Source: an uncultured Chromatiales bacterium (lineage in GTDB: Bacteria > Pseudomonadota > Gammaproteobacteria > CBFCYW01). From it: DNA of 64,000 nucleotides. The notes beneath the pieces are model-generated. The model saw only the letters and a list, made by a program, of their open reading frames with translations, did not search any database and was not told where the DNA came from. Where the stretch lies: NCBI GenBank assembly GCA_965602395.1, contig CBFCYW010000005.1, positions 5,486 through 69,485 of the forward strand, read 5' to 3'. Within the stretch, counting starts at the first letter, position 1. Every line of letters begins with the position of its first letter. This document shows positions 1 to 64,000 of this stretch, in pieces. The translations under genes were made by a program, and so were the position numbers.

Positions 1-2
1 GC

Positions 3-272
3 GAAGCGCTGCTCGAACCGCTGTCGCGCCAGCCCTGGGATGGCCCCATCGAGGCGGCCGGTGCCCGGCAGGCGAGCGTCGCCGTGGTGTTTCGTTTCGA
101 CGGTCTCGGCGAAGCGCAGAGCCACCTGCATTTCGACGCCCGCGGGCGGCCGGTGCAGATTCGCGACGGCGTCGCCCATCGCCTGCTCGGCGGCAGGATC
201 GGCCTGCGCTTCGCCGGTCACCGGCGCATCATCCGCGTGCTGCCGCTCAGCGGCCGGGTGGTGCTGCAGTGA
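3..272 (+). CDS. C-terminal fragment of an upstream gene (5' end outside window). Last gene before the pilus minor-pilin genes; function unknown.
   Basis: Open frame from window edge to TGA at 270-272; GC3-rich codons; its stop overlaps the GTG start of the next gene (GTGA), typical operon coupling. No recognisable motif. Confidence 0.3.
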   Translation, partial: EALLEPLSRQPWDGPIEAAGARQASVAVVFRFDGLGEAQSHLHFDARGRPVQIRDGVAHRLLGGRIGLRFAGHRRIIRVLPLSGRVVLQ

Positions 273-739
273 GCGCGCATCGCCAGCGTGGTCTCGGCTA
301 CATCGAAGTGATCCTCGCCGCGGCGCTGCTGGCGCTGGCGCTGGTGCCGGCGCTGGATGCGCTGCGCAGCGCGTTGTCAATCGCTGCGCACAGCGCCGAT
401 CTGCAGCAGCGCCAGCTGGCGCGGCGGGCGCGGATGGAGGCGGTGCTCGCCGAGCCCTTTGGCGCGCTGCTCGCCGAGGCCGCGTTGCACAACGACGCGC
501 GCGCCGCGAGCCGCTGGTCCGACCCGCCGGGCAGCGCGGGGCGCCTGCTGGTGCAGCTGCAGCTGCACGACTTCGGCAACCTCGATGGCGACGGCGACTC
601 CGCGACCATCGCCGACCCGGATCTGGATGGCGACGCCAACCCCTACAGCGGCGATGACAGCCCGGTGGACGCCCTGCGCGTGCGCGTGCTGGACGAAGAC
701 GGCGGCGCTGTGCTGGACGCCCTGAGCCTGCGTCGATGA
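269..739 (+). CDS. Type IV pilus minor pilin-like protein (prepilin-type N-terminal domain)
   Basis: 156 aa. N-terminus RGLGYIEVILAAALLALALV resembles the prepilin cleavage/methylation motif (G-F/Y-x-x-I/L-E followed by a hydrophobic helix). Sits in an operon with other pseudopilins. Confidence 0.5.
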   Translation: MSAHRQRGLGYIEVILAAALLALALVPALDALRSALSIAAHSADLQQRQLARRARMEAVLAEPFGALLAEAALHNDARAASRWSDPPGSAGRLLVQLQLHDFGNLDGDGDSATIADPDLDGDANPYSGDDSPVDALRVRVLDEDGGAVLDALSLRR

Positions 740-757
740 GCCTGCGTCAATGAGCCT

Positions 758-1762
758 GTGCCGATGAACCGCGCGCGTCGTGTCAGTGGCCGTCGCCAGC
801 GCGGCCTCAGTCTGCTGGAGCTGCTCATCGCCACGCTCATCGGCGGCCTGCTGATGGTCGCCGTGGACGGCGTCATCGGCGCCGCCCTGGCGCTGCGCGA
901 GGAGGCCGGTGCGCAGCATCGTTTGGCGCGCGCCGGCGCCTTCGCCATGCAGCGCATGCTCGACGCCGCGGCGCACAGTCCCGGGCTGATCCTGCCGCTG
1001 CGCGACAAGCCCGACACCGCCATCGCCGAGCACATCCGCGATGGTCGCCAGCCACCAACCCGGATCGGCAGCTATTTCGGCATGCCGCTGTACGCCAGCG
1101 GCGTGCTGGCACTGCGCCTGCCGCGCCATCTCGACCTCGATGCCGACGGCATCGCCGACGCCGACAACGACGGCGACGGCCGCTTCGATGAAGACCTGCC
1201 CGCCGACGCCAGCAACGACAACGACAACGGCGTGCGCAACATCGACGACAACGACAACGGCTTTATCGACGCCGCCACCTGGATGCGCGCGGACGACGAC
1301 GAGGACGCCAGCCAGAGCGAGGACCCGATCAACGGCATCGACGACGACGGCGACAACAATTTCGACGAGGACCCCGGTGCGGACATGAACGGCGACGGCG
1401 CGCCCGGCGTGCGCGGCATCGATGACGATGGCGACGGTGCGGTCGATGAGGGCGACGCGGCCGATGACGACGAGGATGGCCGCGTCGATGAAGACTGGCT
1501 CGACCCGCTGGTGTTCTACCTGCGCGATGGCCGGCTCCTCGAGCAGACGCCACTGCCCTGGGATGCCGACGGCGATGGCGATATCGATGGTCGCGACACC
1601 GCCACCGAAGTCCTGCTGGAGGGTGTGACGCGCTTTCGCGTCGAGCGCGTGGCGCTGCCCGGCGGTCGCGACGAGCTGATCGACATTCTGCTCGAATACC
1701 GTGTTGATGGGGTTCGCAGCCACAGTTTGAGCGCCAGCGTGCGCATCGGCGGTGGCCTGTGA
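758..1762 (+). CDS. Pseudopilin (PilW/MshO-like) carrying an extended aspartate-rich Ca-binding-loop-like repeat region
   Basis: 334 aa. N-terminus RGLSLLELLIATLIGGLLMVAV is a prepilin-type motif. Residues about 125-285 hold more than 10 DxDxDG / DxDxNG loops (DADGIAD, DNDGDGRFDED, DDDGDNNFDED, DADGDGDIDGRD). GTG start at 758, ATG alternative at 764. Confidence 0.6.
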   Translation: MPMNRARRVSGRRQRGLSLLELLIATLIGGLLMVAVDGVIGAALALREEAGAQHRLARAGAFAMQRMLDAAAHSPGLILPLRDKPDTAIAEHIRDGRQPPTRIGSYFGMPLYASGVLALRLPRHLDLDADGIADADNDGDGRFDEDLPADASNDNDNGVRNIDDNDNGFIDAATWMRADDDEDASQSEDPINGIDDDGDNNFDEDPGADMNGDGAPGVRGIDDDGDGAVDEGDAADDDEDGRVDEDWLDPLVFYLRDGRLLEQTPLPWDADGDGDIDGRDTATEVLLEGVTRFRVERVALPGGRDELIDILLEYRVDGVRSHSLSASVRIGGGL

Positions 1763-4700
1763 GCGGCGCCGCCGATACCCGCGGACAGCGCGTGGCCGCC
1801 GCCAGCCGCGGCGCGCACAGGCGCCGTGCAGATGGCTTCGTGCTGATCTCGGTGCTGCTGGCGATCAGCCTGCTGGCGGCGCTGGTCGCGGCCTTGAACC
1901 TGCAGGCCGGCGGCAACCTGTCGGGCGATGCCGAGCTGCGCCGCCAGCAGCTCGACTATCTGTTGCAGGCCGGCGCCGGCCATGCCCAGTGGCTGCTGGC
2001 CAACGCCGGCTGCGCCGCTTACGCGCTGCCCGAGCAGCGCTTCGGCACCGGCAGTTACAGCGCCAGCTTCAGCCCGCAGCAGGGCTCGCCGGTGCGCTTG
2101 CAGATCAAAGCCGCGCTGGACGACGGCCCGAGCGGCCAATTGCTGCGCGATGCGATGCCCGCCTATCAGCCCGGCGAGCGCCTGCTGCTCGACCCCGGGG
2201 CGGCGCTCAAAGAGGCCTACATCCACGAGTCGAACAGCGACCACAACCACGGCGATAGCGATCACCTGCGGCTGGACGACGACGATTCGCGCTACTACGC
2301 GCTGATCGAATTCGATCTCGACGCGCTGCCCGAGCAGAGCCACGTCAGCTCGGCACAGCTCGGTCTGTCGCTGCAATCGCTGGACGGCGATGGCGGTGAG
2401 GATGGCGCGATCACCGCCTATCGCCTGCTGCAGCCGTGGAGCGAGAGCGAGGCCAGTTGGGATCAGGCCGATGATGGCCGCGCCTGGAGCTGGCCGGCGG
2501 CCTACGACGCCGTCGCCCCGGTGGCGCGCGTCGATTTCGCCGGCGCAAGCCCTGGCCAGCGCTACCGCTGGGACATCACCGAACTGCTGCGCGGCTGGCA
2601 CAGCGGGCGCTACCCGAACCACGGTCTGGTGCTGATCGCCAGCGGCGGGATCGACGACGCCCGGTTCGCCAGCGGTGACGCCAAAGACCCGCAGCTGCGC
2701 CCGCGCCTGCAGATCGACCACGCCTGCGAATGCGGCCGCGATTGCGGTCGCCAGTGCGGCGCCGGCAGCTATCGCGACGATTTCGCCGCAGCCAGCTACG
2801 GCAACCACGATGGCGAGCTGAGCTGGGCCGGCGACTGGCGCGAGCGCGACGGTGCCGGCGGCGGCGCCACTGGTGGCGACGTTTACATCGAATCCGGCCG
2901 GCTGCAGCTCAGCGACAACGCCGCCGCTGGCGCCGCGATCGAGCGCGCGCTGGATCTCTCCGCGGCGGCCTACGCGGTGCTCGAAATGGTCGCCGCGCGC
3001 AGCGCCTTCGACGACCCCGGCAGCGATGGCGTGCTGCTGGAGATCTCCGCCGATGGCGGCGGCAGCTGGTCGCTGCTGGAGGATTTTGCCGCCCAGCCGG
3101 CCGGCGCCAGCCTGCGTCGCCGCTACGACATCGGCGCCTGGCGCAGTGCGGATACGCGTCTGCGGCTGCGCGTGCACAGCGGCTACAGCCAGCCCGACGA
3201 GCACTTCAGCGTCGAGCGTCTGCGGGTGCGCACCGCCTGCGCGCCGATCGCCGCACAGTGCGATGCCAACTACCTGCCGGATGCATTCATCGGCGGTTTC
3301 TCCACCGCGGCGCTGAGCGACGGCTGGGGCCTCAGCTATCTGCCCGGCGGCACGCGGCTGTTCGGCGCGGCCGTTCCGGCGGCCGGTGGCTGGCTGCTGG
3401 TCGACAGCGCCGCTGGCCGGCTCTCGATCACCGATTTCGATGGCAATCCGCTTGGCGGGCTGGATGTCTCGCTCGGCAGGCCGACCGGTGCGGCGTGGAT
3501 CGACACCGGCCCCTGGGCCGGGCATCTGGCCGTCGGCGACGAGAGCAGTGCCGGCGTGTATCTGCTGGATGCCGAGGGCCAGATCCGCCACAGCTTCTCC
3601 ACGCTGGCCTTCACCGACCGGCCGCTGGGCATGGATTTCATCTCCAACACCGCCAGTTGGCAGCACGACGGGCTGCTGCTGATCAGCAGCGACCGCGACC
3701 GCGACGGCGCGCCCGCCGGCGGGATTCACATCAGCGATTTCGACGGCCAGCTGCGCCACAGCCGGTATGCCCAGATGCCCGAGAACCCGATCAACGGCGT
3801 CGCCCATCTGCCGGGCAGCGATCTGGCCTTGCTGGTCTCGGGTTCGCGGCTCGGCATGCTGATGGATCTGACGTTCGGGAGCAACGGCAGTTATGCCACC
3901 GGGGATTTCGGCATCACCGCGCCGCGCGGTGTGGACATCGAGCCGGGCCGCTGTGATCAGACCATTCTCGGCGGCGACAGCGCGTGGCTGCGGCGTCTCA
4001 ATCGCGCCTCCGAAACCAGTTATCTGGACCGGCTGATAGGCGCCGGATACAGCGGCAGCGATGGCCGGCTGGACTGGTCGGTTGGCTGGCTGGAGAGCGG
4101 CGAGTCGGACGGCCCGCAGAGCGGCGAGCTGCGCGTGGCGGACAGCGTGCACTGCGCCAGCGGTCGCTGCCTGCGTATCGGCGGCGAGGGCGACGGCACG
4201 GCGCGCGAAATCGGTGCCCGGCAGCTCGGTCGCGCCGCCAATCTGAATACCTCTATCGACCCGACGAGTTCGGCGTGGCTGAGTTTCGAGCTGGCCGCCG
4301 TGGGCAGCGGCGGCGGTCGGCTGGATCTGCAGGTCAGCGACGGCGGCGGCAGCTGGGTCACGCTGGACAGTTTCACGCTCGATGGCAGCCTGCCGGTGGT
4401 GCCGACCCGACAGCAATACGATGTGCTCGATTACGCCAGCAGCGATTTCCAGCTGCGCTTCAGCTTCACCGGCAACCTGCCGGCCACGGGGCTGGAGGCG
4501 CTGTTCATCGACGATGTGGCGATCGACGTCGAATTTTCCACCGCGCCATCGGGCGATGGTGGCGATGACGGCGGTGGCAGCCCCCCGCCCCCCGGCCCCG
4601 ATCCCGGCGCCTGCGTGGGCGACTACGCCGACAACTTCGTCAGCGCCAGCTACAGCAACAGCGACGGCAGCCTGAACTGGGACAAGCGCTGGGTGGAGGT

Positions 4701-5118
4701 GGCCGAGGGCGATGGGCCTTCAGCCGGCGATATCCGCATCGGCAGATACGATGGCCGCAACGTGCTGCGGCTCAAGGACAACGGTGTCGGCAACGGTGAG
4801 GGGATCTACCGACCGGTGGATCTGAGCGGCTACTCCGGCAGCCCGGTGACGCTCGGCTTCGACTACCGGCGCAGCGGCTTCGACAACGCTAATGACTGGG
4901 TAGCGGTGCAGGTGAGTGCTGACGGCGGCGCCAACTGGGATGAACTGCTGCGCCTGTCCGGCCCGGCCAGCGACAGCACGTCGCAGCTCGCCGAGGTCGA
5001 TCTGAGCCGCTACGCCGGCAGCTCCGTGCGGCTGCGGCTGATGACTTCGCCGCGGCTCGGCAATCTCGATGCGCTGCGCCTCGCCGCGCTGCGCATCGTC
5101 ATCGGCGACTGTCCCTAG
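1759..5118 (+). CDS. Large pilus-associated adhesin-like protein (MshQ/PilY1-like) with a PilX/MshP-like pseudopilin N-terminus
   Basis: 1119 aa. GTG start overlaps the upstream stop. N-terminal hydrophobic segment GFVLISVLLAISLLAALVAALN. A Cys-rich stretch (CECGRDCGRQCG), three ~165-aa internal repeats, and a central G/D-rich region with propeller-like repeats. Lies directly upstream of pilM/N/O/P/Q-like genes. Confidence 0.6.
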   Translation: MSGAADTRGQRVAAASRGAHRRRADGFVLISVLLAISLLAALVAALNLQAGGNLSGDAELRRQQLDYLLQAGAGHAQWLLANAGCAAYALPEQRFGTGSYSASFSPQQGSPVRLQIKAALDDGPSGQLLRDAMPAYQPGERLLLDPGAALKEAYIHESNSDHNHGDSDHLRLDDDDSRYYALIEFDLDALPEQSHVSSAQLGLSLQSLDGDGGEDGAITAYRLLQPWSESEASWDQADDGRAWSWPAAYDAVAPVARVDFAGASPGQRYRWDITELLRGWHSGRYPNHGLVLIASGGIDDARFASGDAKDPQLRPRLQIDHACECGRDCGRQCGAGSYRDDFAAASYGNHDGELSWAGDWRERDGAGGGATGGDVYIESGRLQLSDNAAAGAAIERALDLSAAAYAVLEMVAARSAFDDPGSDGVLLEISADGGGSWSLLEDFAAQPAGASLRRRYDIGAWRSADTRLRLRVHSGYSQPDEHFSVERLRVRTACAPIAAQCDANYLPDAFIGGFSTAALSDGWGLSYLPGGTRLFGAAVPAAGGWLLVDSAAGRLSITDFDGNPLGGLDVSLGRPTGAAWIDTGPWAGHLAVGDESSAGVYLLDAEGQIRHSFSTLAFTDRPLGMDFISNTASWQHDGLLLISSDRDRDGAPAGGIHISDFDGQLRHSRYAQMPENPINGVAHLPGSDLALLVSGSRLGMLMDLTFGSNGSYATGDFGITAPRGVDIEPGRCDQTILGGDSAWLRRLNRASETSYLDRLIGAGYSGSDGRLDWSVGWLESGESDGPQSGELRVADSVHCASGRCLRIGGEGDGTAREIGARQLGRAANLNTSIDPTSSAWLSFELAAVGSGGGRLDLQVSDGGGSWVTLDSFTLDGSLPVVPTRQQYDVLDYASSDFQLRFSFTGNLPATGLEALFIDDVAIDVEFSTAPSGDGGDDGGGSPPPPGPDPGACVGDYADNFVSASYSNSDGSLNWDKRWVEVAEGDGPSAGDIRIGRYDGRNVLRLKDNGVGNGEGIYRPVDLSGYSGSPVTLGFDYRRSGFDNANDWVAVQVSADGGANWDELLRLSGPASDSTSQLAEVDLSRYAGSSVRLRLMTSPRLGNLDALRLAALRIVIGDCP

Positions 5119-5174
5119 CGCGGCACGCGGATTGCCCAACGCCCTCTCGGCTGGGCCACGGCCGGCTCTTAAAC

Positions 5175-6524
5175 GTGACGCCGCAGCTAAAGAAAGGCCC
5201 GTCTATTCCGCTATTTCGGGCAGTCAATCGCCGGATCGATCAGCTCCCGATGCCACCCCTCGCAGACAAACTCTCCGCGCCCGGCGGGCTCTTCGAAGCC
5301 CGCTTCGGGCGCTCGTTCGGCCGGCTGCCAGGCGGGTCGTCCGGGAGGTTGGCAGGCCTGCTGCCCGGCGCGGCGAAGTGGGCAAGCGAGCGCTCCCCCG
5401 TGCCGGGCGAGGAGGCGCGGCACGGCGGCGACGTCGAGATCGGGCCGATCGGCTTCGAGCTGGGCGAGCGCGAACTGCACCTGCTGCAATTGCAGCGCAG
5501 CGGCGGCGAGCTGCGCATCCGCGCCGCGAGCAGCTGCGCTTATCCCTGTGCGCGCGATGAGCTGTGCGCCGCGCCGCGCCGCCTGCGCCGTTTCGTTGCC
5601 GGCGCGCTGGCGGCGCAGCCGTTTAGCGGGCGCTGCGTCGTCGCCTGCACGCCGGTGCACAGCCTGCGCCTGATCATGCTCGAATACACCCTCGACCCGG
5701 GCGAGGACGAGCCGGCACTGATTCTGCGCCAGACGCTGGAGCGGATCGGTGGCTCGCCGGCCGATTGGGTGATCGATTACCTGCCGCTGCGCCGCCGCGT
5801 GCGCGAGGAGCGCAAGCGCGCCGCGCTGGTGGCGGTGGTGCCACACGCCGCCCAGGTAGCCCATCTGGAGCTGTTGCGTCGCGCCGGCCTGCGCGTGCAG
5901 GCGCTGGAGATCGGCCCGCTGGCGATCCGCCGTCTGGTGGTCGCCAGCGGCGCCGCCGAGCGCGGTGAATACCACAACGTGCTGGTCATCAACATCGGCC
6001 CCGACAAAGGCTATCTGACCGTGATTTCCGGGCGTCGCCTGCTGCTCGATCGCGAGATCGCCTTCGGCGAGGCGCAGCTGCTGGCGCGCCTCGGCGCCGC
6101 GCTGCAGATGGACGAGGGCGAAGGCCGGCGCGCGCTGCGGGACTTCGGCTTCGCGGCCCCCGGCGATGCCGATTGCCGCAGCGCGGGCGGGGCGACCGCC
6201 GGGGAGATCGTCGCCGCGCTCACCGAGATCACCCGCCCGGCGTTGCACGAGCTTCGCCGCGAAGTGGACAAGGTGCTGCTCTACCTCGCCGCGCAACTGC
6301 ATGGCGCCGGCGTCGATTCGGTGTATCTGCTCGGCTGTGCGGCGCACTGGCCCGGTGCCTGCGAGTTGTTTGGCGGGCTGCTGCAGCGACCGGTGACGCT
6401 GCTCGATCCGTTCGCGGGGTTTGCCGCCGGCGCCGGTGCGGCGCCCGTCGACGGGCACCCAGCGAGCACCGGCATGGCGCTGGCCGCCGGCTGCGCGCTG
6501 CGCGGGCTGCTGCCGGATGACTGA
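5175..6524 (+). CDS. Type IV pilus assembly protein PilM/MshI-like (actin-like ATPase fold)
   Basis: 449 aa. Position in the pilM-N-O-P-secretin series; the stop overlaps the next gene's start. The central region has the glycine-rich actin-like fold pattern typical of PilM. GTG start; the true start is uncertain. Confidence 0.55.
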   Translation: MTPQLKKGPSIPLFRAVNRRIDQLPMPPLADKLSAPGGLFEARFGRSFGRLPGGSSGRLAGLLPGAAKWASERSPVPGEEARHGGDVEIGPIGFELGERELHLLQLQRSGGELRIRAASSCAYPCARDELCAAPRRLRRFVAGALAAQPFSGRCVVACTPVHSLRLIMLEYTLDPGEDEPALILRQTLERIGGSPADWVIDYLPLRRRVREERKRAALVAVVPHAAQVAHLELLRRAGLRVQALEIGPLAIRRLVVASGAAERGEYHNVLVINIGPDKGYLTVISGRRLLLDREIAFGEAQLLARLGAALQMDEGEGRRALRDFGFAAPGDADCRSAGGATAGEIVAALTEITRPALHELRREVDKVLLYLAAQLHGAGVDSVYLLGCAAHWPGACELFGGLLQRPVTLLDPFAGFAAGAGAAPVDGHPASTGMALAAGCALRGLLPDD

Positions 6525-7176
6525 AATGAACCTGATTCCCGCCGACTACAGTCGGCGCCTGAGCCTGCTGCGCAGCCTGCGCCGCTTCGCCGCGCTGTAC
6601 CTGCTGCTGGCGCTGCTGCTCACCGGCGGGCGCCTGGCGCTGTCGCACGGCATCGAGCAGCACGGTGCGCAGATCGCCGCCGCCAACCGGGCGCGCGCCG
6701 AGCTCTCCCGACAGCGCAGCGAACTGGCCGAGCTGCGCCGCCGCGACGAGCTGCTGCAGGGCTACCTCGATGCCCTCGACGGCCTGCGCGGCGGCACTGC
6801 GGCGCAGGATGTGTTGCGCCTGGTCGATCGCGCGCTGAACCCCGGCGTGTGGTTCAGCGAGTGGCGCTTCTCCCGCGCCGGCGAGCGCGCCGATGCCGAC
6901 AGCGGCGCGGTGCGCGCCGGCTATTTCATCGTTCTGCCCGCGTCGCCGGGCGATGACGAGAGCACGGCCTGGCGTCTGCGCAGCCGCATGCAATTGCGTG
7001 CCCACGCCCTCGATCACGCGGCGATGGCCGACTTCATGCGCCGTCTCGGCGAGCAGCCGCGGGTCGCCAGCGTGCGCCTGCTGAGCAGTCAGCGCGGTGC
7101 GCGCGGCGCGGCGCTGGATTTCGATCTGGCGCTGGTGCTGCGCCCGCCGGCAGCGGCTGCGGGGGCTGGCTGGTGA
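6517..7176 (+). CDS. PilN/MshI2-like pilus assembly protein
   Basis: Starts MTEMNLIPADYSRR (PilN proteins typically begin MxxINLLP), then a single TM helix and a coiled coil. The ATG overlaps the upstream stop by 8 nt. The longer ORF from 6421 was rejected as a start. Confidence 0.6.
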   Translation: MTEMNLIPADYSRRLSLLRSLRRFAALYLLLALLLTGGRLALSHGIEQHGAQIAAANRARAELSRQRSELAELRRRDELLQGYLDALDGLRGGTAAQDVLRLVDRALNPGVWFSEWRFSRAGERADADSGAVRAGYFIVLPASPGDDESTAWRLRSRMQLRAHALDHAAMADFMRRLGEQPRVASVRLLSSQRGARGAALDFDLALVLRPPAAAAGAGW

Positions 7177-7790
7177 ACGCGCTGCTGGATCAGATATCGC
7201 CGCGCTCGCTGTGGCTGGCGATGGGCGCCTTGTTCGGGCTGAGCCTGCTCGGCAGCTATCTGTACGTCTATCGCGATGCCCTCGGCGACTACCTGCGGCT
7301 GCGCGCAGCCAACGCGGCAGCGCTGGTCGAGCCGGGCGCTGCCGCCGCGTCGTCCGGCGCGGACACTATCGAAGCCGAGCTGGCGGCGGCGCACAGCAGA
7401 CTGCTGGCGCGACGCGAAGCCTTGCTCGGCAGCGGTGCCGGGCTGCCGCCGGAGGCGGTGGTGCCGTTTGTGATCGGCGAGCTGGACCAGCTGTCGCGCC
7501 GCCACCGGGTGCGCTTTGACGGCGTTACCCCGGGCGAGCTGCGGCGCGTCATGCAATTTGAGGAGCAATCCTTCGAGATCAGCGTGCGCGGCGATTATTT
7601 CAATCTCTACGCCTGGCTGCGCGATGTGGAGCGCGCGCTGCGGCCGATGCTGGTCAAGCACTTCGAGCTGCGCCCGCTGGCTGACAGCGATGGTGGCGTG
7701 GTGATGCGTCTGCAGGTGGTGTCGTATCGCCTGCCCGATGAGTTGTCTGCGGCGCTGACCGGAATTGCCGAGAGCGGTGCGCAGCGATGA
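7173..7790 (+). CDS. PilO/MshJ-like pilus assembly protein
   Basis: 205 aa. GTGA overlap with the upstream gene. One N-terminal TM helix, then a coiled-coil domain; the order is conserved with PilN and PilP. Confidence 0.5.
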   Translation: MNALLDQISPRSLWLAMGALFGLSLLGSYLYVYRDALGDYLRLRAANAAALVEPGAAAASSGADTIEAELAAAHSRLLARREALLGSGAGLPPEAVVPFVIGELDQLSRRHRVRFDGVTPGELRRVMQFEEQSFEISVRGDYFNLYAWLRDVERALRPMLVKHFELRPLADSDGGVVMRLQVVSYRLPDELSAALTGIAESGAQR

Positions 7791-7815
7791 CAGCGGTAGC
7801 GATGGAGTTGTGGCC

Positions 7816-8244
7816 ATGAGATCGCTGCCGGCGCCAGCACTGCCGCTATCGCTGGCACTGATGCTGTTGGCATCGCCGGGGCCGTTGGCTGCGGCCGCAC
7901 AGACCGCGCCCGACGATTCGCCTGGCGAGGCGCGCGGCGACCCGGGTGGTGGCCTGGAAAGTGATCCGGCGGCGCTGCGCCACAATCCGTTTCAGCAGCC
8001 CGCGACACCCGCCGAGCTGCCTGCGCCGCGCGCTCCGGCGGGCGGCGGCGGGATGCGCATCGGTGACGATTGGCAGCCCGAATTGCGCGCGGTGCTACAG
8101 GCCGGCGATGCCTCGCTGGCCAATGTCGACGGTCAGGTACTGGCGGTCGGTGAGCGCATCCGCGGCTACCGGCTGATTCAAGTGGGCGAGCGCAGCGCCG
8201 TGCTGGCGCGCGGCGCCCGGCGGCTCGAACTGAGCCTGGAGTAG
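7816..8244 (+). CDS. PilP/MshK-like pilus assembly lipoprotein or periplasmic protein
   Basis: ATG at 7816 gives MRSLPAPALPLSLALMLLASPGPLAAAAQ (signal peptide). The C-terminal RGYRLIQVGERSAVL beta-domain is PilP-like. Lies immediately before the secretin. Confidence 0.5.
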   Translation: MRSLPAPALPLSLALMLLASPGPLAAAAQTAPDDSPGEARGDPGGGLESDPAALRHNPFQQPATPAELPAPRAPAGGGGMRIGDDWQPELRAVLQAGDASLANVDGQVLAVGERIRGYRLIQVGERSAVLARGARRLELSLE

Positions 8245-8247
8245 ATT

Positions 8248-9783
8248 ATGTCGAGATCGCATCCCCGCCCGTACCGCCGCCCGTACCGCCGCCCGCATCC
8301 CCGCCGCTTGCCGGCGCTGCTGGCCGTCGCCTGCTTCGGGCTCGCTTTGGCCGCAGCGATGCCCAGCGCGGCGCGCGCCGCCGATGATGTCCCCGCGGCA
8401 GCGACGCCAGCCGGCGATCAGCGCAGCATCACCATCGCCTTTCGCGGCACGCCGATCGCCGAGGCCTACGAGATGCTCTCGCGCCTGGGGCGGGTCAACA
8501 TCCTGCTCGGCAGCGGTGTGGACGCGCAGGTCACCGCCAATCTGTACGCCGTCTCCGCGGAGGAAGCGGTGGTGATGATCGCCGACGCCGCCGGCTACGC
8601 GGTGGAGCGCCGCGGCGACAGTTATCTGGTGCTGGATCGCGAACAGCTGGGCCTGGATGCGGTCACCGGGCACACCGCGGTGCGCAGTTTCAAGGTGCAG
8701 TACGCCGATCCGGGCAAGGTGGCCGGGGCGCTGGAGAATTACCTGTCGCGCTACGGCGAGATTACCGTGCTGGAGGCGCGCAAGCTGCTGGTGATCTCCG
8801 ACCGCCCGGAGTTTCTGCAGCGCATCGCCCGGGTGCTGGAAAACATCGATGTGCAGCCGCGGCAGATCCTCATCGAGGCGAAGATTCTCGAAGTGATCCT
8901 GCGCGACGATGAGACCTTCGGCGTCGATTGGGCGGCGCGCGGCGGCGATGGCGATCTGGGCACCAGCGGCTTTTCCGACATCGGTGGCACGGGGCTGTTT
9001 CTCAACTACCTGACCGATGATCTGGATCTGTTTCTGAAGGCGCTCAGCGAGAATGGTCGGGTGCGCACCCTGTCCACGCCCAAGCTGCTGGTGCTGGAGG
9101 ATCAGGATGCCGAGGTGGTGATCGGCGACCGCATCGGCTATCGCGTCACCACCACTGCCAATCAGGTCACCACGGAGAGCATCGAGTTCCTCGATTCGGG
9201 GGTGATTCTCAAGGTGCGCGCGGCGGTCGACAACCAGCGCCGGATCATGCTCGATGTGCACCCGGAGGTCAGCACCGGCGTGGTCAGCGATGGCATTCCC
9301 TCGTTGACCACCACCGAGGTCACCACGCAGATGATCGCCGCCGATGGCCAGCCGATCTTTATCGGTGGGCTGATCAAGCGCAGCAGCAGCGAGAGTCGTT
9401 CGGCGGTGCCCGGTCTCGGCGATCTGCCGCTGGTCGGCGGCCTGTTTTCGCGCCGCGAGGACAGCGCGCTGGTCACCGAGACGGTGGTGCTGATCACCCC
9501 GCATCTGGTCGAGCCGGGTGCGGCGCCGCAAATGCGCGATGCACGGCGGCGGGTGGATCGGCTGACTATCGATCTGCCGCCGCTGCTGGTGCCGGAGGAT
9601 ACCGGCAGCGCGCCGCTGCAGCTGGGTGTGCCGCCCGGTGGCGAGGGTGCCGGCATGTCGCGCGGCGCGACGGCTGGCGACACTGCCGCTGCGACCGGGC
9701 TCGCTGCGGCCAGTGCCGCTGGCGATGGCCGGGACGATGGCTTTCCCTGGCCGCTGCTGTTGCTGTTTGCGCTGTTGCTATAG
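8248..9783 (+). CDS. Type IV pilus / MSHA secretin (PilQ/MshL family, GspD superfamily)
   Basis: 511 aa with a signal peptide. Secretin C-domain blocks: VRTLSTPKLLVLEDQDAEVVIGDRIGY, GGLIKRSSSESRSAVPGLGDLPLVGGLF and VVLITPHLV. Confidence 0.8.
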   Translation: MSRSHPRPYRRPYRRPHPRRLPALLAVACFGLALAAAMPSAARAADDVPAAATPAGDQRSITIAFRGTPIAEAYEMLSRLGRVNILLGSGVDAQVTANLYAVSAEEAVVMIADAAGYAVERRGDSYLVLDREQLGLDAVTGHTAVRSFKVQYADPGKVAGALENYLSRYGEITVLEARKLLVISDRPEFLQRIARVLENIDVQPRQILIEAKILEVILRDDETFGVDWAARGGDGDLGTSGFSDIGGTGLFLNYLTDDLDLFLKALSENGRVRTLSTPKLLVLEDQDAEVVIGDRIGYRVTTTANQVTTESIEFLDSGVILKVRAAVDNQRRIMLDVHPEVSTGVVSDGIPSLTTTEVTTQMIAADGQPIFIGGLIKRSSSESRSAVPGLGDLPLVGGLFSRREDSALVTETVVLITPHLVEPGAAPQMRDARRRVDRLTIDLPPLLVPEDTGSAPLQLGVPPGGEGAGMSRGATAGDTAAATGLAAASAAGDGRDDGFPWPLLLLFALLL

Positions 9784-9794
9784 CCGCCGGATGC

Positions 9795-10403
9795 TTATTC
9801 GCCGCTGCGCACGGCGCGCAGATACTTGGCTCGCGAGTGGCGATTGATGTAGTCGAAACCGTTGCCGAAGTCGACGCTCAGGGGCTTTTCATCCTCGCCG
9901 GAGCTGGCCCAATAGACGCTCTCCCAAGTGTGCGGGAAGTAGGTCTGATCGATCTTGGGAATCTCGTTACCGTCCTGGAGCAGGGTTTTCAGCTCGATGC
10001 GCGTCGGCCCCCGCCAGTCGTCGAAGCCGCACAATTTGTCTTTGTTCAGCTGGTTGATGTAAGTGGCGGTGTCGCAGTCGATGTCGCCGGTGCAGCTGCC
10101 GCCGTCCTGCTCGTTGTAGCGTTCGCGATTGGCGCTCTGCAGCGCCCGCCAGGAATAGGTGTTGTTGACATCGCGCAGGCTGCTGTCGTTGGCTTTGTTT
10201 TCCCACACCAGATCGCTGCCGGCATCCACCACACAGGCCCAGTTGCGCGCACTTTCCGACACTCGCTGGCCGGCGTCGTCGAGCTTGCTGTAGGGCCCTG
10301 CGGCCTGCGCCGACAGGGTGATGCCGAGTAGCAGGCCGGACAGCAGGGTGCGGCTGAGCAGGGGCGGACGTGGGTGCCGATGGGGTTCGTGGCTTGCGAT
10401 CAT
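9795..10403 (-). CDS. Secreted DUF1566-like protein (Lcl C-terminal domain family)
   Basis: 202 aa with a signal peptide. Motifs typical of DUF1566: GQRVSESARNWACVVDAGSDLVWENK, CGFDDWRGPTRIELKTLL and YWASSGEDE...LRAVRSG. Confidence 0.5.
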   Translation of the reverse strand: MIASHEPHRHPRPPLLSRTLLSGLLLGITLSAQAAGPYSKLDDAGQRVSESARNWACVVDAGSDLVWENKANDSSLRDVNNTYSWRALQSANRERYNEQDGGSCTGDIDCDTATYINQLNKDKLCGFDDWRGPTRIELKTLLQDGNEIPKIDQTYFPHTWESVYWASSGEDEKPLSVDFGNGFDYINRHSRAKYLRAVRSGE

Positions 10404-10632
10404 GGTGCTGATACCGATGTGGTCTGGCTGAGTGAGCCGGCCGCCTGAGGCGCCGTTGTGCCGATGTCTCGCTTGGCTTCCGGGCGCGCCGGCCGCAGGT
10501 GCTGCGAGAGCGCGCTGTGGTGCAGCCTCTGCGAAGGTAATAGACTGCCGGCCCCCGTCGCAACGCCGCCGACGTGGAACTGAGCACCAGTCCCCGTCAG
10601 CGGCTTGGCGGTAGTGTCAGCGAGGCCGGAGC

Positions 10633-11145
10633 ATGAGTAGCAGTGCACAGATTCGCGACGCCGTCGCCGCGGATCTCGAATTCGTCCATCGTCTCAACGC
10701 CGCCGAGGTGCCGCGCGTCGGCGATGAGGTGCTGGTGTTTTTCGAGCACTGGCTGTCGCGCGCCTGGTCGCTGCGCATCGCCGAGCTGGACGGCCGCGCG
10801 GCGGGTTTCATGCTCGCCATGCGCGAGGACGCCGACTACGACAGCCGCAATTTTCTCTGGTTTCGCGAGCGCTTCGCCGAATTCGCCTACGTCGATCGCA
10901 TCGCCGTGGCCGATTGGGCGCGGCGCCGCGGCGCCGGCGCCGCGCTGTATCGGGATCTGGCGGAGCGGGCGCGCGCCGCGGGCCTGCCGCTGATCACCTG
11001 CGAGGTGAACACGCGGCCGCGCAATCAGCAGTCGCTGGATTTTCACGCCCGGCTCGGCTTCGGCCCGGTGGGCAGTCTGGAGCACGACGGCGGCGCCAAA
11101 GCGGTGAGCATGCTGGCACTGCCGCTGGCGGCACCCGGCGACTAG
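10633..11145 (+). CDS. GNAT family N-acetyltransferase
   Basis: 170 aa. Acetyl-CoA binding motif region RRGAGAALYRDLAERARAAG (the Q/RxxGxG/A pattern). Confidence 0.7.
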   Translation: MSSSAQIRDAVAADLEFVHRLNAAEVPRVGDEVLVFFEHWLSRAWSLRIAELDGRAAGFMLAMREDADYDSRNFLWFRERFAEFAYVDRIAVADWARRRGAGAALYRDLAERARAAGLPLITCEVNTRPRNQQSLDFHARLGFGPVGSLEHDGGAKAVSMLALPLAAPGD

Positions 11146-11183
11146 TCGCCCGGGTCGCGGCTTTGACGGGGCTGCGGTGGGCG

Positions 11184-12140
11184 CTAGTAGTGCGGGTGGT
11201 TGGCGGCGAAGTCCAGCTGGCCGCGGGCGCGCAGCTCCAGCGGCAGTAGCGCGGCGTGGCAGAAGGCCGCCACCGGCGTCGGCACGCCGACCTCGCGACC
11301 GAGCCGGATCAGCGCGCCGCACAGCGCGTCCAGCTCGGATGGTCGCTGTTGCTGGAAGTCGCGCTGCAGCGAGTTGGTGGCCGCCGCCGGCAATCCGTCG
11401 AGTACCGCCAGTTTGCGTTCGACCACTTCGCTGTCCAGGGCGATGCCGCGGGCTCGGCCGACATCGGCCACTTCGTGCATGCCGGCGGCGATCAGCGCGC
11501 GGCTCTCGGCCACCGAGCGCAGTGCGCCGAGCGGCGCGCGGGCCAGTGAGGCGGGGCCGCCCCAGCCGACGATGGCGACGAATTTCTCCCACAGTGCGAC
11601 GTGGATGTCGGCGGGTATCGTGCAGTTGATGCCGGCATCGATCAGCACATTGCGCAGTGCCGCGAGCCGCTCGCTGCGGCGGTTGTCCAGCTCGCCGATG
11701 AGGATTTCGCCGCGCAGCCCGAAGTGATTGATCACGCCCGGCTGGGGCCGCTCGCTGAGCAGTCGCGCCAGGCCGGCGACCAGGTGGCGCTCGCCCAGTC
11801 GCGCGGCCAGCGTGGGCACCGCGTCGACGCCGTTCTGCAGCGGTATCACCAGGGTGTGCGGACCGATCATCGGCCCGAGGTGCCGGGCGGCGTCGTCCAG
11901 CTGCCAGGTCTTGACCGCCATGAAGATCGCGTCGCAGCGGCCGGCGTCGGCGGGCGAGTCGCTGGCGGTGACGCTATCGAGGTGGAAGTTTCCCTCCAGA
12001 CTGAGCACGCGCAGGCCGGATTCGCGCATCACCCGCAGGTGTTCGCCGCGTTCGATAAAAAACACGTCCACACCCGCTCGCGCCAGTCTGGCGCCCAGAT
12101 AGCCACCGATTCCCCCGGCGCCGAAGATGCCGATGCGCAT
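11184..12140 (-). CDS. panE: 2-dehydropantoate 2-reductase (ketopantoate reductase)
   Basis: MRIGIFGAGGIGGYLGARL Rossmann NAD(P)-binding motif. ApbA/PanE C-terminal domain. ATG at 12140 chosen over the longer TTG/ATG extension. Confidence 0.75.
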   Translation of the reverse strand: MRIGIFGAGGIGGYLGARLARAGVDVFFIERGEHLRVMRESGLRVLSLEGNFHLDSVTASDSPADAGRCDAIFMAVKTWQLDDAARHLGPMIGPHTLVIPLQNGVDAVPTLAARLGERHLVAGLARLLSERPQPGVINHFGLRGEILIGELDNRRSERLAALRNVLIDAGINCTIPADIHVALWEKFVAIVGWGGPASLARAPLGALRSVAESRALIAAGMHEVADVGRARGIALDSEVVERKLAVLDGLPAAATNSLQRDFQQQRPSELDALCGALIRLGREVGVPTPVAAFCHAALLPLELRARGQLDFAANHPHY

Positions 12141-12249
12141 GTCGCTGCGCTCCATCTTTGCGTTGCCCTGTGGACTGGAAAGTCTATCAGTCGCGGTTGC
12201 GCCGACTTGCGGCGCCAGTCGCAACAGTGCCGCTGCGAGCCGGTCGGCT

Positions 12250-12894
12250 TCAGTCTCCGGGGATGTACTCGCCCACCTGGCGGTAGGTGGCCTCGACGAA
12301 AAAGCCCAGCCAGCTGGCGATGCCGAGCAGCTTGGCGCCGTCTTCGAGCAGGTAGGGCAGGGTGTCTTCGGGGCCGGGGACGAAGATCCAGTCGACCAGC
12401 AGCGAAACCGAGAACAGCGCCACCGCGGTGATCAGCAGCACGATGCGGCTGGCGAGTATCTGCTCGCGGCAGTGCATCAGCCACAGCCCGCCGCAGATGG
12501 CGTAGAAGGCCAGCACCAGCGCTTCGGGCACGCCCAGCCACTGTGGGTACAGCTGTTGGTGGAGGAGGAACAGGTCGTCGAGCATCAGCAGCGCGGTGAG
12601 TGCCGCGCCACCGATCAGAAAGTGTCGCTCGGCGGCCGGCGCGCGTGCGCCGCGCAACAGCATTACGCCGAGCAGGCTGCAGCTCAGCGCCGCGCACCAG
12701 GCGAGCACGCCGACGTTGGAGACCAGCCCGAGCAGCGGGTGGGCGCCGGTACTGCTTGCCGGGTCGCGCAGGTAGTCGGCCACCGGCTGGCCGGAGCGCT
12801 GGCTGACGGCGGCCACCGCCAGCAGCAGCAGCAGCGGGGGCAGGTAGAGAAAGATCAGAGCGGTGGCGGTGCCGCCGCGGCTGGCCTGGCGCAT
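12250..12894 (-). CDS. Integral membrane protein of unknown function
   Basis: About 214 aa with 5-6 predicted TM helices and high GC3. No recognisable family. Confidence 0.4.
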   Translation of the reverse strand: MRQASRGGTATALIFLYLPPLLLLLAVAAVSQRSGQPVADYLRDPASSTGAHPLLGLVSNVGVLAWCAALSCSLLGVMLLRGARAPAAERHFLIGGAALTALLMLDDLFLLHQQLYPQWLGVPEALVLAFYAICGGLWLMHCREQILASRIVLLITAVALFSVSLLVDWIFVPGPEDTLPYLLEDGAKLLGIASWLGFFVEATYRQVGEYIPGD

Positions 12895-13056
12895 GGAGCG
12901 GTGCCTCGGAGCGATAATCTGGCGGCATGATAGCCGGGCGGAAGGCGAAAAATGTGACCAGATAGACAAAGGTTCGGCGTTTTTTACGCCAGCGCTGTCT
13001 GCGGCAGCCGGCAGACCGGCCGCAGTTCGGCCGCCAGCCGGCGAGCGCCGGGCTGG

Positions 13057-13629
13057 CTAGAGCGGCTGAAAATCCGTGCTGCTGATCTGCTGGTCGTCAT
13101 CGGCGACCTGCGGGTCGCTGATCCAGTCGATGCTGATCTGTGCCGGAAAGGCGTGTTTGCCGTCGTAGGTGATCGCGCTGTGGGCGGCCTCGCGCAGCGC
13201 CTGCTCGGCCAGCGCGAACAGCGCATCGACACTGTAGAACTCGTCGAGTCGATCGTCCGGCCAGGCGACGCCGTCGTATTCGGCGGCGATCACCGCGCCG
13301 TCGGCCACGCTGACCCGCCAGGCGGCCTGATAGGCGACGCCGCCGGCGCCCGGCGGGCACTCGCCACAGTCGCGGCTCTGGCGGAGCTGGTAGCTGCGGA
13401 TATCCTGTGCCGCCCAGCGCTGGCGCTCGCGGCGCAGGTGCGTCAGCGCGGGCGAGTCGGCATTGGTCGCGCCATCGCCGCCGCAGCCGTTGAGGCTGCC
13501 GATCACGGCGCCGAGCAGGCCGAGAGCGACCGCCAGAGCGGCGCTGGGAGCGGCGCTGGGAGCGGCGCTGGAGGTGGCTCGCCGCCGGTGCGGCCGGTGC
13601 AGTCGCGGATTGCTGGTGTGGGGCTTCAT
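13057..13629 (-). CDS. Lipoprotein of unknown function
   Basis: 190 aa. Signal peptide with lipobox LNGC. The AAPSAAPSAA segment is encoded by a 12-nt tandem repeat at about 13548-13583. Confidence 0.45.
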   Translation of the reverse strand: MKPHTSNPRLHRPHRRRATSSAAPSAAPSAALAVALGLLGAVIGSLNGCGGDGATNADSPALTHLRRERQRWAAQDIRSYQLRQSRDCGECPPGAGGVAYQAAWRVSVADGAVIAAEYDGVAWPDDRLDEFYSVDALFALAEQALREAAHSAITYDGKHAFPAQISIDWISDPQVADDDQQISSTDFQPL

Positions 13630-13793
13630 TGCCCGCCGACAGTAGGTCTCGCCCGGTGGGGCGTCAAGTGTGCGCAGCGCAGCGCGGGCGGGCCTCGTCG
13701 CGGGGTTTGCGACGGCGTGCCACAGCGGTCGATAATGGCTGCCGACCTGTCCTGCTCGCGCCGCTCGCGCGGCCTCGCCACACGGAGAGTCCC

Positions 13794-15188
13794 ATGCCCA
13801 ATGCCCCGGCCGACGAATCCCGCGAATCCCTGATCGCCGAATTGCGCGAGCTGCTCGGCGAGCGCTGCAGCACCGCCGCCGCGGTCTGCGAGCAGCACGG
13901 CCACGATGAGGGCTGGCACCCCACTGCGGCGCCGGATGCGGTCTGCTTCGCCGAGAGCACCGAGGAGGTCGCCGCCATCGTGCGCCGCTGCGCCGCGGCC
14001 GGCGCGCCGGTGATCCCCTTCGGCGCCGGCACCAGCCTGGAGGGCCACGTCAATGCCATCCACGGCGGCGTGTGCATCGATCTGTCGCGGATGGACCGGA
14101 TTCTGGAGGTCAACGCCGCGGATCTGGACTGCCGCGTGCAGGCCGGGGTGACGCGCAAGCAACTCAACGCCTATCTGCGCGACAGCGGCCTGTTCTTCCC
14201 CATCGATCCGGGCGCCGATGCCAGCATCGGCGGGATGGCGGCGACGCGCGCCTCCGGCACCAACGCGGTGCGCTACGGCACCATGCGCGAAAACGTCATG
14301 TCGCTGACCGTGGTGCTGGCCAGCGGCGAGGTGATCCGCACCGGCACGCGGGCGCGCAAATCCTCCGCCGGCTACGATCTGACCCGGCTGCTGGTCGGCA
14401 GCGAGGGCAGCCTCGGCGTGATCACCGAAATCGGCTTGAAACTGCACGGCGTGCCCGAGGCGATCTCCAGCGCGGTGGTGGATTTCCCCAGCGTCGCGGC
14501 GGCGGTGGACACGGTGATCGAAACCATCCAGATGGGCATACCGATCGCCCGCATCGAGCTGCTCGACGCCAGCGCGATGGCCGCCATCAACGCCTACAGC
14601 AAGACCGACTACCCCGAGCGCGACACCCTGTTCCTGGAATTTCACGGCAGCCAGCGCGGCGTCGCCGAGCAGGTCGAGATGGTCGGCGAGCTGGCCGATG
14701 AGCACGGCGCGGGCAGTTTTCGCTGGGCGACCCGCGAGGAGGATCGCAGCCGCCAGTGGGCGGCGCGGCACAGCGCCTATCACGCCGCGCTGGCGCAGCA
14801 CCCGGGCAGCCGCGGCATGTCCACCGACGCCTGCGTGCCGATCAGCCGGCTCGCCGAATGCATCGAGACGATGCGCGCGGCACTGGCCGACAGCCCGCTG
14901 GATTCGGTCATTCTCGGCCACGTCGGCGACGGCAACTTCCACATGCTGTTCTGCACCGAGCCGGGCAACGCCGCGCAGCAGGCCGAAATGCTGCGCCTCA
15001 ACGAGCTGCTGATCGACACCAGCCTGCGCCTCGGCGGCACCTGCACCGGCGAGCACGGCATCGGCACCGGCAAGCTCAAATACCTGCGCCGCGAGCACGG
15101 CGACGGCGCGGTCGAGGCGATGCGCGCCATCAAGGCAGCGCTCGACCCGCACAATCTGATGAATCCGGGCAAGACGGTGGCCTGCTGA
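13794..15188 (+). CDS. FAD-linked oxidase, D-lactate dehydrogenase (cytochrome) / GlcD-like
   Basis: 464 aa. FAD-binding PCMH domain (VIPFGAGTSLEGH) and FAD-oxidase C-terminal domain (HVGDGNFHMLF, GTCTGEHGIGTGK). Confidence 0.8.
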   Translation: MPNAPADESRESLIAELRELLGERCSTAAAVCEQHGHDEGWHPTAAPDAVCFAESTEEVAAIVRRCAAAGAPVIPFGAGTSLEGHVNAIHGGVCIDLSRMDRILEVNAADLDCRVQAGVTRKQLNAYLRDSGLFFPIDPGADASIGGMAATRASGTNAVRYGTMRENVMSLTVVLASGEVIRTGTRARKSSAGYDLTRLLVGSEGSLGVITEIGLKLHGVPEAISSAVVDFPSVAAAVDTVIETIQMGIPIARIELLDASAMAAINAYSKTDYPERDTLFLEFHGSQRGVAEQVEMVGELADEHGAGSFRWATREEDRSRQWAARHSAYHAALAQHPGSRGMSTDACVPISRLAECIETMRAALADSPLDSVILGHVGDGNFHMLFCTEPGNAAQQAEMLRLNELLIDTSLRLGGTCTGEHGIGTGKLKYLRREHGDGAVEAMRAIKAALDPHNLMNPGKTVAC

Positions 15189-15197
15189 GCGGCGCTG

Positions 15198-16682
15198 GTG
15201 AGCACCCGCCCGAGCGCTGGCGACAACCCGCGCGCCGGCCTGTTTGCGCGCCGCGTCGATCAGTGCATGGACCCGCCCTGGCCGCGTCTCGGCCCCGGCG
15301 ATCCGGTGGCCAGCGCGGCGCGGCTGCTGCGCGAGCGCGGCCGGCCGGCGCTGCTGGTGTGCGCCGGGGAGCGCCTGCTGGGCGTGCTCACCGAGGGCGA
15401 CATCAGCCGTCGGGCGGCTTTTCGCGTGGCTGCGGACACGCCGCTGTCGCAGCTGATGAGCAGCCCGGTGGCCAGCCTGCGCAGCGACGACTACCTGTTT
15501 CAGGCGATCGCCCGCCTGCGCCGCCAGCAGTTGCAGCGCATGCCGGTGCTGGATGCCGCCGGCAGCGTGGTCGGCGGGCTCGATCTGGCCGTGGCGCTGG
15601 CCGCCGCGCAGCCCGCCGAACTGGCACTGATCGAACGCCTCGGCGATGACGACAGCCTCAGCGGGCTGGCGCGGATGCGCGCGGCGCAGCCGGAGCTGGT
15701 GGTCAGACTGCTCGCCGAGGGCGTCCCGGCGGGTGACATCCAATCGCTGCTCAGCCATTTGCACATCGATCTGCACCGCCGCGTGGTCGAGCGCCAGCTG
15801 GCGGCGATGGCGGCCCAGGGTTGGGGCGCGCCGCCGCTGGATTTCGAGGTGCTGGTGATGGGCGCGGTGGGGCGCGATGAGTGCGCGCTGGCGCCGGATC
15901 AGGACAACGGCCTGCTGCTCGCCGACTACCCGGACGCGCGCCACGCCGCGATCGATGCCTGGTTCGCCGAGCTGGCGACGCGGCTGTGCGATGACCTGCA
16001 CGCGCTCGGCGTGCCACGCTGCCGCGGCCACGTCATGGCCAGCAACCCGCTGTGGCGCAAGTCGCTGTCGCAGTGGCGCGCCCAGCTCGACGGCTGGCTG
16101 CGGCGGCCGAGCCCGGTGCACTTGCGGCTGGCGGATATCTTCTTCGATTTTGCCCCGGCCTGCGGCGATGGCGCGCTGAGCGCCGCGCTGCGCAGTTCGG
16201 CCAGCGCACGGGCGCGCGGTGCGCATCGCTTTGTGCAGGAGATGCTCGTCCTGCAGGATGGACTCGGCGTGGCGCTGGGCGGTTTTCGCCGCCATCTGGC
16301 CAGCGAGCGCAGTGGCGTCCACCGCGGTCAGATCAACCTCAAATACCACGGCCTGCTGCCGTTGGTGGCGGCGCTGCGCCTGCTGGCGCTGCGCAATGGC
16401 GTCGAGGCCAGCGGCAGCCGCGGGCGGCTCGCCGCGCTGCGCGATGCCGGCCAGCTGGAGGCGGGCGAATACGAGGCGCTGAGCGCGGCCCGCGAGTGCC
16501 TGACCGGTCTGCAGCTGCGCCGCCAGGTGACCGAGTTGCACGCTGGTCGCGCCGCCGACAACTGGCTGCCGCTGGGGCAGCTGTCGCGCGGCGAGCGCGA
16601 TCGCCTGCGCGCTGCGCTGCGCGATATCGATGATTTTCAGCGGCGGGTGCGCGGGCTGATCAGCGGCGACGTGTTTGCCTGA
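15198..16682 (+). CDS. CBS-domain protein with DUF294 putative nucleotidyltransferase domains
   Basis: 494 aa. N-terminal CBS pair, a central nucleotidyltransferase-like block (FEVLVMGAVGRDECALAPDQDNGLLLAD), and a DUF294 C-terminal region. Confidence 0.7.
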   Translation: MSTRPSAGDNPRAGLFARRVDQCMDPPWPRLGPGDPVASAARLLRERGRPALLVCAGERLLGVLTEGDISRRAAFRVAADTPLSQLMSSPVASLRSDDYLFQAIARLRRQQLQRMPVLDAAGSVVGGLDLAVALAAAQPAELALIERLGDDDSLSGLARMRAAQPELVVRLLAEGVPAGDIQSLLSHLHIDLHRRVVERQLAAMAAQGWGAPPLDFEVLVMGAVGRDECALAPDQDNGLLLADYPDARHAAIDAWFAELATRLCDDLHALGVPRCRGHVMASNPLWRKSLSQWRAQLDGWLRRPSPVHLRLADIFFDFAPACGDGALSAALRSSASARARGAHRFVQEMLVLQDGLGVALGGFRRHLASERSGVHRGQINLKYHGLLPLVAALRLLALRNGVEASGSRGRLAALRDAGQLEAGEYEALSAARECLTGLQLRRQVTELHAGRAADNWLPLGQLSRGERDRLRAALRDIDDFQRRVRGLISGDVFA

Positions 16683-16701
16683 GCCGCGGCGCCCGCGGCG
16701 G

Positions 16702-16720
16702 TGACAACCGCTGGTTGTCA
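16702..16720. promoter_or_regulatory. Perfect 8-3-8 inverted repeat TGACAACC-gct-GGTTGTCA between the CBS-DUF294 gene and the Prx-Grx gene
   Basis: Read directly from the sequence. Candidate operator or weak terminator stem; an adjacent GCCGCGG-cgc-CCGCGGC palindrome lies at 16683-16699. Confidence 0.35.
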
Positions 16721-16833
16721 GTGAGAGAAAAATCTTCTATTTCCACTTCTTCTGCGGCGCATCCACACTCTCTGCCGTCGCCGCCACACACCGGCTGTGG
16801 CGAAAACATTCAAACCGATCAGGAGAGACAAGC

Positions 16834-17583
16834 ATGCTGCAGAATCGCGAGGGCCAGCGCGTCCCCAACGTCACTTTCCGCACCCGCCGTGAGCACGAGT
16901 GGGTCGATGTCAGCAGCGAAGAGCTGTTCGCCGGTAAAACGGTGGTGGTGTTTTCGCTGCCGGGCGCTTTCACGCCGACCTGTTCCTCGGCGCATGTGCC
17001 GCGCTACAACGATCTGGCCGATGCCTTCAAGGCCAACGGCGTCGATGAGATCGTCTGCATGTCGGTCAACGACGGCTTTGTGATGAGCGAGTGGCAGATC
17101 GAGCAGCGCGCCGACAAGCTGACCTTCATCCCGGATGGCAACGGCGAGTTCACCGCCGGCATGGGGCTGCTGGTGGACAAGGACGATCTGGGTTTCGGCA
17201 AGCGCAGCTGGCGCTACTCGATGCTGGTCAAAGACGGCGTGATCGAAAAGCAGTTCATCGAACCCGAGGTGCCGGGCGACCCCTACGAGGTCTCCGATGC
17301 CGACACCATGCTCGATTACATCAACCCGAATGCCGAAAAGCCGCACGATGTGCTGATCATGACCAAGAAGGGCTGCCCCTTCTGCGTGCGCGCCAAGGGC
17401 ATGCTGCGCGAGCACGGCTACCCGTATCAGGAGCTGCTGCTCGGCCGCGATGTGAGCCTCGCCGCGGTGCGCGCCGCCAGCGGCGCGGATACGGTGCCGC
17501 AGGTGTTCATCGATGGTCGCTTGATCGGCGATTCGGAAGCACTGGCGGAGCATCTCGGCGCAGCGACCGAAAGCGCCGCCTGA
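16834..17583 (+). CDS. Hybrid peroxiredoxin (Prx5-type) fused to glutaredoxin (PGdx / hyPrx5)
   Basis: 249 aa. Peroxidatic Cys in FTPTCS. C-terminal glutaredoxin with a CPFC active site. Confidence 0.85.
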
Positions 17584-17704
17584 GCCGGGCCGGATCGGCT
17601 GCATCGGAGCCGACCGCCGGCGTGGCGGTGGAACCAAAAAAGGGGCCGCGATGGCCCCTTTTTTCTGTGCCGCGGACACCGCCCGCGGCATCCCGACCAC
17701 TGGC

Positions 17705-18448
17705 TTAGTGCATGAACAGGCCGCCGTTGATCGAGAAATCGTTGCCGGTGATGTAGCCGCCGTTCTCGTGGGCGAGGAAGGCCACGGTGCGGCCGATCTC
17801 GTCCGGCCGGCCGAGGCGGCCAACGGGGATCTCTGCCTCGATCTGCTGGCGGACGGACTCCGGGATCGCCATCACCATGTCGGTGCCGATGTAGCCCGGA
17901 GAGATGGTGTTGACGGTGACGCCCTTGCGCGCGGTCTCCTGCGCCAGTGCCATCGTGAAGCCGTGTACCCCGGCCTTGGCGGCGGAGTAGTTGGCCTGGC
18001 CGAACTGGCCCTTCTGGCCGTTCACCGAGGAGATGTTGACGATCCGTCCCCAGCCGCGCTCCATCATGCCCTCGACCACGTGCTTGGTCATGTAGAACAT
18101 GGAGTTGAGGTTGGTGGCGATGACCGCGTCCCACTTTTCCGGGGTCATTTTCTTGATCGTCGCGTCGCGGGTGATGCCGGCGTTGTTGACCAGGCAATCG
18201 ATGGGGCCGTACTCGGCCTGCACCTGTTCGATCATCCGCGCGCAGTCGTCGAAGTTGGCGACGTCGCCCTCGACGAGGCCGAATTCATGGCCGCGCTCGT
18301 ACATCTGCTGCTGCCACTCGTTGGCCTGCTCGCCGAGGCCGGTGTAGTAGTTGGCGACGACGTGATAGCCGATTTCGGCCAGCGCGATACACATGGCGGT
18401 ACCGAGGCCGCCGGTGCCTCCGGTGACTAGAGCGATTCGTTTGCTCAT
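17705..18448 (-). CDS. phaB: Acetoacetyl-CoA reductase (NADPH, SDR family)
   Basis: 247 aa. TGGTGGLG NAD(P) motif and the YSAAK catalytic motif. Adjacent to a thiolase. Confidence 0.85.
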   Translation of the reverse strand: MSKRIALVTGGTGGLGTAMCIALAEIGYHVVANYYTGLGEQANEWQQQMYERGHEFGLVEGDVANFDDCARMIEQVQAEYGPIDCLVNNAGITRDATIKKMTPEKWDAVIATNLNSMFYMTKHVVEGMMERGWGRIVNISSVNGQKGQFGQANYSAAKAGVHGFTMALAQETARKGVTVNTISPGYIGTDMVMAIPESVRQQIEAEIPVGRLGRPDEIGRTVAFLAHENGGYITGNDFSINGGLFMH

Positions 18449-18555
18449 GCTGTTACCTCTGAAAAACTGTGGTCGTGGGTGTTAGGGCGGTCGGCACATC
18501 CGGCGTCCGACCGCCTGTGGAAAGTGGTGGCGCGAAGGGCGCTCCGGGGAGCGTT

Positions 18556-19734
18556 TTAGCGCTCGACGGCGAGGGCCACGCCCTGTCCGCCACCGATGCA
18601 CAGGGTTGCCAGAGCCTTGTGTGCGTCACGGCGACCCATTTCGTGCAGCAGCGAGACCAGGATGCGCGCGCCGGAGCCGCCGATGGGATGGCCGAGGGCG
18701 ATTGCACCGCCGTTGACATTGACCTTATCGGCATCCCAGCCCATCCCCTTATTCACCGACAGGGCCTGCGCGGCAAAGGCTTCGTTGGCCTCGATCAGAT
18801 CGAGGTCGGCGACGCTCCAGCCGGCTTTGTCCAGCGCTTTGCTGGAGGAGGGCACCGGGCCTATGCCCATGATCGCCGGATCGACTCCGGCACTGGCGTA
18901 GGCGGCGATTCTGGCCATCGGTTCCAGGCCCAGCTCGGCGGCCTTGGCGGCGGACATCACCAGCACCGCGGAGGCGCCATCGTTGAGCCCGGAGGCATTG
19001 GCCGCGGTCACCGAGCCCTCTTTGGCGAAGGCCGGACGCATTTTCTGCATATCCTCCAGCTTGGCGCCCTTGCGCAGGTGCTCGTCCTTGTCGAACACCA
19101 GCGGCTCACCGCGGCGCTGGGGAATCTCCACCGGCACGATTTCGGCGTCGAAGCGGCCCTCTGCCTGAGCGGCCTCGGCGAGATGCTGCGAGCGCAGTGC
19201 GAAGGCATCCTGCTGCTCGCGGCTGATCTCGTATTTGTTGGCGAGATTCTCGGCGGTCTGCCCCATGTGGTAATTGTTGAACGCACACCACAGGCCGTCC
19301 TGAATCATCGTGTCGACCAGCTGCCAGTTGCCCATGCGCTGGCCGTCGCGGGAGTTGGGCAGCACGTGCGGCGCGCGGCTCATGTTCTCCTGGCCGCCGG
19401 CGATCACGATTTCCGCATCGCCGCATTTGATCGCCTGGGCGGCCAGGTGCACGGCCTTCAGGCCACTGCCGCAGACCTTGTTGATAGTCAGCGCCGGAAC
19501 GGTGTCCGGCAGGCCGCCCTTGAGCGCCGCCTGGCGTGCCGGGTTCTGGCCGTCACCGGCGGTCAGCACCTGGCCGAGGATGACTTCGTCGACCTGCTCG
19601 GGCCGGATACCGCTGCGCTCCAGCAGCGCGCGGATCACTACGGCGCCCAGCTCGGGTGCGGGAATGGCGGCCAGTGAGCCACCAAATCGGCCTGTTGCGG
19701 TGCGGGCTGCGCGGACGATGACTACCTCGTTCAT
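18556..19734 (-). CDS. phaA: Acetyl-CoA acetyltransferase (beta-ketothiolase)
   Basis: ATG at 19734 gives a 392-aa thiolase. Active-site region [11 protein letters not shown]; C-terminal [11 protein letters not shown]. Confidence 0.85.
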
Positions 19735-19775
19735 GGCTTCTGTTCCTGGTATTGACGTGTGATTGATGCGCGCGA

Positions 19776-19800
19776 TGCACATTTCAATGGTGATTGTGCA
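19776..19800. promoter_or_regulatory. Inverted repeat TGCACA-N13-TGTGCA in the phaA upstream region
   Basis: Read from the sequence. Lies 40-65 nt upstream of the phaA start, with an AT-rich stretch next to it. Candidate regulator binding site. Confidence 0.3.
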
Positions 19801-20018
19801 GTGCAATATATCATGACTCCATGCGATCACAAGTTCGCCGCTGTCGGGACCGGCTGGCCGCTGCCGGCAGTGCCGCACTGGCCGTGATCTGTGGCGCAAA
19901 ACCGCGCCGTGTAAAGGTCAAGCTATGTAAATTTCTACCGTGTCAGGTGGCAATCCGGTAGCTTGCGTGCGGGCAGACCCGTGATTAGGCTCTATTGTCA
20001 TGAGGTGATCGCTACCCG

Positions 20019-21416
20019 GTGGCCGGGCGCAGGATGGCGCTCCGGTCGCGCTGCAAAGGGAATCCGGTGCAAGTGCAAGTAATATCTAAAAATCATTTTT
20101 CGCTGCCATCGCGGCGCAGCATCACCATGCTGGTCGTGCTGCTTTTTGTGTTTGGCGCGCTGATGCTGACCGCCTCCGGGCTGTTCCGCATGAACATGAG
20201 CATCACCACCAGCGCCGGTGCCGCGGTGGCCGAGGCGCGCGATGCGCTGATCTCCTTCGGGGTGCGCACCGACGGCTACGCCAACCCCTTCGGCGAGCAG
20301 GCTGGCAGCACCTTCTGGGCGGCGCAGGTGTTGTGTCTGGTGTTGGCGCTGGGCCTGCCGTTTCTGCGCCCGATCCTCGCCTCGCTGGTCACCGGGCTGG
20401 CGGTGGCCGGAGTGATTCTGGTCTCGCTCTACGGCGATGTGAGCAGCAGTGGATTTCTGCTGCAGTTCGGCCTGCTTTCGGTATTTTTGTTGTTCGTTAC
20501 CTACGTGCTGCTGTCCTTCTACGGCGAGCTGGTCGACCGGCGTCGCCTGACCCAGGTTTTCAGCCAGTACATCCCACCGGAGCTGGTGGCCGCCTACAGC
20601 CGCAGCAACAAGCCCATCGATCTCGACGGTGAGGCGCGCGACATCACGGTGATGTTCTGCGATATCGAGGGATTCACCACCATCTCCGAGCGGCTCGACC
20701 CGCGCGCCCTGGCGCAGTGGCTGAACCAGTACTTCAGCGTGGTCAGCCAGATCATCGTGCGCCACAACGGCACCATCGACAAATACATGGGCGACAGCGT
20801 GATGGCCTTCTGGGGCGCGCCGGTGCACAACGACAATCACGCCCGCGATGCGCTGACTGCGGCGCTGGAGATCGTCGAAGAGCTGGACGCCCTGTGTCGC
20901 AAGCTCAAGCGCGACGGCCTGCCCGAGTTCAAGGTCGGCATCGGCATCTCCTCCGGGGTGTGCAACGTCGGCAACATGGGCTCGGAGTTCCGCATGGCAT
21001 ACACCGTGGTCGGCGACACGGTCAACGTCGCCGAGCGCCTCGAACGACAGACGCGGACCTACAAGGTGCCGGTGATCGTCAGCGAGAGCACTACGCACCA
21101 GCTGCCGGAGATGGTTTTCCGCGAGCTGGATGTGGTGCGCGTCAAGGGCCGCCACAACCAGGTGAAGATTTTCCAGCCGATCTGCCCCCGCCGCGAGGTG
21201 GACGACGAGACCCGCCGCGTACTGGCGGTGCACTCGCAGGCGCTGTCCCACTACCGCGCCGGCGAATACGCCGCGGCCCACAGCCAGTTCGAGCAACTGC
21301 TTGAAATCGGCGGCGATGATCCGGTCTACAGCATGTACCTGAAGCGCACCGCCGAATATCTGGAGGGCGGGCTGGTACAAAAGGCCGGTGAGCTGGCTGG
21401 TCGCGCCTACCACTGA
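20019..21416 (+). CDS. Membrane-anchored class III adenylate/guanylate cyclase
   Basis: N-terminal region with 4-6 TM helices, then a cyclase domain (FCDIEGFT, GDSVMAFWGAP, TVVGDTVNVAERLE). Start uncertain (20019 or 20127). Confidence 0.75.
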   Translation: MAGRRMALRSRCKGNPVQVQVISKNHFSLPSRRSITMLVVLLFVFGALMLTASGLFRMNMSITTSAGAAVAEARDALISFGVRTDGYANPFGEQAGSTFWAAQVLCLVLALGLPFLRPILASLVTGLAVAGVILVSLYGDVSSSGFLLQFGLLSVFLLFVTYVLLSFYGELVDRRRLTQVFSQYIPPELVAAYSRSNKPIDLDGEARDITVMFCDIEGFTTISERLDPRALAQWLNQYFSVVSQIIVRHNGTIDKYMGDSVMAFWGAPVHNDNHARDALTAALEIVEELDALCRKLKRDGLPEFKVGIGISSGVCNVGNMGSEFRMAYTVVGDTVNVAERLERQTRTYKVPVIVSESTTHQLPEMVFRELDVVRVKGRHNQVKIFQPICPRREVDDETRRVLAVHSQALSHYRAGEYAAAHSQFEQLLEIGGDDPVYSMYLKRTAEYLEGGLVQKAGELAGRAYH

Positions 21417-21649
21417 GTCACCCATCGCGCCGCTCGCCCCGGAGCCTCGACTGCTCCGGGCACGCGGCTGATGCCTATCTCCGACTGACCGCGGCCGGGC
21501 TGTTCGCGCTCGCTCCGTGAGCGGGCTGGATCGCTGGCGGCGCCGCGGCTGGCTCTGTGCGCGCTGCCTGCGGCGTGACATTCTCCTGCAGAGATACGGG
21601 TGGCAGCCCCGCCACTCGGTGCCAATCAATCACCATGGAGACTTCGCGC

Positions 21650-22549
21650 ATGCCGCAGGAGCAGTACCGCGGCTACCTGCTGGCCGTCGGTGCCTATGTC
21701 ATCTGGGGTTTGTTCCCGCTCTACTGGAAACTGCTCGCCCAGGTAGACACCCTGGAGGTGCTGGCCCATCGCACCGGCTGGAGCGTGGTTTTCGTCGGTT
21801 TGCTGCTCGCCCTGCGCGCCGGCTGGGGACCGGTGCTCGACACCCTGCGCCGGCCGCGCGAGGTGTTGCTGCTGGCCTGCAGCGCGCTGGGCATCGCGCT
21901 CAACTGGGGGGCTTACATCTGGGCGGTGGCCAACGCGAAAGTCGTCGAGGCCAGTATGGGCTACTACCTGTCGCCGCTGCTCTCGGTGCTGGTCGGTGCG
22001 CTGGTCTTTGGCGAGCGCCTGCGCCGCTGGCAGCTGCTGGCGGTGGCACTGGCCGCCGCCGGGGTCGCCAATCAGCTGCTCAACCTGGGCGTGGTGCCCT
22101 GGGTGGGACTCGGTGTCGGCATTTCCTTTGCGCTGTACGGCGCGATCCGCAAGGGCTGTCGCTGCGACAGCATCACCGGCCTGTTCGTCGAGACGCTGCT
22201 GCTGGCGCCGGTGGCTTTCGCCTGGATGGCCTGGCTGGAGGCACAGGGCAGCGCCCATTTTCTCAACGTCGGCTGGGGCGATGACCTGCTGCTGCTCGCC
22301 TGCGGCGCGGTCACCGCGACGCCGTTGCTGCTCTACGTGGGCGGTGCGCGGCGCCTGCCGCTGGCCACTATGGGCCTGCTGTTTTACATGACGCCGACCC
22401 TGCAGTTCCTGATTGGCACGCTGCTCTATGCCGAGCCGGTCAGCTCCACGCTGCTGATCACCTTCGCGCTGATCTGGGCGGCACTGGCCCTGTATACGCT
22501 GGAGGGGCGCTGGCACGCGCGCCGCCTCGGCCTGTCCGGTGGGGGATAG
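21650..22549 (+). CDS. rarD: RarD (EamA/DMT family permease)
   Basis: 299 aa. MPQEQYRGYLLAVGAYVIWGLFPLYWKLL N-terminus; 10 TM helices. Confidence 0.75.
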   Translation: MPQEQYRGYLLAVGAYVIWGLFPLYWKLLAQVDTLEVLAHRTGWSVVFVGLLLALRAGWGPVLDTLRRPREVLLLACSALGIALNWGAYIWAVANAKVVEASMGYYLSPLLSVLVGALVFGERLRRWQLLAVALAAAGVANQLLNLGVVPWVGLGVGISFALYGAIRKGCRCDSITGLFVETLLLAPVAFAWMAWLEAQGSAHFLNVGWGDDLLLLACGAVTATPLLLYVGGARRLPLATMGLLFYMTPTLQFLIGTLLYAEPVSSTLLITFALIWAALALYTLEGRWHARRLGLSGGG

Positions 22550-22622
22550 CTCCGGCGAGGGCTGACTGCGCGCTGCCCGCGCGTTCTATACTGGCCGCCG
22601 CCCGAGCAGCCGAGAATGCCCT

Positions 22623-23534
22623 ATGAGCCAGTCGTCCAGCCGATCGCCGCAACGGCCCATCCTCAGCGATGCCGGCCTGCAAGCCACCCGCGAGGTGCAG
22701 GCCCGCGATGAGCAGGGCCTGCCGCGGTGGCAGTCGATTGCCGCCGAACGGCCGCTGACCCTGTATCTCGACAAGCGCGAGATCGTCACCCTGATGACCC
22801 TCGGCACCCGCCCCGAGCAACTCGTCCTCGGCTATCTGCGCAATCAGCGGCTGGTGGCGCGCGTCGAGGACATCGCCCGGGTGACGGTGGACTGGGAAGT
22901 GGATGCAGTGGCGGTCAGCACCCATGCTGGCAACGCCGGCGATGACCCGCGCCTCGACCGGCGCACGGTGACCACCGGCTGCGGTCAGGGCACCGTGTTC
23001 GGTGATCTGATGGACGATATCGAGCAGATTCAGTTGCCGGCGGCGGCGCTGCGCCAATCCGGTATCTACGCGTTGCTGGCGCGGTTGCGCGAGGAGAATG
23101 AGGTCTACCGCAGTGCCGGCGCGGTGCACGGCTGCGCGCTGTGCCGGGTGGCCGGTGACGGCGGCGCAGAGGTGCTCTATTTCTGTGAGGATGTCGGCCG
23201 CCACAACGCGGTGGACGCCATCGCCGGGCAGATGTGGCTGGATGGCGTCGATGGTGGCGACAAGGTTTTCTACACCACCGGCCGGCTGACCTCGGAGATG
23301 GTGATCAAGGTGGCGCAGATGGGTGTGCCGGTGCTGCTGTCGCGCTCCGGCATCACCGAGATGGGGCTGGCGCTGGGCGAGCGGCTCGGGGTCATGCTCA
23401 TCGCCCGCGCCAAGGGGCGCCACTTTCTCGTCTACAGCGGTGCCGAGCGCTTGGAGTTCGACGCGCCACCGGCGGCCGTGGGCAGCGGCAGGCCGCCCCA
23501 GCCGCGGCGCAGCCGGACGCCGGGCCAGCGCTAG
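22623..23534 (+). CDS. fdhD: Formate dehydrogenase accessory sulfurtransferase FdhD
   Basis: FdhD family blocks GCGQGTVFGD and YFCEDVGRHNAVDAIAG (conserved Cys). Confidence 0.8.
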   Translation: MSQSSSRSPQRPILSDAGLQATREVQARDEQGLPRWQSIAAERPLTLYLDKREIVTLMTLGTRPEQLVLGYLRNQRLVARVEDIARVTVDWEVDAVAVSTHAGNAGDDPRLDRRTVTTGCGQGTVFGDLMDDIEQIQLPAAALRQSGIYALLARLREENEVYRSAGAVHGCALCRVAGDGGAEVLYFCEDVGRHNAVDAIAGQMWLDGVDGGDKVFYTTGRLTSEMVIKVAQMGVPVLLSRSGITEMGLALGERLGVMLIARAKGRHFLVYSGAERLEFDAPPAAVGSGRPPQPRRSRTPGQR

Positions 23535-24283
23535 CGGCGCGGCGCAATGTCATCGATGACCCGTTCGATGCGGCCTTCGTAGGCGCGCCAGCGCTGGCCG
23601 TCGAAGTATTGCAGCGGCCGGTAGTCGGTCTTGTAACGCATCTTTTCGCAGTGCTCGATCCAGTAGCCCAGATAGAGCTGCTCGATGGCGCTGTGCTGTG
23701 CCTGCTGCAATTGCCAGAGCACCGCCAGCTTACCCAGCGCCCGCTGTGTCGGAGCCTGAGGTTCAAAGAAGGTGTACACCGCGGAGAGGGCGCCGGGCAG
23801 GGCGTCGCTGACCGCCACCGCGAGTAGCTTGCCATCGAGGCGAAACTCGAAGAAGCGTGTGTCGCACCAGTCGCAGAGCAGAAAGCGGCTGAAACTCTCC
23901 GGTGTCGGATCATCCATGCCGCCGCCCGGGTGGCGACTGGCCAGATAGCGCCTGTAGAGATCGAAATACTCGTCGCTGTAACGCCCCTGCAACTGCTGCA
24001 CGCAGACATCCGCATTGCGGTGCAGGCAGCGGCGCTGGCTGCGGCTGGCGGTAAAGCTCGACACCGGCACGCGCACCGGCACGCAATCGTTGCAGTCTGC
24101 GCAGTAGGGACGGTAGACGTGATTGCCGCTGCGCCGAAAACCGCGCTCGATGAGCTGGCCGTAGATCGATGGATTCATCGGAAAATGCGGGTCTGCCAAT
24201 AAGTTACGTGCGCGTTTGCCATCGAGATAGCCGCATGTCTCATCCTGAGTCTGGTAGAAAAAGAGTGTCCGAGTTTCGCGCAT
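23531..24283 (-). CDS. bpt: Arginyl-tRNA--protein transferase (aspartate/glutamate leucyltransferase Bpt)
   Basis: 250 aa from ATG 24283. MRETRTLFFYQTQDETCGYL and the ATE C-domain. Converges on fdhD with a 4-nt overlap. Confidence 0.75.
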   Translation of the reverse strand: MRETRTLFFYQTQDETCGYLDGKRARNLLADPHFPMNPSIYGQLIERGFRRSGNHVYRPYCADCNDCVPVRVPVSSFTASRSQRRCLHRNADVCVQQLQGRYSDEYFDLYRRYLASRHPGGGMDDPTPESFSRFLLCDWCDTRFFEFRLDGKLLAVAVSDALPGALSAVYTFFEPQAPTQRALGKLAVLWQLQQAQHSAIEQLYLGYWIEHCEKMRYKTDYRPLQYFDGQRWRAYEGRIERVIDDIAPRR

Positions 24284-24525
24284 CGTTGATATTTCGCCGA
24301 CAGGTTTTCGATATCCCGGCAGTGGATTGACTGCTTCTCGACGGCACTGTCCGTGGCTCGACGGTCGCCCGTCATGTTGCGGAGCAAAAAGTGCCGAAGC
24401 GGTCACATTTCCTTTTGGTTAGTGTGGCCGGCTTCACGCGCTGGCCTCGCTTTCGGGTGTTGGCACGGCTCCTGCATTGATCCGATCAACCAAGTATCCA
24501 CACGCCTTTCAGGGAGCATCACAAC

Positions 24526-24945
24526 ATGGTTGATCAGATCAAAAAACGCGCCAGCCTTCCCAACCCGGTCACCGGCCTTTTCGAAATCCTGCTGTTCTGC
24601 AGCGCTTTCGTCGCCGGCGGCTTTCTGCTCCAGGGCGGTGAGATCGTCTCCCTGCTGCTGCCGATGGGTGTGTTCGCCGCGGTGATGATGCTGAGCATGG
24701 TGCTGTGCGGCGTCTACCGGCCGGAAGTGAAGCGCTCCGCGCTGCGTCTGTTCCGCCACAACCTGATGGGCTTCGGCGTCGCCATCGGCGGCCTGGTGCT
24801 GCTGCAGATGGCCGTGCCGCAGCTGGGCATGGGTCTGGATTTCTTCCTCTTCGCAGTGCTGATGTCCTTCTTCGCCGTCGGCACCATTCGCCCGGTGATC
24901 AGCAACGCCAACGGCTCTTCGGCACGCGATCGCCAGATGGCCTGA
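24526..24945 (+). CDS. Small integral membrane protein (3-4 TM), unknown function
   Basis: 139 aa. RBS AGGGAG 8 nt upstream; a strong intrinsic terminator follows downstream. Confidence 0.5.
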   Translation: MVDQIKKRASLPNPVTGLFEILLFCSAFVAGGFLLQGGEIVSLLLPMGVFAAVMMLSMVLCGVYRPEVKRSALRLFRHNLMGFGVAIGGLVLLQMAVPQLGMGLDFFLFAVLMSFFAVGTIRPVISNANGSSARDRQMA

Positions 24946-24996
24946 AAACGAGCGCAGACCTGGGGCGCCGCTCGGGCGGCGACCCCGGCTTCTCAA

Positions 24997-25021
24997 GGGT
25001 GGCGATAGCCACCCTTTTTTT
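24997..25021 (+). terminator. Rho-independent terminator GGGTGGC-gata-GCCACCC + TTTTTTT
   Basis: Perfect 7-bp GC-rich stem, 4-nt loop and a 7-T run, all read from the sequence. Confidence 0.8.
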
Positions 25022-25193
25022 GTGTCCGCTTGGCGGCGGCAACACTAAGGGTGTTCTGCAAAACCACGGACGACTGTGCTTGTCCGGCCGGCGCTGAAAA
25101 CAGGCTAAAACACTCGTTTACCCTGCGTAAGCTGCGCTTTTTCGAGCGTTTTCGCCAGGCCTGGCTGCATTCGCTGCGTTTTTCAGCGCTTCC

Positions 25194-26621
25194 TTAAGCC
25201 AGGCTGGATTGCAGCTCATCGGCGTAGTCTGCCAGCTCTGCGGCCAGTGCTGCCGGCAGCTCGGTCGAGGCGAGCGCACTGCGAAATTCATCCAGGCTGC
25301 GCGCGCCATCGGCGCCTTCCAGCAGCCGCGCGCGGCGGTATTCGGCCCAGCGCGCGGCCTCCTCGGCGCGCAGCGTCTGCGGGTAATTGCGGCCGCGATA
25401 GCGGAACAGCATCTCGCCGATGCGCGGATCGTCGAAGACCAGCGGCGCGTCGCCCAGAGCCTCCGCGGGCAGGCTGCGCAATTCGGCCATCCGCTGGCGG
25501 TCGGCGTCGCTGAAAAAACCACCGGCGTAGAGCATGCGGTCGGGGTCGCGGATCGGCGGCAGATCGCGTGCGCCGAGTGCTGCGCGCACCCGTGCCGTCG
25601 GGTCGTCGGCGGCGAGGATCGCATCGCGGTGGGCGAGCGCGGCGTCGACGTCGATACCGATGCGCTCACGGCTGGCGGCGTCGAGCACTTTCAGCGGCGC
25701 CAGCACCGGGCATTTGTTGATGTGCACCGTCTTCAGCGGCACCCGCGCGACGCCCTCCGGCAGTGCCTCGGCGCTGGTGAAAACGCGCTCGCGCAACTGC
25801 TGCGCGGACAGCGACAGCAGCGCCGCCGGGTCTTCGCGCAGATCGTAGACGATCACTCCGTTGGGGTTGTCCGGGTGCTTGCACAGCGGCATCACCAGCG
25901 TGGCGTTGGCGTGCCGCGAGTGGATCCGTCCGGAGACGTGCAGCAGCGCCTCGCGGCGGCGCAGATCGAGCAGTTCGGCGGCGCTGCGCTTGTCGCGGTG
26001 GTCGCGGGCGAAGGCGAACAAGCGCGGCTGGCGCTCGCGCAGCAGGCGGGCGATGGCGATGGTGGCGTGCACGTCGGCCAGTGCGTCGTGCGCCTGGCCG
26101 TGCTCGATACCATTGGCCGCGGTGAGCAGTTCGAGGCGGTTGCTCGGCCGGCCCTCGGCGTCTTGCGGCCACTGGATGCCATCCGGGCGCAGCGCCCGCG
26201 CCAGGCGCACCACATCGATCAGATCCCAGCGCGAGTTGCCGTCGCGCCACTCGCGGGCGTAGGGGTCGAAGAAGTTGCGATACAGCAGGTTGCGGGTGAA
26301 TTCGTCGTCGAAGCGCAGGCTGTTGAAGCCCAGCGCGCAGGTGCCGGGCACGCTCAGCTCATTGTGGATGCGGCGCGCGAATTCGGCCTCGGGCACGCCC
26401 TCGGCCAGCGCCTTTTGCGGGCTGATGCCGGTGATCGCGCAGGCGCCCGGGTCCGGCAGATAGTCGTCGGCCGGCCGGCAGTAGAGCAGCAGTGGCTCGC
26501 CGATGGGGTTGAAGTCGGCGTCGGTGCGCAGCCCGGCGAACTGCGCCGGGCGGTCGCGCTGCGGGTCGATGCCGAAGGTTTCGTAGTCGTGCCAGTAGTA
26601 GCTTGTCGGTGCTTGCGGCAC
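25194..26621 (-). CDS. sbcB: Exodeoxyribonuclease I
   Basis: 475 aa. YWHDYETFG ExoI N-terminal DEDD motif; SbcB C-terminal domains. Confidence 0.85.
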   Translation of the reverse strand: MPQAPTSYYWHDYETFGIDPQRDRPAQFAGLRTDADFNPIGEPLLLYCRPADDYLPDPGACAITGISPQKALAEGVPEAEFARRIHNELSVPGTCALGFNSLRFDDEFTRNLLYRNFFDPYAREWRDGNSRWDLIDVVRLARALRPDGIQWPQDAEGRPSNRLELLTAANGIEHGQAHDALADVHATIAIARLLRERQPRLFAFARDHRDKRSAAELLDLRRREALLHVSGRIHSRHANATLVMPLCKHPDNPNGVIVYDLREDPAALLSLSAQQLRERVFTSAEALPEGVARVPLKTVHINKCPVLAPLKVLDAASRERIGIDVDAALAHRDAILAADDPTARVRAALGARDLPPIRDPDRMLYAGGFFSDADRQRMAELRSLPAEALGDAPLVFDDPRIGEMLFRYRGRNYPQTLRAEEAARWAEYRRARLLEGADGARSLDEFRSALASTELPAALAAELADYADELQSSLA

Positions 26622-26625
26622 GGGC

Positions 26626-27177
26626 TCACCAGATCAGGTCGTCGGGGACTTCGTAGCCCGCGTAGGGGTCGTCCGGGTCGTCCGCGCGCGGCTCCTCCGG
26701 GCGCACCAGCCAGACCACCCAATCGGGGTTCAGTTCGAGGATTTTCTGCGCCGCGCCGGCCGGCACGAGGAAGGTCTTGCCGTCGAGGCGGGTGATGCCC
26801 AGATCGCCGGCGGCCAGTTTCTCGTGCACCTCCTGCTTGACGAACACCTGCTTGATGCGCTTGCCGGCCTGATAGTTGTAAGCCACTTCGCCGCGGTAGT
26901 CGGCGATGGCGTGGTCGTCGATCAGGCGCTTGATCTGCTGCTTGACCGCCGCGCGCCGCGCCTCGGCCTGTCGCTTGGCCTCGCGCTCGGCGTTGAGGCG
27001 TTTGTCGCGGGCCTTTTTCTGCGCCGCTTCGCGCTCGATCGCCGCCGCGTTGGGGTTGTCCGCACGGCGTTTGCCCTTGGCTTTCTTGCGCGATTTGGCC
27101 GCTGCCAGATCCGCCTTTTCCTTGGTAACCAGGCCGCTTTTGACCAGTTGATCGCGCAGGGAACCCATTCGCTCCAT
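26626..27177 (-). CDS. DUF2058 family protein (YaiL-like, lysine/arginine-rich central coiled coil)
   Basis: 183 aa. MERMGSLRDQLVKSGLV N-terminus. KR-rich helical middle; conserved C-terminal block GKTFLVPAGAAQKILELNPDWVVWL. Confidence 0.65.
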   Translation of the reverse strand: MERMGSLRDQLVKSGLVTKEKADLAAAKSRKKAKGKRRADNPNAAAIEREAAQKKARDKRLNAEREAKRQAEARRAAVKQQIKRLIDDHAIADYRGEVAYNYQAGKRIKQVFVKQEVHEKLAAGDLGITRLDGKTFLVPAGAAQKILELNPDWVVWLVRPEEPRADDPDDPYAGYEVPDDLIW

Positions 27178-27301
27178 CCTCGGCTGTATTGTCGTCGGCG
27201 GCATTATAAAGGCAGTGGCGGCGGTTGTCGGCGGGTGGCTGCGGCCTGTGCCAGGCTTTTCCCGGTGCGCGGGGCTTCGCGCTGCGGATTGCCGCGGCCA
27301 C

Positions 27302-28456
27302 TCAGCGCAACAGCAGCGACTGGGGCGTGTTGGCGGTGAGTATCTGCGCGCCGTCGCCCGTGAGCAGCACCGTGTTGGAAATGAAGAAATCCGCCACCTC
27401 GGTGTTGGTGAACCAGCTGTGCACGTGGAACACCATGCCGGCTTGCAGCACGCGCTCGCTGCCGGGTTGCAGGCTGGTGACCATGCTGCCACCGGTCCAG
27501 CTCGGTGGAAAGCCGATGCCGACCAGATAGCCGCAGTGGTGGCGGCGGTAGTCGCGCAGGCCGGCGCCGTCGGCGACATCCTGCCAGGCCTGATAGACCG
27601 CGCCGGCGGTGACGCCCGGTTTTAGCGCGTCGCAGATCGCGCGCATGCCGCGCCCGGCCAGTTCCGCGGAGGCCTCGGCTCCGCGGGGCGCGCTGCCGAG
27701 ATAGACCAGCCGGCCCATCGGTGCCTGGTATTTGCGGTAGGCGGCGCCGATCTCCAGAAACGCCGCGTCGCCGTTGCGGAACACGTCGCCGCACCAGGTG
27801 GTGTGCTCCTCGCCGAGGCGGCGGGTGGGGCGGATGAAGGGGCCGAAGCCGGGGTATTCGCTGCCGGCGCGGATCATCGCCGCGTGGCAGGCGGCGGAGA
27901 CTTCGTAATCGCTGGCGCCGTCGACGAGTGCTTCGATGGCCGCCAGGGTGCCGGCGTCGGCCGCGGCGGCGGCGCGGCGGGTGTAGGCCTGCTCCAGTGG
28001 CGATTTCACCAGCCGCAGCTCGTCGATCAGCCCCGAGCAGTCGCGCCACTGCGCCGCGGCGGCACCGGCCTGGATCTGCTCGGCGATGCGCGGGGTGAGG
28101 AACAGACTGCGCTTTTCCATCCCCAGCCTGGCGCTCTGCAGGCGCTGCTCGGCGAGCAGGCGCAGCACGTAATCGGCCGGCTCTTCGGTGTCGGCGTGGC
28201 CGTGGAAATCGACGCCGTCGAGCTGGTTCTCCACGGTGATCCGCTCCATGCGCCGCGCCACCAGTGCCGGCGTGCCCTCGCGCGGCAGCAGCAGCAGGTG
28301 GCAGGCGAAGAAGCCCCAGTGGTCCAGCCCGGTGAGATAGTAGATGTTCTCCGGCACGCTGATCAGCAGGGCGTCGAGGTCGGCGCGCGCCATGCGCTGG
28401 CGCACCGCCGCCAGGCGGGCGTCCAGTTCTGCGCGCGGAAAGGCCTTGTCGTGCAT
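27302..28456 (-). CDS. M24 family metallopeptidase (creatinase/prolidase fold), ectoine hydrolase DoeA-like
   Basis: 384 aa. Creatinase N-domain followed by an M24 pita-bread domain (HHCGYLVGIGFPPSW, metal ligands). Divergent from ehuBCDA. Confidence 0.65.
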   Translation of the reverse strand: MHDKAFPRAELDARLAAVRQRMARADLDALLISVPENIYYLTGLDHWGFFACHLLLLPREGTPALVARRMERITVENQLDGVDFHGHADTEEPADYVLRLLAEQRLQSARLGMEKRSLFLTPRIAEQIQAGAAAAQWRDCSGLIDELRLVKSPLEQAYTRRAAAAADAGTLAAIEALVDGASDYEVSAACHAAMIRAGSEYPGFGPFIRPTRRLGEEHTTWCGDVFRNGDAAFLEIGAAYRKYQAPMGRLVYLGSAPRGAEASAELAGRGMRAICDALKPGVTAGAVYQAWQDVADGAGLRDYRRHHCGYLVGIGFPPSWTGGSMVTSLQPGSERVLQAGMVFHVHSWFTNTEVADFFISNTVLLTGDGAQILTANTPQSLLLR

Positions 28457-28739
28457 GTCTTCGCTCCCGGATGGCGCCCTGATGGTGTCCGGGTAGTGGC
28501 AGGATCGTGGCGCAACCGGCGGCGGGCGGCGGATGCTGCGGGCCAGTAGACTCGCCCGGCGCCGCGCCGGCTTGGTCGCCTGCGACGCGACTGCGACATT
28601 GGCCGGCGCAGCCGCGGCGCGCGCCGAGCGCACGTGTTGACTGGCCGCGGCGGCTGTGCGCCCGTTAATGGCGCAAATAGAAGACCGGCGCGGCGTGTGG
28701 TCGCCACGACCGGACACACAGCAGATGGAGGAAAACCCG

Positions 28740-29588
28740 ATGAAAAAAACCATCAGACAGTTGCTTGTCGGCGCCAGCGCGGCGCTGACCCTCGCCGCCA
28801 GCGCATCCGTTGGCGCCGAGGGGCTGCTGGAGCGCGCGCGCGCCGGCGAGACCATCCGCATCGGCTTTGCCAACGAAGTGCCCTGGGCCTACCCCGGCGA
28901 GGGCAATGCGCCGCTGGGCTTTGCCAATGCCCACGCGCTGGGCGTGCTGGAGAAGATGGGCATCACCAATGTCGAGCCGGTGGTTACCGAGTGGGGCGGC
29001 CTGATCCCGGGGCTGAAGGCCAACCGCTTTGACATCATCACCGGCGGCATGTACATCCTCGGCAGCCGCTGCGAGAACGTGAACTTCTCCGAGCCGATGG
29101 GCGTGTTCGGCGATGCCTTCATCGTCGCCAAGGGCAATCCCAAAGGCATCCAGACCTACCAGGACATCAAGAACGGCGGCGCCACGCTGGTCACCGGGGC
29201 CGGTTACAACATCGTCGAGGTGGCCAAGAAGGAGGGCGTCGACGAGGGCAGCATCATGCAGGTGCCCGGGCCCACCGAGATCCTCGCCGCGGTCCGGGCC
29301 GGACGCGCCGATGCCGGTGGCGTGACCTTCTTCACCGCGCGCAATCTGGCCAGGGAGAGTGGCGGCGCGGTCGAGGTGACCGACCCGTCCAGGCTTCCGG
29401 AGTGGACGCTGAACTGGGTCGGCATCGGCTTCCGCAAGAGCGATACCGCCTTCCTCGACGCCTTCAATGCGGCTCAGGCCGATTACCTCGGCAGCCCGGA
29501 AATGCTCGCTGCCGTGGGCGAGTTCGAGTACACCAAAGCGCAGCTGCCCGGCGACGTGACCACCGCCTACGCCTGCGCCAATCGCTGA
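28740..29588 (+). CDS. ehuB: Ectoine/hydroxyectoine ABC transporter substrate-binding protein
   Basis: MKKTIRQLLVGASAALTLAASASVGA signal peptide. Type 2 periplasmic binding fold. Followed by two permeases and an ATPase that match EhuCDA. Confidence 0.7.
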   Translation: MKKTIRQLLVGASAALTLAASASVGAEGLLERARAGETIRIGFANEVPWAYPGEGNAPLGFANAHALGVLEKMGITNVEPVVTEWGGLIPGLKANRFDIITGGMYILGSRCENVNFSEPMGVFGDAFIVAKGNPKGIQTYQDIKNGGATLVTGAGYNIVEVAKKEGVDEGSIMQVPGPTEILAAVRAGRADAGGVTFFTARNLARESGGAVEVTDPSRLPEWTLNWVGIGFRKSDTAFLDAFNAAQADYLGSPEMLAAVGEFEYTKAQLPGDVTTAYACANR

Positions 29589-29729
29589 TCCGAGCATCGA
29601 AAACGGGCCACTGAAACGAGCCGGTGAAGCGGGCCATCGAGTTCGATCACCGGCCGTTTCGGATTGCCTGGCCGTGAGCGGGCGGCGGGTGCCGACTTGC
29701 GCACCCGCGCAGCGCCCCCGGGGAGCGCC

Positions 29730-30395
29730 ATGAGCTACAGCGAATTTCTCGCCGAATACGGCGGCCGCCTGCTGGATGGTGCCGCGGTGACCGCCCAGCA
29801 GACCCTGCTGGCGATTCTGGTGGCGGTGTCGATCGCCGTGCTGATGGGGCTGATGCGGCTGGCGCAAAACCCGCTGCCGCGCGGTCTGGCCACTGCGTAT
29901 ATCGAGATCTTCCGCGGCACCTCGCTGCTGGTGCAGCTGTTCTGGATCTTCTTCGTGCTGCCGCTGTTCGGCATCACCCTGGAGAAGTTCACCGCCGGCT
30001 TCATCGCCGTGGGCATGAACCTCGGCGCCTACGGTGCGGAGGTGGTGCGCGGCGCCATCCAGTCGGTGCCGCGCGGGCAGTACGAGGCGGCGCTGGCGCT
30101 GAATATGTCGCCGCTGGTGCGCATGCGGCGGATCATCTTCCCGCAGGCCTTGCTGCTCATGCTGCCACCCTGGGGCAATCTGCTCATCGAGCTGCTCAAG
30201 GGCACCGCGCTGGTGGCGCTGATTTCGGTCAGCGACCTGATGTTCGAGGCCAAGCAGATCAACGGCTCGACCTTTCTCTCCGTCGAGGCCTTCGGCAGCG
30301 CGCTGGTCATCTACTACGTGATGGCACGACTGGTGATCACCCCGGCGATGCGCGCTCTGGAGCGTTTCGCTGCGCGCAGGCTGGGTCGGACCTGA
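29730..30395 (+). CDS. ehuC: Ectoine ABC transporter permease
   Basis: His/Glu/Gln/Arg/opine-type permease with the EAA motif region ALALNMSP...IIFPQA. Confidence 0.7.
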   Translation: MSYSEFLAEYGGRLLDGAAVTAQQTLLAILVAVSIAVLMGLMRLAQNPLPRGLATAYIEIFRGTSLLVQLFWIFFVLPLFGITLEKFTAGFIAVGMNLGAYGAEVVRGAIQSVPRGQYEAALALNMSPLVRMRRIIFPQALLLMLPPWGNLLIELLKGTALVALISVSDLMFEAKQINGSTFLSVEAFGSALVIYYVMARLVITPAMRALERFAARRLGRT

Positions 30396-30406
30396 GGGGC
30401 GCAAAG

Positions 30407-31084
30407 ATGTTCGATTGGCGCTGGGACTTTACCTTCGAGATCCTGCCGCGGCTGCTGCTGGCGACGCTCAACACCCTGCTTGCCGCGGGCATCGGTTATC
30501 TGATCGCGCTGTTCGTCGGGCTGCTCTTCGCGCTGGCGCAGCGCACCCCCTACGGCCTGGTCAATCGCGCGATGCGCGAGCTGGTGGAGTTCATCCGCTC
30601 GACACCACTGGTGCTGCAGATCTTTTTCGTGTTCTACGTCGGGCCGCAGTTCGGCATCCGCCTGTCGCCCTGGGCCTCGGGGATGATCGCCATCGGCTTG
30701 CACTACGCGGCCTATCTGTCCGAGGTGTACCGCGCCGGCATCGAGGCCGTGCCGCGCGGCCAGTGGGAAGCCTGCAAGGCGCTCAACCTGGGCGCGCGGC
30801 GCACCTACTTCGGCATCATCATCCCGCAGGCGCTGCCGGCCAGCCTGCCGGGCATGGGCAATTATCTGGTGGGCATCTTCAAGGACACGCCGATGCTTTC
30901 GGTGATCGGCGTCGCCGAACTGATGCACACCGCCAACGCGCTGGGTTCGGAGACCTACCGCTTCCTCGAACCCTACACCCTGGTCGGGGTGATCTTCCTG
31001 ATGATCTCGCTGCCCACCGCTGCCGGCCTGCGCCTCTTCGAGGCCTGGGTGCGGCGCCGCCTCGGCCTGACCCGGTCGCCCTGA
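30407..31084 (+). CDS. ehuD: Ectoine ABC transporter permease
   Basis: Second polar amino acid-type permease, with EAA loop [20 protein letters not shown]. Confidence 0.7.
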
Positions 31085-31151
31085 CGCCCGCGGACAGCGC
31101 CGTGCAACGCAGCCGGAATCGCCGCCGCAGTGGCGGCGTCAACCACGGAGA

Positions 31152-31967
31152 ATGTCCATGAGCGAGCGGGATTTCCCTGCGCAACTCGAACCCGGCGGGC
31201 CGATGGTGCGCTTCGCCCACGTCACCAAGCGCTACGGTTCGCTGACCGTGCTCGACGACCTGCAGCTCGACGTGCAGGCCAACGAGATGGTCTCGATCAT
31301 CGGCCCCTCCGGCTCGGGCAAGACCACCGTGCTGCGCATGCTGATGACTCTGGAGGAGATCGACGAGGGCGTGATCTACGTCGACGGCCAGCCGCTGACT
31401 CACATGCCGCGCAACGGCGGCCTGGTGCGCGCCAGCAATGCCCATTTGCGGCGCCTGCGGGGCGACATCGGCATGGTATTCCAGCACTTCAACCTGTTCC
31501 CGCACATGACCGCGCTGGAGAACTGCATGGAGGCGCCGGTGCAGGTGCTCGGCCTGAGCCGCGACGAGGCCGAGGCGCGCGCGCTGGATCTGCTCGCTCT
31601 GGTCGGCCTCGCCGACAAGAAGGACCAGCACCCGCTGCGCCTCTCCGGTGGCCAGCAACAGCGCGTCGCCATCGCCCGCGCACTGGCCATGCGGCCCAAG
31701 GTGATGTTGCTCGACGAGGTCACCTCGGCGCTCGACCCGGAGGTCATCGGCGAGGTGCTGTCGGTGATCCGCCAACTCAACAGCGAGCATAACCTGACCA
31801 TGCTGATGGTCACCCACCAGATGGGCTTTGCCAAGGAGATCTCCGACCGCGTGTGCTTCTTCTACGGTGGTCGGATCGCCGAGCAGGGGCCGCCGGAGCA
31901 GATTTTCGGCGCGCCGAAGAACGAGCGCACCCGACAGTTTCTCAGCGCGGTGCTGGAGGCCGGCTGA
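31152..31967 (+). CDS. ehuA: Ectoine ABC transporter ATP-binding protein
   Basis: Walker [10 protein letters not shown], signature [15 protein letters not shown] and Walker [12 protein letters not shown]. Confidence 0.8.
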
Positions 31968-31995
31968 GCGTCGCTGCCGTGCGCGCCGGCGGCGC

Positions 31996-32652
31996 CTATC
32001 CGGGCGGCTCGCCCATCGCGGCGATGAATTCATCCGCCTCGCGGATCGAGCGCTGCATCTCGCCGAGCAGCTGGCCGACGTCCGACTGCACCTGGCCGAG
32101 ATCGCCGCGCAGCGCGCCGATGGCGTGTGCGTTGAGGTTGTGCTTGAGGTACAGCACGCGGTCGCGGAAGGCATTGAGCACCGGGTCGATGCGTTTTTCC
32201 GCGCGCTGCATGGCCGCCAGCAGCTGGCTGTAGCGGCTGCGCGTGTCGCGCAGTTGCGCGGCGCTTTGCCGGCGCAGTGAGCTGGAGCTGTACTGATCCA
32301 GCTCCGTCTCCCACTCGGCGAACAGCGCTTCGGCCACATCCTCCACCTTGTCGATGCGTGCGTGCACATCTTCGGCGCGCGCTTCGCTGTCTTCGTAGGC
32401 TTCTTTGAGGCGCCGGTACTGGGATTCCAGATCGCCGCCCTGGTAGCCGGTTACCGAGATGAATTCGTCGAGTGCCGATTCAAACTGTTGTTTGGCTTCA
32501 GTTTGTGATTCGCGCGCCTCTTCGACGCGGTCGACGAGAATGTCACGTTTTTCCACGCCAAATTTTTCCAGGGTGGCATAGTAGGCGGTTTGACAACCGG
32601 TCAGGAGCAGGCTGCTTGTCAGCAGGATCGGGGTGAGCAGGCGGTTGGGCAT
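31996..32652 (-). CDS. DUF2959-like coiled-coil lipoprotein
   Basis: 218 aa. Signal peptide with lipobox LTGC. Highly helical and charged. The family assignment is from memory and is moderately certain. Confidence 0.55.
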   Translation of the reverse strand: MPNRLLTPILLTSSLLLTGCQTAYYATLEKFGVEKRDILVDRVEEARESQTEAKQQFESALDEFISVTGYQGGDLESQYRRLKEAYEDSEARAEDVHARIDKVEDVAEALFAEWETELDQYSSSSLRRQSAAQLRDTRSRYSQLLAAMQRAEKRIDPVLNAFRDRVLYLKHNLNAHAIGALRGDLGQVQSDVGQLLGEMQRSIREADEFIAAMGEPPG

Positions 32653-32808
32653 CGGGGTGTTTCCGGGCGGTGGTTGGGGCTAATTTAACTGCGGTTTTTC
32701 AAAAAATGCACTTCGGCTACCGCTGCGCGGGTGAAAACCGGCGGTTGTGCGGCTGTGGGCAGCCGGTTTTCGGCGCTGCGCCACGGTGCGGCCGGGGTTG
32801 CGGGCGGC

Positions 32809-33840
32809 TCAATCCAATAGTTTCCAGCGCAGTGTTTCACCGGCCCGCAGGGGAATGACCCGGCTGTCGCCGAAGGCGTAATCCGCCGGCACTTGCCAGC
32901 TCTGCTTTTCCAGCGTGACCGTGCTTTGGTTGCGCGGCAGGTCGTAGAAGTCCGCGCCGTTGAAGCTGGCGAAGGCTTCCAGCTTGTCCAGCGCGCCGGC
33001 CTGCTCGAAGGCCTCGGCGTAAAGTTCCAGCGCGGCGTGTGCGGAGTAGCAGCCGGCGCAGCCGCAGGCATTTTCCTTCGCCCCCTGCGCATGCGGCGCG
33101 CTGTCGGTGCCGAGGAAAAATTTCTTGCTGCCGGAGGTGGCCGCCGCCAGCAGTGCCTCTCGGTGGCTTTCGCGTTTGAGGATCGGCAGGCAGTAGAGAT
33201 GCGGGCGGATGCCGCCGACCAGTATCGCATTGCGGTTGTACAGCAGGTGCTGCGGGGTCAGGGTGGCGGCGATGTTATCCGGCGCCGCGCCGACAAACTG
33301 CGCGGCCTCGCGCGTAGTGATGTGTTCGAGGACGATTTTCAGCCCGGGCAGCTCGCGCATCAGCGGTGCCAGGGTGCGCTCGATGAAGACCGCTTCGCGG
33401 TCGAAGATATCGATGTCCGGATCGACCACTTCGCCGTGCACGCAGAACACCAGACCGAGTTCCTGCATGCGCGCCAGTGCCGGGTAGGCGCGGCGCAGGT
33501 CGCGCACGCCGGCGTCGGAATTGGTGGTCGCTCCGGCCGGGTAGAGCTTGATCGCGAATACCGCGCCGCTGGCGGCGGCGCGGTCGATCTCCTGCGGCGT
33601 GGTGCTCTCGGTGAGGTAGAGGGTCATCAGCGGCTGGAAGTCGAGGCCCGCCGGCAGTGCCTCGAGGATGCGCTGGCGATAGGCCAGCGCCTGCGCGGTG
33701 TCGGTCACCGGCGGCTTGAGGTTGGGCATGACGATGGCGCGGGCAAACTGGCGCGCGCTGTGCGGCACTACGTCGGCCAGCACCTGGCCATCGCGCAGAT
33801 GCAGATGCCAGTCGTCGGGGCGGGTGAGGGTGATTCGCAT
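32809..33840 (-). CDS. pyrC: Dihydroorotase (homodimeric type)
   Basis: [18 protein letters not shown] HxH metal motif and the rest of the PyrC fold. ATG at 33840, or GTG at 33852. Confidence 0.85.
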
Positions 33841-33920
33841 GGCTGGGGTCACCGGAGGTCAAAATGCCGTTATTATGCCACCGCCGCGTGCATTGGCGGG
33901 CGGCGCTCTGAGGAGTAATC

Positions 33921-34427
33921 GTGGTTCGGCTTTTTCGACTCTATCTACAGATGACACTGCTGCGCGCCGCGCCGCAGGATGGCCCGGGCGGGCGCGAGGT
34001 GCTATCGATTGCCCTGGCCGCGGCGCTGATCACCTACGTGGTGGCGATCGCCGCGCTGCACGGGCTGGCCGAATCGCTGGCGCGCGCGGTGCTGGACGTG
34101 GGCGTGCTGGCCTCGCTGCTGCACGCCGGGCTGCGGATCACCGACAAGCTGCCGCGCTTTGAGCAGGCCTTCGCCGCTTTCTGCGGTACCGGCGCGATCA
34201 TCAACCTGATCGCCTGGCCGCTGCTGGCGAGCGTGGGGCCGCAGAGCGAGGCGGGCAACTCGCTGGTCTCGGTGAGTCTGTTGCTGATGTATATCTGGAG
34301 CGTGCTGGTCGGCGCCCATCTGTTTCGCCACACCTTCGATACCAGCTTGCCGGTCGGCGTGCTGGTGTCGCTGGGCTATGTGTTGCTTTCGGTGAATATC
34401 ACCGCCTTGTTTTTTGCCGGCGGCTGA
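33921..34427 (+). CDS. Integral membrane protein, unknown function
   Basis: 168 aa with 4-5 TM helices. Conserved position between pyrC and mpl. Confidence 0.45.
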   Translation: MVRLFRLYLQMTLLRAAPQDGPGGREVLSIALAAALITYVVAIAALHGLAESLARAVLDVGVLASLLHAGLRITDKLPRFEQAFAAFCGTGAIINLIAWPLLASVGPQSEAGNSLVSVSLLLMYIWSVLVGAHLFRHTFDTSLPVGVLVSLGYVLLSVNITALFFAGG

Positions 34428-34441
34428 AGGACTGACCCCAC

Positions 34442-35827
34442 TTGCACCTGCACATTCTCGGTATCTGCGGCACCTTCATGGGCGGGCTGGCGCTGCTGGC
34501 CCGCGAGCTCGGCCACACCGTCACCGGTTCGGATGCCGGCGTCTATCCGCCGATGAGCAGCCAGCTCGAAGCCGCCGGCATCGCTCTGATGGATGGCTAT
34601 CGCGCGGAAAATCTCGACGTCGCCGGGCGCGACGGGCCGGATCTGGTGATCGTCGGCAACGCTTTGTCACGCGGCAATCCGGAGGTCGAAGCGCTGCTCG
34701 ACCGCGGCCTGCCCTACAGCTCCGGGCCGCAGTGGCTGGGCGAGCAGGTGCTGCGCGAGCGCTGGGTGCTGGCGGTGGCCGGCACCCACGGCAAGACCAC
34801 CACCAGCTCGCTGCTCGCCTGGCTGCTCCAGCGCGCCGGTCTGGAGCCGGGCTTTCTGATCGGTGGCGTTGCGGAGAATTTCGGCGTTTCGGCGCGTCTC
34901 GGCCGGGCGCCGTTTTTCGTCATCGAGGCCGATGAGTACGACACCGCCTTTTTCGACAAGCGCAGCAAGTTCGTCCACTACCGGCCGCGCACGCTGGTGC
35001 TCAACAACCTCGAATTCGATCACGCCGATATCTTCGACGATCTCGAAGCGATCAAGCGCCAGTTCCACCACCTGCTGCGCACCGTGCCCGGCAACGGCCT
35101 GCTGCTGGTCAACGCCGACGACGCCAATCTGCCGGATGTGCTGGCGCGCGGCCAGTGGACCCCGGCGCAGACCTTTGGCCTGGCCGCCGGCGACTGGCGC
35201 GCGCAGGCCGAATGTCCCGATGACGGCCGCGCCTTCGAATTGATCGGACCCGATGGCGGCCGCCACCCGGTGCACTGGTCGCAGGGCGGTCGACACAATC
35301 TGGCCAATGCCCTGGCCGCGGTCGCCGCGGCGCGCCACGCCGGCGTGCCGGTGGCCGAATCGGTGGCTGCGCTGGGCGAGTTCGCCGGCGCGCGGCGGCG
35401 CTTGCAGCTGCGCGCCGAGGGCCGCGGAATGTGCGTTTTTGATGACTTTGCCCACCACCCCACGGCGATCGCCACGACCATTGCTGCGCTGCGTGCGCGA
35501 ATCCCGACCAGGCCTGCCGGTGGCCGTTTACTGGCGGTGTTGGAGTTGCGCTCAAACAGTATGCGTAGTGGCGCTCACCTGGCCGCGCTGCCGGCCGCGC
35601 TGGGCGCTGCGGACGCCGTTATCCTCTACGCGCCACCGGAACTTGATTGCGATCTCAGTGCGCTCCAGCAGGCGCTCGGATCACGGCTTACCAGGCTGTC
35701 TTCTGTTGAGAAAATCACGGAACACCTTATTTCTGACGGGCAGCATGGCGATCATATTCTGATCATGTCCAACGGCGCCTTCGGCGGCCTGGTCGATCAA
35801 GTCGAAGGCGCTCTCGCCGCTAATTAA
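34442..35827 (+). CDS. mpl: UDP-N-acetylmuramate:L-alanyl-gamma-D-glutamyl-meso-diaminopimelate ligase
   Basis: 461 aa. HILGICGTFMGGLA N-terminus and a Mur-ligase P-loop GTHGKTTTSSLLAW. TTG start with RBS AAGGA. Confidence 0.85.
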   Translation: MHLHILGICGTFMGGLALLARELGHTVTGSDAGVYPPMSSQLEAAGIALMDGYRAENLDVAGRDGPDLVIVGNALSRGNPEVEALLDRGLPYSSGPQWLGEQVLRERWVLAVAGTHGKTTTSSLLAWLLQRAGLEPGFLIGGVAENFGVSARLGRAPFFVIEADEYDTAFFDKRSKFVHYRPRTLVLNNLEFDHADIFDDLEAIKRQFHHLLRTVPGNGLLLVNADDANLPDVLARGQWTPAQTFGLAAGDWRAQAECPDDGRAFELIGPDGGRHPVHWSQGGRHNLANALAAVAAARHAGVPVAESVAALGEFAGARRRLQLRAEGRGMCVFDDFAHHPTAIATTIAALRARIPTRPAGGRLLAVLELRSNSMRSGAHLAALPAALGAADAVILYAPPELDCDLSALQQALGSRLTRLSSVEKITEHLISDGQHGDHILIMSNGAFGGLVDQVEGALAAN

Positions 35828-35850
35828 ACCGCCCGTCAACCGACGGGGGA

Positions 35851-37188
35851 GTGAGTAAGCTGCAGGTCATGGCATCAGTGGGCACGGCTTCCCAACTGGA
35901 CTTCGAGGTGCCGAGTCGCATCGCCAAATACGATATTGGCGAGTGTCTCGGGAAGGGTACCTGTGGGCTGGTGTTTCGCGGTTTTGATCCGGTGATGTGC
36001 CGCGACGTGGCGATCAAACTGTCGCTTGCGGACACCGAAAAAACCGACTCTGCCGGCGCCCCGGCGGCGCAGCGCAGCTTCCTCACCGAGGCGGCCGCGG
36101 CCAGCAAGCTCAAGCATCCGCACATCGTCGCGCTCTACGACGCCGGCATCGAGGACGGCCTCAACTATCTGATCATGGAGTACGTCAGCGGCAGCTCGCT
36201 GCGCCGCTACGGCAAGGGTCAGAAACAGCTGCCGCCCTGGCAGGTGCTGCAGATCATCTGCCACTGCTGCGAGGCGCTGGACTACTCGCACAGCCAGGGC
36301 ATCATCCACCGCGATATCAAGCCCAGCAACATCATGCTCACCGAGGAGGGCGTGGCCAAACTGCTCGACTTCGGTATCGCTATCTCCGCCGCCAAACAGG
36401 GCAGCAAGCGCACCGGGCCGTCGCTGGGTACGCCCAACTACATGTCGCCGGAGCAGATTCTCGGCATGTCGCTGGGGGCGCCGAGCGATCTGTACTCGCT
36501 GGGCACGGTGCTGTTCGAGATGCTCACCGGCAAGCAGGTGTTCAAGGCCGGCAAGGTCAAGGAGCTGTTCCGGCTGGTGGTGCGCGACAAGCCGCCGCTG
36601 TTGTCGGATATCCGCCCGGATCTGCCCGACGCGCTGTCGCGGGTGCTGGAGCGGGCGCTGTCCAAAGATCCCAGCGAGCGCTATCAGACCGGCGCGGAGA
36701 TGGCCGCCGATCTGGCCGCGCTGGCGCACCGCATGCGGCCCACCGAGGGCGAGTCGCGCGGCGCGCAGGTCGAGGGGCTGCGCGAGTTGCCGTTTTTCGA
36801 CGACTTTACCGAGGCCGAGCAACTGCAGATTGCCCTGGCGAGCAGCGTGATGCACGTCCACCCCGGCGAGACCATCCTCGAAGAGGGCGCGCTGGATGAG
36901 CATCTGTACATCGTCGTCGATGGCATCGCCACACTGCGTCGCGGCGGCCGACTCTGCGAGGCGCTGGCCGCCGGTGACTGCTTCGGCGAAATGGGTTTCA
37001 TCAATCAGGCAGAGACCCACTACGGCGCGGTGGCGGCCACCGAAGTCACCCTCTATCAGGTGCAGCCGGCGTTGTTCGAGCGCGCTTCGGCGCACACCCA
37101 GCTGCACTACTACAAGGTCTTTTCGCGGCTGATGGCCGGGCGCATGGCCAGCAGCGGCGATTCGCAGATCGACCTGCTGCTCTACTAG
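35851..37188 (+). CDS. Hanks-type Ser/Thr protein kinase fused to a C-terminal cyclic-nucleotide-binding (CAP/CRP-like) domain
   Basis: 445 aa. Kinase motifs GKGTCGLV, VAIK, HRDIKPSNIML, DFG and GTPNYMSPE. The C-terminal region FFDDFTEAEQ...GDCFGEMGF...AAVAATEV matches a cNMP-binding beta-barrel, with GEMGF in the phosphate-binding cassette. Start is GTG 35851 or ATG 35869. Confidence 0.8.
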   Translation: MSKLQVMASVGTASQLDFEVPSRIAKYDIGECLGKGTCGLVFRGFDPVMCRDVAIKLSLADTEKTDSAGAPAAQRSFLTEAAAASKLKHPHIVALYDAGIEDGLNYLIMEYVSGSSLRRYGKGQKQLPPWQVLQIICHCCEALDYSHSQGIIHRDIKPSNIMLTEEGVAKLLDFGIAISAAKQGSKRTGPSLGTPNYMSPEQILGMSLGAPSDLYSLGTVLFEMLTGKQVFKAGKVKELFRLVVRDKPPLLSDIRPDLPDALSRVLERALSKDPSERYQTGAEMAADLAALAHRMRPTEGESRGAQVEGLRELPFFDDFTEAEQLQIALASSVMHVHPGETILEEGALDEHLYIVVDGIATLRRGGRLCEALAAGDCFGEMGFINQAETHYGAVAATEVTLYQVQPALFERASAHTQLHYYKVFSRLMAGRMASSGDSQIDLLLY

Positions 37189-37494
37189 CCGCAAGCCAGC
37201 GGCGCCGCAGGCGCCACCGGTCGAGCCAACAGCCAATCCGGCAGCTTGGCATCCCCCACACTCCCAGCTGTCACCGAATCCGCGCAATTGTCGGCCGGCG
37301 TCTGTGTGGATGGCCGCGCAGAAGGCCGCGGACACAAGCGGGCGATCACCGACAGCGGCCGCGCGGAGATTCTGCCGCCGAGCGGCGCCGGGCGGGTTCT
37401 TTTTGCACCGTGGAACAGGTACTTGTTCGGCGCGCGGCGCTGCGGCAACCTGTGGCGACCGGGCTTGTCGCCCCGAACACACAGGGAATGCGCC

Positions 37495-45505: not shown

Positions 45506-48500
45506 TCAGTCGCCGTGGCGCAGTGGGCAGCCCGCTGCGTCGGCGTCTGCGTCGGCGTCTGTGTCGGCGTCGGCGCAGGGCGGCGGCCCGGACTGCTCCG
45601 GCTGCGGGCCGCGACGCGGCAGGCAGAAGGTGAATGCCGCGCCGCCGCCATCGCGGTTGACCGCGCCGATGCCGCCGCCGTGCAGGTGCACGATTTTGCG
45701 GCAGATGGCCAGCCCCAGACCGGTGCCGCCGGCGCCGGTGCGGGTATTGCTGGATTGCACAAATTCGTCGAAGACCAGATCCAGCTCACCGCTCGGGATG
45801 CCCGGCCCGCGGTCGCGAACGCTGCAGGCCAGGTTGTCCTGCCCCGCTTGGCCACTGTCATCGGCGGCCGCACCGCACTCCTCCAGCAGGACATCGATAG
45901 CGCCGCCATCGGGGGAGAATTTCACTGCGTTGGAGAGCAGATTGCGCACTACCTGCTGGATGCGAATGCCGTCGCAGCGCAGTTGTGCGTCGCGCAGCCG
46001 ATTGTGGCAGTGGATCTGGATATCGCGCCGGCTGAGTAGCGCGGAGAATTCCTCCAGCACCGTCTGCACCAGGTTGCGGAAATTCTCCTCGGCAAAGTCC
46101 ATGTGCATCTGCTCGGCCTCCAGCTTGGAGAGATCGAGCAGGTCGTTGAGCAGTGCCAGCAGGCGTTCGCCGCTTTCGCCGATGCGGCGGAAATAGTGGC
46201 CGAGCTTGTCGCGCTCGGCCCGCGCTGCACGCTTGTCGCCCATGCCGGCGAAGCTGAGGATGGCGTGCATCGGCGTGCGCAGCTCGTGGGATATGTTGGC
46301 GAGAAATTCGCTCTTGAGTTGATTGGCGCGCTCGGCCTCTTCCTTGGCGCGCAGCAGGTCGGCGCTGCGCGCGTCGACCAGTTGTTGCAGATTGTCGCGA
46401 TGCTCGCGCAGCTCATCCTCGGCGTTTTTTTGCGCGCTGATGTCGGTGCGGATGCCGACCACGCCGCCCTCGCGGGTGGCGGTTTCGCGCACCCAGATCC
46501 AGCGGCCGTCGGCGAGGCGTATCTCCTGGCTGAAATCGGCGGTGCGGTGTCCGCTCAGGCGCTGGGCGACGAAGCGTTCGCTCTCGGCTTCATCGGCGAA
46601 ATAGCCGTAGCCCTGCGGGTGGTTGACGGCGTAGCGCACCAGCTCTTCGAAGGGCATGCCGCGGTAGTAGTTGAAGCCTGTGGGATTGAAGATGTCCTTC
46701 TGGGCCCGATTCCAGATCACCAGCCGGTCGTCGGCGTCGTAGAGCATGAAGCCGCCGGGCATGCTTTCGATGGCCTCGTGCAGGCGCTGCTGGGCCAGTT
46801 CCAGCTCGGCTTCGAGCTGCTTGCGCTCGGTGATGTCCTGCATGTAGCCGGTGGATAGCGTGCTGCCATCGGCCTGGCGCGCGGGTACGCCGGTCGCTTC
46901 GATCCAGCTCCAGCCGCCGTCTTTGCGGCGCATGCGGATCTGCTCGTGGAAGGGCGTCAGCTCGCGGCTGCTGCACTCGGTGCTGGCCCGCACGCGTGAC
47001 ACATCGTCGGGGTGCACGGCGTCGAAGAGCTGATTCGGGTACTGCTGCAACACTTCCACGGGGTAGCCGAGCAGGCGTTCGGCGCCGCGGCTGAGGTAGG
47101 GCAGCTGCGGGTTGCCGGCGGTGTCGATGTGGAGCTGGTAGATGCCGCCCGGCACTTGCTCGGTGATGTCGCGCAGGCGCGCTTCGATGCGCTCGGCACG
47201 CTTTTCTTCGGTGATGTCGCGCATCAGCCCGGCGATCGCCGTGGTGCGCTCGCGGCCTGCGGCATCGCCGCTGCGTTCGGCCTTAAAGTGGATGAACAGG
47301 TGGCGCTGCTCGCCGTGGCGCAGGATGCGCACTTGCAGGGTCTGCTCGCAGCCGCTTTTCAGGCAGTCGCGCGCCGAGCTGCGCACGCGCGGCTGATCGT
47401 CGGGGTGGAAGAGCGCCGCGGCCTGCGCATTCGCGCACCGCTCGACCGGCGGCAGGCCGAGAATCCGGCAGGATTCCGGCGAGACGCTGAAGGAGTCGTC
47501 GCCCACCTCCCAGCGCCAGCTGCCGACGCTGGACAGTGCCTCGGCGCGTTCCAGCATCTGCTTTTGGCGCGCCAGCATCTGGCTGGCACGGCGCGCTTCG
47601 GTGACGTCGGTCAGCATCCCGTAGTAGCCGATCACGCCCTGCCCGGATGCCTCGTGGGGGATGTAGTCGATGTGCAGGATGCGCCACTCACCGCGCACCT
47701 GCGTGGGCGCGTCGAAGGACTGCGGCTGGCCGTCGAGCACGCCGCGGATATGCTCTGCCAGCATGGCGTAGCGCTCGGCGCTGGTGCAGGTGGCGACGTG
47801 CTTGCCGATCGGCAGGCCGCAGTCGGGGAACCAGTGCATCCAGGTGTTGTTGACCTGGCGGAAGACCTCCTCGCGGTCGACGTAGATGATCGCCGCCGGC
47901 ACGCTGTCCATCATCAGCTGCATCTGCTGCTCGGCCCGCTTGCGCGCGCTGATATCCTCGCAGGCGCCGCGGCAGCCGAGGTATTGGCCGCTGGCATCGA
48001 AGCGCGGGGTGCCGGTGATGCGCTCCCAGATCACCTCGCCCGACTGGCAGCGGATGCGCCGTTCTATGCTGAACGGGCGGTGCGCCTCGACCGCGGCGGC
48101 GATCTCCGCCCGCACCTGCTCGCGGTCGTCATCGACGATGTAGTCGTAGGGTGACTGGCCGAGCATCTGTGCCGCGGTGTAGCCGCGCACCAGCTGGCAG
48201 CGTTCGCTGACGAAGGTGAAGCGGGCTTGTGGGTCGGTTTCCCAGAGAAATTCGTTGACCGATTCGCTGACGTGGCGCAGGCGCTCCTCGCTTTCGCGCA
48301 GCGAGGCTTCGGCGCGGCGCCGGCTGCGTTCGCGTTCGCGCTCGCGCTGCTTCAGGTCGCTGGTGGTGCGCCGCAGCTGCAGGTGGGCGAACAGCGCGTA
48401 GCCGCCGAATGCGGCGCAGAGCAGATAGGCGAGGGTGTTGAGCCGCCGGCTGTGCTGGCGGGTTTCGGCGCGCAGGCGATCGAGCTGGGCTTTGGCGGCG

Positions 48501-48997
48501 GCGATGCTCTGTAGCAGCGGGGCGCTGTTTGCGCGCGGCCGCTGACCGATCCCGGCCCGCAGCCGGTCGACATTCGCCTGCAGTGTCTGCAGCGCTTGCT
48601 GTGCGGCCGGGTCGAGTTGCAGGTCGCTGGCTGCGGCGCGCAATTCGGCGCGGCTTTTGTCGAGCGCGGAGCGGGTGGCATCGAGCGTGGCGCTGCCGTC
48701 GGGTGGGCTGGCGTGCTGCGCGCTCGCCGCCGCGCTCCAGCGCGCGATGTCCACTTCGAGCGCGTGTACCGCCTGCTGCAGGCGATGCAGCCGGGATTCC
48801 GGCGGGCTGGCGGCGCTGAGATAGACGTAGGCCGCGAGAGCCAGCGCTGCCAGCGGCAACGGCCAGCACAATTTGGCGAGCTTTTCCAGCTCGGGACTCC
48901 CCGGGCCGCGCGACCCCGTATGACGACTGTTCTGACTGTAGCGCATGCGGCGGCAAGTCCAAGCGACATGGCCATCGCGGTGTGTGCGGTGCAGCAA
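45506..48997 (-). CDS. Multi-PAS sensor histidine kinase (TM anchor, coiled coil, four or more PAS/PAC domains, HisKA, HATPase)
   Basis: 1163 aa. H-box SHELRTPMHAI; N/G1/G2 boxes NLLSNAVKFS, DRGPGIP and GTGLGLAI. The C-terminal (AD)n tail is encoded by a GTCGGCGTCTGC-type repeat at about 45540-45590. Confidence 0.8.
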   Translation of the reverse strand: MLHRTHRDGHVAWTCRRMRYSQNSRHTGSRGPGSPELEKLAKLCWPLPLAALALAAYVYLSAASPPESRLHRLQQAVHALEVDIARWSAAASAQHASPPDGSATLDATRSALDKSRAELRAAASDLQLDPAAQQALQTLQANVDRLRAGIGQRPRANSAPLLQSIAAAKAQLDRLRAETRQHSRRLNTLAYLLCAAFGGYALFAHLQLRRTTSDLKQRERERERSRRRAEASLRESEERLRHVSESVNEFLWETDPQARFTFVSERCQLVRGYTAAQMLGQSPYDYIVDDDREQVRAEIAAAVEAHRPFSIERRIRCQSGEVIWERITGTPRFDASGQYLGCRGACEDISARKRAEQQMQLMMDSVPAAIIYVDREEVFRQVNNTWMHWFPDCGLPIGKHVATCTSAERYAMLAEHIRGVLDGQPQSFDAPTQVRGEWRILHIDYIPHEASGQGVIGYYGMLTDVTEARRASQMLARQKQMLERAEALSSVGSWRWEVGDDSFSVSPESCRILGLPPVERCANAQAAALFHPDDQPRVRSSARDCLKSGCEQTLQVRILRHGEQRHLFIHFKAERSGDAAGRERTTAIAGLMRDITEEKRAERIEARLRDITEQVPGGIYQLHIDTAGNPQLPYLSRGAERLLGYPVEVLQQYPNQLFDAVHPDDVSRVRASTECSSRELTPFHEQIRMRRKDGGWSWIEATGVPARQADGSTLSTGYMQDITERKQLEAELELAQQRLHEAIESMPGGFMLYDADDRLVIWNRAQKDIFNPTGFNYYRGMPFEELVRYAVNHPQGYGYFADEAESERFVAQRLSGHRTADFSQEIRLADGRWIWVRETATREGGVVGIRTDISAQKNAEDELREHRDNLQQLVDARSADLLRAKEEAERANQLKSEFLANISHELRTPMHAILSFAGMGDKRAARAERDKLGHYFRRIGESGERLLALLNDLLDLSKLEAEQMHMDFAEENFRNLVQTVLEEFSALLSRRDIQIHCHNRLRDAQLRCDGIRIQQVVRNLLSNAVKFSPDGGAIDVLLEECGAAADDSGQAGQDNLACSVRDRGPGIPSGELDLVFDEFVQSSNTRTGAGGTGLGLAICRKIVHLHGGGIGAVNRDGGGAAFTFCLPRRGPQPEQSGPPPCADADTDADADADAAGCPLRHGD

Positions 48998-49062
48998 TGA
49001 TGGCGCGGTGGAGGCATTGCGTTTGGATCGCTTTGATCCGCCGCAGATCGGCGCAGAAGCGT

Positions 49063-49096
49063 CGTGCTATCGATAGCACGCAACTCGCACTATAAT
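49063..49096 (+). promoter_or_regulatory. gltA promoter region: perfect 16-bp palindrome GTGCTATCGATAGCAC (49063-49078) abutting a TATAAT -10 hexamer (49091-49096)
   Basis: Read from the sequence. The -10 hexamer is 80 nt upstream of the gltA ATG. The palindrome occupies the -35 position. Confidence 0.45.
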
Positions 49097-49176
49097 GTGC
49101 AGCCGCAGCATAGAAGACAGGCACGTTTCAGATGCGCGCTTCCACCTAAAAATCAGCACAGAGCGAGGAGGGATCA

Positions 49177-50469
<1,293 letters not shown>

Positions 50470-50677
50470 CAGCCTCGGCGGCGGTCGGCGACGGCCGCCG
50501 CAGCGCGTCGCCGACCGGCGGCCGCTTGCTGTTCTGCGCACACAGACAGGGCGCCACCCCCATCTTCGCCGTGCCAGGCGGGGCGGGCTGGCGCGCAAAA
50601 CCTTTTTGCGGCAAATCCGGCCAGGCACCGGCTCAGCCGGGTGGATTTGCGATGAGCGGGCGCGCCCAGGCTCGCGT

Positions 50678-51505
50678 TCAGGCGGCGGGATCCGCGCCGA
50701 GCCGCCGCAATGCGGTTTCGATCAGCTCTGTCAGCCGGGCGCATTGTTCGTCGTTCAGAGCATCCGCGTGCGGATCGGCGAACTGGCCGGCATCGTTGTC
50801 GAAATAGCGACCGGAGGCGGCGGCGAATTCATCGGACAGCGCCGCGCGGACGATGATTTCGGCGCCGATGCCGACATCTTTGCCATCGATGCCGAAGCCC
50901 TCGCGCACCATTTTGGTGGCCAGCAGCGAGCCGGGGTTGACCGCCACCACCGCCGGCCCGGCATCGCCCAGCGACTGCGCCAGATCTCGCGACCACATGG
51001 TGATCGCCAGCTTGCTCTGGGCGTAGACGTCGATGTCCTCGGCGAGGTGTATCTCGCCGAGCAGCACTTTCGGGTCCACCGGTGACTGCGCCGCGGACGA
51101 CAGGTTGATGATCCGCCCGTCGGCAGCGAGCAGCGGCAGCAGGCGCCGGCTCAGCAGATAGGGTGCGAAGGTGTTGACCACGAAACGCAGATCGAAACCA
51201 TCGGCGCTGATCGGCGTCGCCGTCTTCAGCACCCCGGCGTTGTTGATCAGCACATCGAGCCGGTCGTGCTCGGCCGCCAGCGCAGCGGCCAGCGCTTCGA
51301 CCTCAGCCAGATCGCCCAGATCCGCGCGGTAGCTCTGCACGCTGCCAGCGCCTTCGCACAGCGCCGCCAGCGCCTGCTCCGTCGCCGCCAGCCTGGTGGC
51401 GCTGCGGCCGTGGATCAGCAACTTGTGGCCTCGGCCGACCAGTGACCTGGCGGCGGCGAGGCCGATGCCATCGGTGGCGCCGGTGAGGAGAATGGTTTTT
51501 GGCAT
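50678..51505 (-). CDS. SDR family NAD(P)-dependent oxidoreductase
   Basis: TGATDGIG cofactor motif, NNAG and YAQSK catalytic motifs. ATG at 51505 (the ORF as listed begins at a TTG at 51511). Confidence 0.75.
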   Translation of the reverse strand: MPKTILLTGATDGIGLAAARSLVGRGHKLLIHGRSATRLAATEQALAALCEGAGSVQSYRADLGDLAEVEALAAALAAEHDRLDVLINNAGVLKTATPISADGFDLRFVVNTFAPYLLSRRLLPLLAADGRIINLSSAAQSPVDPKVLLGEIHLAEDIDVYAQSKLAITMWSRDLAQSLGDAGPAVVAVNPGSLLATKMVREGFGIDGKDVGIGAEIIVRAALSDEFAAASGRYFDNDAGQFADPHADALNDEQCARLTELIETALRRLGADPAA

Positions 51506-51517
51506 CGGCAAGCTCCG

Positions 51518-54274
51518 TCAGTCGGCCGGCTGCGGGCCGGAAAATTCGGGTGGTGGTTGCAGCGGCAGTTCGACCACGAAGCGCGCGCCGCCATTGCTCG
51601 GCGCCTGCACGCCGATACCGCCGCCGTGGTGTTCGACGATGGCGCGGCAGATAGTCAGGCCGAGGCCGCTGCCCTGCGGCTTGCCGTGCTGCTGGTTGGC
51701 CACCTGCTGGAATTTGGCGAAAATCTTTTCGCGCAGTTCGGCGGGGATGCCCGGGCCGTTGTCGGTCACCGCGATCTGTATGCCGTCGCCGCGCCGCTTC
51801 AGCGATAGCGAGACCTCGCCGCGCTGCTCGTCGCAGAACTTGGCGGCGTTGGAGAGCAGGTTGATGAGCAGCTGGATGATGCGGTCGGCATCCACCCATG
51901 CCGGCAGCGGCCGCGCCGGCAGATCGAGCCGCAGGTCGATGCCGCGCTCGCGGTAGAGCTGGCCGACGGCGGCCGCGGCGTCGCCGAGCAGGGCGCCGAG
52001 ATCGTGCTCTTCGATGCGCCAGTCCATGCCGCCGGATTCGATCTTGGCCAGGTCGAGCACGTCGTTGATCAGCCGCGTCAGGCGCTCGCTCTCCTTGACC
52101 ACGATGCGCAGAAATTCGCTGCGTTGCCCGGCGTCCAGATCCGGGTTGTCGAGCAGGATTTCGGAGAACGAGCGGATCGAGGTCAGCGGCGTGCGCAGCT
52201 CGTGGCTGACGGTGGAGACGAATTCATCCTTCAGCCGATCCAGCTCTTTGAGGCGCTCGTTGGCGGCGCGCAGATCGGCGGTGGCGGCCTGCAGCTGGCG
52301 CGATTTGCTCTCCAGTCGGCGGCTGTATTCGAGCACCTGCGAGGTCTCGTCGAGGATTTCCATCACCCCCTCGATGGACAGTGCCTCGCCGCGCACCACG
52401 CTGGTCACCATGACGTGCGCCGAGGCGGTGCCGATCGCCCCGGCGAGCAGCTGCTCGGTGAACTGGATCAGCGCCGGGTCGGCGTGCAGATCCTCCACCG
52501 CCAGGCCGTGGCGGGCGGCGTAACCGGCCAGCGCGCGGTCGCTGCGGCGCTCGCCGAGAAAGCGCACCGCCAGCGCGCGCAGCTCGGCGACGCTGGCATC
52601 GCCGCGCAGGCCCAGACCGGACTGGCCGGCGCGCTGCGGGTCGCAGAACAACGCCGCCTGGACGCGCTCCATGGCGCCGCGCTGGCTGAACAGCGAGACC
52701 CCGACCAGCAGGCCGATATTGCTCAGCAGGCTCCAGAACACCGCGTGGCTGACGCGATCGAAGCCCTCCAGCCCGAACAGCGCGTAGGGCTTGAGCAGGG
52801 CGATGCCGAAGGGCCCTTCGCTGACGAAGCTCTCGGCCAGCCAGCCGCTCTGCGCGAAACCCGGCAGCAGCAGGGTGTAGCTCCACACCGCGAAGCCACC
52901 GAGCAGCCCGGCGATGGCCCCGGCGCGGCTGGCACCGCGCCAGTACAGGCCGACCAGAATCGGCGGCGCGAACTGCGCCGCGGCGGCGAAGGACACCAGC
53001 CCGGTGGTCACCAGGGCGAAGGATTCGCCGATCAGGTGGTAGTAGAGATAGCCGAGCAGCAGCACGGCGAGGATCGTCCAGCGGCGGATGGCGAGGATCA
53101 GCGGGCCGAGCTGGCGGTCGCCGAGTCGCGATATGTTGCCGCGCAGCAGCAGCGGCATCAGCAGGTCATTGCTGACCATCGTCGCCAGGGTGATGGTGGC
53201 GACGATGACCATCCCGGTGGCCGCCGACAGGCCGCCGATGAACACCAGCATCGCCAGCCACTCGTGCTGCATCAGCATGGGGATGGTCAGCACGTAGGTG
53301 TCCGGATCGATGGCCGCGCCACGCTGCGAAAACAGCAGCGCGCCGCCGAGCGCGATCGGCAGCACGAACAGGTTGATCACCAGCAGATACAGCGGGAACA
53401 GCCAGGCCGCGGTGCGGATGTGCTCCTCGTTGACGTTCTCCACCACCGCGACCTGAAACTGGCGCGGCAGAAACATGCTCGCCAGCATCGCCAGCAGGGT
53501 CAGCGTCAACCAGCTGGTGTAGCCGCCGGGAATCGCCTCGAGGCTGAGCAACTCGGCCAGCTGCGGCGACTCGGCGGCGCGCGCGAAGATATCCGCCGGG
53601 CCGTCGTAGAGGCCGAAGGCGACGAAGCCGCCAACCGCTAAAAAGGCCGCCAGCTTGACCAGCGACTCGCAGGCGATCGCCGCCACCATGCCCTCGTGGC
53701 GCTCGGTCAGATCGATGTGCCGGGTGCCGAAGACAATCGTGAACGCGGCCAGCAGCAGCGCCGCGTAGAGGGCGCTGTCCTCCAGCATCGGCACGTTGCT
53801 GGCGGCCGCCGGCACGCGCAGATCCGGATAGCCGCCGAGCACCTGATAGCTGGTGCTGATGGCTTTCAGCTGCAGCGAGATGTACGGCATGATGCCGACC
53901 ACCGCGATCACCGTCACCAGCCCGGCGAGCAGCTGGCTCTTGCCGTAGCGCGAGGCGATGAAATCGGCGATCGAAGTGATTCGCTGCGCCTTGGCGACGC
54001 GCACCATCTTGCGCAGCACCAGCCACCACAGCGCCGCCATCAGCGTCGGCCCCAGGTAGATGGGCAGGAAGCCGAGCCCGGTGGAGGCGGCGCGGCCGAC
54101 GCTGCCGTAGAAGGTCCAGGCGGTGCAGTAGACGGCGATCGACAGCGCGTAGACCCAGGGGTTGGCGATGATCGAGCGACCGCGATCGGCGCGCCGGTCG
54201 GCGTACCAGGCGATGGCGAACAACACCCCGAGGTAGAGCGCCGCGGTGGCGATGATCGCCGCGCCGGAGAGCAT
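51518..54274 (-). CDS. CbrA/CrbS-like sensor histidine kinase with an N-terminal sodium:solute symporter (SLC5/SSF) domain
   Basis: 918 aa. About 13 TM helices in an SSF fold, then H-box VSHELRTPLTSI and HATPase N/G boxes NLLSNAAKF, DNGPGIP and GSGLGLTI. Confidence 0.8.
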   Translation of the reverse strand: MLSGAAIIATAALYLGVLFAIAWYADRRADRGRSIIANPWVYALSIAVYCTAWTFYGSVGRAASTGLGFLPIYLGPTLMAALWWLVLRKMVRVAKAQRITSIADFIASRYGKSQLLAGLVTVIAVVGIMPYISLQLKAISTSYQVLGGYPDLRVPAAASNVPMLEDSALYAALLLAAFTIVFGTRHIDLTERHEGMVAAIACESLVKLAAFLAVGGFVAFGLYDGPADIFARAAESPQLAELLSLEAIPGGYTSWLTLTLLAMLASMFLPRQFQVAVVENVNEEHIRTAAWLFPLYLLVINLFVLPIALGGALLFSQRGAAIDPDTYVLTIPMLMQHEWLAMLVFIGGLSAATGMVIVATITLATMVSNDLLMPLLLRGNISRLGDRQLGPLILAIRRWTILAVLLLGYLYYHLIGESFALVTTGLVSFAAAAQFAPPILVGLYWRGASRAGAIAGLLGGFAVWSYTLLLPGFAQSGWLAESFVSEGPFGIALLKPYALFGLEGFDRVSHAVFWSLLSNIGLLVGVSLFSQRGAMERVQAALFCDPQRAGQSGLGLRGDASVAELRALAVRFLGERRSDRALAGYAARHGLAVEDLHADPALIQFTEQLLAGAIGTASAHVMVTSVVRGEALSIEGVMEILDETSQVLEYSRRLESKSRQLQAATADLRAANERLKELDRLKDEFVSTVSHELRTPLTSIRSFSEILLDNPDLDAGQRSEFLRIVVKESERLTRLINDVLDLAKIESGGMDWRIEEHDLGALLGDAAAAVGQLYRERGIDLRLDLPARPLPAWVDADRIIQLLINLLSNAAKFCDEQRGEVSLSLKRRGDGIQIAVTDNGPGIPAELREKIFAKFQQVANQQHGKPQGSGLGLTICRAIVEHHGGGIGVQAPSNGGARFVVELPLQPPPEFSGPQPAD

Positions 54275-54651
54275 CAGCGGCCGCCCCCGCCCGGCGCATC
54301 GTCGCCGCCATCGCCGTGGCGAACATCGCTGTCGTGCGCGCCAGCGCCGCCGGGCTTGATGCGCGCGTCCGGCAGCGTGCGCTGCGCGCCATCGCCATCG
54401 CCATCGCCATCGCCATCTCGTTCCAGCAGCAGTGCCGCCAGAGCGATCAGCAGCGCCCAGACGCCGAACAGCCAGACCACCGGCAGCGGCAGACCAAACA
54501 GCGCGCCGCGCTCAAACAGCGCCAGCAGCGGGAAGTTGAACAGCAGAAAGCCCAGCGCGGCGAGCGCGATCAGCCGCGGCCCGCGGCGGTTCTCGCCGCG
54601 CGCTTCGGCGGGCTGTGCCGGGTCGCGCCGCTGTCCGCCGTCGCGCGTCAT
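54274..54651 (-). CDS. Small membrane protein translationally coupled to the SSF-kinase (CbrX / DUF3311-like) with a (GD)5 repeat
   Basis: ATG at 54651. Two TM helices (LIALAALGFLLFNFPLLALF, VVWLFGVWALLIALAALLL). Its stop overlaps the kinase start as TGATG. Coding confidence is moderate because of the extreme composition. Confidence 0.5.
   Translation of the reverse strand: MTRDGGQRRDPAQPAEARGENRRGPRLIALAALGFLLFNFPLLALFERGALFGLPLPVVWLFGVWALLIALAALLLERDGDGDGDGDGAQRTLPDARIKPGGAGAHDSDVRHGDGGDDAPGGGGR
54388..54417. repeat. Perfect hexanucleotide microsatellite (GCCATC)5, encoding DGDGDGDGDG on the minus strand
   Basis: Counted directly from the sequence. In frame within the cbrX-like ORF. Confidence 0.9.
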
Positions 54652-54658
54652 CGGCGTT

Positions 54659-64000: not shown

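Follow-up and report, generated by a model that had tools for sequence, protein, structure and literature searches.

The pilin gene and its cluster

The window (the whole stretch of DNA analysed, 64,000 nucleotides) opens inside a pilus-type gene cluster. The genes of this cluster that lie in the window, all on the forward strand, are as follows.

3..272, forward strand: C-terminal end of a GspH-position minor pilin, cut by the window start (in contig L076 a 184-aa gene with N_methyl and a weak GspH match)
269..739, forward strand: GspI-position minor pilin, 156 aa (leader QRG/LGYIE, with Glu at +5)
758..1762, forward strand: GspJ-class minor pilin with an inserted poly-acidic loop module, 334 aa, GTG start (the target)
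1759..5118, forward strand: GspK-position giant pilin-like protein, 1119 aa (hydrophobic N-terminus without Glu at +5; DNRLRE/CBM96 and beta-sandwich domains)
5250..6524, forward strand: PilM-like protein (Pfam PilM_2, TIGR01175; start according to the L076 gene call)
6526..7176, forward strand: PilN-like protein (weak Pfam PilN match and synteny)
7173..7790, forward strand: PilO-like protein (weak Pfam PilO match and synteny)
7816..8244, forward strand: PilP-position protein, 142 aa (by position only; a gene lies between PilO and the secretin in many loci)
8248..9783, forward strand: secretin (Pfam Secretin, 132 bits, and Secretin_N)

The upstream half of the cluster was found on L076, which is 99.9% identical to window positions 1-11762. 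It encodes a histidine kinase, a response regulator, a GGDEF/EAL protein, an ATPase with STAS, MshEN and T2SSE domains, and a platform protein, and also two pilins, the major one of 183 aa and the H-type one of 184 aa. Upstream, the same contig also has an OpuAC gene. Within the window there were no tRNA or Rfam matches. A genome scan for relatives gave as its best a partial match at 58% identity.

The ATPase, platform protein and pilins score best against GspE, GspF, GspG and GspH, in every case below the curated cutoff (GspH, for example, reaches 65.5 bits against a cutoff of 80 in NCBIfam), so the machine fits no curated definition of T2SS, T4aP or MSHA. The best full-length models for the ATPase are GspE and PilB, both below cutoff; its match to the MshE-related c-di-GMP motif NF053729 is above cutoff (52.7 bits, cutoff 38). 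The secretin falls below cutoff on the GspD, PilQ and MshL models (MshL 128 bits, cutoff 250), and the PilP-position protein matched no family in Pfam or NCBIfam. In the GspK-position protein we identified NCBIfam DNRLRE_dom (93 bits) and Pfam CBM96, Disaggr_repeat and Reelin_subrepeat-B. The GspI-position family has a conserved acidic loop of its own, YDGDNADADxDPFTGxD, present family-wide.

This arrangement is not peculiar to the Chromatiales genome. The order of a pilin, a GspH-like gene, a gene of ∼150 aa, the target and a large protein without Glu at +5 recurs in ∼30 loci besides L076. The GspI-position gene directly precedes the target in ∼35 loci and the GspK-position gene follows it in nearly all, which places the target in the J position, after an H-type gene and between I- and K-type genes. 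In ∼30 loci the H-I-J-K order is accompanied by PilMNOP and a secretin, and the cluster, whole or partial, occurs in at least six phyla. Among Gammaproteobacteria the same order was found in Woeseiaceae, Sedimenticola, tubeworm endosymbionts, Methylomonas, Ectothiorhodospiraceae and the cultured Oceanimonas marisflavi, where strain 102-Na3 encodes its homologue of the target at L019 10001-11041; it is also present in Myxococcota and Desulfobacterales. Nitrospirota and Tectomicrobia have partial versions, and Planctomycetota loci share the ATPase, platform and pilin genes only. No retraction ATPase was seen in any locus examined.

Prepilin signal and pilin fold

The target reads as 334 aa from the GTG; database gene calls (P0001) take the ATG at 764 as the start, yielding 332 aa. 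Its N-terminus is RQRG/LSLLELLIATLIGG, with cleavage predicted after G16, so that E21 becomes the Glu at +5; each of these two residues is at least 90% conserved among 120 aligned homologues. The marks of pilins and pseudopilins are thus all present: the leader ends in Gly, the alpha1N helix is hydrophobic, and Glu stands at +5. The typical prepilin N-terminus reported in the first-pass annotation was borne out by above-cutoff matches to Pfam N_methyl PF07963 (26.5 bits, cutoff 21.2) and TIGR02532 (18.9 bits, cutoff 16.3).

Profile models did not carry the classification further. N_methyl was the sole motif at E ≤ 0.1, with no match to Pfam T2SSJ or PilW, to NCBIfam GspJ or to other J/W/O models, and in the NCBIfam scan no named minor-pilin model matched the target. 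By hhalign the target aligned with E. coli GspJ at a probability of 90.9 over 50 columns, confined to the N-terminal helix, which counts against a J-class assignment; among the other E. coli minor pilins, GspH covered 21 columns and GspI 31.

The class was instead read from the predicted fold. An AlphaFold2 model of the monomer (m2bccdf982db2; 120-sequence alignment, no ions in the model) had a pLDDT of 87.3 and a pTM of 0.83. Its elements, together with features located by sequence, are listed here.

758..865, forward strand: class III (prepilin) signal with the N-methylation motif (residues 12-36 match Pfam N_methyl)
812..976, forward strand: long N-terminal alpha-helix, residues 19-73 (pLDDT 92-97)
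986..1117, forward strand: first beta-sheet of the pilin core, strands within residues 77-120
1118..1504, forward strand: acidic module, residues 121-249, comprising loop L1 (126-137) and two tandem units of ∼55 residues (136-192 and 195-249) with four acidic loops each
1400..1414, forward strand: residues 215-219, APGVR in the target, C-P-G-x-C in 69 of 120 homologues
1505..1744, forward strand: second beta-sheet of the pilin core, residues 250-329 (pLDDT 87-96)
1562..1597, forward strand: loop L8, residues 269-280, DADGDGDIDGRD, EF-hand-like, 12 residues long, flanked by strands of the second sheet

The model thus has the N-terminal helix and two beta-sheets of the GspJ-type fold. From the order of the predicted elements we assign the core to the GspJ/PilW class, with the module inserted between the two sheets. 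An AlphaFold model had been suggested at first pass as a check on the acidic region, and with 120 sequences the module came out confident (pLDDT 82-96, falling to 62-72 at residues 171-190) and nearly devoid of helix and strand.

An acidic module of repeated loops

Residues 121-249 comprise 42 Asp, 7 Glu, 6 Arg and no Lys, for a net charge of -43; the composition is 32% D, 12% G and 8.5% N. The first-pass annotation had described about 160 aa made up almost entirely of D, N and G and holding more than 10 loops. An acidic loop array is indeed there, but the stretch is of 129 aa, the D/N/G share is 53%, and the loops number nine or ten. The target contains seven DxDxDG motifs (two overlapping pairs included) and ten of the form [DN]x[DN]x[DN]G; strict DxDxNG had no match. 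Counted without overlap there are nine loops, starting at residues 126, 136, 153, 163, 195, 209, 222, 236 and 269, and a tenth acidic cluster, lacking the Gly, at residues 179-189. When residues 121-285 were shuffled, 0.49 ± 0.70 DxDxDG motifs were expected, against the seven observed (14-fold), and none of 20,000 shuffles reached seven; a chance or compositional artefact is thereby ruled out.

The array has an internal duplication. Aligning residues 121-194 with 195-249 by hhalign matched 136-192 to 195-249 (probability 98.6, E 1.1e-15), and we accordingly describe the module as L1 followed by two tandem units of ∼55 residues. The four acidic loops of each unit follow the patterns DxDGDGxIDED, PxxDxNxDGxPG, G[IV]DDDGDGxxDE and DDDEDGxxDED. 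Two beta-strands come after the module, then one more loop at 269-280, the L8 listed above. In L8, D269, G278 and D280 are invariant in the homologue alignments, and positions 3 and 5 are less conserved (∼45% D/E/N).

The module defines a pilin family

A search of 5.8 billion clustered proteins, with 8,000 candidates scored, yielded at least 1,160 homologues (clusters at 90% identity) at E ≤ 1e-3; at 50% identity the family numbers ∼270 clusters. The best 120 of these are ∼50% identical to the target, are ∼320-375 aa long (one of 408), and cover 81-100% of the query, mostly 96-99%. Where homologues are named at all, the name is only 'prepilin-type N-terminal cleavage/methylation domain-containing protein'. 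What had looked like an unusual insertion in one pseudopilin is therefore the defining feature of a whole family. We found no description of this family or module in the literature searched.

Conservation within the module is position-specific. In alignments of 24 and of 120 members alike, ∼35 D/E/N/G columns between residues 126 and 246 are invariant or nearly so. Across eight loops in the 120 homologues, nearly every sequence has an acidic or amide residue at positions 1, 3, 5 and 9, and the share of Gly at position 6 is 78-100%. Five of the eight loops have a hydrophobic residue or Pro at position 8, and E and D occupy positions 10 and 11. At position 12 most loops have L, P, W, N or no fixed residue, and Glu is rare there; positions 4 and 7 vary. 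The eight conserved loops thus carry the pattern of the DxDxDG calcium-loop class, that is, D/N at 1, 3 and 5, Gly at 6, a hydrophobic residue at 8 and an acidic residue at 9 or 12.

Positions 215 and 219, which are Ala and Arg in the target, are both Cys in 69 of the 120 homologues and both non-Cys (mostly Ala/Ala) in the other 51; no sequence has a single Cys. Covariation as perfect as this is the sequence hallmark of a disulfide within a folded, extracytoplasmic structure. The net charge of the module stays between -41 and -51 across the family. Whole loop units have been gained or lost across phyla: one unit is missing from the copies of Myxococcota and the first loops from those of Planctomycetota, and an extra 'FLDLNxNGxRDxGEPE' loop appears in four lineages. 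The covariation, the invariance and the AlphaFold2 confidence all point to one defined fold.

We searched for further instances with a profile of the module only, against 1.84 billion representatives. At E ≤ 1e-3 it matched 274 proteins, of which 153 reached ≤ 1e-10 and 20 reached ≤ 1e-30. Most of the matched proteins were 270-340 aa long with the module at about residues 100-240, and we take these to be the same pilin family on account of that length and position. A ∼45-residue core of the unit also occurs in a minority of other secreted proteins, including S8 peptidases (P0250, L048), FG-GAP-type proteins (L053, L058), tandem arrays (P0154), other modular pilins (P0201, P0267), 2,178-aa GspK-like proteins of Omnitrophota (L054, L055) and ∼3,700-aa proteins that adjoin pilus genes in candidate-phyla bacteria (L069, L073). 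P0250 has true TSP_3 repeats in another part of the protein than its module units. Pfam searches of isolated modules and of the unit stretches of non-pilin carriers returned no model at E ≤ 10 or ≤ 1.

Comparison with known calcium-binding repeats and pilins

No Pfam or NCBIfam model covers the module. The best match of the module profile to a solved structure was to the EF-hand loops of calmodulin (E 3e-4, with weak per-loop i-E values of 0.15-0.25); loops L3 and L4 align on calmodulin EF-hand loops 1 and 2 at their native spacing. Pfam searches with the protein and isolated modules gave no match to the curated Ca-binding families EF-hand, TSP_3, dockerin and RTX. For TSP_3 nothing appeared at E ≤ 10 on the protein or on isolated modules, a level at which HMMER filters may hide weak matches. 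Thus the check for TSP_3 or EF-hand-like repeats put forward at first pass came back negative, and of the likeness to calcium loops claimed there, the part based on the DxDxDG signature holds and gains the calmodulin match, while the thrombospondin type-3 model stays unmatched.

Membership in the EF-hand, thrombospondin type-3 and RTX classes was rejected in each case. The module shares D1-x-D3-x-D5-G6, the hydrophobic position 8 and the acidic position 9 with EF-hand loops such as those of calmodulin and with the PilY1 site. It differs from EF-hands by their flanking helices and Glu at position 12, with E and D at its own positions 10 and 11; with no flanking helices predicted, no bidentate Glu at most twelfth positions and no Pfam EF-hand match, it is not an EF-hand. 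Thrombospondin type-3 repeats are Asp-rich, disulfide-stapled and wrapped around Ca2+ as a 'wire'. The resemblance lies in the long Asp-rich arrays of DxDxDG type, the near absence of secondary structure and the disulfide staples; the Cys pattern and repeat length are different, and the model for the pattern DxDxDGxxDxxDxC had no match at E ≤ 10. An RTX beta-roll is excluded by the lack of tandem GGxGxDxUx nonapeptides in the sequence and of predicted beta-strands in the module.

Among pilins, the structures of GspJ/XcpW/EpsJ and of TTHA1219/PilW type, at 154-191 residues, have no counterpart of the 129-residue module, and GspJ systems use GspC/L/M where the machine around the target uses PilMNOP. 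Closer in architecture is GspK/XcpX, which like the target is a minor pilin with a domain inserted in the pilin beta-sheet (the GspK alpha-domain; 10.1101/2021.01.27.428410), and which binds Ca2+ at the tip through two to three sites (PMC6211770). In the modular pilins PilB and PilC of Streptococcus sanguinis the module is C-terminal, attached through a linker, and belongs to a named family (vWA, lectin), whereas the target module lies inside the fold and has no database signature. The modular-pilin paper states that its own survey would miss cases of this kind.

A probable calcium-stapled module at the pilus tip

Our favoured reading, to which we give a probability of roughly 60%, is that the acidic stretch is a Ca2+-stapled structural module belonging to the tip complex of a conserved type IV filament machine, carried there by the J-position minor pilin. 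Starting from the gene, its prepilin signal and fold class, the family, the loop pattern and its duplication, the cysteine covariation and the gene cluster, all observed here, we infer cation binding and its stoichiometry, the tip location and the structural role. A net charge of -41 to -51 over 129 residues would make compact packing impossible without counter-ions. That charge, together with the defined fold, the DxDxDG signature and calmodulin as the best match, leads us to a multi-Ca2+ module; the unmatched curated Ca families, the weakness of the calmodulin match per loop and the scarcity of Glu at position 12 speak against it. The tip location is suggested by analogy with the GspI-J-K, XcpVWX and PilVWX tip complexes.

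Once the pilin is outside the cytoplasm, each loop would bind a divalent cation, most likely Ca2+, amounting to some 8-10 or more ions, roughly one per loop, against the net charge of -43. With the ions bound, the module would become a compact body with no regular helices or strands, much as the thrombospondin type-3 'wire' does, and in many homologues the CPGxC disulfide would make the module more stable. By analogy, the module may sit at the filament tip beside the giant K-type subunit with its carbohydrate-binding-type domains, and there act as a rigid, cation-dependent element that stabilises or spaces the tip complex. Folding and priming would thereby depend on extracytoplasmic Ca2+.

A different role, which we consider unlikely, would be binding by the module itself: a poly-carboxylate surface, with or without Ca2+, that adheres to mineral surfaces, takes up Fe, Mn or lanthanides, or bridges through Ca2+ to anionic polysaccharides such as alginate. 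The CBM96/DNRLRE domains of the adjoining K-type subunit are in keeping with this, CBM96 being an alginate-binding family, as are the hosts, mostly sediment, groundwater and symbiotic bacteria, methanotrophs included; moreover, carboxylates at loop positions 2, 9, 10 and 11 raise the charge density above that of ordinary EF-hand loops. Yet near-invariant acidic positions fit internal coordination better than a surface diversified for ligands, and the positions facing outward would be the variable 4 and 7.

Less probable still is a calcium sensor, in which the module would report external Ca2+ or ionic strength and adjust extension, retraction or adhesion accordingly, a role that has been proposed for the PilY1 site. 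That EF-hand-like calcium site does affect pilus function (PMC8833165, PMC3248442), and the cluster is tied to signalling through its histidine kinase, response regulator, GGDEF/EAL protein and c-di-GMP-binding ATPase. Against this, eight to ten near-invariant sites of high charge look like structural saturation and not like a switch, and we see no connection between the acidic module and the cytoplasmic c-di-GMP module. We rate the sensor lower because of those many invariant sites, because a retraction ATPase is in none of the examined loci, and because the unit is shared by proteases and other secreted proteins, in which there are no dynamics to regulate.

It is very improbable that the stretch is a disordered poly-anionic linker or spacer. 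Such a linker, without defined loop geometry, was what the first-pass annotation had named as fatal to its calcium proposal. It would suit the low-complexity composition, the scarcity of regular secondary structure in the model and an earlier AlphaFold2 run with 24 sequences, in which only the pilin core was modelled and residues 122-248 had pLDDT <50 (a Foldseek search of the PDB with that low-confidence model found nothing below E 0.25). It is contradicted by the ∼35 invariant columns with their position-specific conservation, by the covariation of the Cys pair, by indels of whole units, and by the pLDDT of 82-96 with the deeper alignment, which superseded the earlier run.

Last, high Asp content is a known trait of the proteomes of salt-in halophiles, and the first-pass annotation had spoken of tuning to salinity in a halophile; an acidic surface adaptation of the source organism is scarcely credible, however, as the other ORFs of the window are not acidic (mean 5.3% D, net acidic excess just 0.5 per 100 aa), the invariant Asp positions are shared with homologues from non-halophilic lineages (they are common to Methylomonas, groundwater Nitrospirae, tubeworm symbionts, Woeseiaceae and Myxococcota), and we found no support beyond the OpuAC gene on L076.

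The Ca2+-stapled module can be set in a wider frame, which we offer tentatively and hold to be doubtful. The unit may represent an unnamed class of multi-cation repeat (∼45-55 residues, three to four loops, no secondary structure) and would then be the equivalent, in bacteria and archaea, of the thrombospondin wire. It may also mark an uncharacterised filament subtype that spans phyla and combines T2SS-like G-H-I-J-K with PilMNOP, a secretin and a c-di-GMP-sensing ATPase. The I/J/K tip of such filaments would be built around calcium and present polysaccharide-binding domains, allowing Ca2+-dependent attachment to anionic exopolysaccharide or mineral.

Implications

Minor-pilin tip complexes prime assembly and decide what pili bind, and calcium matters for GspG, GspK and PilY1 through only one to three sites. 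Here a J-type subunit spends 40% of its length on about ten conserved predicted cation loops. Modular pilins and calcium sites in pilus proteins are already established; what is new is the combination of a J-class subunit, a module within the fold, a repeat of about ten loops without database signature, and a conserved, unnamed type of machine. The complete cluster, conserved and unstudied, occurs in bacteria of sediment and groundwater as well as in symbionts, methanotrophs and Myxococcota. On structure and evolution the evidence is solid; the function is our reading of it. Should the loops turn out not to bind Ca2+, some other explanation would be needed for ∼35 acidic and glycine positions being so strictly conserved. 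If they do, the family would provide a defined and testable case of a cation-dependent pilus tip, with the cultured Oceanimonas marisflavi as an organism for tests, and the module would be a new structural one, missed by annotation in pilins, secreted proteases and giant surface proteins.

Genes of the pilus cluster and its surroundings

The genes considered here are as follows (window coordinates, except for the last line).

269-739, +: I-position minor pilin, with its own acidic loop, conserved across its family
1759-5118, +: K-position pilin-like protein, 1119 aa, lacking E+5, with a DNRLRE/CBM96 domain
9795-10403, -: Lcl_C-domain protein, 202 aa, immediately beyond the secretin gene and on the opposite strand to it
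38306-40918, -: 871-aa ORF
45509-49066 (-), 51521-54511 (-), 59990-62290 (+) and 20004-21413 (+): signalling genes
L076 4993-7050: filament ATPase, on a contig with 99.9% identity, in the part that lies upstream of the window

The core components of the pilus cluster all fell short of the curated T2SS, T4aP and MSHA cutoffs. The filament ATPase carries a STAS domain N-terminal to its c-di-GMP-binding MshEN domain, and a HK-RR-GGDEF/EAL gene trio precedes it. In the collagen-like adhesin of Legionella, Lcl_C is the C-terminal domain. The 871-aa ORF is coding-like (GC3 0.90); a Pfam search at 1e-5 returned no match for it. Signalling genes abound in the remainder of the window: a multi-PAS histidine kinase, two more histidine kinases and an adenylate/guanylate cyclase.

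Acidic units outside the pilin family

An acidic unit of ∼45 residues, often present as tandem copies, is found in secreted bacterial and archaeal proteins that are not pilins, S8 peptidases and FG-GAP-type proteins among them (L048 at about 8780-8995, P0154, P0250, P0263, P0264, L053, L058). Its consensus is EDPxGDxNGDG(C)PGx(C)GxDDDGDGxxDEGxxxDDDEDGxxDED, for which Pfam holds no model. The same acidic units also occur in 2,178-aa GspK-like proteins of Omnitrophota (L054 and L055, 9515-16051), and in ∼3,700-aa proteins of candidate-phyla bacteria (L069 and L073) whose genes adjoin PilB/PilC/pilin genes.

Putative tip subunits

The K-position protein has further beta-sandwich domains beyond DNRLRE/CBM96; CBM96 is a family that binds alginate. 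At other loci its content is divided between two proteins, one with CBM96 and one with LamG_3. We consider it a candidate pilus-tip lectin.

The acidic loop of the I-position family reads YDGDNADADxDPFTGxD; the window's member has an extra DPDLDGDANPYSG insert, found among the other loci compared only in L026. Since this pilin has a conserved acidic loop of its own, its sequence suggests that more than one tip subunit may bind calcium.

What the first reader, a model, noticed from the sequence alone, without database searches (positions are those of the whole stretch)
2770..5115. Triplicated ~165-aa domain inside the 1119-aa pilus adhesin-like protein
Three segments align by eye: about nt 2770-3240, 4024-4530 and 4621-5115. 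Each starts with S-Y-x-N-x-DG-x-L-x-W-x(3)-W-x-E and ends with a [RY]-Y-D/x...S-x-x-L-R-[LF] block (RYDIGAWRSADTRLRLRVHSG, QYDVLDYASSDFQLRFSFTG, VDLSRYAGSSVRLRLMTSPRLG). These look like jelly-roll or lectin-like modules. A Cys-rich CxCGxDCGxxCG motif precedes the first. Repeats one and two are separated by a G/D-rich region with propeller-like periodicity. The N-terminus is pseudopilin-like, so the adhesin may be built into the pilus tip (MshQ/PilY1 analogue).
Basis: seen in the sequence. Interest (0 to 1): 0.5.

Follow-up and report, generated by a model that had tools for sequence, protein, structure and literature searches.

The report
Reelin-like domains in pilus-tip protein
A 1,119-residue bacterial protein, encoded where the cap subunit of a type IV pilus-like fibre normally lies, carries three copies of a beta-sandwich module related to those of animal reelin plus a small propeller, and is probably the sticky tip of the fibre; the modules are real but belong to a large, poorly annotated family.

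Summary

The domain is not unique. A profile finds 3,662 protein clusters across many phyla, often with several copies per protein. The three copies are old paralogues, not a recent triplication. Copy 3 is the C-terminal hallmark of a family: 37 of 39 members end with it.

Family layout: pilin-like N-terminus without Glu5, DNRLRE/CBM96 domain, variable middle, C-terminal reelin-like domain. The gene follows GspI-like and GspJ-like pseudopilin genes and precedes pilMNO and a secretin gene. This order holds in at least 15 genomes.

Best reading: a K-type modular minor pilin that caps the fibre and displays binding modules. It is analogous, not homologous, to MshQ or PilY1. Function is inferred, not tested.

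The parts
269..739 (+). GspI-like minor pseudopilin (RG|LGYIE..., Glu at +5)
   Evidence: Weak NCBIfam hits to GspJ/XpsI N-termini. N-terminal sequence read. Homologues lie at the same position in 13 of the 16 related loci.
758..1762 (+). GspJ-like minor pseudopilin (G|LSLLE, Glu at +5) with an Asp-rich insert of seven D-x-[DN]-x-[DN]-G loops
   Evidence: Pfam N_methyl E 4e-6. phmmer E 1e-45 to 1e-87 to the gene upstream of the giant gene in related loci. Asp loops counted.
1759..5118 (+). Whole ORF, 1,119 aa: K-position modular minor-pilin-like protein. Its GTG start overlaps the TGA stop of the J-like gene (GTGA).
1759..1905 (+). Class-III-like signal: basic leader ending in invariant Gly26, then a hydrophobic helix FVLISVLLAISLLAALVAAL; residue +5 is Ser, not Glu
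   Evidence: Family alignment A3: G26 and L29 are invariant, and 0 of 10 members have Glu at +5.
1906..2205 (+). Small conserved head domain (AEAGL-like helix, invariant Cys85, G-S-P-V strand), presumed pilin-like module
   Evidence: Conserved in A3. There is no Pfam, NCBIfam or PDB sequence hit for the window protein. The L012 orthologue hits PilX_N (25.0 bits) and the GspK N-terminus (E 1e-6). The fold was not modelled.
2206..2715 (+). DNRLRE / CBM96 / disaggregatase-repeat domain
   Evidence: NCBIfam NF033679 93.2 bits (cut-off 34). Pfam CBM96 E 3.7e-10. PDB 8wab E 2.8e-6.
2725..2760 (+). Cys motif C-E-C-G-R-D-C-G-R-Q-C-G; C-E-C is invariant in the family
2758..3249 (+). Reelin-like jelly-roll domain 1 (internal type); Asp-box SADGGGSW at aa 430
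   Evidence: Pfam Reelin_subrepeat-B 29.8 bits against a cut-off of 27. Its best relatives are internal copies in other family members.
3268..4008 (+). Five-bladed beta-propeller
4009..4533 (+). Reelin-like jelly-roll domain 2, the most divergent copy; has a C-A-S-G-R-C hairpin insert and Asp-box DGGGSW at aa 861
4534..4608 (+). Gly/Asp/Pro-rich linker
4609..5115 (+). Reelin-like jelly-roll domain 3, the C-terminal hallmark type of the family; Cys952 and Cys1118 lie at its two ends; Asp-box SADGGANW at aa 1053
5175..6524 (+). PilM-like assembly protein
   Evidence: Pfam PilM_2; TIGR01175 E 4e-19.
6520..7176 (+). PilN-like protein (listed ORF starts at 6421; the likely start is MTEMNLIP at about 6520)
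   Evidence: Weak Pfam PilN hit. Conserved position in related loci.
7173..7790 (+). PilO-like protein
   Evidence: Pfam PilO E 4e-4. Conserved position.
7765..8244 (+). ORF in the PilP position, no family hit
8248..9783 (+). Secretin (GspD/PilQ/MshL class)
   Evidence: Pfam Secretin E 1.8e-38; TIGR02517 and TIGR02515 E about 1e-47.

Best explanation
The gene encodes a K-type (GspK/PilX-position) modular minor pilin of a type IV filament machine related to type II secretion systems and type IVa pili.

Proposed mechanism:
1. The N-terminal class-III-like signal and small head domain insert the protein into a tip complex with the I-like and J-like pseudopilins encoded just upstream. Because it lacks Glu5, it would be the apical subunit.
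2. The remaining ~970 residues form a chain of extracellular, disulfide-bonded beta modules: DNRLRE/CBM96-like domain, reelin-like jelly-roll 1, five-bladed propeller, and reelin-like jelly-rolls 2 and 3.
3. The fibre, assembled by PilM/N/O and extruded through the secretin, presents this chain at its tip.
4. The modules most likely bind polymeric ligands such as polysaccharides or surface matrices. This gives multivalent attachment.

The three jelly-rolls are not equivalent. Copy 3 is the conserved C-terminal module that defines the family. Copies 1 and 2 and the propeller belong to a variable middle cassette that differs between relatives (LamG pairs, a YWTD propeller, or extra jelly-rolls).

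Shown: domain boundaries, folds, homologies, synteny and absence of Glu5. Inferred: processing by prepilin peptidase, incorporation at the tip, and ligand binding.
For: Repeats are real and homologous.

Folds:
- The domain profile hits reelin in the PDB at E 2.7e-8.
- 44 of 76 family domains hit Pfam Reelin_subrepeat-B and 22 hit the InhA-like MAM domain.
- The DNRLRE domain scores 93 bits against a cut-off of 34. Its only characterised relative, CBM96, binds alginate (PMC9971899).

Context:
- I-like and J-like pseudopilins with Glu5 lie upstream, with a GTGA start/stop overlap. PilM/N/O and a secretin lie downstream.
- In 16 genome loci a protein with the same N-terminal module lies beside such genes. 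In 13, I-like and J-like genes precede it, and 10 also carry pilM/N/O.
- The complete operon in L012 adds an ATPase closest to the GspE/PilB models, with an MshE-type c-di-GMP motif, plus GspF-, GspG- and GspH-like genes.

K-type features:
- Invariant Gly before the hydrophobic helix, and 0 of 10 members with Glu5.
- The L012 orthologue hits PilX_N (25.0 bits, cut-off 25.5) and the GspK N-terminus (E 1e-6).
- K subunits invariably lack Glu5 and cap the I-J-K complex (PMC9934059, PMC12918778).
- Modular pilins with grafted adhesive or lectin modules are an established class (PMC8179133).

Other: the protein has 12 Cys. Several are placed where they could form intradomain disulfides, as expected for an exported protein.
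Against: - The window protein itself gives no Pfam, NCBIfam or PDB sequence match to GspK, PilX or N_methyl. Only 1 of 10 family N-termini weakly hits PilX_N.
- The pilin fold of aa 50-149 was not modelled.
- The major pilin, ATPase, platform protein and prepilin peptidase are not in the window, because the operon is cut by the left edge.
- No ligand is known for any member of the reelin-like family. Reelin subrepeats act in protein-protein packing rather than as lectins (PMC2716378).
- In R3 of this protein the near-invariant [FIL]-D-[ND] motif of the last strand is replaced by A-A-L, so this copy may have lost a conserved site.
Confidence: 0.6

Rival explanations
1. It caps a secretion-type pseudopilus of a T2SS-like machine. 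The large C-terminal region would work in the periplasm or at the secretin, for example in cargo loading or gating, and would not be an exposed adhesin.
For: In L012 the ATPase, platform protein, major pseudopilin and H subunit score best against the GspE, GspF, GspG and GspH models, and gene order F-G-H-I-J-K matches T2SS operons. T2SS GspK also carries an extra domain of unclear function (PMC8179133).
Against: All those scores are far below the equivalog cut-offs. The machine uses separate PilM/N/O proteins, not GspL/M/C. CBM-, MAM- and reelin-like jelly-rolls, a DNRLRE/CBM96 domain and, in relatives, LamG and YWTD modules are typical extracellular binding modules. A c-di-GMP-binding motif in the ATPase and neighbouring GGDEF/EAL genes resemble attachment pili such as MSHA.
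Confidence: 0.15
2. It is a signal-anchored accessory protein, not a filament subunit. It would be co-expressed with the pilus genes but stay anchored in the inner membrane by an uncleaved N-terminal helix.
For: There is no N_methyl or GspK hit for the window protein. The leader is long (26 aa), and the pilin fold is unverified.
Against: There is an invariant Gly immediately before the helix and the gene always lies directly after the I-like and J-like genes. The start/stop overlap suggests translational coupling. An orthologue matches the PilX_N and GspK N-termini. Lack of Glu5 is exactly what is expected of K subunits.
Confidence: 0.15
3. The three jelly-rolls are structural spacers rather than binding sites. 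As in reelin, their Asp-boxes would glue neighbouring modules into a rigid rod that holds out the real functional module, either the propeller or the DNRLRE domain.
For: In reelin the Asp-boxes mediate inter-module packing (PMC2716378). All three copies keep the Asp-box. An RLD-propeller-RLD cassette recurs in P0017, P0028, P0037 and P0050. The strongest conservation is in an N-terminal Trp-rich segment that looks structural.
Against: The same domain occurs alone after a signal peptide and in up to 8-10 copies in many unrelated surface proteins and subtilases. That pattern fits an autonomous binding module. The nearest non-reelin structural relatives are CBMs and adhesion (MAM, gingipain adhesin) domains. 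This rival overlaps with the best explanation.
Confidence: 0.2
4. The apparent repeats are chance similarity caused by Gly/Asp/Ser/Ala-rich composition in a 70% GC genome.
For: The composition is biased.
Against: z = 14-21 against shuffles. Composition-adjusted BLASTP E values go down to 2e-17. A profile of the three copies retrieves 1,908 proteins at E <= 1e-10. The domain folds with pLDDT 97.
Confidence: 0.01

Closest known systems
Reelin subrepeats (Pfam PF21471 Reelin_subrepeat-B; PDB 2e26, 2ddu, 7lyu)
   Different: There is no A-EGF-B arrangement. Sequence similarity covers only the central third of the domain (profile positions 54-114). The bacterial family has its own conserved N-terminal D-x-F...Y-x-N-x-D-G-x-x-x-W-x3-W-x-E segment. 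Context is a pilus protein, not a secreted animal signalling protein.
MAM domains and carbohydrate-binding modules of the galactose-binding-like superfamily (RPTPmu MAM, InhA-like MAM, CBM16/22/61/29, gingipain cleaved-adhesin domain)
   Different: Sequence identity is 6-15%. No ligand-binding residues can be transferred, and no CBM family model matches the repeats.
Modular type IV pilins (Streptococcus sanguinis PilB with vWA, PilC with Ig + ConA-like lectin; ETEC CofB; Thermus ComZ)
   Same: A pilin-type N-terminus is fused to bulky functional modules that could fit only at the filament tip, and lectin-like modules provide adhesion (PMC8179133, PMC9934059).
   Different: Here the carrier is the Glu5-less K-position subunit of a diderm I-J-K set. 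The cargo is far larger (about 970 aa, five modules). The N_methyl signature used to find modular pilins is not detected.
GspK / PilX / PilK, the apical minor pseudopilin of the H-I-J-K tip complex
   Same: The gene lies directly after the I-like and J-like genes. There is an invariant Gly and hydrophobic helix with no Glu5, and extra domains are grafted on. The L012 orthologue weakly matches the PilX_N and GspK N-termini.
   Different: The window protein shows no significant sequence match to GspK or PilX models or structures. No GspK alpha-domain was detected. The protein is 3-5 times larger.
CpaL/TadG of Tad pili
   Same: A large minor-pilin-like protein (~600 aa) with an N-terminal pilin-like domain, a big middle region dispensable for assembly, and a functionally critical extreme C-terminus (PMC12918778). 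The family here likewise has conserved ends and a variable middle.
   Different: The filament class is different (Tad). No sequence relationship was tested or seen. In this family the C-terminus is an integral strand of a jelly-roll domain, not a free strand.
PilY1/PilC and MshQ tip-associated adhesins
   Same: Similar size, a beta-propeller plus variable binding modules, and an encoding gene next to the minor pilins. A tip-adhesin role is proposed for them too. Some family members (L012) and other RLD proteins (P0003) carry LamG modules.

Membership tests
Reelin subrepeat / PF21471-type jelly-roll | 11-strand beta jelly-roll fold | tested here: met
Reelin subrepeat / PF21471-type jelly-roll | Embedded Asp-box (S/T-x-D/N-x-G-x-x-W) hairpin | tested here: met
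   SADGGGSW (aa 430), (S)DGGGSW (aa 861) and SADGGANW (aa 1053). The motif definition comes from PMC4882317.
Reelin subrepeat / PF21471-type jelly-roll | Score above the Pfam gathering threshold | tested here: inconclusive
   The whole protein scores 29.8 bits against 27, through R1 only. R3 alone gives no hit and R2 has only a weak InhA-like MAM hit. 44 of 76 family domains hit at E <= 0.01.
Reelin subrepeat / PF21471-type jelly-roll | Subrepeat A - EGF - subrepeat B organisation of a reelin repeat | tested here: not met
   No EGF module was found. The copies are separated by a propeller or a Gly/Pro linker.
Reelin subrepeat / PF21471-type jelly-roll | Structural Ca2+ site on the convex face | not testable with these tools
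In R3 the near-invariant [FIL]-D-[ND] motif of the last strand is replaced by A-A-L.
K-type minor pseudopilin (GspK/PilX/PilK) | Class III signal with Gly at -1 and a hydrophobic helix, lacking Glu at +5 | tested here: met
   RRRADG|FVLIS...; G26 is invariant and 0 of 10 family members have Glu5.
K-type minor pseudopilin (GspK/PilX/PilK) | Gene directly follows the I and J minor pseudopilin genes in a filament operon | tested here: met
   This holds in the window and in 13 related genome loci.
K-type minor pseudopilin (GspK/PilX/PilK) | Sequence match to T2SSK / GspK / PilX_N models | tested here: not met
   The window protein has no hit even at E <= 10 on aa 1-150. 1 of 10 family members hits PilX_N at E 0.043. 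The L012 orthologue gives PilX_N 25.0 bits (cut-off 25.5) and NF037980 28.5 bits (cut-off 130).
K-type minor pseudopilin (GspK/PilX/PilK) | Pilin fold of the head domain and assembly with I and J | not tested
No multimer tool was available.
DNRLRE / CBM96 domain | Score above the curated cut-off | tested here: met
   NF033679 scores 93.2 bits against 34, and PF24517 scores 40.3 against 26.
   There is no Laminin_G_3 hit at E <= 0.1.
MshQ | MSHA operon context | tested here: inconclusive
   The secretin scores lower on MshL than on GspD/PilQ, all below the cut-offs. The operon is cut at the left edge of the window.
PilY1/PilC | C-terminal PilY1-type beta-propeller (IPR008707 / PF05567) | tested here: not met
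   There is no Pfam hit. The propeller is internal and five-bladed, and it is nearest to glutaminyl cyclase and YjiK.
Modular pilins (sensu Raynaud et al. 2021) | N-terminal pilin module plus grafted non-pilus functional domains | tested here: inconclusive
   The grafted modules are shown. The pilin signature IPR012902/N_methyl is not detected and the pilin fold was not modelled.

The most novel reading that the evidence does not exclude
Two linked ideas are not excluded.

1. Proteins with this layout (Glu5-less pilin-like N-terminus, DNRLRE domain, swappable middle cassette, invariant C-terminal reelin-like domain ending in C-x-P) may define an undescribed class of self-contained tip adhesins, with the K subunit and the adhesin in one chain. 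They would belong to a c-di-GMP-gated T2SS/T4P-like filament, mainly in uncultured marine and sediment Gammaproteobacteria and Myxococcota. The invariant C-terminal domain would fold back onto the K-like head. That would play the role that the C-terminal strand of PilY1, GspK or CpaL plays in licensing assembly.

2. These abundant bacterial domains may be true homologues of the animal reelin subrepeat.
Probability: 0.2. Interest if true: 0.6.

Novelty: new variant of a known kind. Interest (0 to 1): 0.4.

Why it matters
- It is a concrete example of how type IV filaments gain new binding functions. Here the apical K subunit itself carries a ~970-residue string of binding modules, and no separate PilY1/MshQ-type adhesin gene lies next to it.
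- Searches that rely on the N-methyl pilin motif would miss this family.
- A large family of reelin/MAM-like jelly-roll domains (over 3,600 clusters) in environmental bacteria has no model of its own and no known ligand.
- The conserved-ends, variable-middle layout, together with the recent beta-strand complementation model of tip-complex assembly, gives a testable hypothesis for how such giant subunits are accommodated.
- The finding is not a new principle. Modular pilins and CBM-like adhesion modules are established.

Tried and rejected
- **Word-indexed homologue searches.** The full protein gave only itself and one partial relative. The three-copy profile gave nothing. The 76-sequence profile gave five unnamed or 'hypothetical' proteins. 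The exhaustive profile search was needed.
- **Locating the source contig.** Exact-sequence look-up failed.
- **Names.** Cluster look-up gave no informative names.
- **Genome scans.** The single protein found no relative. A 5-sequence alignment worked.
- **Structure tools.** The afdb50 fold library was unavailable.
- **Self-BLAST.** The whole protein against itself reported only the identity hit. Segment-wise comparison was needed.
- **LamG/MshQ and PilY1 membership.** Considered and rejected: no family hits, and the propeller is of a different type.
- **Recent tandem triplication.** Rejected: each copy is closer to positional counterparts in other proteins.
- **Enzymatic role for the propeller.** The glutaminyl-cyclase-like fold suggested it, but it could not be assessed at 14% identity and is not proposed.
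- **Naming DUF6701/LamG proteins that carry the domain as MshQ.** NCBIfam and the literature gave no support.


Full report
**1. The observation.** The window contains a 1,119-codon ORF at 1759-5118 on the + strand. Segment-wise BLASTP shows three mutually homologous stretches:
- R1, aa 334-497 (nt 2758-3249)
- R2, aa 751-925 (nt 4009-4533)
- R3, aa 951-1119 (nt 4609-5115)

R1-R3 share 36% identity (E 2e-17), R2-R3 30% (E 5e-12) and R1-R2 28% (E 3e-9). Nothing else in the protein matches any repeat better than E 0.3. Smith-Waterman scores lie 14-21 SD above 500 shuffles, none of which came close. The Gly/Asp/Ala-rich composition of this ~70% GC region is therefore not the cause. One small correction: the quoted 'end' blocks are followed by one more strand.

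**2. What the repeated domain is.** Pfam assigns only part of R1 to Reelin_subrepeat-B (29.8 bits, cut-off 27), with weak Asp-box and InhA-like MAM signals. A profile of the three copies, searched against 1.84 billion representative proteins, found 3,662 proteins at E <= 1e-3 and 1,908 at E <= 1e-10. Among the top 150, nearly all carry two to eight copies.

Reelin subrepeats are 11-strand jelly-rolls with an Asp-box and a Ca2+ site, noted for their resemblance to CBMs (PMC4882317; PMC2716378). All three copies here keep the Asp-box. The module is thus a reelin/MAM/CBM-class jelly-roll, not LamG. I call it RLD (reelin-like domain). Its conserved N-terminal Trp-rich segment (D-x-F...N-x-D-G...W...W-x-E) is specific to the bacterial family.

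**3. The rest of the protein.**
- aa 150-319 are a DNRLRE/CBM96/disaggregatase-repeat domain (93 bits against a cut-off of 34). The only characterised CBM96 binds alginate (PMC9971899).
- The 12 cysteines include pairs placed for intradomain disulfides: 799/804 in a hairpin, and 952/1118 at the two ends of R3.

**4. The N-terminus and gene context.** The protein starts with a basic leader ending in Gly26, followed by a 21-residue hydrophobic helix. In ten family members the Gly is invariant, and none has Glu at +5.

The two genes upstream (269-739 and 758-1762) are I-like and J-like pseudopilins with Glu5. The giant ORF's GTG overlaps the J-like stop codon. PilM-, PilN- and PilO-like genes, an unassigned ORF and a secretin gene follow.

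A genome scan with an RLD alignment returned 76 loci. They come from Gammaproteobacteria, Acidobacteriota, Desulfobacterota, Myxococcota, Acidimicrobiia, Planctomycetota, Bacteroidota and Chloroflexota, and almost all are MAGs. Local HMM annotation shows the following:
- 16 loci carry a protein with the same N-terminal module, almost all next to homologous pilus genes.
- In 13 of them I-like and J-like genes precede it.
- 10 of them also have pilM/N/O nearby, and 9 a secretin gene as well.
- These loci are mainly Gammaproteobacteria (Woeseiaceae, Ectothiorhodospiraceae, a tubeworm symbiont) and Myxococcota.

In the Woeseiaceae locus L012 the complete operon reads as follows:
- a GGDEF-EAL gene;
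- an ATPase with a STAS domain and an MshE-type c-di-GMP motif (58.7 bits against 38);
- GspF-, GspG- and GspH-like genes;
- the I-like and J-like genes, then the giant protein;
- pilM/N/O and a secretin gene.

The giant protein of L012 hits PilX_N (25.0 bits against 25.5) and the GspK N-terminus (E 1e-6). Its middle consists of two LamG modules.

The window protein itself has no GspK, PilX or N_methyl hit. K-type membership therefore rests on position and signal features, not on sequence. K subunits are known to lack Glu5 and to cap the I-J-K tip complex (PMC9934059; PMC12918778).

**5. Anatomy of the family and the meaning of 'triplicated'.** Among 39 family members, 37 end with an RLD within 12 residues of the C-terminus. 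The tail is strongly conserved (...T-R-I-R-F-x-T-S-x-x-[LM]-G...F-D-N-[VI]-x-I-x-C-x-P). RLD copy number varies from one to three, and the middle varies: LamG pairs, a YWTD propeller, extra RLDs, or the five-bladed propeller.

All of R3's 15 best matches are C-terminal RLDs. R1 and R2 match mostly internal copies. Each copy scores higher against counterparts in other proteins (about 97-127 bits) than against its sisters (34-61 bits). P0017 has the identical DNRLRE-RLD-propeller-RLD-RLD layout.

The three copies are therefore ancient paralogous subtypes. R3 is the family hallmark. R1, the propeller and R2 form part of a variable cassette. R3 of this protein has lost the near-invariant F-D-N motif.

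**6. How it most likely works.** It is a K-type modular minor pilin that caps a type IV filament and presents a chain of binding modules at the tip, as described in the best explanation. Modular pilins with adhesive vWA or lectin modules are established (PMC8179133, PMC9934059). CpaL of Tad pili is a precedent for a large pilin-like tip subunit with a dispensable middle and a critical C-terminus.

Domain identities, folds, synteny and absence of Glu5 are shown. Processing, tip location and ligand binding are inferred. Rivals are a secretion-type pseudopilus cap, an uncleaved membrane-anchored accessory protein, and RLDs acting as rod-building spacers. All remain possible. Chance similarity is excluded.

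**7. Comparison and novelty.** The domain belongs to a known superfamily and is partly captured by an existing Pfam model, so it is not new. The protein is not an MshQ or PilY1 homologue: it has no LamG, no PilY1 propeller, and a different propeller type. The K-position pilin carrying a DNRLRE domain, a variable cassette and an invariant C-terminal RLD is, as far as the searches here show, an undescribed variant of the modular-pilin theme. Interest is moderate.

Noticed in passing
window 758-1762 (aa ~122-275 of the J-like pseudopilin): The J-like minor pseudopilin carries a ~150-aa Asp-rich insert (17% Asp) with seven D-x-[DN]-x-[DN]-G calcium-loop-like motifs. Homologues in 12 related loci have 3-8 such loops and 12-16% Asp, so the insert is a conserved feature of this filament's tip complex. 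No Pfam family matches it.
   Followed up: partly
window 1759-1762: The GTG start of the giant ORF overlaps the TGA stop of the J-like gene (GTGA). This suggests translational coupling.
   Followed up: no
window 7765-8244: A 159-aa ORF lies between the PilO-like gene and the secretin gene, in the PilP position. It has no Pfam or NCBIfam hit.
   Followed up: no
L012 1-5800 (Woeseiaceae MAG) and L001 7973-9160: In related loci the operon is flanked or interrupted by GGDEF/EAL genes. The L012 assembly ATPase carries a STAS domain and an MshE-type c-di-GMP-binding motif above its cut-off. The filament is therefore probably c-di-GMP controlled. The corresponding part of the operon lies beyond the left edge of the window.
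   Followed up: partly
P0012, P0014, P0003, P0019, P0006 (representative proteins): The same reelin-like domain occurs in multiple copies ahead of subtilase (Peptidase_S8) domains, ahead of LamG + DUF6701 in large proteins, and in SdrD_B/Cna_B surface proteins. It also occurs directly after signal peptides. It is a general extracellular module, not a pilus-specific one.
   Followed up: partly
window 5095-5115 (last residues of R3) against family C-termini: Family members end in a strongly conserved ...F-D-N-[VI]-x-I-x-C-x-P tail. The window protein keeps the terminal C-P but has A-A-L in place of F-D-N.
   Followed up: no
window 9795-10403 (-): A 202-aa ORF with a signal-peptide-like N-terminus lies immediately downstream of the secretin gene on the opposite strand. 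It was not characterised.
   Followed up: no
window 60001-62000: GC content rises locally to 0.76, against about 0.65-0.71 elsewhere. The rise overlaps a histidine-kinase ORF at 60005-62293. In this high-GC window several long ORFs on the opposite strand of real genes gave no family hits and are probably spurious.
   Followed up: no
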